From positions 18,786 to 82,785 of the IMG/VR virus record IMGVR_UViG_3300032307_000505: 64,000 bases of DNA; one strand, 5' to 3'. This stretch comes from a virus. Its lineage: Duplodnaviria; Heunggongvirae; Uroviricota; Caudoviricetes. A model generated the notes under the pieces. The model worked only from the letters and a program-made list of their open reading frames with translations, made no database searches and was not told where the DNA came from. Shown in pieces: positions 1 through 64,000 of the stretch (position 1 is its first letter; the number at the start of each line of letters is the position of its first letter). Both the position numbers and the translations under genes were made by a program.

Positions 1-999
1 TATGAAGTTGTATCAAGTATGACTAAGATTCCTGTGAATAAAATGGATGCTGACGATTCTAAAGCATTAATGAATTTAGATAAATCAATCATGGGTAAGG
101 TAATTGGTCAAGACTCTGCGGTTGTAAAGATTGCTAAATCAATCAAAAGAAATCGTTTAGGTATCAAGGACCCAAATCGTCCAATTGGTTCATTCATCTT
201 TTTGGGTTCAACCGGTGTTGGTAAAACTCACTTGGCAAAACAATTGGCTAAAGAGATGTTTGGTACTGAGGATTCACTTATCCGTGTAGATATGTCAGAA
301 TACCAAGAGAAACACACCATCTCTAAATTGGTTGGAGCACCTCCGGGATATGTTGGTTATGAAGAAGGTGGTTTATTAACTGAGAAAGTTAAAAACAAAC
401 CATATTCTGTAATCTTATTTGATGAGGTTGAGAAAGCTCACAAAGATGTTTTCACAGTATTACTTCAAATCTTAGATGATGGACACGTAACAGATAGTTT
501 AGGTAGAAAGATTAACTTCAAGAATACTTTGATTATCCTTACATCTAACTTAGGTGTTAAGAAATTACAAGACTTTGGTACTGGTATCGGATTCTCTAAT
601 AACTCTTACGCAGATGAAGAAGCTAAGAAAGAAATCTTGATGAAAGAGATGAAGAATTTTTTCTCTCCTGAGTTCATTAACCGTATTGACGACACTATTG
701 TCTTCAATTCATTATCTCCTGAAGATATTGAAAAAATCACAGAGATTGAGTTAAAGAAATTAATGACTCGTCTTGGTGAGATGAAATACACAGTGACTTA
801 CAATGACGAAGTAGTAAAATACTTAGCAAAGATTGGATTTGATGAAGTGTATGGTGCAAGACCATTGAAGAGAGCAATTCAAGATAAAATTGAGGATTTG
901 TTATCTGAAGAAGTGTTAACCGGTAAAATGGTCGAAGGAAAATCTTACCAAATTAAAATGGATGGAGAGGAAATCAAAATTCAGAAGAAAGGTAGATAA
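1..999 (+). CDS. ClpC/ClpA-type AAA+ unfoldase, C-terminal D2 module (5' end lies upstream of window)
   Basis: Frame is open from nt 1. Walker A GSTGVGKT, Walker B ILFDEVEKAH, sensor/arginine finger region, and an IGF-type ClpP-docking tripeptide (GIGFSN). Confidence 0.85.
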   Translation, partial: YEVVSSMTKIPVNKMDADDSKALMNLDKSIMGKVIGQDSAVVKIAKSIKRNRLGIKDPNRPIGSFIFLGSTGVGKTHLAKQLAKEMFGTEDSLIRVDMSEYQEKHTISKLVGAPPGYVGYEEGGLLTEKVKNKPYSVILFDEVEKAHKDVFTVLLQILDDGHVTDSLGRKINFKNTLIILTSNLGVKKLQDFGTGIGFSNNSYADEEAKKEILMKEMKNFFSPEFINRIDDTIVFNSLSPEDIEKITEIELKKLMTRLGEMKYTVTYNDEVVKYLAKIGFDEVYGARPLKRAIQDKIEDLLSEEVLTGKMVEGKSYQIKMDGEEIKIQKKGR

Positions 1000-1006
1000 T
1001 AAGAAA

Positions 1007-1030
1007 GGGGATGAAAATCCCCTTTTTTTT
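1007..1030 (+). terminator. rho-independent terminator
   Basis: Stem GGGGAT / ATCCCC with GAAA tetraloop followed by T8, directly after the ClpC-like stop. Confidence 0.7.
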
Positions 1031-1046
1031 GTTTTATAAAAAGAGC

Positions 1047-1072
1047 ATAAAAAAAGAGACCAATCGGTCTCT
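1047..1072 (-). terminator. rho-independent terminator (minus strand)
   Basis: Stem AGAGACC / GGTCTCT followed by a T-run on the minus strand, after the peptidase gene. Confidence 0.6.
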
Positions 1073-1080
1073 TTTATATT

Positions 1081-1923
1081 TTAGAAGAATCTGTGATTAT
1101 ATCTTGGAATCTCAACTACTTCTTTAAAGTGTAACTTATTTCCAAGTTTTTCAATCATTTGTCTTCCCATCTCAATTCCTTTAAAAACATCCTCAATTAC
1201 CACATATTCGTTTGGTGTATGATAATCATAATATCCGATTGAAAAGTTAATACAAGAAAAACTAAATTTACTTCTCAACGCATAAACATCAGTATAAGGA
1301 TGAATCATGTACTGCATAGAGTCATTGTGCATCCCTTCAGTTAATACTTGGTCACAAACTTCGAAGAATTCTGATTCTCGGTCAAATAAATCTTGACTAT
1401 AACATTTTTCAGTAATCATCCAATTCTCAGGTGCATCAAATTGAATTCCATATCCAACATTAGTAAAGAATTTTGGGTCAGCCTTTTTAGAACCATGACA
1501 TCCCGTTTCTTCAGATACGAAGAATGCTGCTTTTAAATTTGGTGTTTCTTTAAGTAATTTTAAACAAGCGAACACGCCACACTTATCATCACCACCAATT
1601 CCGGTAGGTAACCCGTGTAAATTATACGCCTTCAACGCATCTTTAATTTCACCTTGAGCGTTAGGTAATTGTTCTTCATGAACAATAATCGTATCTAATC
1701 GGTGAACCGTATCGGTGTGAGCAATAACACATGGGAAGTAAAAATCTTCAGGTGTTGTTTCAAGTTCTTGTTTGGTTGCATAAACATTATTATGTTCATC
1801 AACATAATGTTCTATATTGTTTTCCGTCAACCAATTTGTAAGGAATTCGACCATTAGGTCTTCTTGATAAGTTACGGTAGGAACACTAAGAACTTCTTTT
1901 AGTAATAATATATCGTTTGTCAT
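1081..1923 (-). CDS. M28-like zinc aminopeptidase family protein
   Basis: HTDTVH (His ligand), GGDDKCG (Asp-Asp ligand motif), SEETGCHGS (Glu-Glu plus GS) in the order typical of M28/M20-type co-catalytic metallopeptidases. Confidence 0.55.
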   Translation of the reverse strand: MTNDILLLKEVLSVPTVTYQEDLMVEFLTNWLTENNIEHYVDEHNNVYATKQELETTPEDFYFPCVIAHTDTVHRLDTIIVHEEQLPNAQGEIKDALKAYNLHGLPTGIGGDDKCGVFACLKLLKETPNLKAAFFVSEETGCHGSKKADPKFFTNVGYGIQFDAPENWMITEKCYSQDLFDRESEFFEVCDQVLTEGMHNDSMQYMIHPYTDVYALRSKFSFSCINFSIGYYDYHTPNEYVVIEDVFKGIEMGRQMIEKLGNKLHFKEVVEIPRYNHRFF

Positions 1924-1943
1924 AGGACAAAGATAATAAATTG

Positions 1944-3077
1944 TTAACTATTTTCCAAACCATCTAAGGAATATTGATATAAAAAATTGTTAAATTCTTC
2001 CTCACCTAATTCAAATGATTTGTATAATCCTAAACTTTTATCTTTAATTCTAAATTTAACGGACATATCAGGGAAATTAATTGAGTCGATAAAAAACATA
2101 ACATTATTATCCTTGGGTACGTTGTACCAATTTTTTAATTTGTATTTTGAAGTGAGTCTATTTCTAAATTCAATATAATCTTTAATTGTATAAACGTCAT
2201 CACTTTGTTCTTCTAATGTTTCACTAATTTTTTTAAGTTGTCTATCAACTTCTCTATTAAACGATACCTTATCAAATTTACTTTCATCTTGAAAGTCATA
2301 AGTATTTTCATACCATCCACCAATTGAATAACCCAAAACTTTTTTAATTATCTCAATAATCATTTCTTTTGATGTGTAATTCCAAAGACCTAATTGTAGG
2401 GCAGTCATATATAGGTCGGCAACAGAAATACTAACCTCATCCATATTATAATTAAAAGTAATTCCATTTTTTTGTAATGGTTCATTAAACTCTTGGGTTA
2501 TAGATTCCTTAGCAACTGAATTCATTTCTTGTTCTTTTTCGGATTCATAATCACCTAAAATCCATCCAATTTCTGTTGGAAATAAATCAAGTAACATGCG
2601 TGATAATTCGGAACGATATTCCTCATCTTCAATGTTATATTCTTTTTCCGGTAATATAATCTGAGCAATATTTTTTAATGTTTCGTTGTTCTCATCATTT
2701 AACTCATAGTACACAATATAACCATCTTTGAAATCCTGTTCTATTTGATACGAATCTTGGAATTCATAACCTTGATATCCAGTAACCGCCTGCATAAACC
2801 AAACATCCTGTTCATCAAGTCCAATATCCTCTAAAAATTGTGTTTCATCATCAAATTTAATGGTAATAATTGATTGACCCAAAGGGTTTTTTTCATAAAT
2901 GTCATATATATCACCATCAACCGCATATAAATCATTTTCACTAATCTTACCTCTAGCAAAATTTCTAAGAGAAACAATTAAATTTCCTTCTTTGTCATTC
3001 TTAGTATCTTGCTCAGTTTGAATAACTCTTTTTACAATATGATTAAGGTCAGATTCCGTTAATTTTATTACTTTCAT
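1944..3077 (-). CDS. hypothetical acidic protein
   Basis: Long ORF. Start moved to the internal Met (MKVIKLTESD) because the upstream ATG at 3164 would overlap the tmRNA 5' end. Confidence 0.5.
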   Translation of the reverse strand: MKVIKLTESDLNHIVKRVIQTEQDTKNDKEGNLIVSLRNFARGKISENDLYAVDGDIYDIYEKNPLGQSIITIKFDDETQFLEDIGLDEQDVWFMQAVTGYQGYEFQDSYQIEQDFKDGYIVYYELNDENNETLKNIAQIILPEKEYNIEDEEYRSELSRMLLDLFPTEIGWILGDYESEKEQEMNSVAKESITQEFNEPLQKNGITFNYNMDEVSISVADLYMTALQLGLWNYTSKEMIIEIIKKVLGYSIGGWYENTYDFQDESKFDKVSFNREVDRQLKKISETLEEQSDDVYTIKDYIEFRNRLTSKYKLKNWYNVPKDNNVMFFIDSINFPDMSVKFRIKDKSLGLYKSFELGEEEFNNFLYQYSLDGLENS

Positions 3078-3153
3078 TAAAATGATTTTACAATAAATAC
3101 TTTTTTTGTTTGGAATTTCAATATTTATGTTTACCTTTGTGGTGTTAAAATAT

Positions 3154-3544
3154 GGGAGTGACATGGAATTGACTATTCGTAATAGTTATTCGGGGCACGT
3201 AGTGAGAAGTTTCCTATCACTTAAATCTATGGATGACAAATTTTAGACGGAAACGTTTTAGACAAACTTTCAGCTGTTGGATTTATCCGCACTGAGGAAG
3301 TTGCTGTAGCCTAATCGGAAACACAACACGGGGTCGATGGACATATAACCTTGCAACAGAAGTCTTTACAAAGGTGTGGTACCTACCCGAAAAGGTACAA
3401 GTGGAGGATTAGTTCTCAGTAAACCGAACCACTTTAAAAATAAGGGAATTGTGAATTTTGTCAGTTTTGAAAAATTGAATAAACGTGTAGTCCTTAATAG
3501 GTAATACAAGTAACACCGGAGTTCGAGTCTCCGCACTTCCACCA
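3154..3544 (+). ncRNA. ssrA: tmRNA (SsrA), phage-encoded
   Basis: 5' GGGAGUGACAUGGAAUUGAC matches the tmRNA 5' consensus GGGGnUGAnnnnGGAUUCGAC. 3' tRNA-like end CGGAGTTCGAGTCTCCG (T-arm) + CACTTCC + A + CCA. The 7-bp acceptor GGGAGTG/CACTTCC has a G3:U wobble (the alanine identity element). Internal ORF ends ...EEVAVA-TAA at 3296..3313. Length 391 nt. Followed by a terminator. Confidence 0.75.
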
Positions 3545-3552
3545 AAATAAAA

Positions 3553-3577
3553 ACCCGTCATAATGATGGGTTTTTTT
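3553..3577 (+). terminator. rho-independent terminator after tmRNA
   Basis: ACCCGTC ataat GATGGGT hairpin then T7. A near-identical hairpin recurs at 8181..8205. Confidence 0.7.
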
Positions 3578-3605
3578 ATGTAATAATTTTTACTATAATT
3601 AAACC

Positions 3606-4025
3606 ATGGGAACAAATTGCAACGTATGTAGTAATAAATGTAGCGGTATTGAAGGGTATGACGGAAGTTGTTGTTCTGTCGAGGACCGCAATTGGATTAT
3701 GGGACCAATTAATGATAGTCATATTTTTATAGAAAAATTATCTGAAAAATTAGGTGAAAGTGTTAATTATAACGATATTTTTATCGGGTATGAAGAGGGG
3801 AAAGAATTATTTCCGGATAAAACTGTATGGCAATCTGAATTTGCATATCCTGCATTTAGAGTTAAATTAGACCATAAGAAATTACCTTGTATTTTTTACG
3901 ATACCGAAGAAAAACAATGTACCGTTTACGATATTAGACCTGAAACTTGCGAAAATTATGAATGTAATTACTATTCCGTAATCAAATCAATAAACAACGT
4001 TAAAAATTCTTTAGAAAAAAAATAA
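3606..4025 (+). CDS. Cys-rich YkgJ/UPF0153-like putative metal-cluster protein
   Basis: CxxCxxxC...CC near the N-terminus and CIFY...C.VYDIRPETC.NYEC in the second half, the spacing seen in the YkgJ zinc/iron-chelating family. Confidence 0.45.
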   Translation: MGTNCNVCSNKCSGIEGYDGSCCSVEDRNWIMGPINDSHIFIEKLSEKLGESVNYNDIFIGYEEGKELFPDKTVWQSEFAYPAFRVKLDHKKLPCIFYDTEEKQCTVYDIRPETCENYECNYYSVIKSINNVKNSLEKK

Positions 4026-4048
4026 TTAATTATAATTTTTGTTTATCT

Positions 4049-4774
4049 TTGCAAGATAAAATACGCGTTAAAATGAAAAACATATTTTTAATACCAACAG
4101 AAAATTCAAGTAGATTATCTATTAAAGATGGGGTTTTAATTCTACATAGACAACAATGGAGAAAAGGTACTCAAAACATACACATCACTTCTGATAGTGA
4201 ATTTGTTAAAGACGAATATATTACCGACGGGATTGAGGTGATGAAAGCAACCCCAAAGTTGGTTGACGCTCAAGGTTTGGTTGATAGAAGAGATTGGAAG
4301 AAAATCCTTATGACGACTGACCAGGAATTGATTAACGATGGAGTTCATCCGATTGGTGAGGAATTCCTTAAATGGTTTGTGGAGAATCCAACTTGTATTA
4401 AAGTTGAGGTTGTTTATGGACTCTTTAATCCTATGGGAAGACAAGTTGACCCAAATGATTTAGGTCAAAATCATTCTAAATGTGTTTGGAAATACAAAAT
4501 AATTACAACAAAAGAAGAACAAAAGCAACATCTAATTGATATGATGAAGGGTGATGAAGAATTGGGGTTGTATGATATCTTTAATGACGAGAAAAGAGAG
4601 GGTGTTAAAAGAGTAATCCATCAACACAAAGTTCTAAAAGGTTTAAGTTTAGTTAATCCCCTCCATTTACAAATGACAAGTAATGGTCACGGAGAATTTC
4701 CGGATGGTTATAAATTAACAGAAAAAGGTATTCAATATATTATTGAACAATTAAATAAAGAAATAAAATTATGA
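4049..4774 (+). CDS. hypothetical protein, paralog family A
   Basis: Shares DQELINDGVHPIGEEFLKWFVENPTC with 16160..16699 (DQYLIKDGVQAIDDEFLEWFVKNPSC). Confidence 0.5.
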   Translation: MQDKIRVKMKNIFLIPTENSSRLSIKDGVLILHRQQWRKGTQNIHITSDSEFVKDEYITDGIEVMKATPKLVDAQGLVDRRDWKKILMTTDQELINDGVHPIGEEFLKWFVENPTCIKVEVVYGLFNPMGRQVDPNDLGQNHSKCVWKYKIITTKEEQKQHLIDMMKGDEELGLYDIFNDEKREGVKRVIHQHKVLKGLSLVNPLHLQMTSNGHGEFPDGYKLTEKGIQYIIEQLNKEIKL

Positions 4775-5017
4775 TACATTTTATAGTTGGAACAATCGCG
4801 GCAGGTTGTGTAATAGCAGGATTTGTAATAGGATTAATTCTGATATTTAAAAAGAAATAAAAAATGGATAATGGATGGAATCCGGGGTATTGGAGAATTA
4901 AAAAAGGAACTCTATTTGAAGAATTTATCCCCTACGAAAAGAAGTGGTATTGTGTTAACAACAAGATAATCCACCAATCAGAAAAAGAAAAAAATAATTG
5001 TAAACATTGCATAGAAT

Positions 5018-5581
5018 ATGAAAGTAATATTTTTGGATAACGATGGAGTAATTTGTTTATACAACAATTGGGGTGGTCGTGCAAAAAAATGGAAAAAGTT
5101 TAAAAAACTTAATCCCGAAGCAATTAACGATAAATCCGCACCAGTTGATGTGAGATTTGATGATTTTGATAAAAAATCTATCAAAATATTAAATCAAGTT
5201 TTAGAAGAAACCGGTGCAGAAATCGTGGTTTCCTCTGATTGGAAATTACATGCTACATTAGAAGAAATCGGAGAATATTACTTATCTCAAGGAATATCAA
5301 AAAAACCAATCGATTTCACACCAAACCTTGAGGACTTTGATTCTAACGCTAATGACTTGTTTATGTGGAAGAGAATGTTAGAGAAAAAGAGAATATTGGA
5401 AATCCAAGAATACTTGGAAAAAAATCCAAATGTTGATAAATGGGTTGCAGTGGACGACTTAAATATGAGCCCGGAATCGAATGGTGGTTATGGATTAGAA
5501 AACTTTGTATTAACCCCAAAATCAACTGAAGGAATAAAACAATCAGGTGTTAAAGAAAAATTATTGGAATACCTTACATAA
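5018..5581 (+). CDS. HAD-superfamily phosphatase, T4 Pnk 3'-phosphatase-domain-like
   Basis: N-terminal VIFLDNDGVI (HAD motif I DxDG). Later EIVVSSDW and KWVAVDDLN resemble T4 polynucleotide kinase phosphatase-domain motifs. No kinase P-loop. Confidence 0.5.
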   Translation: MKVIFLDNDGVICLYNNWGGRAKKWKKFKKLNPEAINDKSAPVDVRFDDFDKKSIKILNQVLEETGAEIVVSSDWKLHATLEEIGEYYLSQGISKKPIDFTPNLEDFDSNANDLFMWKRMLEKKRILEIQEYLEKNPNVDKWVAVDDLNMSPESNGGYGLENFVLTPKSTEGIKQSGVKEKLLEYLT

Positions 5582-5582
5582 T

Positions 5583-6044
5583 ATGGAAAGAATAGAACAT
5601 AAAACATTTAAAGATAATAGGGGTTCTTATACCCCTATTTCTACTTCAGAATTATCCATGAAATGGGACCAATGTTCCATTAGTGTAAATAATAATCAAT
5701 ACACATTTAGAGGTCTTCACTATCAAACCAACCCATCTCAAACAAAATATGTCAAAGTGGTTCAAGGGTCCATAGTTGACTTTACGGTTGATTTAAAAAC
5801 GGGTGAAACAGATTATATTGTATTATCAGATTCTGAAGCGGTATTAATCCAAAATGATAAAGCCCATGGGTTTTTAACTTTAGAACCAAACACAATTGTT
5901 GTATATTTGGTCGAGGGAGAATACAACCCGGAATCAGAACATAGTATTGTTTGGACAGATTCTCCGGAGGTAAAAAAACTTGTAAAATATTTTGTAAATG
6001 AAAATCCAATAACAATTTCAGAAAAAGATTCAGTAGGTAAATGA
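5583..6044 (+). CDS. RmlC-like cupin (dTDP-4-dehydrorhamnose 3,5-epimerase family)
   Basis: FKDNRGSY, RGLHYQ, KYVKVVQGSIVDFTVDLK, AHGFLTLEPNTIVVY and a YNPESEHSIVWTD motif set match the RmlC fold. Start taken at MERIEH immediately after the upstream stop. Confidence 0.6.
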   Translation: MERIEHKTFKDNRGSYTPISTSELSMKWDQCSISVNNNQYTFRGLHYQTNPSQTKYVKVVQGSIVDFTVDLKTGETDYIVLSDSEAVLIQNDKAHGFLTLEPNTIVVYLVEGEYNPESEHSIVWTDSPEVKKLVKYFVNENPITISEKDSVGK

Positions 6045-6232
6045 TAGACGTTAAAAAAATTTTAGAAAAAGAAGGTCAAGTTAGAAAACTTGAAGGGAAC
6101 GCACCTGAGGGGTTTGTTTTGGTCCACGAGAAGACATTAGAAGACTTGTTAGATTTTGAAACTTGGAAAGAGTGGAAAAATGGAAATATCACAATAAAAG
6201 AACTAAATAAAACAAATTTTGAAAATGAATAA
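6041..6232 (+). CDS. hypothetical small protein
   Basis: 63-aa ORF; start overlaps the previous stop (ATGA junction). Confidence 0.35.
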   Translation: MIDVKKILEKEGQVRKLEGNAPEGFVLVHEKTLEDLLDFETWKEWKNGNITIKELNKTNFENE

Positions 6233-6416
6233 TAAAAAATTAGAAAGAAAAACTCCTTCAGATATAGGAGGTGTTTGCAGTGGATTAGGAGATTATTTCG
6301 ATATTGATGAAGTATTTGTTAAAATAATATTTTTCGCATTAGTTTTTACTCCATTCCCGATTATTTTAACATATTTACTTTTATGGATTTTTATGCCTAA
6401 AGAATCAAAATATTAA
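6219..6416 (+). CDS. PspC-domain small membrane protein
   Basis: GGVCSGLGDYFDIDEVFVKIIFFALVF...LLLWIFMP matches the PspC domain core. Confidence 0.6.
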   Translation: MKMNNKKLERKTPSDIGGVCSGLGDYFDIDEVFVKIIFFALVFTPFPIILTYLLLWIFMPKESKY

Positions 6417-6421
6417 TTTAC

Positions 6422-6931
6422 ATGACACAAATTAAAGTATCGGCCAAACGACATTTGGTAAAAACAATAAGTTACCGAATAATCAGTACATTAGTTGGAT
6501 TTTTAATTATGTGGTGGGCAACCGGAAGCGTTGAATTTGGAGCGGCTTTTGGTGTTGCAGAATTAATTTACAAACCAATTCAATATTATATTCATGAAAG
6601 AGTATGGTACAAATGGATTAAATATGGTTTAATTGAAGTTAAACCAATGAAAAAAGTTAATAATATCCCAACAAGAAAATTAAATAAACTTGTTGAAGAA
6701 GAATTATTTAATAAGGAAAAAAGAGTTATCCCAAATGTTCCACCTGAATATAGATTAAAATTATCCGAAGGTGTTGACCCCGATAAAGTCATAAAAACAA
6801 ACCCAATGTTACTATTAGAATCAATCTTAGGTCAAAAAAGTGTGCCGCCTCCACCATCACAAGAACCAAGAGTAATTAAAGAAGGAAAACAACCAATTAA
6901 ACGACTTACTTATACCAAAAAATCCGATTAA
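6422..6931 (+). CDS. hypothetical membrane protein
   Basis: N-terminal transmembrane segment(s), proline-rich tail (VPPPPSQEP); terminator follows. Confidence 0.45.
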   Translation: MTQIKVSAKRHLVKTISYRIISTLVGFLIMWWATGSVEFGAAFGVAELIYKPIQYYIHERVWYKWIKYGLIEVKPMKKVNNIPTRKLNKLVEEELFNKEKRVIPNVPPEYRLKLSEGVDPDKVIKTNPMLLLESILGQKSVPPPPSQEPRVIKEGKQPIKRLTYTKKSD

Positions 6932-6950
6932 ATTAATCGGATTTTTTTTT
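6921..6950 (+). terminator. rho-independent terminator
   Basis: AATCCGATT aaatta AATCGGATT hairpin followed by T9. Confidence 0.65.
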
Positions 6951-6975
6951 ATTCAATATTAGACTATTTATAGAT

Positions 6976-8175
6976 ATGGACAAAAAAATTGAAAATATAT
7001 TATCATTATATGAAAATATCTTATCAACAAAATCTTTAGTAATATCTGAATCAGATATTCAAGGTGTTGATGAACTGGTTTATAATCCAGCAACAAAAGA
7101 AGGTGGAACTGTTGGTTATGGGTATAATGATGGAATAAGACAAAAAGGTATCACTTGGCCAAATCATGATAATCATTTACATATTGGGTTTACTAATAGA
7201 ACAACCGCAATGGCAATTATAGACAAGGCGGACTCTATGGGGTTAAAAACAACTGAAAACCCATATGCTAAAAAAGACCCTAATAAAAAAGTAGACAATG
7301 TTCACACTAACAGTAGTTTACATTACAAAAATTTTCCCGGAACACCTGTAGTTGGTATGGCCGTTGATATTAGTGGAGACCCTAAAAAAGTAACCGAATT
7401 AATAAAATGGATTGAAAAAAACTATGCGGGACAATACTCTAAAGAAGAAACTCCTTCAGATAAAACTATGTCAACCGAATTAACATTACCTACAGATTTT
7501 GATGCTCAATCAGAAGACCCTCTTATGTTTGATATTGTCAAAAATTTTGGTCAAGCATTATTTGGTGGAAAAAAAGTTAATGAGTCAATTTCATTTGGAA
7601 GAGATGTACAAAATAATTTTGGAACCGTGTTAATTCCAAAAGATTCAAATACTAAAATCAAAAGTCCTGTTTCAGGAATAGTAGATAATTCAAGATATAC
7701 ACCTTCTTGTAACAACCAAATAACAATTAAAACAAGTGGTAAATCCCCAAAATATTTACAATTTTGTGGTATCAGTGACCCAAGTGTAAAAGATGGTGAA
7801 ACAATATCATCCGGACAACTTTTAGGAAGAACTAACTCCGATGTTGAAGTAGTTTTATTTGATTCATCATTTCATCGAGAAAATTTAAATATTGAAAAAA
7901 CTACAATAGATAATAGTAATAATAATAATAATGAGGAAGAACCAAATTTAAACAAAGATGACTCAACTCAAAGATATGACGACCCAATTCTTGCTGCGTT
8001 AGTTAAAGCACCATTTAAACCATTTCAAGACAAATATGACAAATCGGGTAAAAGGATTGAGAAAAGGTGGGGATATGGTACCGACAAACAAGATGTCGAC
8101 CCATGGATTTTAAATAAATTTAAAAAGAAAAAAGTTAACGAAAATATTGAAAGAATTAAAAAGTTATTAAAATAA
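6976..8175 (+). CDS. hypothetical protein with LAS/M23-like peptidase motifs
   Basis: NHDNHLHIGF (HxH) and SLHYKNFPGTPVVGMAVDISGD (H-x6-G-x-A-x-D) resemble zinc ligands of LAS-type peptidoglycan peptidases. C-terminal SSGQLLGRTNSD resembles an M23 strand. Motif order is non-canonical, so this is only suggestive. Confidence 0.35.
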   Translation: MDKKIENILSLYENILSTKSLVISESDIQGVDELVYNPATKEGGTVGYGYNDGIRQKGITWPNHDNHLHIGFTNRTTAMAIIDKADSMGLKTTENPYAKKDPNKKVDNVHTNSSLHYKNFPGTPVVGMAVDISGDPKKVTELIKWIEKNYAGQYSKEETPSDKTMSTELTLPTDFDAQSEDPLMFDIVKNFGQALFGGKKVNESISFGRDVQNNFGTVLIPKDSNTKIKSPVSGIVDNSRYTPSCNNQITIKTSGKSPKYLQFCGISDPSVKDGETISSGQLLGRTNSDVEVVLFDSSFHRENLNIEKTTIDNSNNNNNEEEPNLNKDDSTQRYDDPILAALVKAPFKPFQDKYDKSGKRIEKRWGYGTDKQDVDPWILNKFKKKKVNENIERIKKLLK

Positions 8176-8180
8176 AAAAA

Positions 8181-8205
8181 ACCCATCATTATGATGGGTT
8201 TTTTG
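8181..8205 (+). terminator. rho-independent terminator
   Basis: ACCCATCATT ATGATGGGT hairpin + T-run; paralog of the tmRNA terminator. Confidence 0.65.
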
Positions 8206-8477
8206 TTTTTCTTACTGTTATTATTATTTTACTTCTTCAACAACTTCTGTTGTTTCAACTTCAACAGAATCAACAGCAACTGAATCAGTAGCTACGGCAG
8301 TTGAATCAACAACTTCAGTAGTTGTTTCAGATTTAGTTTCATTTTTACAAGACACTAATGCTAATGTCAAGACAGTCAATAATACGAAAATTTTCTTCAT
8401 GTTTTTTTGTTTTAAATAATTAATGTTAATTTATCAGACCATAAATATACAAGAAGTATACCAATATGTCAATTTTT

Positions 8478-8819
8478 TTATTGTATTATCTGTAATATAA
8501 TATAAGATAATTTATAACCAGTGAACGCACCAAGTGCAGATGGTATTGGAAAAACAATCAATTTACCCAAGTCAGTCACATATTTTGGACGGTTCACAAT
8601 TTTACCCATAAAGAAGTAATAAATCAGATATCCCATAAGTACCGCAATATCAGTTCTCGTTGCAATAAACACCACTAGCATCGCCCCAAGGAATCCAAAG
8701 ATAAAATTATCTCTAACTCCTTCAAAGATTTCAAGACGAGTTGCCGTCTTATACTCTTTAACTATTTTTTTAATTTTTGTTTTCCTCTGTTTGAAGAAAT
8801 CAGGTTCTTTAATTTCCAT
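8478..8819 (-). CDS. hypothetical membrane protein
   Basis: Two to three hydrophobic segments; ORF coherent with minus-strand neighbours. Confidence 0.4.
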   Translation of the reverse strand: MEIKEPDFFKQRKTKIKKIVKEYKTATRLEIFEGVRDNFIFGFLGAMLVVFIATRTDIAVLMGYLIYYFFMGKIVNRPKYVTDLGKLIVFPIPSALGAFTGYKLSYIILQIIQ

Positions 8820-9417
8820 TTTCTAATATGTTAGGGTAATACAATAAGGTTGGGTTCTTTTTTTGGATGTCAACGTCCGGGTATTTGTCTTTAAATTCCA
8901 TGACATTGAATTTACTGGTGATTAAATGATAACCATTTTTAGTTGGTACTACTTTTTCAACTTTATCTCCTAAAGGTAAAATATACATCAAATCCATAGT
9001 AATATCTCTAAGGAATTTTTTGTCCTTAGTATCAATATCTACAATCCATCTTTTTTCTTGAGTTTTAATTTGGCCAACAACAGAATCAAATAATCCTTTT
9101 TGATTTTGGGCTCCGTTTTTAATTCTTTGAGCCAATGATGACAACATTTCCAAAGACACATCTTTATGATTTTGTTTTTGTACGTGGATATATGCTCGAG
9201 CTTTAAACATCTCACAAAGTTGTTTAATCTCATCATATCGTCTATCAAGATATTCAATACTATCAACGCAGTAAGTCTTAATGGTTCTTACTGATTGGTG
9301 ATTATCTCTCTCACCCTCAGGTTGGTCTTTCTTCCTTTTGAACACATACAACATATAGAAGTCTCCCGGTTCGGAAAAGTTCAATAAGGATTTTACTACG
9401 TCAATATTATCTATCAT
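8809..9417 (-). CDS. hypothetical protein
   Basis: 202-aa ORF, no recognisable motif. Confidence 0.45.
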   Translation of the reverse strand: MIDNIDVVKSLLNFSEPGDFYMLYVFKRKKDQPEGERDNHQSVRTIKTYCVDSIEYLDRRYDEIKQLCEMFKARAYIHVQKQNHKDVSLEMLSSLAQRIKNGAQNQKGLFDSVVGQIKTQEKRWIVDIDTKDKKFLRDITMDLMYILPLGDKVEKVVPTKNGYHLITSKFNVMEFKDKYPDVDIQKKNPTLLYYPNILENGN

Positions 9418-9465
9418 ATCTTCTAATTTTTGACAAAGATAATCATTATTTTTATTCTAACAAAT

Positions 9466-9493
9466 AAAAAACCCCCAATTTTCATTGAGGGTT
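9466..9493 (-). terminator. rho-independent terminator at the downstream end of the minus-strand tRNA operon
   Basis: Minus-strand CCCTCAAT gaaa ATTGGGGG hairpin followed by T6, 40 nt after the last tRNA (Met). Confidence 0.55.
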
Positions 9494-9532
9494 AATAAAT
9501 TCAAAAAACAATGAATAAATACAAAAAAATTG

Positions 9533-9607
9533 TGTCCTCGGTAGGCCTCGAACCTACATATCTCTCGGTTATGAGCCGAGCGCCTTCACCAATTTAGCTA
9601 CAAGGAC
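9533..9607 (-). tRNA. tRNA-Met (anticodon CAT)
   Basis: Cloverleaf read by eye: acceptor GTCCTTG/CGAGGAC, anticodon arm CTCGG-CTCATAA-CCGAG, T-arm GTAGG-TTCGAGG-CCTAC, discriminator A. Confidence 0.7.
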
Positions 9608-9698
9608 AAAAATTAGGTTTTGGTGTAAACACCCTACATGACTTTAACCTAAAAAGTACACTGAGTAATTTAAAACCCCCAGCGGTTTTTACTGAACC

Positions 9699-16174: not shown

Positions 16175-16699
16175 TTGTTCTTTTGCTAACTTGTAACCAT
16201 TAATAAAAGCGTTAATTGATACTTCATCTTCGTAATATCTTTCAGCAATTTCTTCAAGTGTTTCTTGTTTAGTTCCCACTGGTTTTAATAATGCAGTGTA
16301 GTCAAGTTCTTCTTTTGGAATGATGATTTTGTAACCACTATGGCTAACATAACCTTTTTTAATATAATCAAAAGTGTTAATTATTTCAACCTCCTCACAA
16401 CTTGGATTCTTAACAAACCATTCTAAAAACTCATCATCAATAGCTTGTACACCATCTTTGATTAAGTATTGGTCTGTTGTTAGAATGATTTCAGAATACT
16501 CGCCCTTACAAATATCCATAGTTGCACCACTTAATAATTGTCTTGAAACAATTTTACCATCTAACAGCTCAGTTTTACATAAAACTCGATTAATTAAAGC
16601 ATATACATTAGGTTTAATTTCTTCATAATTAGTGATGTAAATATTTTCTTTTATATCTTGTATGTTTCTCATATCATACATTCTGTGTACATTTTTCAT
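16160..16699 (-). CDS. hypothetical protein, paralog family A
   Basis: Shares the DGV..I..EFL.WFV.NP.C block with 4049..4774 and DYTALLKPVGTKQ with 14056..14367. Confidence 0.5.
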   Translation of the reverse strand: MKNVHRMYDMRNIQDIKENIYITNYEEIKPNVYALINRVLCKTELLDGKIVSRQLLSGATMDICKGEYSEIILTTDQYLIKDGVQAIDDEFLEWFVKNPSCEEVEIINTFDYIKKGYVSHSGYKIIIPKEELDYTALLKPVGTKQETLEEIAERYYEDEVSINAFINGYKLAKEQFKNK

Positions 16700-16756
16700 A
16701 TCAAAGGGTTTTTAAATTAAAAACGATTAACCTATACATCGTGAGGTGTTGATAAA

Positions 16757-16993
16757 CTACTTATTCAACTGCTCAATCCAACTTTGAATTAGTTGCTGTG
16801 TTTCAGCAGGTCTGCCCCTTTTAATTTCATTTAATAAAACTTCAAGAGAATGATTTAAAGGGTCTCTTAAAGGATTTTTAACTTGTTCGTTGTTTAAATT
16901 TGTGTTTTCCATAATCTTATTTGGTTTTATTTCTACAAAGATAAGACATATTTCTTGATTTCCAAATAAATCCATATACGTATTTTTACTCAT
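16757..16993 (-). CDS. hypothetical small protein (gene X; N-terminus duplicated at 14677..14769)
   Basis: 78-aa ORF. Confidence 0.45.
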   Translation of the reverse strand: MSKNTYMDLFGNQEICLIFVEIKPNKIMENTNLNNEQVKNPLRDPLNHSLEVLLNEIKRGRPAETQQLIQSWIEQLNK

Positions 16994-17037
16994 ATAAAAA
17001 CCCCCACCGGTAAGTGAGGGTTTAATTTTTAGAAAAA
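16925..17037. repeat. 113-bp near-identical repeat, copy 2
   Basis: See copy 1 at 14702..14815. Confidence 0.8.
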
Positions 17038-17622
17038 TAAATAATCATTCCATTCTTCCGGAATATGATGAACTTGTTTTATCATCATTAAATAGTGTGG
17101 TCGTCTTGGTTGAGGTATTTCTTTCCCATATTCCTCTAACGTTAAATTTGACTTCTCACTATTACATTTCTTACAAGCGGTTACCAAGTTGTCCCACGCG
17201 TCTTTACCTCCCTTAGATTGGGGTATTACGTGGTCTAATGTTAAAGTTTTTCTATTCTCACATCCACAATAAACACAAGTGTGATTATCTCTACGATAAA
17301 CATTCTCTCTACTTAAAGGAACTTTATGAATCGGTTGATTCACATATTTGAAAACCCTGATAATTGATGGTTTCTTTATATCTAACTCAGGATTGATTAG
17401 ATTAAATGATTCCGGATGTTCGGCAACAACACTCGCGTTACCCTTATAAGTTATTACAAAAGCCCTTTCAGTGTTTATGATAGACCTTGGCATATAACTT
17501 GAATCCAAAACCAATGTTTTTCCGTACTTACTCACGACTTTTGATTTATTAGTTAAACATTCTTTTTGTTCCCCCAGGTGGTATCGAACCACCTTCCCGA
17601 TATTAAAAGTATCGTGCTTCAC
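17029..17622 (-). CDS. HNH homing endonuclease
   Basis: CVYCGCENRKTLTLDHVIPQSKGGKDAWDNLVTACKKCNSEK is a canonical HNH motif. The annotated ATG overlaps tRNA-Lys (17569..17639), so the true start may be internal or non-ATG. Confidence 0.75.
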   Translation of the reverse strand: MKHDTFNIGKVVRYHLGEQKECLTNKSKVVSKYGKTLVLDSSYMPRSIINTERAFVITYKGNASVVAEHPESFNLINPELDIKKPSIIRVFKYVNQPIHKVPLSRENVYRRDNHTCVYCGCENRKTLTLDHVIPQSKGGKDAWDNLVTACKKCNSEKSNLTLEEYGKEIPQPRRPHYLMMIKQVHHIPEEWNDYLFF

Positions 17623-17639
17623 CTTAAAGCTTTAGGGGA
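17569..17639 (-). tRNA. tRNA-Lys (anticodon TTT)
   Basis: Acceptor TCCCCTA/TGGGGGA, D-arm GCTT-TAAGGTG-AAGC, anticodon arm CGATA-CTTTTAA-TATCG, T-arm GGTGG-TTCGATA-CCACC. Confidence 0.65.
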
Positions 17640-17722
17640 ATATTGAGCTCATTCTACCTTAACATTGGGCTCAAAATCTCACATATTTGAGCTTAATAAT
17701 TATGGTTCGTGAGCCACATTTG

Positions 17723-17796
17723 TAGGTGATATGAGACTCGAACTCATAACCTCCTCGGTATCAGCGAGGTGCTCCAACCAATTGAGCTAACCACCT
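17723..17796 (-). tRNA. tRNA-Ile (anticodon GAT)
   Basis: Acceptor AGGTGGT/ATCACCT, D-arm AGCTCAATTGGTTGGAGC, anticodon arm CCTCG-CTGATAC-CGAGG, T-arm ATGAG-TTCGAGT-CTCAT. Confidence 0.7.
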
Positions 17797-18344
17797 AAAT
17801 TATTTTTTGATATAAATTCTTCACGATATTTGTTTATCGTATCAATAACTTCATTCTTATATCGGGAATGAACGTATTGGTGATGTGTTGGACACAAAGG
17901 TATTAAATTTTCAATAGAATTGTTTTCGTGATTTTCATCATAATGATGAACTGAAACAATTTTATTTTCACCACAAATAATACATTCCGGTTTATGTTGT
18001 TCAAAACATATTCTTCTATACTTACTACTTGACCTAATATCTTTAATTTCTTTATAGTTTGGGTTATTTTCCCCACTTCTAAAATGAGTGTTAGAACACG
18101 AATGAGAACAAGTTATTTTTTGTCTTGGATTCCCTAATAAATCTTCAAATTCTTTTCCACAAACAGGACATTCCTTGATAACTCTTTTATAAATTAAAGG
18201 TTTAGACCTTAAATGAGAAATATCGATATTATTATTCTCAATTAATTTTTTCATTTTTCGTCTTGACGTTCCATTATCAAATCCAAAAATTTCTCTCACT
18301 GCTTGGGCAAGAGTTTCACTATTTTTAATTATATCTTCTTCCAT
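17787..18344 (-). CDS. HNH-family homing endonuclease with Cys-rich zinc-finger region
   Basis: CPVCGKEF...CSHSC...CIICGENKIVSVHHYDENHENNSIENLIPLCPTHHQYVH has the HNH core plus extra Cys pairs. Confidence 0.65.
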   Translation of the reverse strand: MEEDIIKNSETLAQAVREIFGFDNGTSRRKMKKLIENNNIDISHLRSKPLIYKRVIKECPVCGKEFEDLLGNPRQKITCSHSCSNTHFRSGENNPNYKEIKDIRSSSKYRRICFEQHKPECIICGENKIVSVHHYDENHENNSIENLIPLCPTHHQYVHSRYKNEVIDTINKYREEFISKNNLGG

Positions 18345-18414
18345 ATAGATAAATATCTAAGAAAGTCGTAAAAGTCGTGTTTGAACCAAATATTTTTATC
18401 ACGACTAACAATAG

Positions 18415-18493
18415 TCGGGTAGACAGGACTCGAACCTGCAATAAAATGTCCTCATCCCAAATGAGGCGACTTAGCCAATTAGTCTACTACCCG
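18415..18493 (-). tRNA. tRNA-Pro (anticodon TGG), unusually long variable region
   Basis: Acceptor CGGGTAG/CTACCCG perfect. D-arm GACT-aattggcta-AGTC. Anticodon arm CCTCA-TTTGGGA-TGAGG (G37). About 10-nt variable loop. T-arm GCAGG-TTCGAGT-CCTGT. Confidence 0.6.
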
Positions 18494-18511
18494 TATTTTA
18501 ATCTATTTCTG

Positions 18512-18598
18512 CGGAGAACAAGGGAATCGAACCCTCACCGGTTTTACCCGGAACATCTTAGCAGGATGCCACTACAAACCAATATTAGACTATTCTCC
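18512..18598 (-). tRNA. tRNA-Ser (anticodon GCT)
   Basis: Acceptor GGAGAAT/GTTCTCC, discriminator G, anticodon arm GCATC-CTGCTAA-GATGT, long variable hairpin CCGG-GTAAAA-CCGG, T-arm GAGGG-TTCGATT-CCCTT. Confidence 0.65.
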
Positions 18599-18674
18599 AT
18601 TTTGTAGGATATCGCTTAACCTACGATGTTGATATCATTACACACCTTCGATATTACTATCAGCGATTTTTTTG

Positions 18675-18746
18675 TAGTCTCTGAGGGAATCAAACCCCCG
18701 CCCTAATATCCGTATTATTAAGTGCTATTCATTACACCAAGAGACC
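18675..18746 (-). tRNA. tRNA-Arg (anticodon ACG)
   Basis: Acceptor GGTCTCT/AGAGACT, anticodon arm TAATA-ATACGGA-TATTA, T-arm GGGGG-TTTGATT-CCCTC (T-loop TTTGATT, C56 replaced). Confidence 0.5.
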
Positions 18747-18803
18747 ATTTTGATGTCTTTCCATCAGTCATCCCTATTATTTGGTAAGGGTGGAACATCC
18801 TTG

Positions 18804-18918
18804 TAGTCAGTGTAGGATTTGAACCTACATTTTCAACAAAGGCCTTTATTGAAAAACTTACACTGTTTTTATAGAGTGGTGTCGTCCCACAGTAGCGTCT
18901 ACCAATTCCGCCAACTGA
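18804..18918 (-). tRNA. over-length (about 115 nt) class-II tRNA-like gene, Tyr-like anticodon loop
   Basis: Canonical class-II 5' end GGTCAGT-TG-GCGGAATTGGTAGACGC (as in E. coli Leu/Tyr) and T-arm GTAGG-TTCAAAT-CCTAC with matching 3' acceptor ACTGACT. About 25 extra nt lie between the D-arm and a candidate anticodon arm AAACA-GTGTAAG-TTTTT (GTA). The variable hairpin is 22 nt. Confidence 0.35.
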
Positions 18919-19021
18919 CCAATTTGAGGTTGAGAAAACCTCTGTATTGTAAGAACTGTGTACGGGTCATTCTTCTTTTCGCCCCGTATAGTATTCCCTT
19001 TCTCACCGGGAACAACACATT

Positions 19022-19225
19022 TTACTTCCATTGAGTTTTTCGGTTATACTTCCAAGTTTTGTAACTTCTGTATTTTATTGATGGGTGACCTTTTTTGAAA
19101 TTTAATCCCTCATCCCAATACATTGGAAATTCAAACTTTAACCAAATTACTCGGTAATCTTTTGAACAAGTCGCCTTGTTCAGTTTCATTCTGTTTGTGT
19201 TTACACTCATAATCTCTGAGTCCAT
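19022..19225 (-). CDS. hypothetical small protein
   Basis: 67-aa ORF between tRNA genes; weak. Confidence 0.3.
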   Translation of the reverse strand: MDSEIMSVNTNRMKLNKATCSKDYRVIWLKFEFPMYWDEGLNFKKGHPSIKYRSYKTWKYNRKTQWK

Positions 19226-19261
19226 TGTTTAGTGGACCTCAAAGATTGTCTAATACTTTTT

Positions 19262-19519
19262 TCATAACCGTAATTTATAAACTCGTTTATATTCGTCCAA
19301 CGCTGACTTCAGATTCTCAATACATTCTCTGTAATTTACATCATCACCTAAATTAAACCTTTCATTTTCTTGTTCTCGTTTGAATAGAACTTTTAACGAA
19401 TTATCAATGTTGGATAAAATGTCCAAGTAAATCAACTCTTTGTCTTTGGATTTCTTTAAATCAAATTTCAAATCTACAATTAGACCTTCTAATTCTTCAA
19501 TTTTTTCATTTTCATCCAT
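19262..19519 (-). CDS. hypothetical small protein
   Basis: 85-aa ORF between tRNA genes. Confidence 0.4.
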   Translation of the reverse strand: MDENEKIEELEGLIVDLKFDLKKSKDKELIYLDILSNIDNSLKVLFKREQENERFNLGDDVNYRECIENLKSALDEYKRVYKLRL

Positions 19520-19533
19520 AACAATTAAATTTG

Positions 19534-19606
19534 GGTGACTAAGGAGAATCGAACTCCCATTTACAGAACCACAATCTATCGTGTTAACCGTTACACTATA
19601 GCCACC
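19534..19606 (-). tRNA. tRNA-His (anticodon GTG) with G-1
   Basis: Extra 5' G(-1) opposite discriminator C73, acceptor GTGGCTA/TAGTCAC, anticodon arm ATAGA-TTGTGGT-TCTGT, T-arm GGGAG-TTCGATT-CTCCT. Confidence 0.7.
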
Positions 19607-19714
19607 ATATTTAAACCTATCAATGTGGGTTTGAGATGTACCCTTTTCAACCCGCTTTCACACCCATCACTCCTAAAGAGCTGTCAGTATCGGATACCAC
19701 ATTTAAGGTTTTTG

Positions 19715-19786
19715 TACTCTAGCAAGGAATTGAACCTTGTTCTCATTCTTATCAGGAATGTGTGCTAACCATTCTACTACAAGAGC
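19715..19786 (-). tRNA. second tRNA-Ile(GAT)-like gene with one acceptor mismatch
   Basis: Anticodon arm CATTC-CTGATAA-GAATG, T-arm CAAGG-TTCAATT-CCTTG, acceptor GCTCTTG/CTAGAGT with a T6:T67 mismatch. Confidence 0.45.
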
Positions 19787-19863
19787 AATTTTACCCCACT
19801 TCACCGGGTTAATGGACCGGATGCCATATGGGAGTGGGGGTTTCCTGTTATATCAGGACTCCG

Positions 19864-19936
19864 TGGTATCGGTTGGAATCGAACCAACGACACCTTGGTC
19901 TTCAACCAAGTGCTCTACCGACTGAGCTACGATACC
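19864..19936 (-). tRNA. tRNA-Phe (anticodon GAA)
   Basis: Acceptor GGTATCG/CGATACC, D-arm AGCTCAGTCGGTAGAGC, anticodon arm CTTGG-TTGAAGA-CCAAG, T-arm GTTGG-TTCGATT-CCAAC. Confidence 0.7.
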
Positions 19937-19996
19937 GGCTCCTGTATACCTTTGCAAAGGTGGTGGTAGTACAGACACTATAATTCCACTATTCTG

Positions 19997-20068
19997 CTCT
20001 CCCGGGAGGACTCGAACCTCCATAAATTGATTAACAGTCAACCGTAATAACCTTTATACGACAGAAGA
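19997..20068 (-). tRNA. tRNA-Asn (anticodon GTT)
   Basis: Acceptor TCTTCTG/CGGGAGA (two G:U), discriminator G, anticodon arm GTTGA-CTGTTAA-TCAAT, T-arm GGAGG-TTCGAGT-CCTCC. Confidence 0.6.
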
Positions 20069-20197
20069 ATTTTTGACTACTACTTAGACTCTTCCGTTCC
20101 GTAATAGTAGTCCAAGGCGTTACGCACCCATCTAGTAACTTTACTTCTCTTGAGTCCGGGTAAGGCCTTACCAACTCAGGGGTTGTTTCCTTGTTTG

Positions 20198-20270
20198 TGG
20201 GTCCTAAGAGAATTGAACTCTTTCCTTATGTTCTTCAGACATACGTACAGACCACTTATACCAAAGACCC
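20198..20270 (-). tRNA. second GAA-anticodon tRNA (Phe-like)
   Basis: Acceptor GGGTCTT/AGGACCC, anticodon arm TATGT-CTGAAGA-ACATA, T-arm AAGAG-TTCAATT-CTCTT. Confidence 0.5.
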
Positions 20271-20408
20271 AAATATGATAATGTTGGAGTACCCATCTCG
20301 CTCCAATCTTAACTGCTTATTCGTAGTTTTACGAGGCCTCGGCAGGGGGTGCAGAATTCTTGAACCTATCTTGGATTGTCGACATCCGAGAGATAGAGAA
20401 AACCATTA

Positions 20409-21056
20409 TCATTTTATTTTTCTACCTAACCTCCAACCGTTAGGTATGTTATCACCTTTAAATATTTTTTTATTCTCAACATCATTAGTAATCCAACAAG
20501 TACCATATTGAGAGTTATTTTTACCTTTTTGATTTATTGAACTTTTTTTACCAATAAGTTTTTTACTACTTTCTTTATGTTTTTTACCGTTCCAATCCGA
20601 CTTGAAATTTTTATATTTTTCAGGATTTGTTTTTAACCTCAGTAATTGATTTTCTGAATGTTTTTTACGTAAGTTTTCTGTAAACAATAAATCAGTTTTT
20701 CTCAATTCCTTTTGTTTTAAAATTCCAGCCTTTGAACATTTTAACATATGTTCTTTATTTAAAAACCCACCATTACCACCTTCTTTAAGGTTCATACATT
20801 TCCCATCACTAATTAGTTCTTTGTTTACTATTTCTTTCTCTCTAAGAATCAATTTTTCTCTATTTGGTAGATATTCAAGTATTTCTTTTGTGTGGTTTTC
20901 AACCCCGTATTTCCTAATACTATGTCTTAACATTGTTCCACTCCCCATATAACCATCCTCAATATTAGTTGTGGAGTGCATCCCAACATACCATCTTCCC
21001 GTTACATTACAAGTTGTTTTGTAAATGTAATGTATGTTTGATTTTTTTCTTGCCAT
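20409..21056 (-). CDS. GIY-YIG homing endonuclease
   Basis: N-terminal IHYIYKTTCNVTGRWYVGMHS...YMGSG is the GIY-YIG module; C-terminal Lys-rich DNA-binding-like tail; sits inside the tRNA island. Confidence 0.7.
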   Translation of the reverse strand: MARKKSNIHYIYKTTCNVTGRWYVGMHSTTNIEDGYMGSGTMLRHSIRKYGVENHTKEILEYLPNREKLILREKEIVNKELISDGKCMNLKEGGNGGFLNKEHMLKCSKAGILKQKELRKTDLLFTENLRKKHSENQLLRLKTNPEKYKNFKSDWNGKKHKESSKKLIGKKSSINQKGKNNSQYGTCWITNDVENKKIFKGDNIPNGWRLGRKIK

Positions 21057-21115
21057 TTCAGTTTCCTTTAATAATAAATATCTCAGAAAACTGAAAAGTA
21101 CAAAAAAGTTTATGG

Positions 21116-21196
21116 TGGAAAGTAGTGGACTCGAACCACTCCCGTGAGGACCTGATTTACAGTCAGGTTGCCGTATCCGAACGACTTTTACTTTCC
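21116..21196 (-). tRNA. tRNA-Tyr (anticodon GTA), CCA encoded
   Basis: Acceptor GGAAAGT/ACTTTCC perfect, discriminator A + genomic CCA, anticodon arm CCTGA-CTGTAAA-TCAGG, class-II variable arm, T-arm AGTGG-TTCGAGT-CCACT. Confidence 0.7.
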
Positions 21197-21452
21197 AATT
21201 TTTGTACCTCGTGATGGTTATGCTCCACCTCCATTTGTATGTAAAACAAATACGCTCCTATTACGCCAACGAGGCTGGTGGATGAATTATTTTTTTTATA
21301 GTAGAATTCGTCAACCTCAAAACTACTTTGTACCGAGAAATGGTAACGCTCCATTCTAAAGTCAGATATGAGCCGTCTTTGGTCCTTGACCTCTCGGCAT
21401 TTTGGTGGACATAGATTCATCATCTATTCTTGGGTTTCCACCGAACCCGTTG
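21197..21452. other. GC-enriched non-coding spacer with an internal repeat, function unknown
   Basis: No credible ORF (track ORFs here overlap tRNAs). Two related units at about 21207..21262 and 21337..21370 (tttgtacc..atggtta.gctcca..). Confidence 0.3.
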
Positions 21453-21524
21453 AGGTGATAGTAGGATTCGAACCCACGTAACAGATTTTGCAGACCTGTG
21501 CCTAAGCCACTCGACCATATCACC
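21453..21524 (-). tRNA. tRNA-Cys (anticodon GCA)
   Basis: Acceptor GGTGATA/TATCACC, discriminator T, anticodon arm CAGGT-CTGCAAA-ATCTG, T-arm GTGGG-TTCGAAT-CCTAC. Confidence 0.65.
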
Positions 21525-21531
21525 ATTTTTG

Positions 21532-21603
21532 TTACCCCTAATGGAATCGAACCACTCCCGCATGGACCAAAACCATGTGTACTAACCGATATACGAAGGG
21601 GCA
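21532..21603 (-). tRNA. tRNA-Gln (anticodon TTG)
   Basis: Acceptor TGCCCCT/AGGGGTA, anticodon arm CATGG-TTTTGGT-CCATG, T-arm AGTGG-TTCGATT-CCATT. Confidence 0.6.
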
Positions 21604-21609
21604 AAGTTG

Positions 21610-21697
21610 CGGAAGGAGTGGGACTCGAACCCACACGTGTGTTACCACCAACGGTTTTCAAGACCGCGACCCGTAGACCAACTTGGCTTACCCTTCC
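21610..21697 (-). tRNA. tRNA-Ser (anticodon TGA)
   Basis: Acceptor GGAAGGG/TCCTTCC, discriminator G, anticodon arm GCGGT-CTTGAAA-ACCGT, long variable arm, T-arm GTGGG-TTCGAGT-CCCAC. Confidence 0.65.
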
Positions 21698-21787
21698 ATT
21701 TTGTTTACCAATATTTCAAATAACTTATCCTTTATTTTGATGGGACAAAGGTAATCCTTTTTTCTTTACTTCCAATTTTTTTTACAA

Positions 21788-21822
21788 AAAAAAATCCTGA
21801 ACTTTTTGAGTTCAGGACTTTA
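21788..21822 (-). terminator. rho-independent terminator (minus strand) upstream of the tRNA island
   Basis: Minus-sense AGTCCTGAACTC aaaaa GAGTTCAGGA hairpin followed by T9. Confidence 0.6.
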
Positions 21823-22055
21823 TCTTATATTGTTGGTTTAATCTTTAGTATAAAATTAAATCACTTGATAAATCAGCTGAACTTGTATGCGAAATACGCG
21901 GATACGAACAATTACTAAATTGTTGTTTCCAAATCACGACGTTCATATGTTTATTAGTGTTTTTCATTTTTCTTTTTTTTTTACGGTATTTCTACCTGTG
22001 TTCTTAATAACTATTACAAACTTACGAAAAGTTTCATAAAAGTCAAATATTTTTT

Positions 22056-22763
22056 TTAATATTCCGCTTCAAATAACGTATTTGATTCTTGTTCTTCAAA
22101 ATTTTCGGAATGATATAAGAAGATAGTACCATTATTAAAGTTGAATTCAAATCTTCCTTGACCACCTTCGTTATTCTCCCATCCACCATAATTACTTGAT
22201 AGTTGATTATAACAAAAATCTTCCATATTTCCCGGTACTTGTCTGTTATTTTCAGAGAAATCCCCATCAAGTGAACCATCATCTCCCCCTCCACTATAAT
22301 ATACGGATAAAACACCATCTTCAGGTATTTGAATCCCATTTGTTTCCAATTGGTCTTTCCATTGTTCCATTAACTCAGGTTCTTCAAATTCTAACTCCCC
22401 TTCACCACCTTCGGCATAATAACTATAATATTGTTTAACAGTCAATTCTCGGTTGATTGTGTTAATTTCGATTGAAAATCGGTTATAGTTAATACCTTCG
22501 ATGTCAGGAAATGAATATTGGCCTGATTGGTCGATATAATTGAAAATCTTTTGTAATATCTCAATAAACCCTGATGGAATATCTAACCTTCTTTGCCAAT
22601 CAAAATGAGTAATAGTATCCCAATCAATATCTGAGATTTCACTTTGGTTATCATAATCATTTGCCTCAATATCTAGTTCTACGTGTTTTTCACCCATAGA
22701 CTGAACATATCGGGAAATTCTGTCTAAGTATTTTTTGTCTTCCGGTGTTAATAATTCATTCAT
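22056..22763 (-). CDS. hypothetical acidic protein
   Basis: 235-aa ORF rich in Asp/Glu/Gly. Confidence 0.5.
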   Translation of the reverse strand: MNELLTPEDKKYLDRISRYVQSMGEKHVELDIEANDYDNQSEISDIDWDTITHFDWQRRLDIPSGFIEILQKIFNYIDQSGQYSFPDIEGINYNRFSIEINTINRELTVKQYYSYYAEGGEGELEFEEPELMEQWKDQLETNGIQIPEDGVLSVYYSGGGDDGSLDGDFSENNRQVPGNMEDFCYNQLSSNYGGWENNEGGQGRFEFNFNNGTIFLYHSENFEEQESNTLFEAEY

Positions 22764-22774
22764 ACTAATAAATA

Positions 22775-23122
22775 TCAGTCTTCTAATTTAAGAGTCTTTA
22801 ACATCCATAATGGACGATTTTTTTCTCTAATATTATCTACCCATTCTTTCGCAGTTGGAATGTAATTGTTACAATCTTCTCTTACGTGTTGTTCTCCAAT
22901 GTATCGGGTATAAACGATTTTACCATCACTATTTACGAATTCCGTACCGAATCTTTTTTCCATTTCAAAGATTCCTTCTGAGTGATGTCTCCACATTCTA
23001 TGTAATGAGTCCCCATACCATGATTTGGTTTCATCTAACCATTCATGTAAGTGGATATAATCTTCTGGCTTACCTCCGTATTTTTTTACGGAGGATTTTG
23101 CATGTAAATTAGGGTGTGCCAT
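22775..23122 (-). CDS. hypothetical protein
   Basis: 115-aa ORF. Confidence 0.45.
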   Translation of the reverse strand: MAHPNLHAKSSVKKYGGKPEDYIHLHEWLDETKSWYGDSLHRMWRHHSEGIFEMEKRFGTEFVNSDGKIVYTRYIGEQHVREDCNNYIPTAKEWVDNIREKNRPLWMLKTLKLED

Positions 23123-23583
23123 TAATTTAAAATTTCTTGGTGTTCACTAATCACTCTCTTTAATGAGGTGACATACCTTTTGTCTGAGGCGTAAACTCTA
23201 CTTAATAGAGCGAAGTACTGACTTCTTGTTAAATTACCTTTGTTTTTTAAGGTAAATTCTTGCCATAATAGGTAATCCTCAATACTACTGTCCCAATCGT
23301 TGTACAGTGCGTATTCTTTTTTCCCCTTATTAATAGCTGTTGTTTCCCTTTTCTTTGGAGCTCTCATCCCAAACAAATTGTTTTGGTTGATGAAAAGAGG
23401 GGATTTAAAGTGTCCTGACTCTAACACCGCTTGGGCGAAAACTATGTCAGGAAATTTGATGTTCTTTTGGTTTATCTGTTCGTATAATAACACATGGGTT
23501 AATGACACGGACTCTGTTTCTTTTCTTGTTGTAAATGACATTAGCACCAACAACAAAGCGAATAAAATTGTTTTTAATTTCAT
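23122..23583 (-). CDS. secreted glucosaminidase-domain peptidoglycan hydrolase
   Basis: Signal peptide MKLKTILFALLLVLMSF, then AQAVLESGHFKSPLFINQNNLFGM, the core motif of mannosyl-glycoprotein endo-beta-N-acetylglucosaminidase (FlgJ-like) domains. Confidence 0.6.
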   Translation of the reverse strand: MKLKTILFALLLVLMSFTTRKETESVSLTHVLLYEQINQKNIKFPDIVFAQAVLESGHFKSPLFINQNNLFGMRAPKKRETTAINKGKKEYALYNDWDSSIEDYLLWQEFTLKNKGNLTRSQYFALLSRVYASDKRYVTSLKRVISEHQEILN

Positions 23584-23763
23584 ACTCTCTTTTTTACAGT
23601 TTATGAGTCCGGAATACTCCTCGCTCGTGACTTTAACAAGTGGATTTTGAAAAAGCCAATACGATAATTTTAGACCATCGTATTGTTTGGTTATACCTAA
23701 ATTTAAGATAAAAATATCAAAAATTCAAGGAACCTCTATTCTATAAGTACCTCAAAAAACGTC

Positions 23764-24018
23764 TTAAAACCTATTCGCAATGTTTTTGATAGTCATTTCT
23801 TCATCGTTAGATAACAATAATCGAGACCTCATTAACTTACCAACTATCTTCACCCATTCCTCATCTAATATGTTATGATGTCTCTCAGATGTGACCGGTT
23901 CTCCGTCTAAATGTCCCTCCTCAATAAGGATATCAACTAATTCTTTAATTTCTTGACTTGAACAATTTTCAATAAATTCACCCGGTTCAATGTCAACATA
24001 TGTACTAAATTCCGCCAT
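23764..24018 (-). CDS. hypothetical small acidic protein
   Basis: 84-aa ORF. Confidence 0.4.
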   Translation of the reverse strand: MAEFSTYVDIEPGEFIENCSSQEIKELVDILIEEGHLDGEPVTSERHHNILDEEWVKIVGKLMRSRLLLSNDEEMTIKNIANRF

Positions 24019-24199
24019 AATAATTTAATTTAATTTTGACAAAAATATAAAATAAAATTGACACTCCAAACTTTTTTGAAGATATTTATTAGTATGATTA
24101 TGACCAATTAATAATTGGGGCTTTTGGAAATCATACAGATATGGGAATAATGGTGTATATAGATGTGGAATATCTTAAACCATAAACAAATTAATATTA

Positions 24200-24228
24200 A
24201 AAGGGGTTCTTACCCCTTTTTTTATTGA
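24200..24228. terminator. bidirectional terminator-like hairpin
   Basis: AAGGGG ttctta CCCCTT flanked by A/T runs, between convergent/divergent genes. Confidence 0.5.
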
Positions 24229-24261
24229 AAAATTTTATTAAATTTAGTAAAAACTTATTAT

Positions 24262-24594
24262 ATGGAAAATTATACAAACCCAGAAAAAGGGGACATGAAA
24301 CAAGACGTTCAAGATTTATTGAACGCATCATTAATCTTCGCGAGAGCGTTAGGTTTAATCTTTCAAGAAGGTGAAGGAATAGTAGTAGATGTTAAAGGAG
24401 ATGTAATGTTAAAAGACGATACAAAAAAAGTTATTGTATTCCAACATCAAAATCAAATTCATATCTACAAATGTGAAGAAGATTTAGAAGAAGGAACTGC
24501 CGTTAATATGAATAATGATGAGCCTGAAGAAACTGACCCATCAAATATCGATGTAACAGATTCTGAAGTGGTATCACCAACAGACGAACAATAA
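24262..24594 (+). CDS. hypothetical acidic protein
   Basis: 110-aa ORF immediately upstream of the carbamoyltransferase pair. Confidence 0.45.
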   Translation: MENYTNPEKGDMKQDVQDLLNASLIFARALGLIFQEGEGIVVDVKGDVMLKDDTKKVIVFQHQNQIHIYKCEEDLEEGTAVNMNNDEPEETDPSNIDVTDSEVVSPTDEQ

Positions 24595-24613
24595 AAAAAC
24601 AAACAAAAATTAA

Positions 24614-26278
24614 ATGAGAGTATTAGGATTTTCGGTAGGTCACGACAAAGGTGCGGTTATCATAGAAAACGGAAAAGTAGTTGTTGGGATTACCCAAGAA
24701 AGACTTTCAAGGATAAAACACGACGGTGCATATCAAGGGGGATTAATTCCCGTTGAATCCATAAACTATTGTTTAAACGCTTTGGGAATAACTTATCATG
24801 ATATCAATTTATTTGTATATAGTACAACAGAAATTGTTGATGATGTTGATTCTCAATTTTTTAGTAGATATAGTGGGTTAAATAGAAAAAAATTAAAGTT
24901 TTTACCTCATCATTTAGCCCACGCGTATTCTACTTTTTTTAGTTCAGGATTTGAAGAATCCGCAGTTATTGTTGCGGATGCGTCAGGTAGTATTTTGAGT
25001 TATAAAAACAAATTACATAAATGGTACGATGTAGATAGAACAGAATTAGACCCTGAAGAAGATTGGACCGAAGGTATTTCATTATTTCATTTTACAAAGA
25101 ATAACTATAATGAAGTATACAAAAAATGGATTAAATATCCGGTTCCAATTGATACTGATGAAGGTGTTTCGGTTGGTACTGTTTATTCCACAGGTTCTCT
25201 TCAATTAATTTACGAACCAAACGAACATACGTGGCCTGCGGGTAAATTAATGGGATTGGCGTCTTACGCGGATAAATCTATTGTTGACGAAGCTCCTGAA
25301 TATGTACAAGAATTAGATAATGATATTTTTATACCAAATAACACAATTTACCCAAAAGTAACTTGGCAATCAGATTTCTTTTCAAAATCGTGTGTTGCAG
25401 GAATTTATCAAAGAGAACAAGAACGTGCGTCATTAATTTTAGCAAAAATTGCCAAAAATTTAACAAAATCAAAAAATGTTTGTGTCGCGGGAGGGTCATT
25501 CTTAAATTGTAATTCAAACGAAATTATTTTAAATTCAGGTTTATATGATAATTGTTATTTCTTAGCTCCAAGTGATGATAGTGGGATTCCATTGGGATGT
25601 GCTTGGTATGCGTATCAACAACTTACAGATATTGTTTCCGTTGAACCAATGTCTCCGTATTTTGGTAAAAAATATTCAAGACAAGAAATTATAACTGCAA
25701 TTAATCATAACCCTCATTTAAATGTTATTGAATACCAAGATGAAGATACTTTAATTAAAGAAGTAACACATTGGTTAACACAAAATAGAGTTATTGGTTG
25801 GTTCCAAGGTGGTTCTGAAATTGGTCCAAGAGCATTAGGTAATCGTTCAATATTGGCATCCCCAATTCAAAAATGGATGACAGGTCATATTAATGGAGAT
25901 ATTAAACGAAGAGAATGGTATCGTCCTTTTGCACCTGCGGTTTTATTTGACCATCAATCAGATATTTTTGAATCTGATGTTTATTCACCTCATATGTTAG
26001 TAACAACAACCGTAAAAGAAGAATGGAGAAATAAAATCCCTGCAGTTACTCATGTGGATAATTCGGCTAGACATCAATCGGTTACTAAAGAAAATAATCC
26101 AAGGTTTTATTCATTAATTAATGAATTTTATAACCAAACAGGTGTACCAGTATTACTTAACACAAGTTTTAATGGACCTCACGAACCAATTGTTGAGACC
26201 CCTCAAGAGGCAATTAATACATTTATTTCAAACAAACTTGACATATTAGTCATTGATAATTTTATTATAATCAAGTAA
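24614..26278 (+). CDS. NodU/CmcH-family carbamoyltransferase (copy 1)
   Basis: N-terminus MRVLGFSVGHDKGAVIIENGKVVVGITQERLSRIKHDG matches the conserved carbamoyltransferase N-terminal domain; HHLAHAYS and the C-terminal domain are also present; 554 aa. Confidence 0.75.
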   Translation: MRVLGFSVGHDKGAVIIENGKVVVGITQERLSRIKHDGAYQGGLIPVESINYCLNALGITYHDINLFVYSTTEIVDDVDSQFFSRYSGLNRKKLKFLPHHLAHAYSTFFSSGFEESAVIVADASGSILSYKNKLHKWYDVDRTELDPEEDWTEGISLFHFTKNNYNEVYKKWIKYPVPIDTDEGVSVGTVYSTGSLQLIYEPNEHTWPAGKLMGLASYADKSIVDEAPEYVQELDNDIFIPNNTIYPKVTWQSDFFSKSCVAGIYQREQERASLILAKIAKNLTKSKNVCVAGGSFLNCNSNEIILNSGLYDNCYFLAPSDDSGIPLGCAWYAYQQLTDIVSVEPMSPYFGKKYSRQEIITAINHNPHLNVIEYQDEDTLIKEVTHWLTQNRVIGWFQGGSEIGPRALGNRSILASPIQKWMTGHINGDIKRREWYRPFAPAVLFDHQSDIFESDVYSPHMLVTTTVKEEWRNKIPAVTHVDNSARHQSVTKENNPRFYSLINEFYNQTGVPVLLNTSFNGPHEPIVETPQEAINTFISNKLDILVIDNFIIIK

Positions 26279-26281
26279 TTT

Positions 26282-27871
26282 ATGAGTACAATTTATGGAT
26301 TCTTTACCGGGTCACATAGTCCGTCGATTGCGTTAGTTAAAGATGGTAAAATAACATTTTGTATTGAAGAGGAGAGATTAACTCGTATAAAATCCGGAGA
26401 TAATTACGACATTAATTGTGAATTATCTTGTGTTGAAGCGGAAAACTTTACCGGATTAAAAATAACCGATGCTGATTATCGAATATTTGCAAATCCAACA
26501 CCTGACGCATTCGCTCGTAGAATCACCAATAATAACTACGAAAAAGTTAGTCACCATACTGCACACGCATATGGGGCATATTATACGAGCGGTATGAAAG
26601 GAAAATCCATTACAATCACATACGATGGTGGAGGGGAAAGTACCGTAATGAAAGTTTATCTGTGTGATGATGGGAAAATGAGTTTAATACAAAGTCACCC
26701 ATTAGCGTCATTTGGTAGTTTATCACATGTTTGGGGTTTTAGTACCGCATCAATGAAAGGATATGACCAATATGGCGAAGGTGTGTGGAAAATGTGTAAA
26801 GATGAAGGAAAATTAATGGGAATGGGTCCAAATGGATATTATGATAAAAAAATTTATAAAATGTTATCATCTGTAATTAATTATAAAAATTTTAGATTCT
26901 ATCCATCCGCATCATCAAGTAAAACTAGATTCTTGGGTGATATGTTGAAAATAAATGGTTATTTTGACACCCAAGAAAAAATGGAAATTTATTCCTATAA
27001 CCTACAAAAAATAACTGAGGATTTATTTCTAACATTTATTAACGATTTACATAATTTATACCCCGAATATAAACAACTTTGTTTTGGAGGTGGATTATTC
27101 GCAAATGTTAAAATGAATCAAAAAATTAACGAGCTTGATTGGGTTGATGAAATCTATATTTACCCCCCAATGGGTGATGAAGGTTTATCGTTGGGTGCTT
27201 GTATTCATAAAGCGGTTGAGTTAGGTGAAATTACAGAACCATTTGAATTTAATGATGTTTATTTTGGAAAATCATATAATAATGATGAAATTTATGAAAT
27301 ATCCAAAAATTATAATTTCACAAGAAAAGAATATATCCCAAGTGAAATTGCAAAAAACATCAATGAAGGAGAAATTATTGGTTGGTTCCAATCCGGTTCA
27401 GAATATGGACCAAGAGCTCTTGGGGCAAGAAGTATTTTGGTTAGACCAACAGAAGTCTCAACACATAAAGTTTTGAACCAACGATTAAATCGATATGACA
27501 CAATGCCATTCGCTCCAATTATCATGGAAGAATATTTTGACAATGTATTTACACCTTCAAAATCAAAATATACATCAGAGTTTATGACTCTATGTTATAA
27601 TACAAATGAGGAATGGATTGATAGAATTCCATCAGTAATTCAAAAATCAGATAAAACCGCAAGACCTCAAATTGTTAAACATTCAAAAATTCCTAAATTT
27701 TGGGGGATATTAAATGAATATCATAAATTATCGGGAATCCCATTATTGTTGAATACCTCATTTAATTCTCATAACCAACCTATTATAGAAAACCCACAAC
27801 AAGCATTTGAATCATTAAAACTTGGAGTGATTGATAAATTAATTATTGAAGATTATGTATATTTCTCTTAA
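26282..27871 (+). CDS. NodU/CmcH-family carbamoyltransferase (copy 2, divergent paralog)
   Basis: MSTIYGFFTGSHSPSIALVKDGKITFCIEEERLTRIKSGDNY, HHTAHAYGAY; same domain order as copy 1; 529 aa. Confidence 0.7.
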   Translation: MSTIYGFFTGSHSPSIALVKDGKITFCIEEERLTRIKSGDNYDINCELSCVEAENFTGLKITDADYRIFANPTPDAFARRITNNNYEKVSHHTAHAYGAYYTSGMKGKSITITYDGGGESTVMKVYLCDDGKMSLIQSHPLASFGSLSHVWGFSTASMKGYDQYGEGVWKMCKDEGKLMGMGPNGYYDKKIYKMLSSVINYKNFRFYPSASSSKTRFLGDMLKINGYFDTQEKMEIYSYNLQKITEDLFLTFINDLHNLYPEYKQLCFGGGLFANVKMNQKINELDWVDEIYIYPPMGDEGLSLGACIHKAVELGEITEPFEFNDVYFGKSYNNDEIYEISKNYNFTRKEYIPSEIAKNINEGEIIGWFQSGSEYGPRALGARSILVRPTEVSTHKVLNQRLNRYDTMPFAPIIMEEYFDNVFTPSKSKYTSEFMTLCYNTNEEWIDRIPSVIQKSDKTARPQIVKHSKIPKFWGILNEYHKLSGIPLLLNTSFNSHNQPIIENPQQAFESLKLGVIDKLIIEDYVYFS

Positions 27872-28484
27872 CGAAGAAAAAATTATTTTAACTTTTAACC
27901 CATATCCTAATTTAAAAATTTCAGGACCGGACGAACTTTATTATGTTGAATTACGAGAATACCCAAAAGATGACGACCAATCTTTATTTGTTGAAGGTTA
28001 TAAAATATTAGGTGATGGAGGCGTTTTTAATTTACCAATTGAATTTCATTTTGATTTTGAAATTTCTGTTTTTAAATTTATTGATAACTATGGAATTAAA
28101 AAAATATTCACTCATCGATTTAATGATTATGGAAAACAAGTTCTTTTTAATTTAGAGACATCTAATTATGAAGAATGTTTGTTATGGGTTTCAAAAGTCG
28201 AGGAATACTCAAAAATTCATGGTTGTAAAATGCATTTAAACACTAACTTTGATGAAATAAACAAAAGATACGTGTCATATTATCAAGTTGATGGTATTGA
28301 TTATTACAAAACATATAATATTGGTAGATACCCTAAAAATAGTACCGATTTTAGAACTATTGACCCAAGAATGGAAGGTCTAATTTGGTTTGGAAATTGG
28401 AAAAAATTTTGGTCTTATCAACACCCTAGATTGTGGACTAATTTGTCAAGTGAAGAAATAATTGATGATATTTTGGCACTTTAA
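27846..28484 (+). CDS. hypothetical protein
   Basis: 212-aa ORF overlapping the end of carbamoyltransferase 2. Confidence 0.45.
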   Translation: MKIMYISLNEEKIILTFNPYPNLKISGPDELYYVELREYPKDDDQSLFVEGYKILGDGGVFNLPIEFHFDFEISVFKFIDNYGIKKIFTHRFNDYGKQVLFNLETSNYEECLLWVSKVEEYSKIHGCKMHLNTNFDEINKRYVSYYQVDGIDYYKTYNIGRYPKNSTDFRTIDPRMEGLIWFGNWKKFWSYQHPRLWTNLSSEEIIDDILAL

Positions 28485-28519
28485 TTTTTTTTGTATATCT
28501 TTGTTGAAAATTAAAACAT

Positions 28520-29266
28520 ATGATGAACGTAGGACAAGAATTTCAAAGTTATTACACAAAACATTTAGGTAAACCATCTTTGGATTTACACAACTTCAAC
28601 AACCACATTCAAAATTCAATGACTCCTTACATTTTGGAGGAAAGAGAAATGAGAGTAACCCAAATGGACATTTTCTCTCGTTTAATGATGGATAGAATAT
28701 TATGGGCTTCAGGTCCGGTTGACGACAGAATGGGTGATATCATCCAATCACAACTTATTTTCTTAGACAACTTGGATAAGAAAAAAGACATTAATTTATA
28801 TCTACAAACTCCGGGTGGAAGTGTTTTAAGTGGATTAGGTATTAGAGACACTATGAACTTTATTAACGCGGATGTAGCAACCACTAATATTGGTATGTGT
28901 GCATCTATGGGTTCAGTATTATTATCTTCAGGGACAAAAGGTAAGAGGTCATCTTTAATTTTCTCAAAAGTAATGACTCACATGGTTTCTCACGGAACAC
29001 AGGGTAATGTTCAAGACACAAGAATTAACCAACTTGAAGCAGAAAAATACAATTATTTGTTATTCAAAATATTGGCAGAGAATTGTGGTAAGACATTTGA
29101 AGAAATGTTAGAATCATCAAGAAATGATAAATGGTTCAATTCTGATGAAGCATTACAATTTGGTCTAATTGATAAAATTGTTGGTGTGGAGAAAAATCAA
29201 TCAATGTCAGATATGATGGTTGGATTTGACGATTATTATGAAAAAGAAATTCTTAAAAGAAAATAA
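28520..29266 (+). CDS. clpP: ClpP-family serine peptidase (possibly prohead protease)
   Basis: ClpP fold motifs: LYLQTPGGSVLSGLGIRDTM, catalytic Ser in GMCASMGS, His in THMVSHGTQG, downstream Asp. Confidence 0.7.
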   Translation: MMNVGQEFQSYYTKHLGKPSLDLHNFNNHIQNSMTPYILEEREMRVTQMDIFSRLMMDRILWASGPVDDRMGDIIQSQLIFLDNLDKKKDINLYLQTPGGSVLSGLGIRDTMNFINADVATTNIGMCASMGSVLLSSGTKGKRSSLIFSKVMTHMVSHGTQGNVQDTRINQLEAEKYNYLLFKILAENCGKTFEEMLESSRNDKWFNSDEALQFGLIDKIVGVEKNQSMSDMMVGFDDYYEKEILKRK

Positions 29267-29282
29267 GAATTGTTATTAAATG

Positions 29283-29318
29283 AAAAAAGAAGGTATTACT
29301 ACCTTCTTTTTTTTTTAG
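29283..29318. terminator. bidirectional rho-independent terminator
   Basis: AGAAGGTA tta TACCTTCT hairpin flanked by A6 and T9 between convergent genes. Confidence 0.65.
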
Positions 29319-29379
29319 ATAAGATAAACACCCCCCTTGTTTTAAAAATCTAATTTATATAATAGAGTTTTTAATTCTA

Positions 29380-30033
29380 TTATGCCGCCGCTTCAGGTTT
29401 TAATTTTTCATAAACATTTGAAGCTTTTTTATTAAAATTGTTGTACACTCCACAGACAGTATCTTCTAGTTTATCTTGTAATTCAATCACAACTTTAGTA
29501 TCTTGAATTGCACCTAATAATGTATTTCTTAATATTGTATATCCGGTACTTTGCATACCTTGTTGTTCTTGTACCATCATAACTAATGCCTCAACTAATG
29601 CCTCAGAAACTAATGCAGTTAATTCTTTACAACTATTTAACGCCTTTGCGAGTCTTCTTGGGTCTTTAAGTATAAAAGACATTAAAGCATTTTTAAAGAA
29701 CCCTGACAATCCAAGTCCACCTAAAATTGAATTAACAAATGGTTCGACCGCAGTTTGAAGAATACCACTTAAACTATTCCCGAACATCTTACCCAAGAAA
29801 TCCATTAATTGTTCATTCAAAATATTGTTTTCGTCTAAAAATCTAATTTCCTCAATTAAATTTTTAGCAATTTTCATTTTCTTACCCTCAGGTAGAAATT
29901 CAAAATTATCGACAACTTCTTTAGATTCAACTATTGCAAAAATTCTATTTTTAACTAAATTTTCTTCAATTAAAATCTTTTCTTTTTGTTCTTTAGTCTC
30001 TTTAATTACCTTTTTTATTTTTTTCTCAATCAT
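29380..30033 (-). CDS. hypothetical protein
   Basis: 217-aa ORF. Confidence 0.5.
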   Translation of the reverse strand: MIEKKIKKVIKETKEQKEKILIEENLVKNRIFAIVESKEVVDNFEFLPEGKKMKIAKNLIEEIRFLDENNILNEQLMDFLGKMFGNSLSGILQTAVEPFVNSILGGLGLSGFFKNALMSFILKDPRRLAKALNSCKELTALVSEALVEALVMMVQEQQGMQSTGYTILRNTLLGAIQDTKVVIELQDKLEDTVCGVYNNFNKKASNVYEKLKPEAAA

Positions 30034-30040
30034 TACTTAA

Positions 30041-31120
30041 TTAATTTAATAACCATTTAGAATTATCACCATATGGTAATGGACCACCTGAACCTCCACG
30101 TAGAGTTTCAACATAATTATCAATTTTACTAAAAGCACCACCCCATTTACCATCAAATTCATTCACACATGCTTGAACTTTTTCTTTCATTGGTGCAAAT
30201 GTGTTTGGTTCAACTCGTTTTTTGGTTTTCCAAGCCTCATAGTAAGCTCTAATTGTATCTCTACAATCATTTTTACTTGTTGGAGTTTGGTTAGTAATAG
30301 CATCCTTAAATTGTTTATCAATTAAGGTACTTACACTATTCTTAACACTATTTGGGTCAAAATACATAACTAAATCTTGAGAGAATATACCTTCACTAGC
30401 CGGGCTAACAACTTTTGATGTCCAAGTTTTAGCTTGTTCAGAATCTAATTGATTTCTTAATTTATACCCTAAATTAGTATATTTCGTAATAAGTTTTGTT
30501 TGTTCATCGTTTAGTCCACCAGCAATTCCACTACTTGCAATACTTCTATATAGTGTAACTCCGTTAACAACTTTTTTCTCAAACATTTTTGGGTTTTCTA
30601 AGTTTTCACGAGTTGTTTGAATTTCACTTGCCTCTTTCCATCCACCTTCTTTTTTAACTAAATTAGTATCTTTAGTGTTTGCAGCTTGTTGTGAGGATTG
30701 TTGTACTTTTAAAGTTTCTTGATTTGCCTTTAATTGTTCTGCTTTTGAACATTTCCATTTCCCTGTTTTACCTGTTGCAGTAAATTTATAGGTCATATCA
30801 GGATAAAAAATAATAACTTGATTAGATTTTAAAGTAGTTGCCTGATAAACCGGTTTTTTAGTTCCTTTAAAAAATCTAATTTTTCCATTTTTTAAACATC
30901 CAGCAGCAATAGAGTCATCAATAAGTTTTCTATCAATCTCATCTTGACTAACTACAACTTCCTCTTTTTTAGGTTCTTCTATTTTAGGTTCTTCTATTGT
31001 TCCAGGTTTTGCATCGTTATCCGCATCAGGTGCGTTTTGTTCTAATAACCCTTTTTTTTTCAACTTAGAATGCATTTCTAAGATTTGTTTTACTTCGTTT
31101 GAATCTATACTTAATCTCAT
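30041..31120 (-). CDS. hypothetical protein
   Basis: 359-aa ORF in a minus-strand block of large genes (possibly virion-associated). Confidence 0.5.
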   Translation of the reverse strand: MRLSIDSNEVKQILEMHSKLKKKGLLEQNAPDADNDAKPGTIEEPKIEEPKKEEVVVSQDEIDRKLIDDSIAAGCLKNGKIRFFKGTKKPVYQATTLKSNQVIIFYPDMTYKFTATGKTGKWKCSKAEQLKANQETLKVQQSSQQAANTKDTNLVKKEGGWKEASEIQTTRENLENPKMFEKKVVNGVTLYRSIASSGIAGGLNDEQTKLITKYTNLGYKLRNQLDSEQAKTWTSKVVSPASEGIFSQDLVMYFDPNSVKNSVSTLIDKQFKDAITNQTPTSKNDCRDTIRAYYEAWKTKKRVEPNTFAPMKEKVQACVNEFDGKWGGAFSKIDNYVETLRGGSGGPLPYGDNSKWLLN

Positions 31121-31127
31121 CTTGTAA

Positions 31128-32096
31128 TTAATTATCTATCATGTTATCCGCTTCTTGTCCTTCAGCATCTTCATATTCGTCCTCTGGTTGTGGTGGTGGT
31201 GGTGTTTGATTTCCACATATTTTTGAAACATCTGCGTCTGTAAATCCATTTGGAAACCCTTTTTCAACTAAAGCTGCTTGAGTTTTAACCCAAAATTTAC
31301 CATCAGGAACTAACCCTAAACAAGTCTGTACCGGTTTTATAGCCTCTGATTTACATCCTTGAGTATAAGTACCTGTACAATCAGTACGATATCTATTTAT
31401 AACTGGTAGTGGTGTTGGTGTTGGGTCTGGAGTTGGGCCTGAAGTAACAACTGGTGGTTCTTCCCCATGTGTTTTTTTGTAAATATAGTATAAGACACCC
31501 GTTGAAACTGCACCTACAGCTCCCCACTTAACTAATGATTTCCAATTCATTTTTTTAACTTCAGGGTTGCTAACAATAATATCATCACCAATCTTAGCAT
31601 CGTTAGGGTTTGGTTTTGGATTTCTTGGAGTCGGAGCTTGAAACTTAGCTGCTTTTAATTTATTTGCATTCTTTGTTTCACTAATTAGTAACTCCATTTC
31701 TTTTGCGGTTAAACTTCTCCCTTTTGATTTTGTTTCATTACTAATTCTTCTTAATAAATCAATTTTAGAAATTTCTTTACCTATAGCACCTAATTCTCCT
31801 TTAACTCCACCAGCTTTTATGTCCTTAGCAAACGACTTTGCAAGTTCTTTTTCAAATGATTTCGCATCCATTTCTAAAAGTTTGGTAATTGCCGCAGCAT
31901 CCATGTTAACAATTTTAAATTCTTTTGCAATTGCACCAAGCCCTTTACCTAATGCGGATTCAAGTTCCTTAACAGTAGTTGCAGGATTAAAAGGGGCTTC
32001 AGAAAGAATACTAACATTTTCTGTTAAAGTTAATTTTGGGTTATAGTTAGAAAGTCGTCTATATCTTTCTAATTCTTCTGATAATAAATTTTTCAT
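31128..32096 (-). CDS. membrane-anchored protein with putative peptidoglycan-binding C-terminal domain
   Basis: Central TM helix (WGAVGAVSTGVLYYIY), Pro/Thr-rich linker, C-terminal CLGLVPDGKFWVKTQAALVEKGF resembling PG_binding_1 (LGL..DG.FG..T..AV). Confidence 0.4.
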   Translation of the reverse strand: MKNLLSEELERYRRLSNYNPKLTLTENVSILSEAPFNPATTVKELESALGKGLGAIAKEFKIVNMDAAAITKLLEMDAKSFEKELAKSFAKDIKAGGVKGELGAIGKEISKIDLLRRISNETKSKGRSLTAKEMELLISETKNANKLKAAKFQAPTPRNPKPNPNDAKIGDDIIVSNPEVKKMNWKSLVKWGAVGAVSTGVLYYIYKKTHGEEPPVVTSGPTPDPTPTPLPVINRYRTDCTGTYTQGCKSEAIKPVQTCLGLVPDGKFWVKTQAALVEKGFPNGFTDADVSKICGNQTPPPPQPEDEYEDAEGQEADNMIDN

Positions 32097-32126
32097 ATAT
32101 TATAAATATTATTTAATTGTTAATTA

Positions 32127-33491
32127 TTATGCGGCGTCCCAAGCATCCGCCAAAGACTTTCCTGATTCTTTCTCATAATTAGAGATACTTTTACTTGCGA
32201 ATTCCGCGGCCTCCATTTCCGCATCACTAACACCTTTATACATTTGCATCCCCTTTTTAAATCCTTTATCAATAGCGGCAACAGTTACACCTGTTTTAAC
32301 TCCGGTTTTAGCGGCGGTTTTAGCGGTTTGACCTAAAGACTTTTTAGCGACATTCGTGGCTGCTTTTAATTGTTTACCTCCAGCACCCGCGGTTTTTGCG
32401 GTGTTTGTTATTTTGGACAACGACTTAGTACCATTTTGCAAAATACCTTCTGCTTTTCCAAGAATATTTTGAATCCACGGGGCAGCTTTAGCCATCTTAG
32501 TTGATTTTAAATATGTAACCGCTTTACCCAAATACTGAGGTACTTTTGAAAACGCTCCAATTATTTTTTCAATTATTTTAATAGTGGTTGGATTTTTCAT
32601 CGCAATTTCAGCAAATTGTGCTTCTGTTTTAACACCTTTGAAAACTGCTAAGGTTGCTTTGGCTGACGCAGCAACTCCTCCTGCCAGAACAAGACCTAAA
32701 ACATCAGTACCAATTAATAACCACCTTAACCATGTTGGCATATCTTTCTCTTCATAATCTCCTGTGGATATTTCATATATATCAAGGGCAACCACTATAG
32801 CCCATGGAATCCATTGTACTCCCTTTCCTATACCAGTGGCTATTAAAATAGAGTCAAGTACAATTCCAACCGGGTTATAAAGTAAACTTCTTAATTTACG
32901 AGCTAAAAATACCATTCCTTTACCCAATAAACTAAGTATTTGTTTCCAATCTCCTTGTGAGATTGCAACTCCGGCTTTTTTGAGTCCCTCCCAACCTGTC
33001 TTACCTATATCCGCAATATCACTACCAAATTCTTTCGCAGAATCAACTGCCCATTCCCCAGTTTTCTTTAACCCTTTACCAAGCCATTCTCCAAAACCTT
33101 CTTCTTTTATGATTTGTTTAAAAATAGGTTTTAGTTTTGACATGTTATTCATAGATTCAGTCAAAACTAAAGAATTAAGAGTTATAACAACAGATTCTTT
33201 AATTTGTTGAGGTACATTTTTTGCGACTTCAAATGAATGAGAGATAAATAATTTAAAATTATCGAAATTTTCCCATATATCCCCTAATTTTTCACCTGAG
33301 TGTAAATTATATAATTCGTCAAATAAAATAAGATATTTATCATCCGGAGAAACCCAATCGGTTATAACAACAGATTCGGATACGTTTGATAATAATCCCA
33401 TACTTTCTTTAATCATACTATCTAAACCTTTTTGGTTTTGATGCATTCGTCTAATTAAATTTCTTTCCGATTCTGTTATATTTCCTATCAT
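32127..33491 (-). CDS. hypothetical multi-pass membrane protein
   Basis: 454 aa with several hydrophobic helices and a Lys/Ala/Thr-rich repetitive tail. Confidence 0.5.
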   Translation of the reverse strand: MIGNITESERNLIRRMHQNQKGLDSMIKESMGLLSNVSESVVITDWVSPDDKYLILFDELYNLHSGEKLGDIWENFDNFKLFISHSFEVAKNVPQQIKESVVITLNSLVLTESMNNMSKLKPIFKQIIKEEGFGEWLGKGLKKTGEWAVDSAKEFGSDIADIGKTGWEGLKKAGVAISQGDWKQILSLLGKGMVFLARKLRSLLYNPVGIVLDSILIATGIGKGVQWIPWAIVVALDIYEISTGDYEEKDMPTWLRWLLIGTDVLGLVLAGGVAASAKATLAVFKGVKTEAQFAEIAMKNPTTIKIIEKIIGAFSKVPQYLGKAVTYLKSTKMAKAAPWIQNILGKAEGILQNGTKSLSKITNTAKTAGAGGKQLKAATNVAKKSLGQTAKTAAKTGVKTGVTVAAIDKGFKKGMQMYKGVSDAEMEAAEFASKSISNYEKESGKSLADAWDAA

Positions 33492-34006
33492 ATTTTACCG
33501 TACTTTAATTCATCTTCAGATTTAGGTACACATATACCTATATTTTGTTTGGTTCTACACCATTCCATTAATTGTTCCGCAACTGTATTAACTATCTTAG
33601 TCATAGACCCTCCGGCAAACCATTCACCATTTAAAGCATCAAATAAGGACTCACCTCCAATGTTTGGATAATTTTTAATTATTGACATTGAATTACTTAC
33701 ATTATTAAATCCATTTTTTAAAATATAATCCAAACCATGATAATCTGTTCCAATACCTTCAACAGAATCTTTAATAGCCTTTGCGGCAGTTTTTACATTT
33801 GCAGTTGGATTACCAAAATTAATATTTTTAATTTGTGTTGGGTTTTTCATTATTGATTTTGCGGCAGTTTCAAAATATAATAAATCATCAGTATTTTGTT
33901 CATTAACAATTCCCTTATTTTCATTAAGGGTCTTAGATGAATCATAAATCATTCTTAACCTAATCTCATTTAAGGCTTCACCCGCTGTGTATTTTTTATT
34001 AACCAT
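33488..34006 (-). CDS. hypothetical protein
   Basis: 172-aa ORF, start overlaps the upstream stop. Confidence 0.45.
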   Translation of the reverse strand: MVNKKYTAGEALNEIRLRMIYDSSKTLNENKGIVNEQNTDDLLYFETAAKSIMKNPTQIKNINFGNPTANVKTAAKAIKDSVEGIGTDYHGLDYILKNGFNNVSNSMSIIKNYPNIGGESLFDALNGEWFAGGSMTKIVNTVAEQLMEWCRTKQNIGICVPKSEDELKYGKI

Positions 34007-34036
34007 CTCTTACTTTATTTTATAAATATATCGGTT

Positions 34037-34291
34037 TTACCAAATTTTATTTGCAGGTCCTGCTCTATCAATACCTGTCTCCCATTTTTCTCCTGATTTC
34101 ATTCTCGGATTTGCTTTACCAATTTTTATGGGATATGAATCGGCCCATTTTGGAATTGACCCTCCTCCACCTCCGGATGAAGGAGCTGGTGATGACGTAG
34201 ACGCATCTTGTTCACCCATTTCACCTTTTAATTCGTTATCCGGGGTATATTTTTTGAAAAAATCAATAAGAGCGTTAATATCTGTTGTCAT
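34037..34291 (-). CDS. hypothetical small protein
   Basis: 84-aa ORF, Gly/Pro-rich centre. Confidence 0.35.
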   Translation of the reverse strand: MTTDINALIDFFKKYTPDNELKGEMGEQDASTSSPAPSSGGGGGSIPKWADSYPIKIGKANPRMKSGEKWETGIDRAGPANKIW

Positions 34292-34343
34292 TTTTTTTTT
34301 ATTTTTTTTTTGTTATTTCAATAAATAGTTATAATTTAGCCTT

Positions 34344-34880
34344 ATGAAAAAAATAATCTTAATATTATCGGTATGTTTCTTACTTTTTTCCTGCGAAGCG
34401 TATGTAACAGAAAAAAGTGATGTAACACTTAGTGGGAAATATGTGATTTCCAAATTAGACATTACTAACGTTGACCAAAATCAAACAAGAGATTCTTTAT
34501 ATCTTCTTGGGACAACGTATAACAACTCATCATTACCAAAACCATTTGATGTAATACCAATTAATCATTTTTACATTCATATGGATTATGCTTCTATTAG
34601 AATGAAATTGGTGGGAATTACTCAAAGTGGTCAAGACATTTGGGGGTATGGTAACGCACCCAATGAAATTTTTTACAGAATCTTAAATAATAACGCTTAT
34701 GACCTTGGATACCTACAATTTGATTACATCACGGACAATGGTTCTTCTCGAAGAATTACATTTCATATTGAACATGACGGATATGAAAGTCTTCAGTTAA
34801 AGAGTGTTGGTGGTTGGTTTAATGGTAAGTACGGTGAAAAACAAGTTATGACAATGTACTTAACAAGAGTGGGTCCTTAA
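34344..34880 (+). CDS. putative lipoprotein
   Basis: Signal peptide ending in a lipobox-like LLFSC. Confidence 0.5.
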   Translation: MKKIILILSVCFLLFSCEAYVTEKSDVTLSGKYVISKLDITNVDQNQTRDSLYLLGTTYNNSSLPKPFDVIPINHFYIHMDYASIRMKLVGITQSGQDIWGYGNAPNEIFYRILNNNAYDLGYLQFDYITDNGSSRRITFHIEHDGYESLQLKSVGGWFNGKYGEKQVMTMYLTRVGP

Positions 34881-35212
34881 TAAAATTCACTTTTTGGTAA
34901 TTGAGATGGGTTAATCAAATAGTATTCATTTAAAAATACGATTAACTCATCTTCATCCAATTCAATTTTTTCTTCTTCATATATTCCTCCCATATATTCC
35001 TCATCATCATCGTCGTCTCCAAAAAAGTCAAATGACTCAGTAACCAAGTCAAATCCATATTCTTCAACAATATCATAATTAATTGTGTCATTTCTTAACA
35101 CATCTTCTTCGTCATCAATAGTTCTAAATGAAACTTCAATAATATTTGTGTCGTTATTTAGATAATATGATATAATTTCTTTAATTTCCATAATAATATA
35201 TTTTATAAACAA
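34877..35212 (-). CDS. hypothetical highly acidic protein
   Basis: 111 aa, Asp/Glu-rich. Confidence 0.4.
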   Translation of the reverse strand: MFIKYIIMEIKEIISYYLNNDTNIIEVSFRTIDDEEDVLRNDTINYDIVEEYGFDLVTESFDFFGDDDDDEEYMGGIYEEEKIELDEDELIVFLNEYYLINPSQLPKSEFY

Positions 35213-35257
35213 ATATTCTAAAACATACCAAAAGACAAAATTTTATCAAGAAATACA

Positions 35258-35890
35258 ATGTTTTTATCAATATTTATTCCTATATTTTTATCACAAAAAC
35301 ATATTAAAATGAGATTTAATTCATTAACAATTGATGATTTCTACGCAGACCCAATGCAAGTCAGAGAATTTGCACTTAAACAAGAATTTAAAGTTAGAGG
35401 AAATTACCCAGGTCAAAGAACTGTGTCATTTTTATCTGACCCAATAAAACAAAAATTAAGAGATATTCTTTATCCATTTGCCGGTGAAATAACCAATTGG
35501 GGTGGAGAATATACAGGTTCTTTTCAATATACCACAGCCGCGGATAGGTCATGGATTCATTCTGATTCAACAACCGATTGGGCTGCAGTTTGTTATTTAA
35601 CACCTAACGCACCTGTAACCGCAGGTACCGGAATTTTTAGACATAAAGAAACAGGGTGGACTCATTTTGATTATAAAAGACAAAATGACCCTGAATATAT
35701 GAAACAAGCACCTCCAGGAGATGAATGTCAAGATTATACTAAATGGGAAATGGTTGATAGAGTTGGAAATGTATTCAATCGTCTAATAATGTATAGAGCA
35801 GACAATTATCACGTATCGTTAGACTATTTTGGGAAAGACCTTAATGATGGTAGATTATTTCAAGTATTCTTTTTTAATACTGAACATTAA
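35258..35890 (+). CDS. hypothetical protein
   Basis: 210-aa ORF (a start at MRFNSL, 35309, is an alternative). Confidence 0.45.
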   Translation: MFLSIFIPIFLSQKHIKMRFNSLTIDDFYADPMQVREFALKQEFKVRGNYPGQRTVSFLSDPIKQKLRDILYPFAGEITNWGGEYTGSFQYTTAADRSWIHSDSTTDWAAVCYLTPNAPVTAGTGIFRHKETGWTHFDYKRQNDPEYMKQAPPGDECQDYTKWEMVDRVGNVFNRLIMYRADNYHVSLDYFGKDLNDGRLFQVFFFNTEH

Positions 35891-36348
35891 CATTTATGAT
35901 TTAATATTAAGTCAGGATTAAGTTCTTCAATTATTTTCACAACACCATCAATACAATAACAAGTCTCCAAAGTTGTTATTGTTTTTTCAAACTTTTTAAA
36001 TCCAATAACAACAGGGTGAAAACAAGTATATTTACTTTTAGGGTTAAAGTTAAAATTTGGGTTCCACAAATTACTATATGAAATCCCTAATTCATGTAAA
36101 AAATCAATAGAATCCTCAGTATAAGATTCAAAATAAGGTATGTCAATTTCTTTTAATAAAAGATTAAGATGATATAAACTATCTTTATTATTCCCTTCAT
36201 AAATTGACCGAAGAGTTAAATCAGTATCATTTTGATTTTTTTGTAAAAAATGCCAAAGAAAATAATCATGTTCTTTGGCAAGTTTATTAAAATCTTTATG
36301 AGTTACTTTGATATTTTCCATTATCTGAAATTTGCACCACATAACCAA
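35887..36348 (-). CDS. hypothetical protein
   Basis: 153-aa ORF. Confidence 0.4.
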   Translation of the reverse strand: MVMWCKFQIMENIKVTHKDFNKLAKEHDYFLWHFLQKNQNDTDLTLRSIYEGNNKDSLYHLNLLLKEIDIPYFESYTEDSIDFLHELGISYSNLWNPNFNFNPKSKYTCFHPVVIGFKKFEKTITTLETCYCIDGVVKIIEELNPDLILNHKC

Positions 36349-36920
36349 GTCACTAATGACTTTCTAACTCCTGAAGTTAATGGAGTGACTCTATGTAATA
36401 AAAATGATGGGAAAAAACATAGAGTACCTAATCCTTTTGGTACCTCAATTATATTTCCACCTGGATTCATTTGTAATACACCACCTTCATATTCTTCAGG
36501 TGACGATAATTGTAAAACACAAGATAATTTTCTATTTGAAATACCGGGTCCTAAATCAACATGCCAGTCATAGTGTCCACCATTTCCGTAATATTTTGTA
36601 AATTGTAATGGGTCTTGATAATTCCATATGTCAAAATTCCACATTTCTTTATTCGCAATTTTAGCATAATTTGCAATTTTCTCATATATCCAAGCCGTTT
36701 CTTCCGTTTCATCAATCCAAGAAATATCACTCACTCTATATTCTGAAACCCCTACTTCATTATCATGACCAACAGTGGTTCCGGGTGTTATTGGTAAATT
36801 TTCACCAATTTCAATTATTTTAAGAATTTCTTCTGGTGTGAACGCGTTAGTAAAATAATAATAATTCATGTGATTAATATTACTTCTATGTTCCGGTAAA
36901 AAATGATTTGATACTGACAT
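36321..36920 (-). CDS. 2OG-Fe(II) oxygenase (prolyl-4-hydroxylase-like)
   Basis: HYDWHVD (H-x-D iron ligands), distal LLHRV histidine and RKSLVTW (2OG-binding Arg) in the canonical order. Confidence 0.65.
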   Translation of the reverse strand: MSVSNHFLPEHRSNINHMNYYYFTNAFTPEEILKIIEIGENLPITPGTTVGHDNEVGVSEYRVSDISWIDETEETAWIYEKIANYAKIANKEMWNFDIWNYQDPLQFTKYYGNGGHYDWHVDLGPGISNRKLSCVLQLSSPEEYEGGVLQMNPGGNIIEVPKGLGTLCFFPSFLLHRVTPLTSGVRKSLVTWLCGANFR

Positions 36921-36978
36921 TTGTGTTTTTTTTAGTTATATTAAGTATAATTAATATTAATAATAATTTCAACACAAT

Positions 36979-38220
36979 ATGAGAAAACATAAAATAATTG
37001 ACTCAATTTTTTTCTACGATGAAATAGAGATGCTATATTTTAGATTGTCCGAGTTAGACGAGTATGTTAACGAATTTATAATAATGGAATGTGAAATGGA
37101 TTTTAAAGGTAATCCAAAACCTCTTAATTATCTTCAAAATATAGATATGTTTAAAAAATGGGAAGATAAAATAACTTATATTCCAATTCCCCAAATAGAC
37201 ATTGTCGATTTACAATCATTATATGAAACAATAGATTTTTCAAAAAAATTTAAAAAAAACAACGAAATTATTGAAAAAAATGATTTAAGATTTTTCCAAA
37301 TAACAACTTTAATTGGTAATTTACTAGACAAATCATTAGATTATGACGATTTAATTCTAATTTCCGATGTTGATGAAATACCCGACTTATCTAAATCGAA
37401 TTTATTTAAATCTCATCTTAAATTTGGCCCAATATTATTTAGACAAACTAATTTTATTTGGTCAACAAAATATTTTAATGTAATACCTAATATGGGTACA
37501 TTAGGTATTCAATTTAGTAGGTTAATTACAAATCCTGACATGTTATATCGTGCTTATTTTAACAAATCAATATTTTCTAGTGAAAACTTTGAGATTATTG
37601 ATAATGGATTTCATTTTTCACATTTTTATAGTTTAGAAAAAACAATAAAAAAATTGGAATTACTACATGACGAAAATTTTAATTATCCTTTAGACAAATT
37701 AAACGAAAAAATAAAATATTGTTATGAAAATTTAATTTCGATTAAACGAAATTTTGAAGATAAAGATTATAGTTTAATTGAATATAATGGTGTGTTACCA
37801 AAAAAAATACATTTATTAGAAAATCAAATAATAGGTCGAGATTGGGATAAAAAAAACTTGGTATTATTGAATTCAGATAATTCGTTAGATATGGAAGATT
37901 CTTTTGATACTATATCAATAATTAACTTCACAGAAAACTCTAATTTACCTTTTAATGTGGAATTAACTGAAAAAACAAAATTATACAATATATTAAAACC
38001 TAAAACGATTTTATATTCAAATAGTGAAGTTAAAGATTTGGAAAATTTTCAAAGTATTTTTTGTCATAATGAAATAAAAAAAATTATATACAATTTACAC
38101 CCTATTAATCAAGATATAATAGTTTTTTTAAATACACAATCACCAACAAAAACATTATCGTTTACCTTGGACACAATAAAAGACCATAATATTTACGATT
38201 TAATTAAAGAAATTATATAA
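36979..38220 (+). CDS. glycosyltransferase family 17-like protein
   Basis: N-terminus IIDSIFFYDEIEMLYFRLSELDEYVNEFIIMECEMDFKGNPKPLNY matches the GT17 signature (FFDELELLEIRL..VD.FVI.ES..TF.G.PK). Confidence 0.6.
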   Translation: MRKHKIIDSIFFYDEIEMLYFRLSELDEYVNEFIIMECEMDFKGNPKPLNYLQNIDMFKKWEDKITYIPIPQIDIVDLQSLYETIDFSKKFKKNNEIIEKNDLRFFQITTLIGNLLDKSLDYDDLILISDVDEIPDLSKSNLFKSHLKFGPILFRQTNFIWSTKYFNVIPNMGTLGIQFSRLITNPDMLYRAYFNKSIFSSENFEIIDNGFHFSHFYSLEKTIKKLELLHDENFNYPLDKLNEKIKYCYENLISIKRNFEDKDYSLIEYNGVLPKKIHLLENQIIGRDWDKKNLVLLNSDNSLDMEDSFDTISIINFTENSNLPFNVELTEKTKLYNILKPKTILYSNSEVKDLENFQSIFCHNEIKKIIYNLHPINQDIIVFLNTQSPTKTLSFTLDTIKDHNIYDLIKEII

Positions 38221-38221
38221 A

Positions 38222-38246
38222 AAAACCCTCTAATGAGGGTTTTGTT
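38222..38246. terminator. bidirectional terminator hairpin
   Basis: AACCCTC taat GAGGGTT flanked by A6 and T-run. Confidence 0.6.
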
Positions 38247-39197
38247 TTAATTATATCTACTCATTCTGTTAAACATCTCTGAGATTTTATTTTTTTGAGT
38301 TTTGAAATCTTCTTGAAGGTCGGTGTCAATTTCTTCCCACTCATCCTCAGAATCATCTCCGTCAAAATCACCATTGTGAGTTGCAAATCCAAAATCATCT
38401 TCATCCTCATCTTCATTATAACTGAATCTTTGATATGGTCCTGCTTTACCAGGTCCTTCACTATCAAAATCATATGCTGGGTCCATATCACCATAAATTC
38501 CTTGTGAACCTGAAACATCTACCTCATCAATCTCGTCAGCAAATGCCGATTCCATTGGTTCAAATTCAAATTCAGTTTCCTCATCTTCGTCATCTTCATA
38601 TTCATTTACAGGATATACATCATCCGGTCCACCTGAAACAAAGTTATATGCCGGTTCAACAGAATCTGTATCCCTATCCGGAGCGTTACCACCTTGTTCA
38701 TCAAGTTCGTCAGTTGATAATTCCATATCTTCAAAACCATCGTCATCAATTACATTATCTTCTTTATAAAGATTTTTATGCATTCCTTCAAATGTTCCGT
38801 AATCATTTCCACCACCTTCAACATAATCAAAATCACCATGTGATAGGTTTAAATCTTTAACTTTATAGATATCATCTAAATGTCCCGTCTCTTCTTCCAT
38901 TTGTCCGTACCCACATTCAGTACATTCACCTTCTGTCATTTGACCACCGCATTGTTCGCACATTGATTTAGATTCAACTTGTTCGTTAATGCCCATGTTT
39001 GTATATCTTTTAACTTCACCTTTATTATTAACAACAAGACCTTCCTTATCACCGGCAGCGTCATATACATATAATGGTTGAGTGTTTGATACTTTAGGTT
39101 CCATTGTTTGATAACCATTGTATAAACTTCTGTGTTGGTCTAAGATGTCTGACTTTTCAGATGCAGATAATTGACCTATTCCATAACTTGCTCTCAT
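38247..39197 (-). CDS. hypothetical highly acidic protein
   Basis: 316 aa, very Asp/Glu-rich with a CxxC..CxxC cluster near the N-terminus. Confidence 0.5.
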   Translation of the reverse strand: MRASYGIGQLSASEKSDILDQHRSLYNGYQTMEPKVSNTQPLYVYDAAGDKEGLVVNNKGEVKRYTNMGINEQVESKSMCEQCGGQMTEGECTECGYGQMEEETGHLDDIYKVKDLNLSHGDFDYVEGGGNDYGTFEGMHKNLYKEDNVIDDDGFEDMELSTDELDEQGGNAPDRDTDSVEPAYNFVSGGPDDVYPVNEYEDDEDEETEFEFEPMESAFADEIDEVDVSGSQGIYGDMDPAYDFDSEGPGKAGPYQRFSYNEDEDEDDFGFATHNGDFDGDDSEDEWEEIDTDLQEDFKTQKNKISEMFNRMSRYN

Positions 39198-39405
39198 AAA
39201 TTAGTTTTTAATATAAATACATACGATTTATCCTTTTTATGTTTGACATATCGAAAATACTGAATTATATTTAATTAAGACAAGTGATAAGTTGATAATT
39301 CATTTGATAGTATCTTGGTAATTTACTCTTCGCCTAATATCAACCTCACTTGTTTTTTTTTCTTCACTATTTTTTTATTCCAATTTAATTTAATATCTTT
39401 GTCCC

Positions 39406-40068
39406 ATGATTAAGATAGAAAAAGACAGAAAAGTTTTTGTAACGTCCGATACACACTACGGACACAAAAACATTTGCCGTGGAGTAACGGCTTGGAGATT
39501 ACCGGATGGTAGTATTCCAATAGACCAAACACGAGATTTTAATACAATTGAACAAATGAATGAATCAATCATTAGTGGAATCAATAGTGTTGTTGGAGAA
39601 GATGATGTATTGATTCACTTGGGCGACTGGTCTTTTGGTGGATTTGAAAACATCCAAAAATTCAGAGACAGAATTGTTTGTAAAGAGATTCACCTTATAT
39701 TAGGTAACCACGACCACCACATTCAAAACAACCGAGGTGATTGCCAAGAACTATTTGCAAGTGTTACTCGTTCAACCACAATGAGTTACAAATTCAAAAC
39801 TTTTGAATTATTTCACTACCCAATTGCTTCTTGGGAGAACCTAAATAGAGGTGTGATTCACCTTCACGGACACGTTCACTTACCAACAAACTTAAGATTC
39901 GGTAAAGGTAAAAAAATGGATGTTGGTATGGATGGTCACCCAACGTTTGGTGTGTATGATGTGGATGATATCATACGAATGATGGACAAACGTGAGATTG
40001 TGTCAGATATGTTATTTGACCACCACACGGATGAGATTGAAACCGAAGATGGTAAAAAAAGAAAATAA
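39406..40068 (+). CDS. calcineurin-like metallophosphoesterase
   Basis: DTHYGH, GDWSFGG, LGNHDHH, HLHGHVH motifs in canonical order. Confidence 0.7.
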   Translation: MIKIEKDRKVFVTSDTHYGHKNICRGVTAWRLPDGSIPIDQTRDFNTIEQMNESIISGINSVVGEDDVLIHLGDWSFGGFENIQKFRDRIVCKEIHLILGNHDHHIQNNRGDCQELFASVTRSTTMSYKFKTFELFHYPIASWENLNRGVIHLHGHVHLPTNLRFGKGKKMDVGMDGHPTFGVYDVDDIIRMMDKREIVSDMLFDHHTDEIETEDGKKRK

Positions 40069-40128
40069 AATTAGGATTATAAGTTTTAATTACTTACATT
40101 TGTTAAACAAAAATAAAAATAGAAATAT

Positions 40129-40350
40129 ATGCAAACATTAATTTTTAACACAACAACAAAAAATGTTAAGTTGTTGTCAGATTCAAGAGGTGAATCACAA
40201 ATATTAGAAACGTTCGATAACGTATCAACTGTAAAATGTTCAGAACTTGGATTTTACGAAGTAATGCAAAAATCAGAAGCTCAAAGCTCTACATCAATTC
40301 CTGTAATGAGATTACCAATTTCAAATACCAATATGTTAATTGAAAAATAG
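40129..40350 (+). CDS. hypothetical small protein
   Basis: 73-aa ORF. Confidence 0.35.
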   Translation: MQTLIFNTTTKNVKLLSDSRGESQILETFDNVSTVKCSELGFYEVMQKSEAQSSTSIPVMRLPISNTNMLIEK

Positions 40351-40633
40351 TATGAAAAAAATCGCAATTGTTATTGGAGTTTTATTAGTAATGATTGGGT
40401 TAGTCGAAACAATTGATTTATCGTTTTATTTAATGAATCGACCTGACACGTATCTGTTCAATTTAGGTCTTGTATTGTTTGGATTACAATTATTAGGGTT
40501 TGCAGCTATAGGTGGTTTTATGTATGATTTAGTATCGAGATGGTCTAAAGATGAAGAACCAAAAGTACCAACCGAAGAACCTCAAAAACCAAAGAAAAAA
40601 AACAAAAACAAAAATAACTTAAAAAACAAATAA
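40340..40633 (+). CDS. hypothetical membrane protein
   Basis: Two hydrophobic helices then a Lys-rich tail. Confidence 0.4.
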   Translation: MKNSMKKIAIVIGVLLVMIGLVETIDLSFYLMNRPDTYLFNLGLVLFGLQLLGFAAIGGFMYDLVSRWSKDEEPKVPTEEPQKPKKKNKNKNNLKNK

Positions 40634-40635
40634 AA

Positions 40636-41463
40636 ATGAGAAGAATTTTAGTAGCAGTAGGAATTGTCGTATTACTTTTTACAATGATAATGTCATGTGA
40701 GAGAATTGACGCAGGTCACGTAGGTGTAAAAGTTGATATGTACGGAAGTAGTAAAGGGGTAAATGATGTTACCGAATGTACGGGAGTGGTATTTTATAAT
40801 CCAATCACAACAAAGATTTATGAGTTTCCAACATTTATTCAACACAAAGAATACAAAGATGAAAATTCATTTGTTGTAAATAGTAAAGACGGTTCAGAAT
40901 TCAGTGTTTCTCCAATTATGAACTATTCAGTACAGAGAGAGAAAGTCCCAGCAATCTTCGCTAAATACAGAAGAAGTTTAGAGGAAATTGAAGAAGGATT
41001 CTTAAAGACCGCTGTGTATGACGCATTCCGTTTGGCAACAAATAAGTATACTGCTGATGGATTGATTGGAAATAGAGAGATATTTGAGATTGAAGTTAGA
41101 CGATTGTTAGAAGCTCAATTACTAAAAGAAGGATTTGTCATTAACCAATTCACCTCTAATTTAGTGTATCCGGATTCATTCAAGAAAGCGATTAATGCTA
41201 AGAACAACGCAGTACAATCGGCACTTATGGCGGAGAACAAAGTAAAACAAGCTGAAGCCGAGGCAAAAATCAAAGTGGCAACTGCTAATGGTAACGCTGA
41301 AGCATTGTTGGCAAACGCAAGAGCTGAAGCTGAATCAAATAGATTAAGACAACAAACCTTAACACCAATGTTATTACAACAACAATGGATTGAGAAATGG
41401 AAAGGTAATGTCCCAACCACTCAGTTGGGAGCTAACACTCAAGTGTTGTATGGTCTAAAATAA
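40636..41463 (+). CDS. SPFH/band-7 (prohibitin/HflK-like) domain protein
   Basis: N-terminal TM anchor, SPFH core, then an Ala/Glu/Lys/Asn coiled-coil (KQAEAEAKIKVATANGNAEALLANARAEAESNRLRQQ) typical of the family. Confidence 0.6.
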   Translation: MRRILVAVGIVVLLFTMIMSCERIDAGHVGVKVDMYGSSKGVNDVTECTGVVFYNPITTKIYEFPTFIQHKEYKDENSFVVNSKDGSEFSVSPIMNYSVQREKVPAIFAKYRRSLEEIEEGFLKTAVYDAFRLATNKYTADGLIGNREIFEIEVRRLLEAQLLKEGFVINQFTSNLVYPDSFKKAINAKNNAVQSALMAENKVKQAEAEAKIKVATANGNAEALLANARAEAESNRLRQQTLTPMLLQQQWIEKWKGNVPTTQLGANTQVLYGLK

Positions 41464-41483
41464 TAAAAAATAAAATATTTAAA

Positions 41484-41512
41484 AAATCCTCATTTATTGA
41501 GGATTTTTTTTT
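41484..41512 (+). terminator. rho-independent terminator
   Basis: ATCCTCA tttat TGAGGAT followed by T9. Confidence 0.65.
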
Positions 41513-41696
41513 ATCTTTGTACTATGAAAATTTTTAGTTATTATAAAGGTAAAAACTTATGGTGGTTCCGAATTTACGGGAGAGGTTTATTTGGTATACC
41601 CACAAAAAGTGATTGGATTCCATTCTCAATTAGGTATAAACACCAAAGAACTTTCAAAATTTTTAAATATTATATTGGAACATTAAAAAAAGAAAA

Positions 41697-42776
41697 ATGG
41701 TAGCAGATATTAACATAATAAATGAATATGTGGAAAAAGGTTTGATTGAGAAAAACTCTCATCCAACTCTTCCAATTGCGATTTACAACTACTCAAGAAA
41801 AGTTCAATATGAAGGACTTTGGGATGCAATAACTAGAAATTGTCGAGGTCTTGTATTAGACAATGATGGTAATGTTCTTGCAAAACCATTTGGTAAGTTT
41901 TTCAACATGGAAGAACACGACCCAAGTGAAATACCAAATGAAACTTTCGAAGTGTTTGAGAAAATGGATGGTTCCTTAGGTATATTGTTTTGGTATCAGG
42001 GACAATGGATTTTTGCAAGTAAAGGTTCATTTACTTCAGACCAAGCAATTAAAGGTCAAGAAATGTTATCAAAATATGATATACAACCAATCCCAAAAGG
42101 TTACACAACTTTAGTGGAAATTATCTATCCTGAGAATCGTATTGTTTGCGATTATGGTGATGAAGAAAGTTTGGTTGCACTTACAATGATTAGTAATGTT
42201 TCAGGTAAAGAATTCGATTATTCATCTTTGATTCAAGTTTGTGAAGTTGTGGGTATGCCGGTTGTTAAACGATATGATGGAATCGAGGATTATAAGACCC
42301 TTAAATCAATTATTAAGTCAGACCAAGAAGGTTTTGTCCTAAGATTTAGAAATGGGTTTAGGATGAAGATAAAAGGGGAAGAATACGTTCGTCTTCACAG
42401 AATCTTAACCGGTTTTTCTAACATCAACATTTGGGAAGTATTGAAAAACGGGGAAGACATAAACGCATATTTGGATAAAGTTCCTGATGAATTTGACAAA
42501 TGGGTTAAAAATGTTGTTAGAGATTTGAGATATACTTACTTTCAATTTGATGAAAGAGCTGGAAAAACGTTTGATTACTATATGTATGGTAAGTACAACG
42601 ATAAAGAACCGGTTACAGACAGAAAAGTTTTTGCTGAATGGGTTATGACTCAAGAACAATATCTTCAACCAATATTATTTAAAATGTTTGATAAAAGGGA
42701 TTATTCTTCATACATTTGGGAGAAGATAAGACCAACATATAGTAAACCATTTTGGCAAAAAGAAAGTGAGTCATGA
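41697..42776 (+). CDS. ATP-dependent RNA ligase, T4 Rnl1-like
   Basis: PFGKFFN (T4 RnlA PMEKFFN), motif I EKMDGSL (KxDG), motif IV EGFVLRF, motif V RMKIKGEEYVRLH (T4 HFKIKSDWYVSLH). Confidence 0.7.
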   Translation: MVADINIINEYVEKGLIEKNSHPTLPIAIYNYSRKVQYEGLWDAITRNCRGLVLDNDGNVLAKPFGKFFNMEEHDPSEIPNETFEVFEKMDGSLGILFWYQGQWIFASKGSFTSDQAIKGQEMLSKYDIQPIPKGYTTLVEIIYPENRIVCDYGDEESLVALTMISNVSGKEFDYSSLIQVCEVVGMPVVKRYDGIEDYKTLKSIIKSDQEGFVLRFRNGFRMKIKGEEYVRLHRILTGFSNINIWEVLKNGEDINAYLDKVPDEFDKWVKNVVRDLRYTYFQFDERAGKTFDYYMYGKYNDKEPVTDRKVFAEWVMTQEQYLQPILFKMFDKRDYSSYIWEKIRPTYSKPFWQKESES

Positions 42777-42982
42777 AACAAAAATTAGAAACGATTTACG
42801 AGACAAATATTGTCCATAATTCATTTTTGGATAAAGATTCCATCATTCAAGCAATGGTGGAATCTTATAATTTAGGTAAACAGGAATTAATTAATTGGTT
42901 ATCCGAAAAAGATTACTTATCGGATGATAAAAAAACTTTATTAAAAGAGTACAATAACCTCATTAACAACATAAAAAAATGA
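42773..42982 (+). CDS. hypothetical small protein
   Basis: 69 aa; ATGA overlap with the ligase stop. Confidence 0.4.
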   Translation: MKQKLETIYETNIVHNSFLDKDSIIQAMVESYNLGKQELINWLSEKDYLSDDKKTLLKEYNNLINNIKK

Positions 42983-43161
42983 CAAACGAAGAATTCACTT
43001 TAGAAATACTAATGGAAGCCGAATCTTTAGGTATTCGTAAAGAAGTATTGGAATTATCTAATAAAATCAAACAGGAAAATGAATTTATGGATATTAACGC
43101 ATCCATTGAGAGAGCATTTCAACACATGAAAACTAAATTACAAGAATATAATAATGTTTAA
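42979..43161 (+). CDS. hypothetical small protein
   Basis: 60 aa; ATGA overlap. Confidence 0.35.
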   Translation: MTNEEFTLEILMEAESLGIRKEVLELSNKIKQENEFMDINASIERAFQHMKTKLQEYNNV

Positions 43162-43164
43162 GTT

Positions 43165-43380
43165 ATGACATACGATGAATTAAAAAATTGGCAATCAGTC
43201 CAATACAGAATGGACGCAGAAGGGTTTGACTATTGCTTTATAAGTTATAGTGATTGGGATGAAATCACTGATGAGGAATTCCACAGATTAAGATTAGGAT
43301 TCTTACAATCTATGAAAGAACTTCGTGAATACATTGATAGTAAAGTTGAAGAAGGTGGAAACCTTGAATTAGAAAATTAA
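43165..43380 (+). CDS. hypothetical small protein
   Basis: 71 aa. Confidence 0.35.
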   Translation: MTYDELKNWQSVQYRMDAEGFDYCFISYSDWDEITDEEFHRLRLGFLQSMKELREYIDSKVEEGGNLELEN

Positions 43381-43382
43381 TT

Positions 43383-43574
43383 ATGGGCGGATTATACGAT
43401 TTAATGGACCAAGTAGTTGCGGTAGGTTTAGGAGTTCCAATGGAAACTTACATTAACATAATTGAAACCAAATGTACTGAAGAAGAGGCCACTTTTATCA
43501 TCATGACCATTATAGATGAGGATGAGGATAATTTAGAAAAAGCAAAAGAAACATTTAACAAATATTTGAATTAA
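43383..43574 (+). CDS. hypothetical small protein
   Basis: 63 aa. Confidence 0.35.
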   Translation: MGGLYDLMDQVVAVGLGVPMETYINIIETKCTEEEATFIIMTIIDEDEDNLEKAKETFNKYLN

Positions 43575-43599
43575 AATTAGAAGAACAGAAAGAAAAATC

Positions 43600-44454
43600 A
43601 TGAAAAAAATTATTGTAACTGGAGGAAACGGGTTTATTGGTAGTAATTTAATTAAAAGATTACTTAAAGAAGGTCATAATGTGGTATCATTAGATGACCT
43701 GTCAACAGGGTTAAAAGAGTATGAGGTTGAAGGGTGTGAATACATATATGGTGATATCGACCAACTACTATCTTTGAAAGACAATAATTTTGATTTATGT
43801 TATCATCTTGCAGCATTATCTCGTATCCAACCATCATTTGATAACCCAATGGAAACCTTTAGAGTAAATTCGGGTGGTACTCAAATAGTTGCCGAATGGG
43901 CTAAAAAACACAACGTAAAAGTAGTTTATGCCGGTTCATCTTCTCGTTGGTGTAACCCTCAAACTTCACCATACGCAACTGATAAAAAAATTGGAGAAGA
44001 CATTCTAAAAATGTACCGAACCGTGTATGATTGTGATTTTGAAATTTGTAGGTTTTATAATGTTTACGGTCCAAATGAATTGGTAGATGGAAAATGGGCT
44101 GCAGTTATTGGGATTTGGAGATATCAAATTAAAAACGGATTACCAATTACAATAGTCGGTGATGGGGACCAACGTAGAGATTTTACTCACGTCGATGATA
44201 TTGTAGATGGATTATATAAAGTTGGTATGTCTTCGGAAAAACACGAGGATGCGTGGGAATTGGGGACTGGTGTTAATTATTCTATAAATGAAGTATTTGA
44301 CATGATGGTAGAAAGGTTTGGTAAAATTGATAAAATCCATATTCCTGACCAATCAGGGAATTATCGTTCAACGTTAAGGGAAAATTTTGACACTCTAAAT
44401 CGATTGGGATGGAAACCATCTGATAAATTACATTCATATATTCAATCACTATGA
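43600..44454 (+). CDS. NAD-dependent epimerase/dehydratase (extended SDR)
   Basis: N-terminal Rossmann TGGNGFIGSNL, SDR catalytic-region residues; 284 aa. Confidence 0.65.
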   Translation: MKKIIVTGGNGFIGSNLIKRLLKEGHNVVSLDDLSTGLKEYEVEGCEYIYGDIDQLLSLKDNNFDLCYHLAALSRIQPSFDNPMETFRVNSGGTQIVAEWAKKHNVKVVYAGSSSRWCNPQTSPYATDKKIGEDILKMYRTVYDCDFEICRFYNVYGPNELVDGKWAAVIGIWRYQIKNGLPITIVGDGDQRRDFTHVDDIVDGLYKVGMSSEKHEDAWELGTGVNYSINEVFDMMVERFGKIDKIHIPDQSGNYRSTLRENFDTLNRLGWKPSDKLHSYIQSL

Positions 44455-45644
44455 ATAATATAGACAAACAATACCAAGCACTATTACAAGACATCCTTGA
44501 TAATGGTGTGGAGAAAAAAGACAGAACCGGAACGGGAACAATCTCTGTGTTCGGAAGACAAATCAGACACAAAATGTCAGAAGGTTTCCCATTACTTACA
44601 ACCAAAAAGATGCCGTGGAAATCAATCGTCACAGAACTTCTTTGGTTCTTACGAGGTGACACTAACATCAAATTTTTATTGGATTATAATTGTCACATAT
44701 GGAATGGTGATGCTTATAAGAATTATGAGAAGGAATGGATGAAAGAGAACCCTCCATTTGCAGGACCTTATACAGACCCTTGTTTAACAATGGAGGAATT
44801 CATCAACAAAATAAAAACAGATGGTGAGTTTGCTAAAGAGTGGGGTGAGTTAGGTCCAATTTATGGTAAACAATGGAGAAAGTGGTCACCTGAAGCTGGT
44901 GAAAATAATAAAGGAGGAGTAGACCAAATCCAAAATCTAATCAACGACCTTAACACAAATCCAGACTCAAGACGATTAATGGTTAATGCTTGGAATGTTG
45001 GAGAATTGAACCAAATGGTTCTTCCACCCTGTCATTATGGATTTCAAGTTTATACAAGAGAGTTAAGTATGGAAGAAAGATGGAAGATGGCAAATCTAAC
45101 ACCAAATATGTCAGAGTTTGATTATTGTAACAGATTATGTGACGAAAACAATGTTCCTAAACGAGCAATCTCCTTAATGTGGAATCAACGAAGTGTAGAT
45201 ACATTCTTAGGTTTACCATTCAACATTGCTTCTTATGGGTTGTTATTGGAGATACTTGCAAAAGAAGTTAATATGATTCCGGATGAGTTGATTGGAAATC
45301 TTGGTGATGTTCATCTTTATTCAAATCACGTTGAACAGGCCAAAGAACAAATTGGACGAGATTTAACTGATGAGGAAAGATATAATATTTGGTTTAATAA
45401 TAATTACGAAACAGGAATGGAAAGATATTTTAATCCAAATGATTTACCGGATTTTGATAATAACTATTACACCTCAACACCAAAAAGAACAAGAGAACCT
45501 TATGAGTTACCGAGAATAGAACTTACTGGTTCTTGGAAATTTTCATCATCATCTCCGTGTTTTGGTGACACAATTCAACATAAGGATATTAATTTGGTGG
45601 ATTACAAATCACATTCAGAAATTAAAGCACCTTTAAGTAATTAA
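44451..45644 (+). CDS. ThyA-family pyrimidine C5-methylase/hydroxymethylase with two large insertions
   Basis: DRTGTGT, ELLWFLRGDTNI, GPIYGKQWRKW, catalytic PPCHYGFQ, FLGLPFNIASYGLL, DVHLYSNHVEQ, C-terminal KAPLSN. About 37 aa inserted after the catalytic Cys and a long insertion before the C-terminus (397 aa versus about 264 for classic ThyA). Confidence 0.7.
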   Translation: MNNIDKQYQALLQDILDNGVEKKDRTGTGTISVFGRQIRHKMSEGFPLLTTKKMPWKSIVTELLWFLRGDTNIKFLLDYNCHIWNGDAYKNYEKEWMKENPPFAGPYTDPCLTMEEFINKIKTDGEFAKEWGELGPIYGKQWRKWSPEAGENNKGGVDQIQNLINDLNTNPDSRRLMVNAWNVGELNQMVLPPCHYGFQVYTRELSMEERWKMANLTPNMSEFDYCNRLCDENNVPKRAISLMWNQRSVDTFLGLPFNIASYGLLLEILAKEVNMIPDELIGNLGDVHLYSNHVEQAKEQIGRDLTDEERYNIWFNNNYETGMERYFNPNDLPDFDNNYYTSTPKRTREPYELPRIELTGSWKFSSSSPCFGDTIQHKDINLVDYKSHSEIKAPLSN

Positions 45645-45645
45645 T

Positions 45646-45912
45646 ATGAAAAGTCCATTAACCGGAAAAGAAATGAAATTAGTGTCAGAACCATCCACAA
45701 TGGATTATAAAGGAAAGACATATAATGTGATTCACCATCATTATCTGTGTGAATTAACAAACGAAGAATTCACAACAACCGAGTTGGATGAAATGAATTT
45801 ATTAGAACTAAACAAACAAGTCAAACTTGATTTTTTAGACCAATTTGCAACAACTGAAGGAAAAATTAACATATCAACCTTATACGAAGGTAAAGATAAA
45901 CAAACAATATGA
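45646..45912 (+). CDS. hypothetical small protein
   Basis: 88 aa. Confidence 0.4.
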   Translation: MKSPLTGKEMKLVSEPSTMDYKGKTYNVIHHHYLCELTNEEFTTTELDEMNLLELNKQVKLDFLDQFATTEGKINISTLYEGKDKQTI

Positions 45913-46094
45913 ACGAAGCAACAGAATTTGAAATAATGAGAACGTTACACACGTTTTTTATAAAAGATTTAATGAGTTGGGAAATGGTTGAAGAATACTT
46001 AATCGCTAGTTCACAAATAGAATTAACATTCATGAACGAGTTACGAATTGAAGGAGAATCATTAGATGGTAAAACCAAATATGAAATTGGTTAA
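45909..46094 (+). CDS. hypothetical small protein
   Basis: 61 aa; ATGA overlap. Confidence 0.3.
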   Translation: MNEATEFEIMRTLHTFFIKDLMSWEMVEEYLIASSQIELTFMNELRIEGESLDGKTKYEIG

Positions 46095-46744
46095 TGAAAA
46101 GTCATGTATAATTGAACAATTTTTGTCGCCAATTTACTAATAGTTCGATTAACATCATCTAAATCAATCTCTTTACCTTTAGATTCCATCCATTTAATAG
46201 TTCCATGAACCATTATGTCTTTCGCCCTTTCAGCATTATCAAGAACATCTTGGAAGTCTTCATCGTCTTCCAAGTTTTCCCCATAATATCTATCAATCCA
46301 TTTTTTTCCTGAATATAAAAATGGACCTGATTGAAACATATTAACAGGGCCAGCCTTTTTAATTTTTAAAAGATATTCTTTTAAAAATCTCCAATCAAAA
46401 TTTTCAAATATATCGGAATTTTTACTAAAAAAATCATATTCATTACTACCGGTCTGTTCTTCAATTGTTTTTCCCTTAGATTTTTTCCAAGCGTCAGTTG
46501 CACTAACAAGAGATAAAGAACTCCCATTATCCCAATCAACACTAATTATAATATCTTCTCCATTTGGTTCAAATGGGTCTTTTTGAATTTTAGTTACCTT
46601 ACCTTCGGTTCCGGGAGGAACTGAAGTTTCACCATCCATATGATAACATATTACTCTATCGCCAACTTCTAAAGTCGGATTTAACATTCCTTTCATAATT
46701 ATAAATATAATCAACATATTTATTAGTATGGAATTTTTAATCAC
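46091..46744 (-). CDS. hypothetical protein
   Basis: 217 aa, N-terminal hydrophobic segment. Confidence 0.45.
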   Translation of the reverse strand: MIKNSILINMLIIFIIMKGMLNPTLEVGDRVICYHMDGETSVPPGTEGKVTKIQKDPFEPNGEDIIISVDWDNGSSLSLVSATDAWKKSKGKTIEEQTGSNEYDFFSKNSDIFENFDWRFLKEYLLKIKKAGPVNMFQSGPFLYSGKKWIDRYYGENLEDDEDFQDVLDNAERAKDIMVHGTIKWMESKGKEIDLDDVNRTISKLATKIVQLYMTFH

Positions 46745-47348
46745 AGAAACTCAATTAAAGTCAATATTAAACGAAGAACATGGAAATCGTTTAACTGATT
46801 CAATAAAAATATTGAATGAATACACCATTAATTTAGTAAAAAAACTTAAAACATTTTATAATTTAAATTTTAAAATGTTATTAACGTGGGGAGCATCTGT
46901 TGGTGGTTTAATGATACCATTAGATAATTTTATAAAATCCGGTAATTTTAGTTTAAATGAAAGAGAAGAAATACTAATATTAGGTGCGGTTGCATCAATA
47001 TTGTTTTCTGAAAACAAAAAAAACATAGACACTTTATTAAAAAAAATAAATGAAGATGGGTTATCAGATGTATTTCAAATTATATTAAACAAAGGAGAAG
47101 AATTAAAATCTTCTTTTGTTAATTTTTTGAAATCACTTAAAGTAAGCGTTGGTAGTTTTATGGAAATGACAGCATATGCGTTTTTAATCCCTATTCTATT
47201 TGATGTCCTTAGTGTTGCTGACAAATCAACTAGTATTCGTCAAGGTTCTTTATTGATTGCAGAAAGAATCTTAGCGTCGGGATTAGTTTTTATTGCAAAA
47301 GAGGCAATCTATAATGTTATTAGAAAAATAATTAAACGAGTAAGTTAA
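46728..47348 (+). CDS. hypothetical membrane protein
   Basis: 206 aa with several hydrophobic helices. Confidence 0.45.
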   Translation: MEFLITETQLKSILNEEHGNRLTDSIKILNEYTINLVKKLKTFYNLNFKMLLTWGASVGGLMIPLDNFIKSGNFSLNEREEILILGAVASILFSENKKNIDTLLKKINEDGLSDVFQIILNKGEELKSSFVNFLKSLKVSVGSFMEMTAYAFLIPILFDVLSVADKSTSIRQGSLLIAERILASGLVFIAKEAIYNVIRKIIKRVS

Positions 47349-48323
47349 CTATATTTCTTCTAATATTTTTTGAATAACTCTCTCTTGTTGTTCAGGATTT
47401 AACTCGTGTTTGTGTGGATTTTTTTTAAACCAATTTCTAACTACAGTTTCAAAATCTAATTTTATTGTTTTAGATTTTTTCTTGAATCCGGCTCTTTGAG
47501 CTTCTAACTCCTGTTGTTGTGTATAATATTTCTCAGGGTCCTTTTCTTCTTCTTCGGGAGACTCATAACCTTCATCATGTTGTTTAACATGTTCTAATTC
47601 ATGACGAATAAGTTCATTTAATTCGTGAGTTAATTCATCTAAAATAGAATTTCCTGCATTTGGATTTGATATAATTGTAACTATTATATCATCATCATCG
47701 TAACGTAATTCAGCGTCAGCATCAACAGTCTCCACATCATCACTTAACTCTAAGTTTAATTTAATAACAAACCCTTCAATTCCTCGATAAGTATAAACCA
47801 TCTCACCTCCATCAATATCTTCGGGTAAGGTGAACTCACCTTCTCGTTGATATTTGAAAAAACGTATGATATCTCTTACCAATATTCTGGTTAGTTTATC
47901 TAATTTCCCTTCCATAATTAAGTTTTCATTTATATTATTACTAGTTTCATTAATCACTTTTGTACAAATCACAGGATTTTCAACACCCCAATACAATAAA
48001 AATCTTTGTAATTGGTCACTTATTCGATTATTCAAAATATAAAAAGTCATATTTTGATTATCTAATTCAAGTTCATTGTGACCTCTCATTAACAAACCTG
48101 CAAGAGTATTCATCATTGGACTTGAAGGTTGGATAAAAGTTGTATAGGTGATAAATGTCATTTTATCCCCCGCACGATACATTTCTTTAGTACCCGTAAT
48201 TTGAACTTTTACAACCGCGTACATATCTCTAGGAGCCACATCACCCAAAGGGTCGTTAACTCTAAACTCATGTTGAGTTAAAAATTCATTAAGTCGTTTT
48301 ATCGGTAATTCTAATTCTTCCAT
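47349..48323 (-). CDS. hypothetical protein with HExxH motif
   Basis: IRHELEHVKQH contains HELEH; otherwise unrecognised; acidic. Confidence 0.45.
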   Translation of the reverse strand: MEELELPIKRLNEFLTQHEFRVNDPLGDVAPRDMYAVVKVQITGTKEMYRAGDKMTFITYTTFIQPSSPMMNTLAGLLMRGHNELELDNQNMTFYILNNRISDQLQRFLLYWGVENPVICTKVINETSNNINENLIMEGKLDKLTRILVRDIIRFFKYQREGEFTLPEDIDGGEMVYTYRGIEGFVIKLNLELSDDVETVDADAELRYDDDDIIVTIISNPNAGNSILDELTHELNELIRHELEHVKQHDEGYESPEEEEKDPEKYYTQQQELEAQRAGFKKKSKTIKLDFETVVRNWFKKNPHKHELNPEQQERVIQKILEEI

Positions 48324-48335
48324 TATTCATAAATA

Positions 48336-48761
48336 CTACCGAAATGGAATTACTACTCCGACACCATATCTAAACCCTTCCATGTAGTTAACACCAACTA
48401 CAAAATCAAATCCTCGGTCAGTATCAGTTAAAATCCTCAAAGGATAAACCTTAAACCAAACATCCGGTTTAAACTTAACCTCTTCAATATAAGTTTCAAT
48501 AAAAACACCACCCATTAAACTTACTTTGTTAGTAGTTAAACTAACTCCCACACGATTCAACATTGACATTGGAGTCGTGTAAATATAGGGTTCAGGTAAT
48601 GTTGTTGTAATATAACCCCCAACATAAAGACCAACGGGTGTGTGGGTATAATTATAAGTTGCAACAATCGTATTTTGGTCCGGAACATACATTAAATCCG
48701 CATCCTGAGACATTCCCATAAATGGAATGATTAAAAATAAAAGTGAGGTTATTGTTTTCAT
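48336..48761 (-). CDS. secreted hypothetical protein (beta-rich)
   Basis: Signal peptide MKTITSLLFLIIPFMGMSQ; alternating hydrophobic pattern. Confidence 0.45.
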   Translation of the reverse strand: MKTITSLLFLIIPFMGMSQDADLMYVPDQNTIVATYNYTHTPVGLYVGGYITTTLPEPYIYTTPMSMLNRVGVSLTTNKVSLMGGVFIETYIEEVKFKPDVWFKVYPLRILTDTDRGFDFVVGVNYMEGFRYGVGVVIPFR

Positions 48762-48812
48762 AGAGCAAATTTATTACATTTATTTCAATCAACAAAATAA
48801 AAAAGAAAAAAT

Positions 48813-49034
48813 ATGGACAAAAATTTGTATGAAATGTTAAAGACATCTGCAGAAGCAGATAAAACCAAAGCTATTTTGAGTTTAAAATTATTAGGTAAAA
48901 ACGCTGTTGGTATTGGTGACCACTCAACCGGGGATTTTTATAAAAACGCTGAAGAGGCATTATCTATGTTGTCAGATGCTGATGATAGATTAGAGACTTT
49001 GGAAAAGTATTACTGGGATAAATTGACAGAGTAA
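48813..49034 (+). CDS. hypothetical small protein
   Basis: 73 aa. Confidence 0.4.
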   Translation: MDKNLYEMLKTSAEADKTKAILSLKLLGKNAVGIGDHSTGDFYKNAEEALSMLSDADDRLETLEKYYWDKLTE

Positions 49035-49065
49035 AAATAAAATTATATAATTAATAAAAAAAGTT

Positions 49066-50226
49066 ATGTCAAAAATCGCAGAAATTAAAAAACAGTATCC
49101 TGAGTTAAACATATCAATAATCGATTTGTTTTCAAAAATGGATAGTACCAAAACAAACAAATACTTACCTTTAATGTGTAAATTACTTTCATCAAGATTC
49201 CAAGTGAATAAAATATGGAACAAAGATAGTGAAGAAAGTGAAATGAATCATATTAAAGAAAGATTGGACCTTATGGGTTTAAATTATAATGGTATATCAA
49301 ATAATGAAATTTACGCTCATTATTGTTTATCAGACCATTTCTCTAATGAAGATTTAAAACTTTTATCATTATTTCAAAAATATAATGAAAGAGGTTTAAT
49401 ACCAAATAAAGATATTACTTCTTACCAAAATTTTGAACAAATCATGTCATCTGTTGGATTGGCATCTCTAAAAGAAGATGAGAAAGAATTAAGGTCTCAA
49501 ATTATTAGAGAACACGACGACGAAACTTGGTTGGCATTAAGACCACTAACATTTGGAGCATCATCTAAGTACGGAGCTGCAACTAAATGGTGTACAACTT
49601 ACCAAAATGATAAACAGTATTTTGAAAGATATTGGAAAAGAGGTATTTTAGTTTATTTTATTAATAAAATCACCGGATTAAAATTTGCTGTATTCAAAGC
49701 TCTTGATGGAGACCGAGAATTAAGCTTTTGGAACGCTGCGGACCAAAGAGTTGATTTCTTGGAATTAGACGTAGACGATTATATGCTCCCAGTTATTAAA
49801 CAAATTTTGAAATCGGAAGAAACCAATAGAGATTTATCTTCAACTAAAATTAGAACTCAAGTTCGTCAAGAATGTGGTCGTTCTATGGAAAAATCATTAG
49901 TTCAAGAAGATAGATATGAGGTGGAAAGACCAATGATGGAAGAAGCTATTCCACAAATTAATTTTGAAATGACAGAAAGAGAGGTTGAACCTCGAGTTGT
50001 TCAATTAAGACCTTTGGGTAGAGAAATCCGAGAAGAGATGAACAATGTCATGGAAGAAATTGGTGAAGATATGACTGAAGAAAATATTTCACCTCTTAGA
50101 AGACGAATTCAAAATCTTAGAGAATCGATGGGAATAAGATTACAAAACATTGAAATCGGAGGAGCCCATCAAGTTGGTGAAGAAATCGGTTACGAAGAAG
50201 ATTGCCGAGATGGTGGAGGAATGTAA
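49066..50226 (+). CDS. hypothetical protein
   Basis: 386 aa, C-terminal Glu/Arg-rich region. Confidence 0.5.
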   Translation: MSKIAEIKKQYPELNISIIDLFSKMDSTKTNKYLPLMCKLLSSRFQVNKIWNKDSEESEMNHIKERLDLMGLNYNGISNNEIYAHYCLSDHFSNEDLKLLSLFQKYNERGLIPNKDITSYQNFEQIMSSVGLASLKEDEKELRSQIIREHDDETWLALRPLTFGASSKYGAATKWCTTYQNDKQYFERYWKRGILVYFINKITGLKFAVFKALDGDRELSFWNAADQRVDFLELDVDDYMLPVIKQILKSEETNRDLSSTKIRTQVRQECGRSMEKSLVQEDRYEVERPMMEEAIPQINFEMTEREVEPRVVQLRPLGREIREEMNNVMEEIGEDMTEENISPLRRRIQNLRESMGIRLQNIEIGGAHQVGEEIGYEEDCRDGGGM

Positions 50227-50227
50227 A

Positions 50228-50262
50228 GAAAAAAAAAAATACCCCTAATTGGGGTATTTTTT
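50228..50262. terminator. bidirectional terminator hairpin
   Basis: A10 TACCCC taatt GGGGTA T8 between convergent genes. Confidence 0.65.
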
Positions 50263-50538
50263 TTATATTATTTCTTCAATCTCAACCACTAATTTACCGT
50301 CTCCTTTTATTACTCGATGCCAATTAAGTTTTGGTATGAAAAGTTCGTCGTTATTTAACAAATCAATCGGCAATGATTCATCCATTTGAAATTTCCAACC
50401 ACCACCTTCAACTATGGTTACCTTTCTATCATTTAAATCTTGATGCCATTTCAATTCTTCATCTTCAACATCAGGGAAGAAAGTCCTAACTAATTTACCT
50501 TCTTTTTCTATTTGTTCAAACGGAAAATCCATTACCAA
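50263..50538 (-). CDS. hypothetical small protein
   Basis: 91 aa. Confidence 0.4.
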   Translation of the reverse strand: MVMDFPFEQIEKEGKLVRTFFPDVEDEELKWHQDLNDRKVTIVEGGGWKFQMDESLPIDLLNNDELFIPKLNWHRVIKGDGKLVVEIEEII

Positions 50539-51158
50539 GAGTTTGAAGAAGAAAGACCTAATTGTTTGGCATATCGTCCAACATTACACGACCAATAACC
50601 CGCAGTTGTTCTATCTTTCTTTTGGTCACATTTATGTCTCGCTCTAAACGATTTCGCAGCGCCCTTATTTTTATTTTTAATTTTTAAATTAGGGTCTCCA
50701 AAAGTAACTTTTTTAATTCCACCACCAGGTGTTTTAACATAAACCGCAAATTTCTTAGGACCTCCGGGAGTTCTTTTAGGTTTATTCAATTCAACCTTTT
50801 TCCCTCTATGCATCGCCTCTTGTAAAATATCTTCCTCAGTCTCAGTTTCGTAAATATAAGGAGCATCCAAATAAACATACTCTTTACCCACTTTAACTTT
50901 AATACCTAAGTCAGACTCAACCATCATTCTATCTTCTTCGTTAAGGTCTATTTTACCTTCATTCCATAGTTTTCTAACCTCATTAACTAAATCAAAATAT
51001 TTTTGAGAATATGCTCGATAAATGTTATCGGTCAAAGATACTCCCTCATTAATATGATAGGATAATGATTCAGAAATTTTGATATCCTCTTTTAATATTA
51101 AAGTCTTATCTAAGTGAGACTCTAATGTTTCTTTAATTATTTCTCTTAAATTATTCAT
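50532..51158 (-). CDS. hypothetical protein
   Basis: 208 aa; basic C-terminal half with CD..C pair (HKCDQKKDRTTAGYWSC). Confidence 0.45.
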   Translation of the reverse strand: MNNLREIIKETLESHLDKTLILKEDIKISESLSYHINEGVSLTDNIYRAYSQKYFDLVNEVRKLWNEGKIDLNEEDRMMVESDLGIKVKVGKEYVYLDAPYIYETETEEDILQEAMHRGKKVELNKPKRTPGGPKKFAVYVKTPGGGIKKVTFGDPNLKIKNKNKGAAKSFRARHKCDQKKDRTTAGYWSCNVGRYAKQLGLSSSNSW

Positions 51159-51186
51159 ACATTCTATTTTATAATAAATACTTCAA

Positions 51187-51645
51187 TTATTGTTGTTGTA
51201 AACTACGATAATACTTAATCATGTTTTCACAATGTCTAATTAACCAATCTTCAACTAAAGGTATTTTTTTTAGGAAATCTAATTCATACTGATAACACAA
51301 AATCTCCTCAACCCTTTCATCTAAAAATATGTTATTATTCCTATAATATAAATGTTTTGATTCATGAATTATTATTGCAGATAAATTATTAATATTACCT
51401 GATTGAATGTCTTGTTTAGATATCAATATAACATCATTACCTTCAGTGGTCGAAAACTTATTATTCCAAAACCCGATTCGTTTGCAATGTTTAAGAACTA
51501 CGTTGTACTTAGATGAGTCAACTTTTTGAATCACTTCCAAACTTTTTTCAACATTCTTTTTCCACCCTTCTCCAACATCGTCAATGACTATTTGTGAAAA
51601 CGATTGAATGGAAAATAACAACGTTAATAATATGATAATTCTCAT
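51187..51645 (-). CDS. secreted protein with HExxH motif
   Basis: Signal peptide MRIIILLTLLFSIQSFSQ; IIHESKHL (HExxH). Confidence 0.4.
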   Translation of the reverse strand: MRIIILLTLLFSIQSFSQIVIDDVGEGWKKNVEKSLEVIQKVDSSKYNVVLKHCKRIGFWNNKFSTTEGNDVILISKQDIQSGNINNLSAIIIHESKHLYYRNNNIFLDERVEEILCYQYELDFLKKIPLVEDWLIRHCENMIKYYRSLQQQ

Positions 51646-51733
51646 GTTTTTTTATAAATAAATACCATAAATAAGGTGCCGAACTTTAATAAGAATATTT
51701 ATAGGTAATAAATTACCAAGATATTATTAAACT

Positions 51734-53617
51734 ATGAAAAAACTTTTTATGGTGTTGTCATTCCTTGTAATGACATCGCTGGGTTATTCCCAAATTTGTC
51801 CGACACCGACAACTACCGGAGTTTTTGTTACATTAGACGCGACCTATCAATTAGCACCGGCATCCGCAGGTAATACTGAAGTAGGGTTATGTTTTTTTAA
51901 CAACACTACGGAGTTAGTTACGGCTGTTCAGTTTCGAGTGTTTTATGATACCGCAGCTTTCACATCAGTGTCTTCTGTTGTATCGTCAAATACATCGTTT
52001 CCTCAATATATTCAATTTCAGGATAGTCCTGCTAATGGATATGTTACGATTACTCTAACTTATACAGGTAATGATTCCAATTTTGAATTATCAGATGGGT
52101 CATTTGTAAAATTAAATTTAGTACACTCAGCAAATTTCGCGAGTTTGTCGTCTGTTCAACCCATGACATTTAGTGGTGTTCAAACATTCCCACAAACTGC
52201 AACAAAACAAAATGGTTCTGATTACTCTTTAAATTTACAAAACTTTGGTGGAGCATTTTTACCTCAACTATTTTCGTTTAGTGGTACATTCACTAACGTA
52301 ACAGGAACGGGGTCAAAATTAATTCCGGTTATTTTAGAGAAAAAATTAATGACATCTTCGACTTGGGTTCAAGCGTCAACAACACAAACAAATAACGATG
52401 GTGTTTTCACATTTACGGATGTACCATTAGACGTTACAAGTTATGACGTTCGTATTAGAGTACAAGGTGAATCACTATCAATTGCGAATATCATTTCAAC
52501 ATCTGACTCACAAAAAATCAACAGATTTGTTTTAGGTCAAGATACTCCGACAGGATTTGATTTCTATTCATCTGATGTTAATGGTGACAACAACATATCA
52601 ATTTCTGATGTATATGGTGTGTTTGGTAGAGTATCAGGAAGATTTAGTTCTTGGCCTAATACGGTTAAAGACGTTAAATTCTTCTCAGATTCAGAATACG
52701 CTTCTATTAATGGTGCAACATCGTCTTTACAATCAACAATCCCTGGAGTAACAAATCTTGTTTACAATATTTTACCGGGTACAACAACAGTAACTTTCTA
52801 TGTATTAGTTAAAGGAGATGCTAATGGTACCGGATTCAACATGGCTCGTATGACACCAATTGAAATTGTAAACCCATTAAATGCACCATCAAATATCATT
52901 GACGTAACAACAACTTATGACAACCCATCATTACAAACAATTGAATTAAACTATCCAAGTTTAACTGTAAATGAAAATAGTCAAGTTGATGTTCCTGTTC
53001 TTGTAAAAACAAATGGTGTTCAATTAGGTTCTCTACAACTAGCATTAAACTACAATAGTACTCTATTAGATTTTAGAGGTGTTAGAGCTGAGAATAAAGT
53101 TAGTGGATGGATAACTTATGTTAACACAAATGATAATATTGTTGAGTGGGGTGGTTATGACCCGACAAAAAATACAAAATTATTAAATGACAACGAATTA
53201 GCGTTCACACTACAATTCACGGCAAAAGAGATTCAAACTCAGTGGGGAGTAAGTCCTTTATATGTTACAAAAAAATTCTCAGGAAATTCAATTGCTAAAG
53301 ATTTGAAGATAATACCTACAAATGGAATTATTCAAATCATGAGAGTGATGAGACCAACTGAATTGGGTTATATGACAACATATCCAAACCCAACCGATGA
53401 TAATATTACTGTTCAGTTTACAGTAGAAAAAGAAGGTAATGTTTGGTTATCACTATATGACTTGGGTGGTAGAGAAATTAAAACAATTGTTCAAAATGAT
53501 TTAAATCCTGGAGAACACAGATACAGTACAAATGTTGGTTACCTTCCTTCAGGGACTTACATAGTTACTCTTAAAAAAGGTACGGAAACACAATCTAATA
53601 AGATTATCCGTAAATAA
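51734..53617 (+). CDS. large secreted protein with T9SS type-A C-terminal sorting domain
   Basis: Signal peptide MKKLFMVLSFLVMTSLGYSQ. C-terminal 80 aa (YPNPTDDNITVQF...GNVWLSLYDLGGREI...LPSGTYIVTLKKG...KIIRK) fit the T9SS CTD pattern. Body Thr/Ser/Val/Asn-rich. Confidence 0.65.
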   Translation: MKKLFMVLSFLVMTSLGYSQICPTPTTTGVFVTLDATYQLAPASAGNTEVGLCFFNNTTELVTAVQFRVFYDTAAFTSVSSVVSSNTSFPQYIQFQDSPANGYVTITLTYTGNDSNFELSDGSFVKLNLVHSANFASLSSVQPMTFSGVQTFPQTATKQNGSDYSLNLQNFGGAFLPQLFSFSGTFTNVTGTGSKLIPVILEKKLMTSSTWVQASTTQTNNDGVFTFTDVPLDVTSYDVRIRVQGESLSIANIISTSDSQKINRFVLGQDTPTGFDFYSSDVNGDNNISISDVYGVFGRVSGRFSSWPNTVKDVKFFSDSEYASINGATSSLQSTIPGVTNLVYNILPGTTTVTFYVLVKGDANGTGFNMARMTPIEIVNPLNAPSNIIDVTTTYDNPSLQTIELNYPSLTVNENSQVDVPVLVKTNGVQLGSLQLALNYNSTLLDFRGVRAENKVSGWITYVNTNDNIVEWGGYDPTKNTKLLNDNELAFTLQFTAKEIQTQWGVSPLYVTKKFSGNSIAKDLKIIPTNGIIQIMRVMRPTELGYMTTYPNPTDDNITVQFTVEKEGNVWLSLYDLGGREIKTIVQNDLNPGEHRYSTNVGYLPSGTYIVTLKKGTETQSNKIIRK

Positions 53618-53684
53618 TTTATGGTGTCACAATTCGTGACACCGAAGCCTATAGAAGGAAATAAACAATTAAAATTAAATTAAA

Positions 53685-54023
53685 ATGTCAGAAGAAACAC
53701 AAGAAACACAAAATGATGGTACTTGGTCAGGATTAAAGAAAACTATAATTGGTACACTTACCACAGTTATTGGTGGTGGTGGTATATGGTTATCAACACA
53801 ATTATTTGGAGGTCATAGTGATGAAGAAGAAACTAAAACAGAACAAGTTGCACAACCTGCCGCGGCACCTGTAGTTATCAATCTACAAAACAACAACACA
53901 AACCAACAAAAACAACAAAACAATGGTGGTGGTACTAACACAATCATCAGAGAAAAAGTTATAGAAAAACCTGCGGCACAACCAGCACCGGCTAAACCAA
54001 AAGAAGAGGAAGACCCTTGGTAG
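53685..54023 (+). CDS. small membrane protein, Q/N-rich
   Basis: TM helix (IIGTLTTVIGGGGIWLSTQLFGG), Gln/Asn-rich segment, Pro/Ala tail; its stop overlaps the start of the CsgG-like gene. Confidence 0.45.
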   Translation: MSEETQETQNDGTWSGLKKTIIGTLTTVIGGGGIWLSTQLFGGHSDEEETKTEQVAQPAAAPVVINLQNNNTNQQKQQNNGGGTNTIIREKVIEKPAAQPAPAKPKEEEDPW

Positions 54024-54024
54024 G

Positions 54025-54741
54025 ATGAAAAAGATAGTATTACTATTACCTTTTTTACTTTTTTCGTGCATTGGATTATCTCAAACAATCGGAACTATTA
54101 AAACTGAAGACTATAAAGCAGATTTTGAAAAAAAACAATCTTTAGATGTTGTTAGTGATTATAATGGTGATATTGTAATACCAATTCAAATATTAAAAAT
54201 TGGTATCAATGATGAGGTATATGAAATGTATCCTGAACTAAAAGATAAACGAGTAGGTCTTGGGGTTGCGAATATTGTATTAGAGTATTTGGAATCAACA
54301 GATAGGTTTAAATTCACTGAGGATAAAGCGGAAATCAAAAACAAAATGATTGCCCAAGATAAGGCATCTGATAAAGGAATTTCAAGTAATAAAATAGAAG
54401 TTAAAGGTAATGTAATTTTAGCTAACTATTTTGTTTACATAGAAGTTTATGATTTCAGTGTCTCAGAAGATGAAGTGATTAAAGGAAGTGAAGGTGCTAA
54501 AATAACTCAAACAACTCGTTTAGGTTTACAGATTAGATTTGTCGATGCCCAAACGGGGGAAGTTATAACCGGTAGTGGGTTAGGTGAGTCTAACACAGTG
54601 AAAACATCATCGTTATTAGATGATGTTGATGAAATTAAATTTAACCAATCAACAATTGGTATATCAACAAAAAAATCGTTAGAAACCGCATCTTCAAGAG
54701 TTGTTTCTAAATTAATTAAAAAAGGAGTTTTTAAAGAATAA
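54025..54741 (+). CDS. CsgG-family (curli-production/secretion channel-like) lipoprotein
   Basis: Lipoprotein signal MKKIVLLLPFLLFSC. VGLGVANIVLEYLESTDRFKFTEDKAEIKNKM and LGLQIRFVDAQTGEVITGSGLGESNTV align with remembered E. coli CsgG segments SATAMLVTALKDSRWFIPLERQGLQNLL and AVNLRVVNVSTGEILSSVNTSKTI. Confidence 0.55.
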   Translation: MKKIVLLLPFLLFSCIGLSQTIGTIKTEDYKADFEKKQSLDVVSDYNGDIVIPIQILKIGINDEVYEMYPELKDKRVGLGVANIVLEYLESTDRFKFTEDKAEIKNKMIAQDKASDKGISSNKIEVKGNVILANYFVYIEVYDFSVSEDEVIKGSEGAKITQTTRLGLQIRFVDAQTGEVITGSGLGESNTVKTSSLLDDVDEIKFNQSTIGISTKKSLETASSRVVSKLIKKGVFKE

Positions 54742-56198
54742 TGAAGACGATATTCTCATTTTTATTTCTTATATTTACAACCATGGTATTAGGTCAAGGG
54801 TTTACATATTCGTATGCAGACCCTTGTACTTCCAAAACCAAGGAAATTTTTATTCCAAATCCATCACAAAGTGTGGTGTTATCATATAATGGGTCAGTAC
54901 AAAGTTTTACATACGCTCAACTTCAATCAGGTGCAATGGAACAATGGATAAATGAGGTAAATTCTCAAAATCCTTCAGGTCCTTGTAGTGGTGTAGGTCT
55001 TCAACTGAATACATCCGTTAACGCGACAATTGCAGCCAATAACATACAAGTATTAACTACTGTATTAACCTCAATGTCTTCAATATCATCCGCAGGTATG
55101 TCAAATGTGGAAGGTATTATTCAAGCAGATGAAAAAGTATCATCTAATAATGAAAGACAGAAGGATAAAACCAAAATAGAAAATAATGCAACAACTAATA
55201 TTAACGGAGGAAGTACAACAACTACTAACACAAATTCAGGAACTTCGCAAGGCGGGGGAAATCAAAACAATGGTTCAGGAGTTGGAAACGGAACTAATCC
55301 GCAAGGAGGAACGACTTCAAATTCAAATAACCCAACTACAACAGGAGGTCAGTCGTCTCAGTCACCTGTAACTTCCGGTAATAACCCAACACCAAATACT
55401 AATAACTCCACAACACCAAATACTAATAACTCCTCAGGTGTAAGTAATATCACAGGAGGGATTAATTCTGTCAAATTAGACAATACTGAAAAATCAGATA
55501 AAGAAAAACTTGATGACGCACAATCCTCATCATCAACAACCTCTTCATCAACTAAAAGTAAAGTTGCTGCAGTTAAAAAAGGTAGTTTAATGATGACAGG
55601 AGATATTGTGGTAATAGGAAGTGCTGCAGGAACTGACCCTTCTCAAATAAGAGTAAATACGAGTATCATTTCATCAAACACAAAAAACACATTTGCAAAA
55701 GGGGCATTAGTTAATTATACAAGTCAAGTTAACAACACGAATATCACATTATTCGCGTCATATCGTTATAAAAAATCAACAACAATTATTGCAAATTCCT
55801 CTATGATGAATTTTGATAAAGATTTTTTTAACACAACCTCTGTAATGGAGTCGTACCAAATAAAAAAAATCACCACAACCGTGGGGGTTAACTATACAAC
55901 AGGAAATTTAGGGGAATCTAAATTTCAAAGTATCTCCACATTAGGCGGTGCATTTGGTAGTTTTAATGTTAATAGAAAAATGGGTATGACAACAATGTTT
56001 GTTATCGTATATTCTCCTTTTGTATATTATTATGAGGGAATATGGTATCAATCAGGTCTATTAGCAGTTCCATTTGTTGCGGTAGATTATAAATTAACTA
56101 AAAAATTTAAACTAAACCTAAGTTTTAGTGGGGTACAACAAATAAATGACCAACCACTAAACTACCAAGTATTACTTGGAGCTAAAGCATTTTTATAA
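54741..56198 (+). CDS. secreted low-complexity (S/T/N/Q/G-rich) protein with beta-rich C-terminal region
   Basis: Signal peptide MKTIFSFLFLIFTTMVLG. About 200 aa of N/T/S/G/Q-rich repeats (TNTNSGTSQGGGNQNNGSG...). C-terminal third has alternating hydrophobic residues. Confidence 0.5.
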   Translation: MKTIFSFLFLIFTTMVLGQGFTYSYADPCTSKTKEIFIPNPSQSVVLSYNGSVQSFTYAQLQSGAMEQWINEVNSQNPSGPCSGVGLQLNTSVNATIAANNIQVLTTVLTSMSSISSAGMSNVEGIIQADEKVSSNNERQKDKTKIENNATTNINGGSTTTTNTNSGTSQGGGNQNNGSGVGNGTNPQGGTTSNSNNPTTTGGQSSQSPVTSGNNPTPNTNNSTTPNTNNSSGVSNITGGINSVKLDNTEKSDKEKLDDAQSSSSTTSSSTKSKVAAVKKGSLMMTGDIVVIGSAAGTDPSQIRVNTSIISSNTKNTFAKGALVNYTSQVNNTNITLFASYRYKKSTTIIANSSMMNFDKDFFNTTSVMESYQIKKITTTVGVNYTTGNLGESKFQSISTLGGAFGSFNVNRKMGMTTMFVIVYSPFVYYYEGIWYQSGLLAVPFVAVDYKLTKKFKLNLSFSGVQQINDQPLNYQVLLGAKAFL

Positions 56199-56200
56199 CT

Positions 56201-56986
56201 ATGAAAAAATTATTAATACTAATACCTTTATTAATTTGTGGGAATTTATTCGGTCAGCCCGCACCTCCTCCATCTAGTTCAACACCAAGTTCTACTGAAC
56301 TATTTGGAAATTCCCAAAATAATATAATTGGAGCTCAATCTAAATCATTTGGGGGTGGTTCTATAATTAAACCTAACCCTATGTTAACATCTGCCGATTT
56401 CGCATTAATTCAAAATCCAACATATGAAGATGGATGGAGACATGGTACAAGTTTAGGATGGAGTAAAATAAATGAAGGTAAAGGTTTTGGGGTTAATGCG
56501 GTTTTAACATTTGATTTAACACAACAATCCTATTCTTCTTACTATAAAAATAAAAACTTGTATTATCATTTTAATTTTGGTAAGATGGGTACTACGATTA
56601 ATTTAGGAGGTAGTGTTACTAAAATGTTTTTAACTGATAAAATAAATTTTGGAGTTCAAATAGGGTCTACGGTGCTTGAAGACCATAAATACGTTTATTT
56701 TATATTAGTCCCTTATACGGTATTAATGGCAAATAAAGAAATTAAAATATCCAACAAAATTAAATGGACTCCAGAAACATTTATAACAATATGTTCACCA
56801 TATTACGATTTAGGTTTGGGAACATTAGGAACTTCAACAACATTCAATTCAGTGGTCGGAAATTCTTTATCGGTAAACATATCAAAATCGTTTAAAATGA
56901 ATACTAATTGGAGAATGAACATAAACACAACACCGAAATTTGGTATTATGAATAATATCTTAATAGGTGGAAATTTAGATTTTTAA
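56201..56986 (+). CDS. secreted putative outer-membrane beta-barrel protein
   Basis: Signal peptide MKKLLILIPLLICGNLFG, alternating hydrophobic strands, C-terminal ...GGNLDF (terminal Phe). Confidence 0.45.
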   Translation: MKKLLILIPLLICGNLFGQPAPPPSSSTPSSTELFGNSQNNIIGAQSKSFGGGSIIKPNPMLTSADFALIQNPTYEDGWRHGTSLGWSKINEGKGFGVNAVLTFDLTQQSYSSYYKNKNLYYHFNFGKMGTTINLGGSVTKMFLTDKINFGVQIGSTVLEDHKYVYFILVPYTVLMANKEIKISNKIKWTPETFITICSPYYDLGLGTLGTSTTFNSVVGNSLSVNISKSFKMNTNWRMNINTTPKFGIMNNILIGGNLDF

Positions 56987-56988
56987 AT

Positions 56989-57435
56989 ATGAAAAAATTA
57001 TTAATTACATTATTGATGTTAGGTTCACTAACATCTTTCTCTCAAAATTGTTATACAGTTAAAGAAGTTAAAAACAATGGAGATATCGAAGGTGTTAACC
57101 CAAAAAGATTCACTTTAGGAGTTAAACAAATTACTGAAGAAATATTATCAGTTAACAATACAATATGTGAAGACGGTAAACCTGTTTCAGTATTAATAGA
57201 AAGTATTGAAGCTCCGTCAACCGGTATTTCATTAGGTCCGTTTGAAAGAAAAAGAAAAAAAACAATCGTTACTTTATTTGTTACTATGGACGGTAAAGAA
57301 CACAAAGGAGTAGGGGAATCAAATACCGATGTTAAATCGACATTCATAGAATTACAAGATGAAAACTTACCTTTTGAGAAATCAGCATTTTCTTCAGCAT
57401 TAAAAAAAGCATTACAAAACGCATTAGAACTATAA
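56989..57435 (+). CDS. small secreted protein
   Basis: Signal peptide MKKLLITLLMLGSLTSFSQ; 148 aa. Confidence 0.45.
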   Translation: MKKLLITLLMLGSLTSFSQNCYTVKEVKNNGDIEGVNPKRFTLGVKQITEEILSVNNTICEDGKPVSVLIESIEAPSTGISLGPFERKRKKTIVTLFVTMDGKEHKGVGESNTDVKSTFIELQDENLPFEKSAFSSALKKALQNALEL

Positions 57436-58410
57436 ATGACAAAGTTATTCTACATATTACTTTTATTTTCAACAATCTCATGGAGTCAAAACTTTACTTA
57501 CTCGGGGTATATCTATAACTCGGTAGGTGGTGGTGTTCAAAATATGGAAGTAAAATTGTATAAAAGAACAACACCAACCTTAAATGGTTTTACGTCTCAA
57601 AATAACTATAACGGACATTCTTACTATCGTTCAACAGGTTCAATGACTTGGACGGACGCAAGACAAGCGTGTTTAAACATGGGAGGACATTTAGTTACAG
57701 TAACTTCACCCGCTGAGAACAACTTTATATTTAATCTATGGCCAAATGGTTGGATTGGATTAACGGATGAAGTCTCGGAAGGTACTTGGAGATGGGTAAC
57801 AAATGAACCTTTTTCTTGGTCTAATTGGAACGGAGGTGAACCAAATAATGCAGGGAATGAAGATTATATTCAATTTGTGGGAGGAGGTAAATGGAATGAT
57901 TTACCTAACGTTTCTCTACCATATGTTTTGGAATTCGAATATATTGTAACATTTACGGAATGGGTATACGTAAAAAGTGTTTACACAGATTCAAATGGGA
58001 GATACTTAATTAATGAAGTTTCAAACCCTTCGGTTGAGTGGTATTTACAAATTAGTACTCCCACAACACCAACAATATTATCAAATGCCGACGCCCAACA
58101 ATCAAACACTAAAGCAATCACAAGAACATTTACAACGTTAGATTACTACAAGTTTGATGTTAACAATGACAGTAGAATCAATATTTCAGACTCATATTAT
58201 ATTTTTATGAGAAAATCTGGTCTTCTTTCATCTTGGAATGCGTCTTTACCTAACTCAAGAATTTTCACACCAAGTCAATATTCAATACTTAATTCATCTA
58301 CATCTGATTTAAGAAATTCTTACCCCGGAGTTCAAAGTTTTACAATTAATTCACCAATAAATGGTGGAAGTTCAAATTTTTATTTAATAACAACGGGTAA
58401 AAAGGACTAA
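57436..58410 (+). CDS. secreted C-type lectin domain protein
   Basis: Signal peptide, then WTDARQAC..GGHLVTVTS..E..F...WIGLTDEVSEGTWRWV...WSNWNGGEPNN...EDYIQF..GGKWND, the CTLD consensus (WIGL, EPN, WND). Confidence 0.65.
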   Translation: MTKLFYILLLFSTISWSQNFTYSGYIYNSVGGGVQNMEVKLYKRTTPTLNGFTSQNNYNGHSYYRSTGSMTWTDARQACLNMGGHLVTVTSPAENNFIFNLWPNGWIGLTDEVSEGTWRWVTNEPFSWSNWNGGEPNNAGNEDYIQFVGGGKWNDLPNVSLPYVLEFEYIVTFTEWVYVKSVYTDSNGRYLINEVSNPSVEWYLQISTPTTPTILSNADAQQSNTKAITRTFTTLDYYKFDVNNDSRINISDSYYIFMRKSGLLSSWNASLPNSRIFTPSQYSILNSSTSDLRNSYPGVQSFTINSPINGGSSNFYLITTGKKD

Positions 58411-58446
58411 AAGTAAAGTATTTATAGTAATAAAACGTAAATTACT

Positions 58447-59268
58447 ATGATACTAAAAAATGGCTCAAAAGGCGAAGAAGTTAAAAAACTTCAATCAAAA
58501 TTAGGGACAACACCTGATGGTGTTTTTGGTCCCGGAACTGAAAAATTGGTTAAAGAATGGCAAACCAAAAATGGATTAACATCTGACGGAATCGTTGGTG
58601 ATGGTACTTGGAAAAAAATGTTTCCGGGTGAAGTTATTAAAGAAGATGTCGTTATCCCATCAGGAGGTCCGTTTAAATTAGAAAAACTAAAAGGTCACAT
58701 CCCGGAATCCGTAATTGCTCAAATTCCTGACACTGCAAAAAAATTCAACATTACAAACCCATTAAGATTAGCACATTTCTTAGCTCAATGTGGTCATGAA
58801 TCAGGTGGATTCAAAGCAGTTTCTGAAAATGTTAACTATTCTGCGGATGGTCTTAAAAAGATATTCCCAAAATATTTTCCTGGTAACTTAGCAGAATCTT
58901 ACGCAAGAAACCCTGAAAAAATCGCATCAAAAGTGTATGGTGGAAGAATGGGTAATGGAGATGAAGCGTCAAAAGATGGTTTCAAATTCAGAGGTCGTGG
59001 TTATATCCAATTAACAGGGAAACAAAACTATACAAACTTCGCAAAATTTATCGGTGAGGACACAGTTTCAAATCCTGATTTAGTTGCAACAAAATATCCG
59101 TTGGCGTCTGCGGCATTTTTCTTTGACTCAAACAAACTTTGGTCCATTTGTGATAAAGGAGCGGATGATGCAACAGTAACTGCGGTAACTAAAAGAGTAA
59201 ATGGAGGGACTATTGGTTTACCTGATAGAATCAAACACTTCAAAGAATACTATAATCTTTTAAAGTAA
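58447..59268 (+). CDS. endolysin: PG_binding_1 domain + GH19 glycoside hydrolase domain
   Basis: N-terminal LKNGSKGEEVKKLQSKLGTTPDGVFGPGTEKLVKEWQTKNGLTSDGIVG (PG-binding repeat). Catalytic region LAHFLAQCGHESGGF and GH19 signature FRGRGYIQLTGKQNY. Confidence 0.75.
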   Translation: MILKNGSKGEEVKKLQSKLGTTPDGVFGPGTEKLVKEWQTKNGLTSDGIVGDGTWKKMFPGEVIKEDVVIPSGGPFKLEKLKGHIPESVIAQIPDTAKKFNITNPLRLAHFLAQCGHESGGFKAVSENVNYSADGLKKIFPKYFPGNLAESYARNPEKIASKVYGGRMGNGDEASKDGFKFRGRGYIQLTGKQNYTNFAKFIGEDTVSNPDLVATKYPLASAAFFFDSNKLWSICDKGADDATVTAVTKRVNGGTIGLPDRIKHFKEYYNLLK

Positions 59269-59273
59269 TTTTT

Positions 59274-59579
59274 TTGGACATATTATTAAATTATTTATCT
59301 TTGCAAGAAAAAGAAATGGCTATATCAAGTAACTTGAATTCGGCTCTTAATGACTATAAATGGGTTGTTAAGATTTTGAACTCTTCAGAAACGAAGGAGC
59401 ATTTGGATTGCACTGAAAAATGTTTTAATCTTTGGGATAGTAAACATTTATTATCCGGAACTAATGGTATTGAGAGAAAATTATTACGAAGATTAAGAAA
59501 TAATTTTTGGAGTCATTTTCATCAAAAAAGAATTTCATTAACAGTTAAAAAAAAGTTGGTTTCCAGTACAACTAACTGA
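59274..59579 (+). CDS. hypothetical small protein
   Basis: 101 aa. Confidence 0.4.
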   Translation: MDILLNYLSLQEKEMAISSNLNSALNDYKWVVKILNSSETKEHLDCTEKCFNLWDSKHLLSGTNGIERKLLRRLRNNFWSHFHQKRISLTVKKKLVSSTTN

Positions 59580-59652
59580 ACTTTTTTAGAATATTAGTGT
59601 ATTTATTCATACACACCACTCCTTTTAGAGTGTTCTCATATATCTTTTTCCA

Positions 59653-59690
59653 AAAGACCCGTAAATTTATTTTGACGGGTCTTATTTTTT
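59653..59690 (+). terminator. rho-independent terminator
   Basis: AAGACCCGT aaatttattttg ACGGGTCTT followed by T8. Confidence 0.6.
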
Positions 59691-59717
59691 TACTATCTTT
59701 GTAGAAAATATTAAAAA

Positions 59718-60353
59718 ATGGAGCCAGAAAAAGACATATTCGAACAATGGGCGGAAAAAAGAGAGAAAGAATCTTGGATTGTAAGAAAATTACGATTCAT
59801 ACCATTATGGTGGAATCATGAAGGGAAATACTTACATAAAGAAATAAAATGGGGTATTCAAAATATAATTTATTGGTTCCCAATCATATGGAAAGACCGA
59901 AATTGGGATAGTCATTACATCTTTGATATAATGAAACATAAATTAACCTCTCAAGCTAACTATATTGGACGTAGAGATTTACATACTCGAGCACAGTTAG
60001 ACGCTAAACGAATGAGATTGTGTGTTAAATTGATGGGTTTAATTCAAGACGAGTTTTATTCGTCAGAATACTCGGATTATCATAAAACCAAACATTGGTT
60101 TGAACCAGTTCCGGGTGACGAAAGATTATCATCTTGGGAATCAAGAATATTGGAAGAAAATTTTGATGATTATTTCAAAAAATACCCATTAATTTACAAA
60201 AGAGTAATGAACGGTGAGGGTGGAAGAAATATAGAAGGTCGTGAGGATGATAAACAATTAATTGCGATGAATATTGGTTACATAAATCACGACAGGGCAA
60301 GAAAAATGTTATTCAAAATTATGGAGGAAAATATTGAAGGTTGGTGGGATTAA
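59718..60353 (+). CDS. hypothetical protein
   Basis: 211 aa, Trp-rich. Confidence 0.5.
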   Translation: MEPEKDIFEQWAEKREKESWIVRKLRFIPLWWNHEGKYLHKEIKWGIQNIIYWFPIIWKDRNWDSHYIFDIMKHKLTSQANYIGRRDLHTRAQLDAKRMRLCVKLMGLIQDEFYSSEYSDYHKTKHWFEPVPGDERLSSWESRILEENFDDYFKKYPLIYKRVMNGEGGRNIEGREDDKQLIAMNIGYINHDRARKMLFKIMEENIEGWWD

Positions 60354-60484
60354 TCTGACCTCCATATTTATACATAAATTGTAAATATGGAATCAGAATC
60401 TTACATTGGTTTAGTTATTATGGGGTCATTAATTGTTACCATGGTTATTGCCTTAATTGTAGACGAAATTAAAAAGAAATAGTT

Positions 60485-60679
60485 ATGTGGAAAGTTTATT
60501 TATTGATGTTTATTGTTGTTCTTGTTATATCCATTTTATGGGTTAACTCAATTACTAATATGCAAAAAAATCACCCTGATTATAAAGGGGAAGATTGGTT
60601 AAATTGGGATGAAAATGATAAATTAGATATTAATCTTTGGGATAAAGATGAAGATAGGAAAGATTATGATGAAGATTAA
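60485..60679 (+). CDS. hypothetical small membrane protein
   Basis: N-terminal TM helix then acidic tail. Confidence 0.35.
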   Translation: MWKVYLLMFIVVLVISILWVNSITNMQKNHPDYKGEDWLNWDENDKLDINLWDKDEDRKDYDED

Positions 60680-60715
60680 AAATCTTTTTATTATCTTTGT
60701 AAAAAATTAGAACTA

Positions 60716-61420
60716 ATGAGAATAACACTTATTTCAGACACACACAACAAACACAAACAAATCACCGGAGATTTACCGGGAGGAGATTTATTGGTACATA
60801 GTGGTGATATCTCTTCAATGGGTTACGAACACGAAATCAGAGAGTTCTGTAAGTGGTTTAATAGTATTGAGGGTTATACTCACAAGGTATTCATCGCAGG
60901 AAACCACGATTGGGGATTTCAAGATAACGTAGAGAAAGTAAAAGAGATTTTAGATTTCTATACTGATATCGTGTACCTACAAGATAGTGAATTAGTTATT
61001 AAAGTTGGTGACGAAAGAGAAGTTAAAATTTATGGGTCTCCTTGGCAACCTTGGTTTCATGATTGGGCATTCAATTTACAAAAAAATGGTATTGCTCTTT
61101 CAGGTAAATGGGAAGGAATTCCTGATGATACTGATATCTTACTTACTCACGGACCGGCTTTTGGAATCTTAGACACTGTTGATGGTAGAAGATACGATAA
61201 TTTAGGTTGTGAGTTATTGGTTGAAAGATTAGAAAGATTGAATGTGAAAATCCATAATGTTGGTCATATCCATACCGGTTATGGTTACGTTAAAAAAGGA
61301 GATACTCATCACTTTAACTCCTCAGTATTAGATGAAAGATACATCTACACTCAAAAACCAATGACTATTGATTGGAATCCGGAAACAAACGAAGTAAATT
61401 TTATTGAAGATGAAAAATAA
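60716..61420 (+). CDS. calcineurin-like metallophosphoesterase (second copy)
   Basis: ISDTHNKH, HSGDIS, AGNHDWG, LTHGP, GHIHTGYG motifs. Confidence 0.65.
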   Translation: MRITLISDTHNKHKQITGDLPGGDLLVHSGDISSMGYEHEIREFCKWFNSIEGYTHKVFIAGNHDWGFQDNVEKVKEILDFYTDIVYLQDSELVIKVGDEREVKIYGSPWQPWFHDWAFNLQKNGIALSGKWEGIPDDTDILLTHGPAFGILDTVDGRRYDNLGCELLVERLERLNVKIHNVGHIHTGYGYVKKGDTHHFNSSVLDERYIYTQKPMTIDWNPETNEVNFIEDEK

Positions 61421-61703
61421 AAAAGATTTATTAATTTGTGATTGTCATTCAACTGACCATCAATTAATTATATGGTATGAGGAAAATGAATTAGATGATG
61501 GACGAACATACCCAATGTGTTATTTTCACATTCATTTAACTAAACGTCCATTTTGGCAAAGAGTTGCCTATGGTTTGAGATATATCTTTGGGAGACAATG
61601 TAGATACGGAGCTTTTGATGAATTTATCTTTAACCCGGATGATTCAGGCAAATTACAAGAATTGGTTGATTATTTAAAAAGAGAACATAAAGGTGGTGAA
61701 TAA
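61404..61703 (+). CDS. hypothetical small protein
   Basis: 99 aa; overlaps upstream stop. Confidence 0.4.
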   Translation: MKMKNKKDLLICDCHSTDHQLIIWYEENELDDGRTYPMCYFHIHLTKRPFWQRVAYGLRYIFGRQCRYGAFDEFIFNPDDSGKLQELVDYLKREHKGGE

Positions 61704-61727
61704 CCACCTTTTGTTGTATTTATTAGT

Positions 61728-62366
61728 ATGGCAAGTCAAAGTAGTTTTTCAAGATTCCCAAAAAAACAATTGGTTTTTATTGCGGATAAACTTATCAAAG
61801 ATGGATTTGAGTGGGATGATGTTACTCATAATTATGAGGACATATACGATTCTAATGAAGATATACTTAAACATGTATCCACATATTTTAACGAATCCGT
61901 AGTTGAAGATGATGTCCAATTTTTTATGAAATTTTTGGAAATTAATAGTGGTTTACTTGATTTAATATTTAAAAATAACGATAAGTCATTAATAGAACAA
62001 CTTGTAATCCCACAAGCAAAAGATTATTTAGTTGAATACACCACTAATGGTACTTGTACCTTTATCGAATATTATGAAACAAATTTTTCATGTTATGATA
62101 AAGATTGGGTAATAGATTCTATATACTTACAAAGAAATAACGGAGATTGGGATACTTATTCCGGGGTTCTTAAAAACACTGAATATGATAATTGGGAAAC
62201 AAATGATTTTGAAATTGATAAAATTAGAGAAATCCCTAATGAAGTTCAAGAATCTCGTAATCCGAGAAAATTATTAGAAAACACCGAAAAACTTATCCCT
62301 AAATTAGACAAAGACACTCTTGTTAGTCTAAAATTTCTTATAGACAAACAATTAAGAAACCTTTGA
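61728..62366 (+). CDS. hypothetical acidic protein
   Basis: 212 aa. Confidence 0.45.
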   Translation: MASQSSFSRFPKKQLVFIADKLIKDGFEWDDVTHNYEDIYDSNEDILKHVSTYFNESVVEDDVQFFMKFLEINSGLLDLIFKNNDKSLIEQLVIPQAKDYLVEYTTNGTCTFIEYYETNFSCYDKDWVIDSIYLQRNNGDWDTYSGVLKNTEYDNWETNDFEIDKIREIPNEVQESRNPRKLLENTEKLIPKLDKDTLVSLKFLIDKQLRNL

Positions 62367-62579
62367 TTTTCTTGTAGTTTTTTTCTTAGCCTCTTTTGCC
62401 AATTCACCTAAAGTCTTTTTCTTTGACGGGTCTGACCATTCATAACCTTTCTTATACCTAATTTCAACCTCTACAGGTCCAAATGTGCTTACAGATGAAT
62501 CGTACTTCCAAATGGTAGTTGTTTGTTCATCTTCGTAAACCACTTGTCTTTTTGTATTTTTTTCTATTTGTATTGCCAT
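62352..62579 (-). CDS. hypothetical small basic protein
   Basis: 75 aa. Confidence 0.4.
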   Translation of the reverse strand: MAIQIEKNTKRQVVYEDEQTTTIWKYDSSVSTFGPVEVEIRYKKGYEWSDPSKKKTLGELAKEAKKKTTRKSKVS

Positions 62580-62641
62580 AGGTGCAAATATACAAAATTT
62601 TATTAAATAAAAAACCCCTCAATTAGGAGGGGTTAGTTAAT

Positions 62642-62893
62642 TTACTCTTCAGTTTCTTCACCTTTGTTTTTGTTAATCCATTTGTCAACCGAACCGATAC
62701 CAAATGAACCTAAAACTAACCACATAAAGGCGTTGAAGATAAACTCGTTTATTACTAGGTCTTGACCTAAATAACCTGTGACAATATCCGCAATTGCGAA
62801 TGCACTCATCATGATGAAAGCTAAAAAGCCAACAACACTTTTTTCATTAATTGAGTTACTATCATTGAATAACTCGCTAAAAAATTTTTTCAT
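62642..62893 (-). CDS. small membrane protein (holin-like topology)
   Basis: 83 aa with two hydrophobic helices and a charged C-terminus. The topology call is an inference. Confidence 0.35.
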   Translation of the reverse strand: MKKFFSELFNDSNSINEKSVVGFLAFIMMSAFAIADIVTGYLGQDLVINEFIFNAFMWLVLGSFGIGSVDKWINKNKGEETEE

Positions 62894-63227
62894 AGTATTT
62901 GGTAATTTACTTAACTATAAATATCAAAAAAATAGCCTTTTTCCACTAAAAATGGTTTTAGTTATTTAAATGTCCAAAATTTTCCACTAAAACCTAAATT
63001 AATTAATATATTTTCCACTATTTATGTGTAAAACATTTATAACATGGCAAAAGTTAATACAGGTTCAAATTCATCAGTTAAATTAGAGACTGCAAAAGTT
63101 AGTCGTCCGGGGGTTCATTCAAAAACTAAGACATCTAAGTTAAAACAATCTAAAAACTACAAGAAATCATATAAAGGACAAGGAAGATAACCTATCTTAA
63201 TTATAAAATTTTATTATATTTCTTATT

Positions 63228-63515
63228 ATGCTAGATAAGAAACGAAGGTTCTTTCGACTAATAGAAAGTTATATTAATGATTTCCGGGGAGACGCGGTAC
63301 GAGAGTTCTATGGGGATAAGGCACGAATTAAAGTTCACTCGATGAAAACCGGTGTAACTGATAATTCTATTATGTTGGAAGTTGTTGTGTATTTAGGAGA
63401 TATCATCAACGAAGATGTGATGAATGACACACTTGCACATGTTTTAATTCAAGATTCTATGGTATATTTTTTTCCAGATTCTAAAATTAGTACATACGTC
63501 AGATTCGACGTTTAA
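63228..63515 (+). CDS. hypothetical small protein
   Basis: 95 aa. Confidence 0.4.
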   Translation: MLDKKRRFFRLIESYINDFRGDAVREFYGDKARIKVHSMKTGVTDNSIMLEVVVYLGDIINEDVMNDTLAHVLIQDSMVYFFPDSKISTYVRFDV

Positions 63516-63823
63516 TTTGTCTTAGCGTTTTTTAAAGTTTCGTGAAGTTCGTTATTTTCTTTTTGTAAAAATTCAACCTTAATTGCTAATTGAGCAACAG
63601 ATTCAGTCAATTTTAATATGGTTTCTCTCATATTATCTTTTTCTTTACTACTTTCTTGTAATAAAACTTCTAATTTCCCAATTCTATCTCTACAATCATG
63701 TCTGATAAAATCTTCATCTTTTTCTTTTCTTAAAGCTCTTTTTTCGTAAAATCTCCAAGCACTTGCGGACCCTAATACGGTTAACGCGGTGATTAAAACT
63801 GTCCAAACTGATTCCTGTGGCAT
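63512..63823 (-). CDS. N-terminal TM + coiled-coil protein (i-spanin-like topology)
   Basis: TVLITALTVLGSASAW TM helix then heptad-like KLEVLLQESSKEKDNMRETILKLTESVAQLAIKVEFLQKENNELHETLK. Confidence 0.35.
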   Translation of the reverse strand: MPQESVWTVLITALTVLGSASAWRFYEKRALRKEKDEDFIRHDCRDRIGKLEVLLQESSKEKDNMRETILKLTESVAQLAIKVEFLQKENNELHETLKNAKTN

Positions 63824-64000
63824 ATTATTAAGTATTTCTAAATAAATATGTCATTGTTAATAAAAATATAGAACTTTGGTCGGGAAGCGAATAATTATTA
63901 TTCTTAAAAGAATAATAATATAACAATAAAATATAATAAAAAACTAAAAAAGAAAAATAAGCACTAGTACTAGAACTAGTTAGGCAAAATCCACACAACA

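Follow-up and report, generated by a model that had tools for sequence, protein, structure and literature searches.

A tmRNA lineage of viral contigs with a long, conserved tag peptide, probably a Clp-type degradation signal

Introduction

Trans-translation RNAs have been described in several groups of phages. The Bxz1-like mycobacteriophages and Bacillus phage G carry tmRNAs (PMC4131195), two-piece tmRNAs are found in Melnitz and in pelagimyophages, and tmRNA genes are present in 402 of 18,146 phage genomes (PMC9004378). Huge phages encode a tmRNA plus SmpB (PMC7162821), and the Cellulophaga phage Calle carries 20 tRNAs and one tmRNA (PMC8776804). Phage tmRNAs are known, but what they do is unexplained and their tags have seldom been studied.

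Here, we analyze a tmRNA gene in a 64-kb stretch of a viral contig, referred to as the window. The gene belongs to a diverged family whose members encode a conserved tag peptide. It makes a question testable: whether viral trans-translation just frees ribosomes or routes truncated proteins to virus-controlled degradation.

Results

A complete one-piece tmRNA gene

The Rfam tmRNA covariance model RF00023 matched positions 3154..3544 of the window (+) with 67.4 bits (gathering score 47, E = 4.3e-24). The match covers the whole model (positions 1-374 of 374), with low posterior probability in the central stretch of the alignment, and nine close homologues scored 65.6-70.5 bits. Rfam, ARAGORN at an 80% threshold (-ps80), and RNAalifold together define a one-piece tmRNA gene (ssrA) of 391 nt with an encoded CCA, all of whose features lie on the plus strand. 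The tRNA-Ala-like domain (TLD) has a 7-bp acceptor stem, in which the 5' strand GGGAGUG (3154..3160) pairs with CACUUCC (3534..3540), a T-arm (CGGAG-UUCGAGU-CUCCG, 3517..3533), a discriminator A (3541), and the terminal CCA (3542..3544), the 3' features being located both by sequence and by the Rfam alignment. The T-loop is of the GUUCGA type, and the domain has no anticodon arm. G3 (3156) pairs with U in the acceptor stem, forming the AlaRS identity pair. The 5' end reads GGGA instead of the usual GGGG, and position 4 is an A-U pair where G-C is usual. ARAGORN at -ps80 placed the 5' and 3' parts of the TLD at tmRNA positions 1-28 and 352-391.

Inside the molecule, the Rfam alignment points to a putative pseudoknot 1 (PK1) region at 3202..3233, formed by AGUGA...UCACU plus UCC...GGA, the second stem being weakly supported. 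PK1 is plausible, and in one alignment its U59-A80 pair is replaced by C59-G80 in one type of homologue (L001). An all-against-all covariation scan was too noisy for defining pseudoknots, and RNAalifold was used in its place. With 66 unique family members, RNAalifold supports the acceptor stem, the T-arm, a long helix 2 (tmRNA positions 18-47 with 330-363), and five internal hairpins, nested at tmRNA positions 178-198, 226-245, 247-280, 292-307, and 308-326. Compensatory changes occur in all five T-arm pairs and also in the acceptor stem, helix 2, and the hairpins.

The gene is bracketed by putative expression signals. Upstream, a pattern match identified a candidate Bacteroidota-type promoter at 3109..3139 (+), with TTTG at -33, a 19-nt spacer, and TAccTTTG at -7, ending 14 nt 5' of the mature tmRNA. 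The pattern TTTGN{17,21}TANNTTTG has 19 copies in the window where 5.07 would be expected, and none of 100 shuffles contains as many. The motif resembles the published Bacteroides/Flavobacterium sigma-A consensus and probably serves as a promoter. Downstream, folding revealed a hairpin that resembles an intrinsic terminator at 3549..3575 (+), its 3' arm leading into a U-tract, with dG of -13.8 kcal/mol and z = -3.8, and 1 of 200 shuffles folds equally well; the hairpin is absent from the list of a simple terminator scan.

An earlier, sequence-only reading of this DNA had proposed a complete tmRNA between 3154 and 3544, lying among phage genes and equipped with a G3:U acceptor pair, T-arm, CCA, and terminator of its own. 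The covariance model returns exactly those coordinates, the three TLD features are read directly from the sequence, and the hairpin and U-run at 3549..3575 provide the terminator. The surroundings bear out the remaining claim, as the flanks are phage-like and homologues lie on IMG/VR viral contigs. What the RNA at 3154..3544 is, where it begins and ends, and which frame its tag uses are established.

Detection by ARAGORN

With default settings, ARAGORN called no tmRNA in the window or in the local region. Lowering the threshold to 80% gave the same boundaries as Rfam, with the report 'Tag not identified'. The check by ARAGORN that the sequence-only reading had suggested supports the boundaries at the lower threshold, fails in the default run, and gives no correct tag for this molecule. 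In silico restoration of G4, C384, or both did not rescue detection, so the missed call cannot be put down to the GGGA start alone. Among the collected viral loci, 127 of which match the family, default ARAGORN called a tmRNA in only 26; in these 26 homologues, it chose the same tag frame as the one assigned here, for example GNVINKLSTIGLIRTEEVSVA. Published phage surveys relied on ARAGORN (PMC7162821, PMC9004378) and, because its default run misses most loci of this family, they probably under-count phage tmRNAs.

The tag frame and selection on the encoded peptide

The tag open reading frame, GNVLDKLSAVGFIRTEEVAVA, occupies 3249..3314 (+) and consists of 21 codons followed by TAA (3312..3314); its translation is conserved in 66 unique homologues. 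The sequence around the resume point reads UAGAC|GGA (3244..3251), and the resume context, an A at -4 followed by GAC and the resume codon GGA (3249..3251), spans 3245..3251 (+) and aligns with the Rfam consensus UAAuU|GCa. The A at -4, present in 66 of 66 family members, is the counterpart of the frame-setting A86 of E. coli tmRNA (PMC2481249). The sequence-only reading had chosen the same frame, ending in GFIRTEEVAVA, and this choice is upheld by its retention in the 66 homologues and by ARAGORN in the 26 that it detects; the stop, which had been placed at 3311..3313, is one base further on.

All members encode a tag of 21-22 aa that follows the pattern GNV[LI][ND]K[LM]xx[VI]GL[IV]R...V-x-A. 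Residues G1, N2, K6, G11, L12, and R14 are near-invariant. Every tag ends in Ala, mostly preceded by Val, with endings of the type V-[ASTNEV]-V-A, V-V-A, or rarely V-A-A and no aromatic residue near the end, and the third-to-last residue varies freely among A, S, T, N, E, and V. A second tag class, GDIFA[DN]ATVGHFVTEGAEVVA, is found in 12 loci.

Substitutions in the tag follow its reading frame. Pairwise differences at codon positions 1, 2, and 3 number 3851, 1635, and 5371, position 2 being the most constrained, and the synonymous share is 32% in the tag frame, whereas the alternative frames show 18% and 6%. Depending on the sequence, Leu is encoded by TTA, CTA, or TTG and Gly by GGA or GGC. 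Within the subclade of the window, the tag frame has only three variable sites, two of them synonymous, while one relative shows changes at ~60 other positions. Conservation of the peptide across a diverged family, together with the codon-position bias, means that the encoded peptide matters: the tag peptide itself is under selection, as are the RNA helices.

Because the tag of the window ends in E-V-A-V-A, it lacks the canonical ClpXP-type ending ...[YF]A[LV]AA. Host Bacteroidota tags had been said to end in ...YALAA, and this is indeed so: the coding pattern G[ED]xNYALAA-stop was found in at least 120 genomes, nearly all from Bacteroidota, and ARAGORN reported GENNYALAA-type tags in 103. The sampled Bacteroidota tags read GE(N/T/S)NYALAA and thus carry the canonical ClpXP degron; the commonest resume context of Bacteroidota tmRNAs is UAAAC|GGC. 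The VAVA ending had been singled out as the atypical feature of the phage tag. The ending is correctly read, but it is not the principal oddity. In E. coli, an LVA-ending ssrA tag confers a half-life of ~13 min versus ~8 min for LAA (PMC3511798), a degradation still fast enough that a V-A ending alone does not signify escape from proteolysis. Judged by conservation, the main oddity of the tag is its long N-terminal part of 14 residues, GNVLNKMxxIGLIR, more than its VAVA end.

A tmRNA family of viral contigs

The family is present on more than 120 IMG/VR viral contigs. A search with nhmmer gave 127 matching IMG/VR loci, which reduce to 87 full-length and 69 unique sequences, 66 of which entered the tag and RNAalifold analyses. 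The most conserved core, AAGUGGAGGAUUAGUUCUCAGUAAACCGAACCAC...AAUAAGGGAAUUGUGAA, lies in the putative pseudoknot 2/3 region (3399..3454, +) according to the family conservation profile; its conservation is in part due to the use of a 22-mer from this core for gathering the sequences. The 22-nt core has matches on more than 119 IMG/VR contigs and none in 185,579 bacterial and archaeal species genomes. A blastn search with the whole tmRNA against the 50,697 deposited phage records of INPHARED gave no match, and in a megablast search with the first 20 kb of the window the only match was the tRNA-Glu gene of Cellulophaga phages. Among the sampled Bacteroidota tmRNAs, none revealed a close bacterial source lineage. 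In the data searched, the family is restricted to viral contigs, and these comparisons identify it as a new, large, and diverged tmRNA lineage.

Phage context and host

The flanks of the gene are phage-like, with 25-27 tRNA genes, an endolysin, and HNH and homing endonucleases. The window also encodes a T4-type RNA ligase, a HAD_SAK_2 RNA-repair domain, and a virion structural protein match, while no integrase domain was found among its ORFs of at least 100 aa. A T9SS sorting domain was identified in one ORF. This ORF, the Gly resume codon, the UA[AG]AC|GG context, and the enriched promoter motif link the phage to Bacteroidota. The source is thus probably a large phage (contig of ~170 kb) that infects Bacteroidota and whose tmRNA is functional.

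Unfoldase, peptidase, and SmpB genes near the tmRNA

Three genes precede the tmRNA. At the window start, positions 1..999 (+) hold the last 332 codons of a gene for a ClpC/ClpA-like AAA+ unfoldase (Pfam AAA_2, ClpB_D2-small; PHROG 4871), whose 5' part lies beyond the window. The full gene, available as full-length copies at two homologous loci (L004 and L330), encodes 671 aa. Both AAA+ modules were found in the full protein, D1 (AAA, AAA_lid_9) and D2 (AAA_2, ClpB_D2-small), with no Clp_N domain and a weak match to the UVR motif; all NCBIfam equivalog scores, for ClpB and ClpA, fall under their cut-offs. The sequence GIGF is at the expected place in D2 and, by analogy with ClpA, ClpC, and ClpX, may form a ClpP-docking loop. 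Of the 43 family loci for which at least 6.5 kb upstream is available, 41 have the unfoldase gene there, on the tmRNA strand.

The second gene (1081..1923, -) encodes an M20-family metallopeptidase-like protein of 280 aa that matches PHROG 4191 'peptidase' (6.5e-33) and, weakly, Pfam Peptidase_M20 (24.1 bits, below the gathering score of 24.6 bits). Among the 79 loci that extend at least 3 kb upstream, 72 have this gene. The third (1944..3077, -) is divergent from the tmRNA and encodes p377, a conserved neighbor of 377 aa without annotation, which was detected by tblastn in 62 of the same 79 loci. Searches of p377 in Pfam, PHROG, NCBIfam, and PDB gave no match, and its AF2 model (pLDDT 86.7) had no meaningful fold match. 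The 12 loci of the second tag class, seven of which extend at least 5.9 kb upstream, have no ClpC-like, M20, or p377 gene in their flanks. Tag class thus co-varies with this block of genes, a pattern that is confounded by phylogeny and not decisive. The synteny of the ClpC-like and M20 genes could simply reflect conserved gene order within one phage lineage.

A ClpP-type proteolytic subunit of 248 aa is encoded at 28520..29266 (+; Pfam CLP_protease, 1.2e-50), with the Ser motif GMCASMG present and the His and Asp at the expected places. PHROG matches to 'head maturation protease' raised the option of a capsid maturation protease, which was rejected on both score and position: NCBIfam ClpP models give 227 bits versus 61 bits for the ClpP-related head-maturation protease model, and the gene lies outside any head-gene module. 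Within the window, this ClpP, ~25 kb from the tmRNA, may be linked to it.

No SmpB gene was found in the 64-kb window, so that function here would depend on a host SmpB accepting the diverged TLD with its GGGA start. In 11-13 relatives, an SmpB gene (NCBIfam 154.6 bits, cut-off 130) adjoins the tmRNA, in convergent orientation and centered ~1.1-1.7 kb downstream of the tmRNA 5' end; no contig of the closest subclade is among the 80 SmpB-bearing viral loci listed, and among the best 120 matches no SmpB cluster is on a contig of 169,999 nt.

Discussion

A model for tagging during infection

We consider it probable that this gene encodes a functional tmRNA whose tag is a Clp-type degradation signal. 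The tmRNA would be transcribed from its own host-type promoter and end at its own terminator, and the host AlaRS would charge it with alanine through the G3:U pair. SmpB, presumably supplied by the host here and encoded beside the tmRNA in several relatives, would deliver the RNA to stalled ribosomes, where translation is expected to restart at GGA 3249, four bases past the conserved A. The stalled polypeptide would thereby gain (A)GNVLDKLSAVGFIRTEEVAVA, the predicted C-terminal addition in this frame being AGNVLDKLSAVGFIRTEEVAVA. This tag starts with a conserved segment that is in part hydrophobic, includes an acidic patch, and closes with the hydrophobic ...V-x-A end; a Clp-type AAA+ protease would most likely recognize it as a signal for degradation. 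The phage could supply such a machine from its N-domain-less ClpC-like unfoldase, encoded two genes upstream of the tmRNA, the ClpP ~25 kb away, and the M20 peptidase. The predicted net effect is that ribosomes are kept free and truncated proteins are recycled during infection.

Does the phage or the host read the tag?

The conservation of the tag at its 'wrong', N-terminal end and the co-occurring unfoldase and peptidase genes are what make the family notable, and together they suggest a bold reading that we regard as rather unlikely. A private 'tag-and-recycle' pathway would exist, in which the phage ClpC-like unfoldase recognizes the N-terminal segment of the tag as a degron of its own; under the same doubtful reading, ClpP and the M20 peptidase would act as partners and p377 or UVR-domain neighbors possibly as adaptors. 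If true, the virus would bring a near-complete trans-translation and proteolysis system, with phage SmpB in some members. Such a system would run without host ClpXP or Lon, and neither host proteases nor host anti-phage control over proteolysis could read it or block it. A serious possibility, which we hold short of probable, is that the tag is read by host ClpXP via its ...V-x-A end, by Lon, or by FtsH, perhaps with a host adaptor on the N-terminal part. The phage ClpC-like, ClpP, and M20 proteins would then be unrelated neighbors, serving for example in remodeling of host proteins, and the tmRNA would mainly boost rescue when host defenses or phage nucleases make non-stop mRNAs. Synteny by itself is no proof of coupling, the LVA ending functions with E. 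coli proteases (PMC3511798), and the window is rich in translation and RNA-repair genes (25-27 tRNAs, the T4-type RNA ligase, HAD_SAK_2), all of which fits reading by the host. The free third-to-last residue and the N-terminal conservation fit a dedicated partner better, and the tag class co-varies with the ClpC-like/M20/p377 block; neither point is decisive.

What makes tmRNA essential in E. coli is its release of ribosomes, not proteolysis, which lends some weight to a tag that merely supplies a stop codon and carries no signal, as does an ending that differs from the canonical LAA. A neutral tag would drift, whereas this one has near-invariant residues, a constrained second codon position, an excess of synonymous changes, and a C-terminus that remains hydrophobic and always Ala-final. 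Rescue without degradation, which the sequence-only reading had offered as an option, is thus improbable for a peptide conserved with codon-position-biased substitution. We give still less credence to a passive passenger or integration relic, that is, a host ssrA or attP-type fragment picked up by imprecise excision and devoid of a phage role. It is common for prophages and genomic islands to use ssrA as their integration site, and fragments of the gene are found in prophages (PMC9004378); the copy in the window, however, is full length (model positions 1-374), none of 185,579 species genomes has its 22-mer core, the family profile aligns with sampled Bacteroidota tmRNAs solely over the ~70-nt 3' TLD part (~30 bits), and no integrase domain occurs among window ORFs of at least 100 aa. 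A relic would also sit poorly with the compensatory and synonymous changes of a family that extends over more than 120 viral contigs. Equally remote, in our estimation, is a decoy or inhibitor that titrates host SmpB or blocks host trans-translation, a role that has been proposed for the RNA of mycobacteriophage DS6A, which consists of the TLD alone. Molecules of this TLD-only kind can be strong inhibitors of tmRNA (PMC4131195), and the window has no SmpB of its own. Yet the RNA has a full mRNA-like domain, a resume context, and a tag under coding constraint, and several relatives have SmpB beside the tmRNA, which points to use rather than blockade. A functional tmRNA with a degradation tag therefore remains our preferred reading, and, should its reader be identified, the tag could find use in Bacteroidota synthetic biology as an orthogonal degron.

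Comparison with known systems

In the literature searched, there is no account of this tag or of a linkage between a phage tmRNA and ClpC-like or M20 genes. The closest cellular counterpart is Bacteroidota SsrA. Both RNAs measure ~390 nt and have a G3:U TLD, a long helix 2, the UA[AG]AC|GG context with A at -4, a Gly resume codon, downstream hairpins, and an internal ORF that ends in a hydrophobic residue plus Ala; the putative PK1 and downstream pseudoknots of the phage RNA would extend this likeness. Unlike the 9-aa tags of Bacteroidota, the phage tag is 21-22 aa long, and the two share only the first Gly, N/E at position 2, and the final Ala. Comparison of the family profile with sampled Bacteroidota tmRNAs finds similarity only in the ~70-nt 3' tRNA-like part (~30 bits); the phage family has its own, highly conserved PK2/3 core, and its gene is on viral contigs only.

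Like earlier phage tmRNAs, the RNA is a viral trans-translation RNA of a kind often accompanied by many tRNAs and sometimes by SmpB, and the proposed roles are alike, either translation machinery upkeep or protein recycling. It is one-piece, whereas those of Melnitz and the pelagimyophages are two-piece. The family is set apart from earlier phage tmRNAs by the lack of a DNA match in INPHARED and by published descriptions.

Among tags, the engineered AANDENYALVA ('LVA' tag) likewise ends in Val-Ala; only its last two residues are comparable, and its stability was measured in E. coli, not in a member of Bacteroidota. In Mycoplasma and Mesoplasma, according to what Gur and Sauer reportedly found in 2008, ssrA tags are ~27 aa long, end in ...AFA, and are read by Lon instead of ClpXP. 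Their sequence is unrelated to that of the phage tag, whose candidate partner is instead the phage ClpC-like/ClpP pair, to which it may be coupled. Both tags are long and non-LAA, and the Mycoplasma/Mesoplasma tag offers a precedent for internal recognition residues and for the co-evolution of a tag with a different protease.

A complete tmRNA gene with its own putative expression signals

An Rfam scan of the whole window returned a single tmRNA match (RF00023) at 3154..3544 (+), spanning model positions 1–374 of 374 and scoring 67.4 bits against a gathering score of 47 (E = 4.3e-24). These boundaries are exactly those proposed in the sequence-only reading, which had described a complete tmRNA with a G3:U pair, T-arm, CCA and own terminator, and each of these elements was recovered in the sequence, the Rfam match or folding. 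Read from the sequence, GGGAGUG (3154..3160, +) and CACUUCC (3534..3540, +) form the acceptor stem, G3:U pair included, the T-arm (3517..3533, +) has 5 bp and a UUCGAGU loop, and the discriminator A and CCA are both encoded (3541..3544, +). The 5' end is GGGA versus the usual GGGG. Downstream, a 12-bp hairpin at 3549..3575 (+) runs into a U-tract (−13.8 kcal/mol, z = −3.8) and is absent from the list of a simple terminator scan. Upstream lies a two-box motif, TTTG-N19-TAccTTTG (3109..3139, +), which fits the Bacteroidota sigma-A promoter consensus; a pattern count gave 19 occurrences in the window versus 5.07 expected, and 0 of 100 shuffles reached 19. With its own upstream promoter motif and downstream hairpin, the gene looks like an independent transcription unit. 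We consider a genuine full-length tmRNA gene established here, with its own expression signals as far as these can be read from the sequence.

ARAGORN, the tool of both large phage surveys (PMC7162821, PMC9004378), leaves this tmRNA unreported at default settings, and in silico change of position 4 or of its pairing partner still yields no call. At an 80% threshold, it gives boundaries identical to those of Rfam and prints 'Tag not identified'.

A tmRNA family with a constrained tag

Relatives were collected by exact-pattern scans of IMG/VR with three queries, matching the 3' end (9 loci), the 5' end (28) and an internal 22-mer (at least 119). Together, the scans gave 129 loci among the matches listed, 127 of which fit a profile built from the first ten sequences; default ARAGORN called the tmRNA in only 26 of the collected loci. 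Eighty-seven full-length genes were extracted, 69 of them unique. With 66 sequences as input, RNAalifold recovers the acceptor stem, a long helix 2 (positions 18–47 with 330–363) with compensatory changes in most pairs, a T-arm with 5/5 pairs compensatory, and hairpins at 178–198, 226–245 (4 compensatory pairs), 247–280, 292–307 and 308–326 (7 compensatory pairs). The closest relatives already show compensatory switches, such as GGUACC/GGUAC versus GGUUUC/GAAAC. A first covariation scan of the family was discarded as too noisy. In 30/87 full-length genes the 3' CCA is not encoded, with CAA, CTT and CTA among the sequences found in its place, and the transcripts of these genes would therefore depend on the host CCA-adding enzyme.

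In the Rfam alignment, the consensus ...UAAuU|GCaAACgAc is matched by UAGAC|GGAAACGUU in the window, which makes GGA (3249..3251) the resume codon, with an A four bases before it. The resulting ORF reads GNVLDKLSAVGFIRTEEVAVA and stops at TAA 3312..3314; alignment and translation thus bear out the tag frame proposed earlier and shift its stop rightward by one base. Frame choice in E. coli depends mainly on the A at −4, A86 (PMC2481249), and an A at −4 is kept in every family member. When the genes are translated from the alignment column that holds the resume codon of the window, 66 of the 69 unique sequences share one tag family of 21 or 22 residues, with the pattern G-N-V-[LI]-[ND]-K-[LM]-[SA]-x-[VIL]-G-L-[IV]-R-[TEQA]-[ED]-[EA]-...-V-x-A. 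Conservation is concentrated in the first 14 residues, where G1, N2, K6, G11, L12 and R14 are near-invariant; at the C-terminus the last residue is always Ala, the second-to-last mostly Val and the third-to-last free (A, S, T, N, E, V). ARAGORN finds the same frame in 26 homologues, for example GNVINKLSTIGLIRTEEVSVA and GNILDKMSAIGLIRAEEVVVA.

Pairwise comparison of the 37 distinct sequences seen for the first 17 codons gives 3851/1635/5371 differences at codon positions 1/2/3, and the synonymous share of codon differences is 32% in the tag frame versus 18% and 6% in the other two; Leu appears as TTA, CTA or TTG, and Gly as GGA or GGC. Judged by its codons, this substitution pattern is the signature of a translated, constrained tag peptide. 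The window's subclade has only three variable sites in its 63-nt tag ORF, two synonymous third positions and one Ala-to-Val. A 22-mer taken from the family's best-conserved stretch had no exact match across 185,579 bacterial and archaeal species, each represented by one genome, and blastn with the tmRNA returned no record among 50,697 deposited phage genomes. Comparative sequence evidence establishes the family as phage-restricted and under purifying selection on both RNA helices and tag peptide.

One relative (L020, 12948..13335, +) carries a tag ORF nucleotide-identical to that of the window, with ~60 differences elsewhere in the RNA, in the region of pseudoknot 1 and the 3' hairpins; this may reflect either extreme constraint on the ORF or a recombinant mosaic RNA. 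Three outlier tmRNAs keep the 3' half of the family scaffold with quite different putative tags, GES[YF]IDADGNITFNGQSVEFADLELV in two (L038, L045) and ...EVEYAYAA, an ARAGORN call, in the third (L054).

Gene neighborhood of the tmRNA

The window opens inside a ClpA/B/C-type AAA+ gene. Its full-length copies in two relatives (L004, L330) encode 671 aa, with two AAA+ modules separated by a short middle region bearing a weak UVR motif, a GIGF sequence where the ClpP-docking loop is expected, and no detectable Clp_N domain. Every NCBIfam equivalog score of this ClpC-like protein falls under its cut-off, and its closest deposited relatives (at most 57% identity) lie on 634–642-kb uncultured phage genomes. 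Just beyond the window start, and divergent from the ClpC-like gene, the same relatives encode a 125-aa UVR-motif protein (L330 4335..4712, +; L004 2676..3053, −) that recalls McsA-type ClpC partners and could be an adaptor. Between the ClpC-like gene and the tmRNA are an M20-like peptidase (1081..1923, −) and a 377-aa protein (1944..3077, −) of no detectable family, whose confident AF2 model has no meaningful fold match; an identical protein is on record, on a 169,999-nt contig. Among loci with at least 6.5 kb of upstream sequence, 41/43 carry the ClpC-like gene upstream in the orientation of the tmRNA; among those with at least 3 kb, M20 is present in 72/79 and the 377-aa protein detectable in 62/79. 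The window also encodes ClpP (28520..29266, +), scoring 227 bits as true ClpP versus 61 bits as a ClpP-related capsid protease, with a GMCASMG serine motif. Its immediate upstream neighbors (24614..29266, +, with ClpP) are a tandem pair of Nol-like carbamoyltransferase genes and a heptosyltransferase-like ORF, unusual surroundings for a Clp protease gene.

Downstream of the tmRNA, 11–13 relatives carry a convergent SmpB gene centered ~1.1–1.7 kb from the tmRNA 5' end (154.6 bits, above both NCBIfam SmpB cut-offs). No SmpB was found in the 64-kb window, whose subclade has instead a 139-aa ORF (3606..4025, +) with a weak CxxCxxCC (zinc- or iron-chelating) domain, detected by tblastn in only nine other loci, mostly the window's closest relatives. 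Another relative (L007, IMGVR_UViG_3300042563_002067) contains a GOLLD RNA at 1..298 (+) (RF02032, 250 bits, 5' end cut off), ~1.4 kb from its tmRNA and adjoining its phage SmpB gene; the window has no GOLLD match at the gathering threshold.

Twelve viral loci combine this tmRNA scaffold with a second class of tag, GDIFA[DN]ATVGHFVTEGAEVVA, and the ClpC-like, M20, 377-aa and SmpB genes are absent from their available flanks (at least 5.9 kb upstream in seven). Tag class thus co-varies with gene neighborhood, which is suggestive and not proof because the two classes belong to different phage lineages.

On the strand opposite to the tmRNA, 25 ARAGORN tRNA genes form a cluster at 9532..21697 (−) interspersed with small ORFs, and Rfam alone adds two tRNA matches (21205..21275, 10798..10868). 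Two copies of one 31-nt sequence of the Bacteroidota promoter type, TTTGGAAATCAAGAAATATGTCTTATCTTTG, lie 2.2 kb from each other (14713..14743, −; 16936..16966, −) and may be a duplicated promoter cassette. RNA-repair-type genes near the tmRNA/tRNA region, a HAD_SAK_2 protein ('Swiss Army Knife RNA repair') and a T4 Rnl1-type RNA ligase, are found at 5018..5581 (+) and in one ORF of alignment A2. The combination of these genes with the tmRNA and tRNAs suggests equipment that either sustains translation or works against host defence.

Proposed mechanism and candidate tag readers

The phage tmRNA is probably functional and probably tags proteins with this peptide, most likely by ordinary trans-translation. 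The RNA would be charged with alanine through the G3:U pair and delivered by SmpB, which the host would supply in the case of the window's phage and the virus itself in some relatives; decoding would then resume at GGA and add the 21-residue tag. Rescue without degradation, raised in the sequence-only reading, would dispense with a functional tag and is unlikely, because the peptide is conserved across the family and must be recognized by something. Nor does the V-A ending alone imply escape from proteolysis, since E. coli breaks down proteins with an ssrA tag ending in LVA nearly as quickly as those with LAA (PMC3511798).

Host proteases are possible, if doubtful, readers of the tag. The phage offers a candidate of its own, the N-domain-less ClpC-like unfoldase with its ClpP-docking motif acting with ClpP, after which the phage peptidase could finish degradation; that the tag is a private degron for this machine is, in our judgment, unlikely. 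The N-terminal conservation is the unusual feature; it recalls systems in which an adaptor or Lon recognizes residues inside the tag, with Mycoplasma tags as a precedent.

Relation to known tmRNAs

Phage-borne tmRNA as such is already known, given the earlier examples on record: eight mycobacteriophages and Bacillus phage G, with a TLD-only RNA (tRNA-like domain) in DS6A (PMC4131195); 402/18,146 phage genomes, including two-piece forms in marine myophages (PMC9004378); huge phages with tmRNA and SmpB (PMC7162821); and Cellulophaga phage Calle with one tmRNA (PMC8776804). In the literature searched, this family, its tag and its conserved proteolysis-gene context appear undescribed.

The promoter motif, a T9SS sorting domain in one ORF and a tRNA-Glu similar to those of Cellulophaga phages all support a Bacteroidota host. 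Phage hallmarks in the window include 25–27 tRNA genes, an endolysin, homing endonucleases, a T4-type RNA ligase, endonuclease VII and a virion structural protein match; no integrase domain was found among its ORFs of at least 100 aa. The coding pattern G-[ED]-x-N-Y-A-L-A-A-stop occurs in at least 120 genomes, almost all Bacteroidota (including Flavobacteriaceae, Bacteroidales and Sphingobacteriales), and ARAGORN calls tmRNAs in 103 of these loci, with tags GENNYALAA (62), GESNYALAA, GEENYALAA, GETNYALAA and others; GETNYALAA is cited as the native Bacteroides tag (bioRxiv 10.1101/2025.03.18.644028). The YALAA endings attributed to Bacteroidetes are thus present, in a search whose pattern itself preselects YALAA and which therefore shows a tag widespread in the phylum, not its universality. 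The bacterial tmRNAs sampled in this way fit the phage-family profile only in the ~70-nt 3' tRNA-like part (~30 bits), yet both use a Gly resume codon, and the commonest upstream pentamer of the bacterial set, UAAAC|GGC (34/103), is that of the phage consensus, UAAAC|GGC AAC. On these grounds, the family appears to have split long ago from a Bacteroidota-type tmRNA, to have diverged and to live now in phages.

What the first reader, a model, noticed from the sequence alone, without database searches (positions are those of the whole stretch)
24262..27871. Tandem pair of divergent carbamoyltransferases in a phage
Two full-length NodU/CmcH-type O-carbamoyltransferases (554 and 529 aa, clearly paralogous but divergent) lie back to back after a small acidic ORF. 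In cells these enzymes carbamoylate sugars, antibiotics or nucleosides. In a phage that also encodes nucleotide-sugar epimerases, a GT17 transferase and a ThyA-family hydroxymethylase-like enzyme, they are candidates for carbamoylation of a glycan or of a hydroxymethyl-pyrimidine DNA base.
Basis: partly seen in the sequence, partly recalled or inferred. Interest (0 to 1): 0.6.

Follow-up and report, generated by a model that had tools for sequence, protein, structure and literature searches.

The report
Two phage carbamoyltransferases, likely glycan-directed
A widespread group of large Flavobacterium-type phages carries two intact but only distantly related carbamoyl-adding enzymes in one operon, and the evidence points to decoration of a sugar or glycoprotein rather than of the phage DNA, so this is a modest variant of a known enzyme class.

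Summary
Two full-length NodU/TobZ-type O-carbamoyltransferases (CT1 24614-26278, CT2 26282-27871; 29% identical) follow a small acidic ORF, and both keep all catalytic residues.

They are not a recent duplication. In a tree of 145 viral enzymes each forms its own clade, with 0% support as sisters. Across 19 related loci, small ORF + CT1 + ClpP are always present. CT2 and the next gene (ORF212) are gained or lost together (14 both, 5 neither).

The DNA-base idea is disfavoured. Both enzymes lie outside the characterised 5hmC-carbamoyltransferase clade (95% bootstrap) and lack its signature residues. They also lack its hallmark neighbour: 36 of 37 members of that clade have an Asp177 ThyA within 4 kb. 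The window's ThyA is a dUMP-type thymidylate synthase 16.6 kb away.

Related viral enzymes are repeatedly fused or adjacent to glycosyltransferases, sugar epimerases, sulfotransferases and FkbM methyltransferases. The most likely function is O-carbamoylation of a glycan or glycoconjugate; the target is unknown.

The parts
24262..24594 (+). Small ORF (110 aa): conserved ~70-aa core (helix plus beta strands) followed by a variable acidic tail. Always found directly upstream of CT1.
   Evidence: ORF call. Present in all 19 lineage loci, including the five that lack CT2. No Pfam, PHROG or PADLOC assignment. The single-sequence AF2 model was poor (pLDDT 51).
24614..26278 (+). CT1: class III (TobZ/NodU-type) O-carbamoyltransferase, fully canonical. 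This is the core gene of the module.
   Evidence: Pfam, NCBIfam and PHROG hits. PDB hits to carbamoyltransferase 7XB6 and TobZ at E ~1e-59. Catalytic H10, H99, H103, D122, D322 present; W-G-R and K-R-R motifs. Own clade with 93% bootstrap.
26282..27871 (+). CT2: second class III O-carbamoyltransferase from a different viral clade. Forms a two-gene cassette with ORF212.
   Evidence: Pfam. PDB hits to NovN and TobZ at E 5e-45/1e-41. H12, H91, H95, D115, D299 present; W-G-R, but N-R-M where TobZ has K443/R445/R. Clade bootstrap 95%; sister to CT1 0%. Exactly this segment plus ORF212 (26270-28481) is missing in L001.
27855..28484 (+). ORF212 (209 aa from the ATG; overlaps the CT2 stop by 17 nt): stand-alone N-terminal half (beta-barrel plus GT-B N-lobe) of a TibC/Aah-type glycosyltransferase. 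It has no donor-binding lobe and no iron finger.
28520..29266 (+). ClpP-family protease gene, co-oriented and always immediately downstream of the module. Probably in the same transcription unit; no functional link is shown.
   Evidence: Pfam CLP_protease E 1e-50. PHROG head maturation protease. Adjacent in 19 of 19 loci.

Best explanation
The locus is a conserved five-gene, same-strand block: small ORF, CT1, CT2, ORF212, ClpP. It belongs to an abundant lineage of large (about 170-320 kb) phages of Flavobacterium-type Bacteroidota.

CT1 and CT2 are both catalytically competent class III O-carbamoyltransferases. By analogy with TobZ and GdmN, each should make carbamoyl-AMP from carbamoyl phosphate and ATP in its YrdC-like domain. 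Each should then transfer the carbamoyl group to a hydroxyl in its iron-containing Kae1-like domain. This step is inferred from conserved residues.

They are two separately acquired enzymes, not a fresh duplication. They most likely carbamoylate two different hydroxyls or two different acceptors on a sugar-containing substrate such as a glycan, glycolipid or glycoprotein. From my own knowledge, NodU and NolO act this way on different positions of one Nod-factor sugar.

CT1 works with the small conserved ORF. CT2 works with ORF212, a TibC-type glycosyltransferase reduced to its barrel and acceptor-side lobe. I infer that ORF212 acts as an acceptor-recognition or scaffolding partner for CT2.

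Shown: the anatomy, intact active sites, clade placement, the co-inheritance pattern and the homology of ORF212. Inferred: the substrate class and the partner roles. The actual target (host surface polysaccharide, virion glycoprotein or other) is unknown.
For: Domain architecture and catalytic residues are intact in both copies, and all 145 viral homologues examined keep the H-H-H-D-D set.

Both are about 530-555 aa and lack the GdmN-type dimerisation domain. That is the TobZ-like form, which PMC9633730 associates with polar acceptors.

The module is conserved down to 62-64% identity on contigs up to 321 kb.

Co-inheritance: small ORF + CT1 + ClpP in 19 of 19 loci; CT2 and ORF212 both present in 14 and both absent in 5, across at least two sub-lineages.

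ORF212 is the TibC N-half. Its family's 'module 1' relatives are fused to complete TibC-like enzymes and FkbM methyltransferases.

A CT2-supergroup CT overlaps the start of a complete TibC homologue (E 1e-52 to TibC) in L266/L267. A CT2-like gene is followed by an ORF212-like gene in L111, beside a GT9-CT fusion and a sulfotransferase-like protein.

Other viral CTs: a GT1+GT9 protein lies upstream in L097; L121 is an FkbM-CT fusion; the tandem CT pairs in L096 and L106 are followed by NAD sugar epimerases; the L128 pair is preceded by a GT9-like protein.

Neighbour censuses found glycan-tailoring families and no ThyA or dCMP deaminase: viral and cellular (GT2, GT1, methyltransferases, OpgC, acyltransferase_3).

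The window itself encodes GT17, two sugar epimerases and two 2OG-oxygenase-like proteins.
Against: No substrate was identified. The immediate neighbours (ClpP, glucosaminidase, DUF6915, DUF6878) are not glycan-biosynthesis genes. The window's sugar genes are 9-19 kb away.

The sugar-related signal around canonical viral CTs is a minority of a mixed neighbourhood, roughly 10% of 125 flanking genes.

The key associations (L266, L111, L097) come from lineages only about 38% identical to CT2. L266 and L267 are one lineage, so independent observations are few.

ORF212 lacks the donor lobe and no complete TibC-like gene is in the window, so its role is conjecture.

CT2 shares the N-R-M motif with the 5hmC clade, although 9 of 14 CT2-clade members have K-R-M.

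Only 64 kb of a genome of at least 170 kb was seen.
Confidence: 0.6

Rival explanations
1. DNA (or RNA) base hypermodification. One or both enzymes carbamoylate 5-hydroxymethylcytosine or 5-hydroxymethyluracil in phage nucleic acid or in the dNTP pool, like the characterised phage 5hmC carbamoyltransferase.
For: The enzyme family has a proven nucleic-acid-modifying branch (PMC8670742). The window has a ThyA homologue with an unusual folate-site motif (IWNGD) and two insertions. CT2 shares the N-R-M motif with that branch. Only part of the genome was inspected.
Against: CT1 is 22% identical to the characterised enzyme, and both copies fall outside its clade (95% bootstrap; CT2+5hmC grouping 0%). 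Both have W-G-R rather than x-C-T at TobZ 408/421/423. 36 of 37 members of the true clade have an Asp177 ThyA within 4 kb, many also with dCMP deaminase, MazG or a dNMP kinase; none of the W-G-R enzymes do. The window's ThyA keeps Cys146, His147 and Asn177, best matches true thymidylate synthases (E 2e-72), and is 60.5% identical over full length (tblastn) to the thymidylate synthase of a cultured Flavobacterium phage. It lies 16.6 kb away. No dCMP hydroxymethylase, TET/JBP, 5-HMUDK or dNTP-pool genes are in the window. The characterised enzyme did not act on 5hmdUTP.
Confidence: 0.08
2. Carbamoylation of a soluble small molecule (a metabolite, nucleoside or antibiotic-like compound) as an auxiliary metabolic or host-takeover function unrelated to glycans.
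For: All biochemically characterised cellular relatives act on small molecules such as tobramycin, novobiocin, geldanamycin and Nod factors. Many viral CT neighbourhoods give no glycan hint. PHROG files the family under 'moron, auxiliary metabolic gene and host takeover'.
Against: The window has no biosynthetic cluster for such a compound. CT2's specific coupling to a TibC-type protein-glycosyltransferase module in three viral lineages is hard to explain this way. The cyanophage literature's 'pyrimidine synthesis' assignment conflates this family with aspartate carbamoyltransferase.
Confidence: 0.15
3. Direct protein modification. CT2, guided by the TibC-like half (ORF212), O-carbamoylates Ser/Thr on a protein substrate, possibly connected with the adjacent ClpP protease. 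Alternatively, CT1 modifies the small ORF product.
For: TibC/Aah enzymes act on protein serines, and their barrel plus N-lobe faces the acceptor. ClpP is always adjacent. From my own knowledge, the HypF branch of the superfamily carbamoylates a protein (HypE).
Against: No NodU/TobZ-type enzyme is known to act on a protein side chain. The only cysteine in the conserved core of the small ORF is not invariant: it is absent in L066 and L068. The recurrent fusions are to sugar-acting enzymes.
Confidence: 0.07
4. tRNA or RNA modification. The Kae1/YrdC-type domains act on the phage's own tRNAs, which are encoded just upstream.
For: The two domains are homologous to the t6A enzymes TsaD/Kae1 and TsaC/Sua5. 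25 tRNA genes lie 2.6-15 kb upstream. The 5hmC enzyme also acted on RNA oligonucleotides.
Against: Both proteins score as NodU/TobZ-type, not TsaD or TsaC. The tRNA block is on the opposite strand and separated by unrelated genes. Homologous CTs occur in many phages in quite different contexts.
Confidence: 0.03
5. One copy is a catalytically dead or regulatory paralogue, so the pair is a single enzyme plus a pseudoenzyme.
For: CT2 in this window has Asn at the position of TobZ Lys443 and Met in place of the Arg of RPFAP.
Against: All iron ligands and the general base are kept in both copies. The experimentally active 5hmC enzyme also has N-R-M. Both clades are conserved at full length over deep divergence.
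Confidence: 0.03

Closest known systems
Class III O-carbamoyltransferases (TobZ, NodU/NolO, CmcH, NovN, GdmN)
   Same: Same two-domain architecture, a Kae1-like N domain with the His/His/Asp/Asp iron site and general-base His plus a YrdC-like C domain. Best sequence matches in the PDB are at E 1e-41 to 1e-59. The length matches monomeric TobZ.
   Different: Only 31-36% identical to any cellular homologue found. Phage-encoded, with two non-sister copies in one operon, each with its own small partner gene. No natural-product cluster is present and the acceptor is unknown.
Phage 5-hydroxymethylcytosine carbamoyltransferase (Yang et al., eLife 2021, PMC8670742)
   Same: Same superfamily, phage-encoded, same catalytic residues. 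CT2 shares the N-R-M variant of the YrdC-like motif.
   Different: Separate clade (95% bootstrap). W-G-R rather than I/L/V-C-T at the three discriminating positions. Not adjacent to an Asp177 ThyA-family hydroxymethylase, dCMP deaminase or MazG. CT1 is 22% identical to the characterised enzyme; group mean identities to the clade are 26-27%.
Cyanophage/pelagiphage 'Nol-like carbamoyltransferases' (PHROG 1601; e.g. S-SSM7, P-SSM2, HTVC008M)
   Same: Same PHROG family. Multiple copies per genome also occur there (S-SSM7 has 4 matching places; P-SSM2 and HTVC008M have 2). Function is experimentally unknown. They co-occur with 2OG-Fe(II) oxygenases.
   Different: Only 28-32% identical. Different host phylum. 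The conserved small ORF-CT1 and CT2-half-TibC arrangement was seen only in this lineage and, for the CT2 part, in L111 and L266.
TibC/Aah bacterial autotransporter heptosyltransferases (BAHT family) and their phage homologues
   Different: ORF212 stops at the inter-lobe linker. It has no ADP-heptose-binding C-lobe, no beta-hairpin thumb and no four-cysteine iron finger, and the SLGD motif is degenerate. It has an extra conserved insertion (GLIWFGNW...FWSYQHP). It is partnered with a carbamoyltransferase rather than an autotransporter.

Membership tests
Class III (TobZ/NodU/CmcH-type) O-carbamoyltransferase | Kae1-like N-terminal domain plus YrdC-like C-terminal domain in one chain | tested here: met
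   PF02543 plus PF16861 in both CT1 and CT2, with full-length PDB matches.
Class III (TobZ/NodU/CmcH-type) O-carbamoyltransferase | Iron site His-His-Asp-Asp (TobZ H114, H118, D137, D338; GdmN H133, H137, D156, D333) | tested here: met
   CT1 H99, H103, D122, D322. CT2 H91, H95, D115, D299.
Class III (TobZ/NodU/CmcH-type) O-carbamoyltransferase | General-base histidine near the N-terminus (TobZ H14, GdmN H27) | tested here: met
   CT1 H10 and CT2 H12.
Class III (TobZ/NodU/CmcH-type) O-carbamoyltransferase | YrdC-like K-x-R ... RPFAP motif (TobZ K443/R445) | tested here: inconclusive
   CT1 has K-R-R. CT2 here has N-R-M, while its clade has K-R-M in 9 and N-R-M in 5 members. The active 5hmC enzyme also has N-R-M, so the Lys is not obligatory.
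Class III (TobZ/NodU/CmcH-type) O-carbamoyltransferase | ATP- and carbamoyl-phosphate-dependent O-carbamoylation activity | not testable with these tools
   Requires enzyme assays.
Phage 5hmC carbamoyltransferase clade | Phylogenetic membership of the clade that contains the characterised enzyme | tested here: not met
   NJ tree of 145 sequences with 100 bootstraps. The clade is monophyletic at 95% and excludes CT1 and CT2; CT2+5hmC grouping gets 0%.
Phage 5hmC carbamoyltransferase clade | Differentially conserved residues at TobZ W408/G421/R423 | tested here: not met
   The characterised enzyme has I-C-T and its clade has (I/L/V)-C-T. CT1 and CT2 have W-G-R like TobZ.
Phage 5hmC carbamoyltransferase clade | Gene neighbourhood with a ThyA-family hydroxymethylase (Asp at E. 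coli position 177), often with dCMP deaminase or MazG | tested here: not met
   36 of 37 clade members have an Asp177 ThyA within 4 kb. None of the 19 CT1/CT2 loci do. The window's ThyA is the Asn177 type and lies 16.6 kb away.
Phage 5hmC carbamoyltransferase clade | Activity on 5hmC in DNA, RNA or dNTPs | not testable with these tools
   Requires biochemistry or LC-MS.
BAHT (TibC/Aah) heptosyltransferase (for ORF212) | N-terminal flattened beta-barrel followed by the GT-B N-lobe | tested here: met
BAHT (TibC/Aah) heptosyltransferase (for ORF212) | Catalytic base Asp110 in the conserved (S)LGD motif | tested here: inconclusive
   The aligned position is Glu (Glu or Asp across the family), but the SLG context is lost: NYEE.
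BAHT (TibC/Aah) heptosyltransferase (for ORF212) | Donor-binding C-lobe (T226, K230, R286, W305), beta-hairpin thumb and Cys4 iron finger | tested here: not met
   ORF212 ends at the inter-lobe linker (209 aa against 406 aa). None of these elements is present.
Pyrimidine hydroxymethylase (for the window's ThyA homologue) | Asp at E. coli TS position 177 (dCMP specificity) and a changed residue 147 | tested here: not met
   The window protein has Cys146, His147 and Asn177. Its best PDB hits are true thymidylate synthases at E 2e-72. dUMP-hydroxymethylase activity cannot be excluded from sequence alone.

The most novel reading that the evidence does not exclude
CT2 and ORF212 form a two-component enzyme. 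The acceptor-recognition half of a TibC-type protein O-glycosyltransferase has been kept, after loss of its sugar-donor lobe, to steer a carbamoyltransferase onto a specific glycoprotein or protein-linked sugar, such as a virion or host surface protein. This would be a previously undescribed O-carbamoyl decoration in phage biology. CT1 plus the small ORF would add a second carbamoyl mark.
Probability: 0.2. Interest if true: 0.7.

Novelty: new variant of a known kind. Interest (0 to 1): 0.4.

Why it matters
NodU-type carbamoyltransferases are among the commonest 'auxiliary' genes of marine and freshwater phages. Apart from the 5hmC branch, their function has never been determined, and genome papers often mis-assign them to pyrimidine synthesis.

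This locus gives a concrete handle. It supplies residue, clade and neighbourhood criteria that separate DNA-modifying copies from the rest. It also shows a repeated physical link between one clade (CT2-type) and TibC-type protein glycosyltransferases. If the link is functional, it points to carbamoylated glycoconjugates made during infection by an abundant, uncultured lineage of large Flavobacterium-type phages. That would bear on phage adsorption, superinfection exclusion or virion surface chemistry.

If the link is not functional, the pair is simply two more members of a known family.

Tried and rejected
- Megablast of the locus against cultured phages found nothing.
- CT2 close relatives in GTDB species genomes: none. 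The closest cellular relatives of CT1 are only 31-36% identical and taxonomically scattered, so no donor lineage could be named.
The single-sequence model was too poor to search (pLDDT 51). There were no Pfam or PADLOC hits and only a marginal PHROG hit.
- The sigma-70 promoter scan was uninformative (38 found against 34 expected, and Bacteroidota promoters differ).
- Cyanophage CT neighbourhoods (S-SSM7, S-RIM44) gave no functional clue. The S-RIM44 'thymidylate synthase' neighbour is ThyX, not a hydroxymethylase.
- The two genes upstream of the L266 CT have no solved relatives, so I make no claim about them.
- I considered and rejected a recent tandem duplication (0% bootstrap as sisters).
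- I considered and rejected a role for the small ORF as an S-carbamoyl acceptor, because its cysteine is not invariant.
- The literature holds no report of carbamoylated DNA-linked glycans.


Full report
**Observation**

Both large proteins carry the Carbam_trans_N and Carbam_trans_C domains well above Pfam thresholds. Both also match the NodU model and PHROG 1601 'Nol-like carbamoyltransferase'. They are 29% identical (E 1e-55).

The gene spacing is tight. There are 19 nt between the small ORF and CT1 and 3 nt between CT1 and CT2. CT2 overlaps the next gene (ORF212, 27855-28484) by 17 nt, and ClpP (28520-29266) starts 35 nt after ORF212.

**What the element is**

The window is from a low-GC (about 31%) phage. 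It has 25 tRNA genes, HNH and GIY-YIG endonuclease ORFs and a ClpP/prohead-protease-like gene.

The host is probably a Flavobacterium-type member of the Bacteroidota. The ThyA homologue is 60.5% identical over full length to that of Flavobacterium phage vB_FspM_immuto_3-5A. A 627-aa protein also carries a T9SS C-terminal sorting domain.

No cultured phage matches the locus at the DNA level. CT1 and CT2 each have more than 120 protein clusters at 62% identity or above in metagenomes, on contigs up to 321 kb. This is therefore an abundant uncultured lineage of large phages.

**Anatomy across relatives**

I examined 19 loci of the lineage (window, L001-L008, L059-L068). The small ORF, CT1 and ClpP are always present and in the same order. 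CT2 and ORF212 are either both present (14 loci) or both absent (5 loci, from at least two sub-lineages).

A direct DNA comparison shows that window 26270-28481, which is exactly CT2 plus ORF212, is missing from L001 between CT1 and ClpP. The block therefore consists of a core (small ORF + CT1) and a two-gene cassette (CT2 + ORF212).

The small ORF has a conserved core of about 70 aa and a variable acidic tail. I could not assign it a fold or family.

**Are both enzymes functional?**

Solved class III carbamoyltransferases define the catalytic residues. The iron ligands are GdmN H133, H137, D156, D333 (TobZ H114, H118, D137, D338). The general base is GdmN H27 (TobZ H14) (PMC9633730).

CT1 has H10, H99, H103, D122 and D322. 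CT2 has H12, H91, H95, D115 and D299. All 145 viral homologues I aligned keep this set.

In the YrdC-like domain CT1 has the canonical K-x-R...RPFAP. CT2 here has N-x-R...MPFAP. Its clade varies (K-R-M in 9 members, N-R-M in 5), and the experimentally active 5hmC enzyme also has N-R-M, so this does not argue for inactivity.

Both proteins lack the C-terminal dimerisation domain of GdmN. They resemble monomeric TobZ, the form linked to polar acceptors.

**Testing the DNA-base hypothesis**

A phage carbamoyltransferase that converts 5hmC to 5-carbamoyloxymethylcytosine has been characterised (PMC8670742). That paper gives three refinements: a distinct clade, co-occurrence with ThyA-family hydroxymethylases, and differential residues at TobZ W408, G421 and R423.

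I collected 47 IMG/VR loci with a profile of that enzyme and 80 with a profile of canonical viral CTs. I then scored signatures, neighbours and phylogeny.

| Feature | 5hmC clade | CT1 | CT2 |
|---|---|---|---|
| Residues at TobZ 408/421/423 | (I/L/V)-C-T | W-G-R | W-G-R |
| Asp177 ThyA within 4 kb | 36 of 37 | none | none |
| Clade bootstrap | 95% | 93% | 95% |
| Identity to the characterised enzyme | n/a | 22% | not computed pairwise |

- A typical 5hmC-clade locus (L012) has CT, a MazG-like gene, a dNMP kinase, an Asp177 ThyA homologue and dCMP deaminase in a row. In the cross-tabulation 14 clade members have dCMP deaminase nearby.
- No enzyme with the W-G-R signature has an Asp177 ThyA nearby.
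- CT2+5hmC and CT1+CT2 groupings each get 0% bootstrap support.
- The characterised enzyme is far more distant from solved O-carbamoyltransferases (E 8e-16) than CT1 (6e-59) or CT2 (5e-45).

The window's ThyA homologue (44451-45644) keeps Cys146, His147 and Asn177. Its best matches are genuine thymidylate synthases (E 2e-72). It lies 16.6 kb from the pair.

Its oddities are 'IWNGD' in place of 'IW(D/N)EW' and two insertions. These are shared with the cultured immuto phage enzyme. They do not make it a dCMP hydroxymethylase. A dUMP-hydroxymethylase activity cannot be excluded from sequence, but nothing supports it.

No other hypermodification genes were found in the window.

**What ORF212 is**

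ORF212 belongs to a lineage-restricted family of about 210 aa with no Pfam domain. It does hit the N-terminal part of the TibC/Aah heptosyltransferase model (E 9e-9).

- The model also matches two large phage glycosyltransferases, one annotated Aah/TibC.
- TibC consists of a beta-barrel (1-97) and a GT-B catalytic domain. The N-lobe holds the catalytic base Asp110. The C-lobe binds ADP-heptose via T226, K230, R286 and W305. A hairpin thumb and a Cys4 iron finger are also present (PMC4358343).

An exhaustive profile search found complete TibC-like proteins of 370-400 aa. It also found long fusions in which an ORF212-like 'module 1' precedes a complete TibC-like enzyme, sometimes with an FkbM-type methyltransferase.

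Alignment shows that ORF212 corresponds end to end to the barrel plus N-lobe and stops at the inter-lobe linker ('DILAL*' against 'DILGLEFKE...'). The SLGD motif is degenerate ('NYEE', acid retained), and ORF212 has an insertion that it shares with module 1. HHalign gives 98.3% probability, E 1e-14 over 170 columns.

The window contains no complete TibC-like gene.

**Links between carbamoyltransferases and glycan enzymes**

| Locus | Arrangement |
|---|---|
| L266/L267 (another viral lineage) | A CT nearest to the CT2 clade (38-39% identity) overlaps the start of a complete TibC homologue (E 1e-52 to TibC, GD motif intact). This is the same junction geometry as CT2/ORF212. |
| L111 | A GT9-carbamoyltransferase fusion and a sulfotransferase-like protein precede a CT2-like gene and an ORF212-like gene. 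|
| L097 | A GT1+GT9 protein precedes the CT. |
| L121 | The CT is fused to an FkbM methyltransferase. |
| L096, L106 | Tandem CT pairs followed by NAD-dependent sugar epimerases. The L106 pair is preceded by a DUF6445 protein, the family also present in the window. |
| L128 | The CT pair is preceded by a GT9-like protein. |

A census of 125 genes flanking other canonical viral CTs found no ThyA or dCMP deaminase. It did find epimerases, GT9, GT1, sulfotransferases and 2OG oxygenases within a mixed background.

A similar census around the closest cellular homologues found GT2, GT1, methyltransferases, OpgC and acyltransferase_3.

The window itself encodes GT17, two sugar epimerases and two 2OG-oxygenase-like proteins. 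The DUF6445 / 2OG oxygenase / GT17 trio is conserved 5-8 kb downstream in relatives.

**Interpretation**

The best-supported reading is that CT1 and CT2 are active O-carbamoyltransferases acting on sugar hydroxyls of a glycan or glycoconjugate. They probably act at two positions or on two acceptors. CT2 is probably guided or scaffolded by the half-TibC protein, and CT1 works with the small ORF.

The anatomy, intact active sites, clade placement, co-inheritance and ORF212 homology are shown. The substrate class and partner roles are inferred by association. Some of that association comes from lineages only about 38% identical, and the immediate neighbours in this phage are not glycan genes. I put this reading at about 0.6.

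The rivals are DNA-base carbamoylation (about 0.08), a soluble small-molecule target (0.15), direct protein carbamoylation (0.07), tRNA modification (0.03) and a pseudoenzyme copy (0.03).

**Novelty and interest**

Phage NodU-type carbamoyltransferases are well known, sometimes in several copies per genome: S-SSM7 has 4 matching places, P-SSM2 and HTVC008M have 2. Tandem pairs recur on IMG/VR contigs. The pair as such is therefore a new member of a known kind.

What is new is the modular structure: a small ORF-CT1 core plus a CT2-half-TibC cassette. The repeated coupling of CT2-type enzymes to TibC-type glycosyltransferases is also new. I found no description of either in the literature. Some genome papers still attribute these genes to pyrimidine synthesis.

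I rate it a new variant of a known kind, of moderate interest.

Noticed in passing
window 9532-21697 (- strand): A block of 25 tRNA genes is interspersed with two HNH endonuclease ORFs (17029-17622, 17787-18344) and a GIY-YIG/SegE-like ORF (20409-21056). This resembles the homing-endonuclease-rich tRNA regions of T4-like phages.
   Followed up: partly
window 43600-45644: The ThyA homologue (44451-45644) overlaps the stop of an NAD-dependent sugar epimerase/dehydratase (43600-44454), which is an odd pairing. ThyA has 'IWNGD' instead of the conserved folate-site 'IW(D/N)EW' and two insertions (about residues 205-240 and 306-370). All of these are shared with Flavobacterium phage immuto_3-5A. Whether this changes the chemistry is unknown.
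   Followed up: partly
window 51734-58410: A run of signal-peptide proteins. It includes a cohesin-like protein with a T9SS C-terminal sorting domain (51734-53617), a Ser/Thr/Asn/Gly-rich 485-aa protein (54741-56198) and a C-type lectin-domain protein (57436-58410). The phage appears to use the host type IX secretion system.
   Followed up: partly
window 24199-24220: A perfect 9-bp-stem hairpin, AAAAGGGGTTCTTACCCCTTTT, flanked by T/A runs. It reads as a bidirectional terminator-like element but sits in the divergent intergenic region about 40 nt upstream of the small ORF, where no convergent transcripts are expected.
   Followed up: no
window 35258-38220; also L001, L005, L007: A DUF6445 protein (2OG-oxygenase-like; its PHROG label is 'minor coat protein'), a 2OG-Fe(II) oxygenase on the opposite strand and a GT17 glycosyltransferase form a trio. 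The trio is conserved 5-8 kb downstream of the carbamoyltransferase module in relatives. A DUF6445 protein also flanks an unrelated viral CT pair (L106).
   Followed up: partly
window 19-999 and 28520-29266: A ClpB/ClpA-type AAA+ D2 module ORF at the window start and a ClpP-family protease. ClpP's best phage matches are huge uncultured phages (LR745206, 59% identity) and Lak phages. It is unclear whether this is an ATP-dependent protease system or a prohead protease.
   Followed up: partly
window 41697-42776 and 5018-5581: A T4 Rnl1-type RNA ligase and a HAD_SAK_2 ('Swiss Army Knife RNA repair') domain protein. Together with the large tRNA set, these suggest a tRNA-repair capability.
   Followed up: no
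window 38247-39197 (- strand): A 316-aa extremely acidic (Asp/Glu-rich) protein with a CxxC...CxxC motif and no family assignment.
   Followed up: no
L114, L115, L120, L131 (IMG/VR): The nearest outgroup of the CT2 clade (signature L-G-R with E/K-R-M) sits in a different conserved context, directly after a split, divergent family-B DNA polymerase and near a MazG-like gene. These CTs give no glycan hint and might have another substrate.
   Followed up: partly
P0383, P0402, P0447 (protein clusters): Multidomain proteins of 830-910 aa that combine an ORF212-like degenerate half, a complete TibC-like glycosyltransferase and a C-terminal FkbM-type methyltransferase, some with an N-terminal GT1-like domain. 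These are single-chain glycan or glycoprotein tailoring machines. Homologous TibC-like genes are very common on viral contigs (at least 345 hits in IMG/VR).
   Followed up: partly

Follow-up and report, generated by a model that had tools for sequence, protein, structure and literature searches.

A conserved phage-specific gene module with CsgG-fold proteins: a possible lectin-cohesin coat and not a curli-type secretion system

Does a phage with a CsgG-like gene among its genes for exported proteins bring a curli-type fibre-secretion system into the infected cell? Positions 51187-58410 of a 64,000-nucleotide stretch of Caudoviricetes DNA (the window) raise this question, because the original prediction saw there a phage-borne, co-oriented block of genes for exported proteins beside an endolysin gene, with a CsgG-type channel, a T9SS cargo, a lectin and Q/N-rich candidate cargo for the channel. 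The block as such, including a CsgG-superfamily protein, the T9SS cargo and the lectin, is supported by our analysis. The module is, however, not a curli-type fibre-secretion system. Judging from the sequences, we favour an action on the envelope of the infected Flavobacterium host, and we tentatively read the locus as a conserved phage-specific envelope module in which a phage-built complex would give rise to a lectin-cohesin coat.

Gene order and distribution

All predicted open reading frames were recovered in an ORF check of the window (Table 1). The 112-aa and 238-aa genes are 1 nt apart, and the 238-aa and 485-aa genes share a TAATG stop/start overlap at 54741, which had been placed at the small membrane protein. 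The gaps from the 485-aa through the 261-aa and 148-aa genes to the lectin gene are 2, 2, and 0 nt, and the endolysin gene follows 36 nt after the lectin gene. Thus, the tight spacing holds, while 53685..58410 contains six genes and not seven, the latter number being reached only if the 627-aa gene is counted. The expected leaders or membrane anchors were borne out: all products of 51187-58410 carry a hydrophobic N-terminal leader with a Bacteroidetes-type S/G|Q site, except the 112-aa protein, which has an internal TM segment, and unlike them the endolysin, confirmed by HMM as PG_binding_1 plus GH19, has no leader. An inverted repeat begins 5 nt past the stop codon of the 627-aa gene, lacks a T-run, and occurs only once in the window (chance expectation 0); it could be a candidate transcript-end or processing hairpin. 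The HExxH gene, whose product weakly matches Peptidase_M56 over the HExxH region (E 0.027), and the module are divergently transcribed. Both are present together in 47 of 82 related loci, where the HExxH gene may have either orientation.

Table 1. Features of the module and its flanks (positions in the window)
Feature	Position	Strand	Remarks
HExxH protein, 152 aa	51187..51645	-	small, secreted; motif IIHESKHLY; ORF and leader
627-aa T9SS type-A cargo	51734..53617	+	Por_Secre_tail, TIGR04183, Cohesin
Inverted repeat	53623..53643	+	perfect 8-bp, GGTGTCAC aattc GTGACACC; read directly
112-aa bitopic inner-membrane protein	53685..54023	+	N-in; TM at about residues 20-43
238-aa CsgG-fold protein	54025..54741	+	most conserved gene of the module; LFSC lipobox-like leader in this copy
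485-aa outer-membrane protein (predicted)	54741..56198	+	three parts; alignments A3, A5; AF2 model
261-aa accessory protein	56201..56986	+	signal peptide, Pro/Ser linker, beta-rich domain ending ...GGNLDF
148-aa minimal CsgG-fold paralogue	56989..57435	+	periplasmic; hhalign with family A6
324-aa secreted C-type lectin	57436..58410	+	Lectin_C 3.2e-16; PDB CTLDs down to 8.9e-24
Endolysin, 273 aa	58447..59268	+	PG_binding_1 and GH19; phrog_181 3.6e-68; leaderless

About 80 viral contigs contain the core set of genes (cohesin-CTD protein, tether, CsgG-like protein, barrel, mini-CsgG protein and lectin), as does the isolate phage immuto; it is present in about 79 of 82 related loci, as a synteny comparison had been proposed to check. 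Bacterial genomes essentially lack the module, and its reading as a host genomic island is refuted. Which accessory genes the block contains differs between relatives (a secreted Endonuclease_NS, TM proteins, a GIY-YIG-like gene and the 261-aa barrel), as does the side on which the lectin gene lies. Such mobility would fit a locus that is no single machine, simply a collection point for independent exported 'moron' genes by the lysis cassette, like lambda bor/lom. We consider this improbable, given that the six core genes stay together with their order mostly kept across marine and freshwater relatives, even though the CsgG-like protein of a marine relative is only 41% identical to that of the window, and that neighbouring genes adjoin or overlap at their start and stop codons.

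CsgG-fold pair and barrel

Searched by itself, the 238-aa protein had no match in Pfam, PF03783 CsgG included, or among PDB sequences. This negative outcome of the proposed HMM check is outweighed by profile and fold evidence: the family profile matched CsgG in the PDB (E 4.6e-4), 21 of 34 relatives matched PF03783, and CsgG was the best PDB match of the AF2 model (Foldseek E about 1e-7, TM 0.55-0.60), in agreement with the structural comparison that had been suggested, followed by PelC, GNA1162, FlgT, and the LPHT ring. Because of these three lines of evidence, the 238-aa protein is a remote member of the CsgG superfamily, and near-identical copies carry the IMG name 'CsgG'. Its description as a CsgG-family lipoprotein therefore stands at the profile and structure level as far as CsgG is concerned, while its lipoprotein status is uncertain from the N-termini, the lipobox Cys being absent from 22 of 49 distinct N-termini of phage orthologues.

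The CsgG channel is defined by two amphipathic transmembrane hairpins, and the 238-aa protein has neither of them. Hairpin 1, the TM1-equivalent, is 21 aa long compared with 26 in CsgG, 33% charged, and devoid of aromatics; the TGE-to-helix segment containing the TM2-equivalent is 28 aa long compared with 38 and carries an acidic DDVDE run, and in the AF2 model the TM2-equivalent is a loop. These truncated and polar hairpins argue against a true CsgG-type (type VIII-like) channel through which the 485-aa protein, or others of the module, would be exported as subunits of fibres or amyloids. What speaks for such a channel is that CsgG is the best profile and structure match, with the IMG names to the same effect, that the constriction-loop Tyr-Pro of CsgG aligns with the nearly invariant Y69-P70-E-L72 loop (YPEL motif) of the 238-aa family, and that the top PDB match of the barrel described below is the amyloid exporter FapF. 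However, the lipid anchor is dispensable, and Pfam/HMM searches of the window proteins found no CsgE/F/A/B-like partner genes. The curli/amyloid-type channel is thus disfavoured, and we regard it as very unlikely.

The supposed Q/N-rich cargo bears on the same question. The 485-aa protein consists of a conserved N-domain (about aa 20-116) with two invariant Cys, a hypervariable linker (aa 117-280) with a low-complexity stretch that is 67% N/T/S/G/Q, and an all-beta C-terminal domain (aa 282-483) with 12-13 predicted strands. In the AF2 model, pLDDT was about 70-80 for the barrel and below 35 for the linker, and the top Foldseek PDB matches of the barrel were all outer-membrane barrels (FapF, NanC, KdgM, NalP, EspP, and intimin). 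The modelled protein thus ends in a predicted outer-membrane barrel of about 12 strands, and the FapF match is generic to 12-strand barrels (E 2.8e-4; NanC and KdgM are equally good). Among orthologues, the low-complexity region ranges from almost none to about 250 aa; marine relatives do without it, and a TARA relative has a 305-aa version in which the linker is missing. Because its length varies to the point of absence while the flanking domains are conserved, the region is a dispensable, length-variable spacer and not an amyloid core, which also counts against the channel reading. Of the original description, a secreted protein with a low-complexity part and a beta-rich C-terminus was correct, while the low-complexity part appears as a variable linker instead of the core. 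A role of this protein as Q/N-rich cargo or fibre subunit was ruled out by the barrel, the conserved N-domain, and the dispensable linker.

The 261-aa protein had no match in Pfam, PDB, and phage searches. In hhalign it was weakly colinear from end to end with the 485-aa barrel family (E 0.021), and it is possibly a stand-alone paralogue of that barrel. The predicted barrel-like operon member is present in the window; it is, however, accessory, with its gene in only 3 of 82 related loci.

The 148-aa family A6, with its invariant Cys21 and conserved GVKQ-type motif, aligned in hhalign with the 238-aa family A1 (Prob 92.9, E 3.7e-7) and with a bacterial upstream paralogue (Prob 96, E 2.6e-9) that matches Pfam CsgG directly (2.7e-6). 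These profile comparisons identify the 148-aa protein as a second, minimal CsgG-fold paralogue of the 238-aa protein. A second CsgG-like paralogue precedes the 238-aa homologue in five of the six bacterial contexts read, and the phage pair derives from this tandem pair found in bacteria. The bacterial pair adjoins caspase, PEGA, transglutaminase or kinase genes; three of the five pairs are flanked by Peptidase_C14 (one with PEGA) or a TPR-transglutaminase protein, and the 238-aa subfamily also occurs as the extracytoplasmic domain of fusions to caspases and to TM-anchored Ser/Thr kinases. The phage versions have no effector domain and could act as a counter-defence decoy that disturbs a host envelope-surveillance system made of this pair and caspase/kinase effectors. 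Flavobacterium genomes, however, yielded no such pair at the sensitivity used, and a decoy leaves the barrel, lectin, and T9SS cargo unexplained; we give it little credence.

Exported cargo, lectin and tether: coat or lysis

As a T9SS type-A cargo, the 627-aa protein combines cohesin domains with the predicted C-terminal sorting domain (CTD). The latter was confirmed (Por_Secre_tail 2.9e-11; TIGR04183 2.5e-10), and Cohesin was matched in two stretches (3.3e-7). It consists of a signal peptide, a cohesin-like N-domain, a CarboxypepD_reg/Cna-B-like sandwich, an EF-hand 'dockerin-like' segment (DVNGDNNISISD), a cohesin, and the CTD; the dockerin-like motif lacks statistical support, with dockerin matches only at E about 1.2-1.7. 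In immuto, the equivalent is split into gp014 and gp015, and the cohesin and CTD form a gene of their own (gp015, 243 aa) while the dockerin-like parts have no CTD, an arrangement that supports a cohesin/dockerin-type partnership. The immuto counterparts of 53685-57435 are gp016-gp019.

The C-type lectin anticipated for the 324-aa protein was likewise found: its CRD (aa ~56-165) is inserted in a beta-sandwich stalk, with EPN at 135 and WND at 153 both intact, and is followed by a dockerin-like domain common to the 627-aa protein. It is, on these motifs, a Ca-type (EPN/WND) lectin on an adhesin-like stalk, and it has no T9SS sorting domain. The additional ConA-like domains gained by lectin genes of relatives support glycan binding. 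At 60% identity to its immuto counterpart the lectin is fairly conserved, which speaks against a glycan arms race. A folded, disulfide-bonded lectin could not pass a 12-strand barrel, a point against the envelope reading.

The 112-aa protein, encoded in 79 of 82 related loci, is a tether in the inner membrane whose C-terminal Trp is invariant. The TM segment is followed by a periplasmic tail of roughly 70 aa that is extended and E/Q/A/N/P-rich, has no coiled coil, and ends in an acidic-Trp EE[DE][PS]W motif (W112 invariant in family alignment A7, 20 sequences).

A close rival, somewhat doubtful in our view, is that the module is a lysis accessory, the Bacteroidetes-phage counterpart of a spanin. 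The tether, CsgG-fold pair, and barrel would together bridge the envelope and, after the endolysin has cut the wall, destabilise or remove the outer membrane, the EPN lectin could bind GlcNAc of peptidoglycan rather than a surface glycan, and the nuclease and HExxH protein would aid release. Consistent with this, the module runs into the endolysin gene, and among 51 loci holding an o273-type endolysin, 50 have it within 1.5 kb of the module, the median distance to the edge being 87 bp. At least four layouts occur, the endolysin gene lying downstream, upstream, on the other strand, or behind the HExxH gene. In addition, the tether and CsgG-like genes of several relatives are separated by a small 2-TM holin-like gene, which in others directly abuts the endolysin gene, a Phage_holin_4_1 gene flanks the same cassettes, the N-in TM gene beside a lipobox gene mimics an i-spanin/o-spanin layout, and no canonical spanin was seen near the window endolysin. 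This rearrangement-resistant linkage fits lysis at least as well as it fits an envelope role. On the other hand, about 79 of 82 loci keep the T9SS-exported cohesin protein and the stalked lectins, for which lysis offers no obvious role, the tether has no coiled coil, and the 'o-spanin' candidate would be a 238-aa protein with a CsgG fold and, in about half of the orthologues, no lipobox. Moreover, the module lies beside replication genes in immuto and TARA relatives, with the annotated immuto endolysin about 6 kb away, and the adjacency may be inherited synteny.

In the coat reading, which we prefer, the phage would place one protein in each layer of the Flavobacterium envelope late in infection. 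We infer that the CsgG-fold pair forms soluble or outer membrane-associated periplasmic rings like PelC and FlgP/FlgT, not a membrane-spanning CsgG pore, that the rings dock beneath the phage barrel, and that the 112-aa tail ties them to the inner membrane. The host T9SS would export the 627-aa cohesin-CTD protein, and the CTD-less dockerin-like lectin would join it across the outer membrane either piggy-back on the cohesin or via the phage platform, giving a lectin-cohesin coat over the infected cell or its debris. By binding surface glycans of the host, this coat may then mask receptors, leading to superinfection exclusion and shielding of progeny from debris, and/or may glue infected cells to their neighbours.

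Comparison with known systems

With CsgG, the E. coli curli channel (PDB 4UV3, 3X2R), the 238-aa protein shares the alpha/beta core fold and, in the window copy, a lipobox-like leader. It differs in falling below Pfam CsgG by itself, in a TM1-equivalent shorter by 5 aa and an acidic TM2 segment shorter by 10 aa, and in being paired with the 148-aa mini-paralogue.

In the PelC-PelB and FlgP/FlgT systems, lipoproteins with a CsgG-like fold form periplasmic rings beneath an outer-membrane component. We think that the 238/148-aa pair may work like these rings, by analogy with the concept of a soluble ring under the outer membrane plus a separate beta-barrel. In contrast to them, the pair has no sequence-level membership, the locus has no polysaccharide-synthesis or flagellar genes, and the partner barrel has about 12 strands with an N-domain on a disordered spacer.

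Over its C-terminal 205 aa, predicted as 12-13 antiparallel strands, the 485-aa protein matches FapF, NanC/KdgM, NalP, EspP, and intimin with a TM to target of 0.47-0.62, and the order of N-terminal domain, linker, and C-terminal barrel recalls FapF and type V proteins. The E values are, however, marginal (2.8e-4 to 1e-2), Pfam gave no match, and neither a plug nor a linker helix was recognised; the two invariant Cys of the N-domain fit the periplasm, and the C-terminus is F-L in the window phage and F in relatives.

Lambda Rz/Rz1 are two-component spanins, and T5 Llp and lambda Bor are receptor-masking or exclusion lipoproteins. The module resembles them in the pairing of an N-in TM gene with a lipobox gene by the lysis cassette and as a set of exported envelope proteins of a virulent phage. 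It differs in its tether without coiled coil, in comprising at least six conserved genes, and in a lipoprotein candidate of four to five times the size, with a CsgG fold and often without lipidation.

Regarding novelty, no description of such a module was found in the literature available, whereas T9SS cargos of phages have a precedent: Cryophage carries genes with type-A T9SS sorting domains, presumed to hijack the host T9SS, which encode glycoside hydrolases and a PA14 protein in variable islands (Bellas et al., 2020; PMC7468147). The window cargo, by contrast, is a cohesin protein fixed in an envelope module together with a lectin and CsgG-fold proteins.

Replicon and gene layout

The replicon is a large Flavobacterium phage. 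Of the deposited phages, the 160-kb myovirus Flavobacterium phage vB_FspM_immuto (hereafter immuto) is closest to it; the immuto homologue of the 238-aa protein is 74% identical to that of the window. The region had no megablast match in 50,697 phage records, and immuto was found by protein-level searches only; near-identical viral contigs are present in IMG/VR. Among 185,579 bacterial and archaeal species genomes (one genome per species), the CsgG-like gene had one match, on a contig of 2.6 kb from a Flavobacterium metagenome-assembled genome (MAG) of Lake Mendota. This contig (L088, NZ_JBIPPD010000340.1) hints at the host and is probably a mis-binned phage fragment. A Flavobacterium host was deduced from it together with the closest isolate phage, which infects Flavobacterium sp. 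LMO8. Because this single MAG contig was all that the species genomes contained, we rejected the possibility that the genes form a host genomic island.

The window also encodes ThyX, an RNA ligase and paired carbamoyltransferases. The latter are the products of two adjacent paralogous Nol-like genes (phrog_1601, E = 4e-105 and 6e-86), which may act in a pathway that modifies nucleotides or glycans. The 25 tRNA genes, which cover most amino acids, are arranged in three clusters that account for the rises in GC content at 10-12 kb and 18-22 kb; such a many-tRNA complement is typical of large virulent phages.

Positions of the genes and other features in the window
Feature	Position	Strand
tRNA genes (three clusters)	9532-21697	minus
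First Nol-like carbamoyltransferase gene	24614-26278	plus
Second Nol-like carbamoyltransferase gene	26282-27871	plus
152-aa gene	51187-51645	minus
627-aa gene (T9SS cargo)	51734-53617	plus
8-bp hairpin	53623-53643	
112-aa gene (putative tether)	53685-54023	plus
238-aa gene (CsgG-like)	54025-54741	plus
485-aa gene (predicted barrel)	54741-56198	plus
261-aa gene	56201-56986	plus
148-aa gene (predicted CsgG-fold paralogue)	56989-57435	plus
324-aa gene (lectin)	57436-58410	plus
273-aa gene (endolysin)	58447-59268	plus
64-aa gene	60485-60679	plus
82-aa gene (2-TM protein)	62648-62893	minus

Every ORF of the original prediction was present exactly where it had been placed. The prediction had counted seven genes in 53685..58410, where we count six, and had put a stop/start overlap at the small Q/N-rich membrane protein, whereas the overlap (TAATG) is at the junction of the 238- and 485-aa genes. 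The 112-aa gene meets the 238-aa gene at TAG-g-ATG, the gaps after the 485-aa gene are 2, 2 and 0 nt, and 36 nt separate the lectin gene from the endolysin gene. All products of the region (the 152-aa to the 324-aa gene) have a hydrophobic N-terminal leader with a Bacteroidetes-type end (S or G, then Q), apart from the 112-aa protein, which has an internal TM segment instead; the adjoining endolysin has no such leader. A hairpin with a perfect stem of 8 bp and a loop of 5 nt (GGTGTCACaattcGTGACACC), unique within the window and lacking a T-run, lies 5 nt 3' of the stop codon of the T9SS-cargo gene and could part the cargo transcript from the genes downstream. Scanning for sigma-70 promoters and terminators returned only background levels with a sigma-70 model that is ill-suited to Bacteroidota.

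To describe conservation, we fetched 80 of the 171 IMG/VR relatives and counted gene presence over 82 loci. The 627-, 112-, 238-, 485- and 148-aa genes and the lectin gene, the last on either side, occurred together in about 79 of these, and the gene order recurred in TARA marine contigs with a CsgG-like protein 41% identical to that of the window. Of the 50,697 deposited phage genomes, none but those of the immuto phages contain the module, and there all core genes except the lectin and cohesin genes are annotated as 'hypothetical'. The module genes are inherited together; that they are an assortment of unrelated morons is improbable in our judgment.

Accessory genes come and go inside the module, coding for a secreted Endonuclease_NS, small TM proteins, a TM and coiled-coil protein, a coiled-coil protein of 320 aa with the end NPRNWF and a GIY-YIG-like product. 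The DNA/RNA non-specific endonuclease (PF01223, 2.6e-17) bears a signal peptide and is inserted in some related loci (L013:11565-12176, L062:12423-13010 and L083:5782-6402). Immuto carries a gene for QueC of the 7-deazaguanine pathway; DNA modification could thus protect a phage from the nuclease that it exports itself. The NPRNWF protein (310-336 aa across L048:8015-8998, L010:14911-15921 and relatives) has an acidic, repetitive N-terminal half rich in Ala, Gly, Val and Glu, a hydrophobic segment, a long coiled coil and the conserved C-terminus ...NPRNWF, whose aromatic end recalls the invariant terminal Trp of the 112-aa protein. Its gene is located inside the module or after the endolysin gene, beside that of a 90-aa TM and coiled-coil protein. 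In one relative, the GIY-YIG-like (homing-endonuclease-type) gene lies between the CsgG-like and barrel genes (L012:10099-10668).

CsgG-fold proteins and the predicted outer-membrane barrel

Direct HMM and PDB searches with the 238-, 485-, 261-, 148- and 112-aa proteins gave no matches; for the 238-aa protein alone, this holds for CsgG at E <= 1 in Pfam and NCBIfam and for PDB sequences at E <= 10. Near-identical metagenomic copies of the 238-aa protein are annotated as 'CsgG' in IMG. An exhaustive search for its relatives yielded 252 representatives at 50% identity, and a family profile was made from an alignment of 34 diverse full-length relatives. The profile matched PDB CsgG with an E value of 4.6e-4, while 21 of the 34 members matched PF03783 (best 3.7e-23) and seven matched LpoB. 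The top PDB match of the AF2 model (pLDDT 82.5) in Foldseek was also CsgG (E = 1.2e-7, TM 0.55-0.60), followed by PelC, GNA1162, FlgT and HpaA. On the strength of the family profile, the PF03783 matches of the relatives and the fold match of the model, we assign the 238-aa protein to the CsgG superfamily by remote homology via intermediates and a shared predicted core fold. The claim that this gene encodes a CsgG-family protein thus stands at the superfamily level, without the direct family-HMM match.

Each subunit of CsgG contributes two amphipathic TM beta-hairpins (TM1 and TM2) to a 36-strand barrel, and the constriction loop is formed by Tyr51, Asn55 and Phe56. We used the E. coli CsgG sequence, verified as 100% identical to 3X2R, for comparison. 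The TM1-equivalent hairpin of the 238-aa protein has 21 residues versus 26, is 33% versus 19% charged and contains no aromatic residue versus three. The TM2-containing segment is 28 versus 38 residues long, has one aromatic residue versus five, carries an acidic DDVDE run and is predicted by AF2 to be a loop. Judged from the alignment and the model, the channel-defining TM hairpins of CsgG are missing. The Tyr-Pro of the constriction loop aligns with a nearly invariant Y69-P70 (YPEL), and the Asn-Phe pair is replaced by K/D-K-R. The window copy has a lipobox-like LLFSC at residue 15; such a motif was found in 24 of 49 distinct phage orthologue N-termini, and 22, immuto included, have no Cys. 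Pfam, NCBIfam and PHROGs revealed none of CsgE, CsgF, CsgA and CsgB among the module neighbours. The subfamily of the 238-aa protein also occurs in fusions with caspases and, on the outer side of a TM helix, with Ser/Thr kinases, and therefore behaves as a soluble extracytoplasmic domain. Caspase and kinase fusions of the CsgG-like domain include the related proteins P0206, P0209, P0217, P0220, P0251 and P0254. In BFVD, a CsgG-annotated protein of an uncultured phage was found, and only two viral structures match at E < 1e-3.

The original prediction had a CsgG-type channel with the low-complexity 485-aa protein among its candidate Q/N-rich cargo. Orthologues of this protein share an N-terminal domain of about 100 aa with two invariant Cys residues and a C-terminal domain of about 205 aa with an aromatic last residue (...KAFL at the C-terminus in the window, ...F in the immuto clade). 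The linker between them, 67% N/T/S/G/Q in the window copy, ranges from almost nothing to about 250 aa and is absent from a 305-aa marine homologue; such variability between conserved domains is what a spacer would show, whereas an amyloid core would not. In the AF2 model, the linker is disordered and residues 282-483 form 12-13 antiparallel strands (pLDDT about 70-80). The 50 best PDB matches of the model were almost all outer-membrane barrels (best E = 2.8e-4), chiefly of the 12-strand class (FapF, NanC, KdgM, NalP, EspP and intimin). The 485-aa protein is thus a predicted outer-membrane beta-barrel of the 12-strand class rather than a fibre subunit, its low-complexity part being a length-variable linker. 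A curli-type channel with its cargo is very unlikely here, and 'CsgG' labels in metagenomes should not be taken as curli secretion. The 261-aa gene, present in only 3 of 82 loci, may encode a free-standing copy of the barrel, as its product aligns colinearly but weakly with the 485-aa protein (E = 0.021).

The 148-aa protein aligned with the 238-aa family in hhalign (Prob 92.9, E = 3.7e-7) and is, on this basis, a minimal CsgG-fold paralogue of the 238-aa protein. A match of its family to ribosomal protein S1 (E = 6e-4) was rejected as a short-motif coincidence. In bacteria, distant homologues have a CsgG-like paralogue directly upstream in five of the six contexts read, and this paralogue matches both Pfam CsgG (E = 2.7e-6) and the 148-aa family (E = 2.6e-9 and 1.8e-9). 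On these grounds, the phage pair derives from a bacterial tandem CsgG-like system. The genes around the bacterial pair encode Peptidase_C14 with PEGA, C14/CHAT, a TPR-transglutaminase, an MA-clan-like HExxH protein, DUF3187 and proteins of 400 aa whose beta-rich C-terminal domain ends in Phe. Among five bacterial metagenome or genome contigs with the pair (L089, L091, L092, L094 and L096), Peptidase_C14 (one with PEGA) or TPR-transglutaminase adjoins it in three, and the MA-type HExxH protein in one. Homology of the phage barrel to DUF3187 or to the 403- and 419-aa neighbours with beta-rich, Phe-ending C-termini was not detected. The bacterial pair seems to make up an uncharacterised envelope system of its own, and its link to caspases, transglutaminases and kinases is a lead exposed by this analysis. 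That the phage genes act as a decoy of such a bacterial CsgG/caspase system seems highly improbable.

Exported proteins, putative tether and lysis genes

The 627-aa protein has the T9SS C-terminal sorting domain (CTD) ascribed to it: a type A domain matched above cut-off by PF18962 (2.9e-11, 43.9 bits; cut-off 27) and by TIGR04183 at residues 550-627 (2.5e-10, 40.2 bits; cut-off 23), together with the signal peptide MKKLFMVLSFLVMTSLGYS followed by Q. It also contains cohesin domains (PF00963, 3.3e-7, 31 bits; cut-off 24.1), and this family scores 36.7 bits in immuto gp015. T9SS cargos of phages have already been reported (PMC7468147). The proposed C-type lectin was borne out by Lectin_C (PF00059, 3.2e-16), by PDB CTLDs down to 8.9e-24 and by intact EPN (135) and WND (153) motifs; the 324-aa protein is, by these matches, a genuine C-type lectin with predicted sugar binding. 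ConA-like domains are added to the lectin genes of relatives. Common to the 627- and 324-aa proteins is a C-terminal domain whose EF-hand-like motif (D-x-N-x-D-x-x-I-x-x-x-D) is kept in 83 of 133 related proteins. The motif is similar to that of dockerins, but the domain had no Pfam dockerin match, and the profile search reached PDB dockerins at E = 1.2-1.7 only, which is not significant. In immuto, the 627-aa protein is split into a CTD-less homologue of its N-terminal part and a 243-aa protein with cohesin and CTD, which is what a cohesin-mediated partnership would allow. Because no paralogues of the lectin or cohesin genes were found elsewhere in the immuto genome, virion decoration through the shared domains was rejected.

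In the 112-aa protein, a conserved TM segment (N-in) is followed by about 70 aa of extended tail rich in E, Q, A, N and P, and the acidic-Trp C-terminus is invariant; the protein looks like a tether reaching across the periplasm. On the other side of the 627-aa gene, the 152-aa protein has a conserved HExxH motif. The GH19 endolysin foreseen downstream was confirmed as a leaderless 273-aa protein with no hydrophobic N-terminus (PF00182, Glyco_hydro_19, 2e-9; PF01471, PG_binding_1, 6.4e-12; phrog_181, 3.6e-68). A 64-aa protein encoded two genes past it combines a TM segment at its N-terminus with a highly acidic tail.

A role in lysis or outer-membrane disruption is the main rival to the coat-bearing platform proposed below. 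It draws on the linkage to endolysin and holin genes: relatives of the 273-aa endolysin occur in 51 fetched loci, where their median distance to the module edge is 87 bp and at least four arrangements are seen. By contrast, the module comes after replication genes in immuto and the TARA contigs, with the annotated endolysin of immuto some 6 kb downstream. Some phages have a 2-TM holin-like gene between those of the tether and the CsgG-like protein; in others, this gene abuts the endolysin gene beside a Phage_holin_4_1 gene. The 82-aa homologue of the 2-TM protein in the window (62% identical), encoded 3.4 kb from the endolysin gene on the other strand, is likely a holin or antiholin. No recognisable spanins are present, which also favours a lysis role, and we know of no spanins for the outer membrane of the hosts of Bacteroidota phages. 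However, the module proteins are un-spanin-like. With respect to two-component spanins (Rz/Rz1), a TM segment and adjacency to lysis genes were seen and a coiled coil was absent; the tail of the 112-aa protein is rich in Pro, Ala, Gln and Asn, and its partner in the o-spanin position has 238 aa, a CsgG fold and a lipobox that is not conserved. The conservation of the T9SS cargo and the lectin also argues against a lysis role, which we consider possible but rather unlikely.

Proposed function and relation to known systems

By sequence and structure prediction, the phage sends a protein to every layer of the envelope: an inner-membrane tether, two periplasmic CsgG-fold proteins, an outer-membrane barrel, a T9SS-exported cohesin protein and a secreted lectin. 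In the model that we tentatively prefer, the CsgG-fold pair would form rings beneath the outer membrane, like those of PelC and FlgP/FlgT, and the rings would be coupled to the phage barrel and the 112-aa tether. They would serve a lectin-cohesin coat binding host glycans, the likely purpose of which would be receptor masking or exclusion, or adhesion. As a whole, this model of an envelope platform with a coat falls somewhat short of an even chance. A more far-reaching reading, which we regard as rather unlikely, is that the core genes encode a hitherto unrecognised phage-built trans-envelope machine (inner-membrane tether, periplasmic CsgG-fold ring pair and dedicated outer-membrane barrel) evolved from a bacterial tandem CsgG-like system that travels with caspase or kinase effectors. 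In Flavobacteriia phages, such a machine would be either a functional spanin equivalent or a platform exporting or anchoring the lectin-cohesin coat with the host T9SS.

Freshwater and marine viromes are rich in the module, with more than 5,000 database relatives of the CsgG-like protein and 171 IMG/VR loci. It bears on how Bacteroidota phages deal with the outer membrane, and on the way in which a virulent phage can give the infected cell a new surface of sugar-binding proteins by means of the host T9SS. Cultures of immuto and of its host Flavobacterium sp. LMO8 exist, so these questions are directly addressable. Our literature searches found no paper describing the module. Its parts, namely CsgG-fold ring proteins, outer-membrane barrels and T9SS cargo, are of known kinds, and there is a real chance that together they represent a new type of phage envelope machine.
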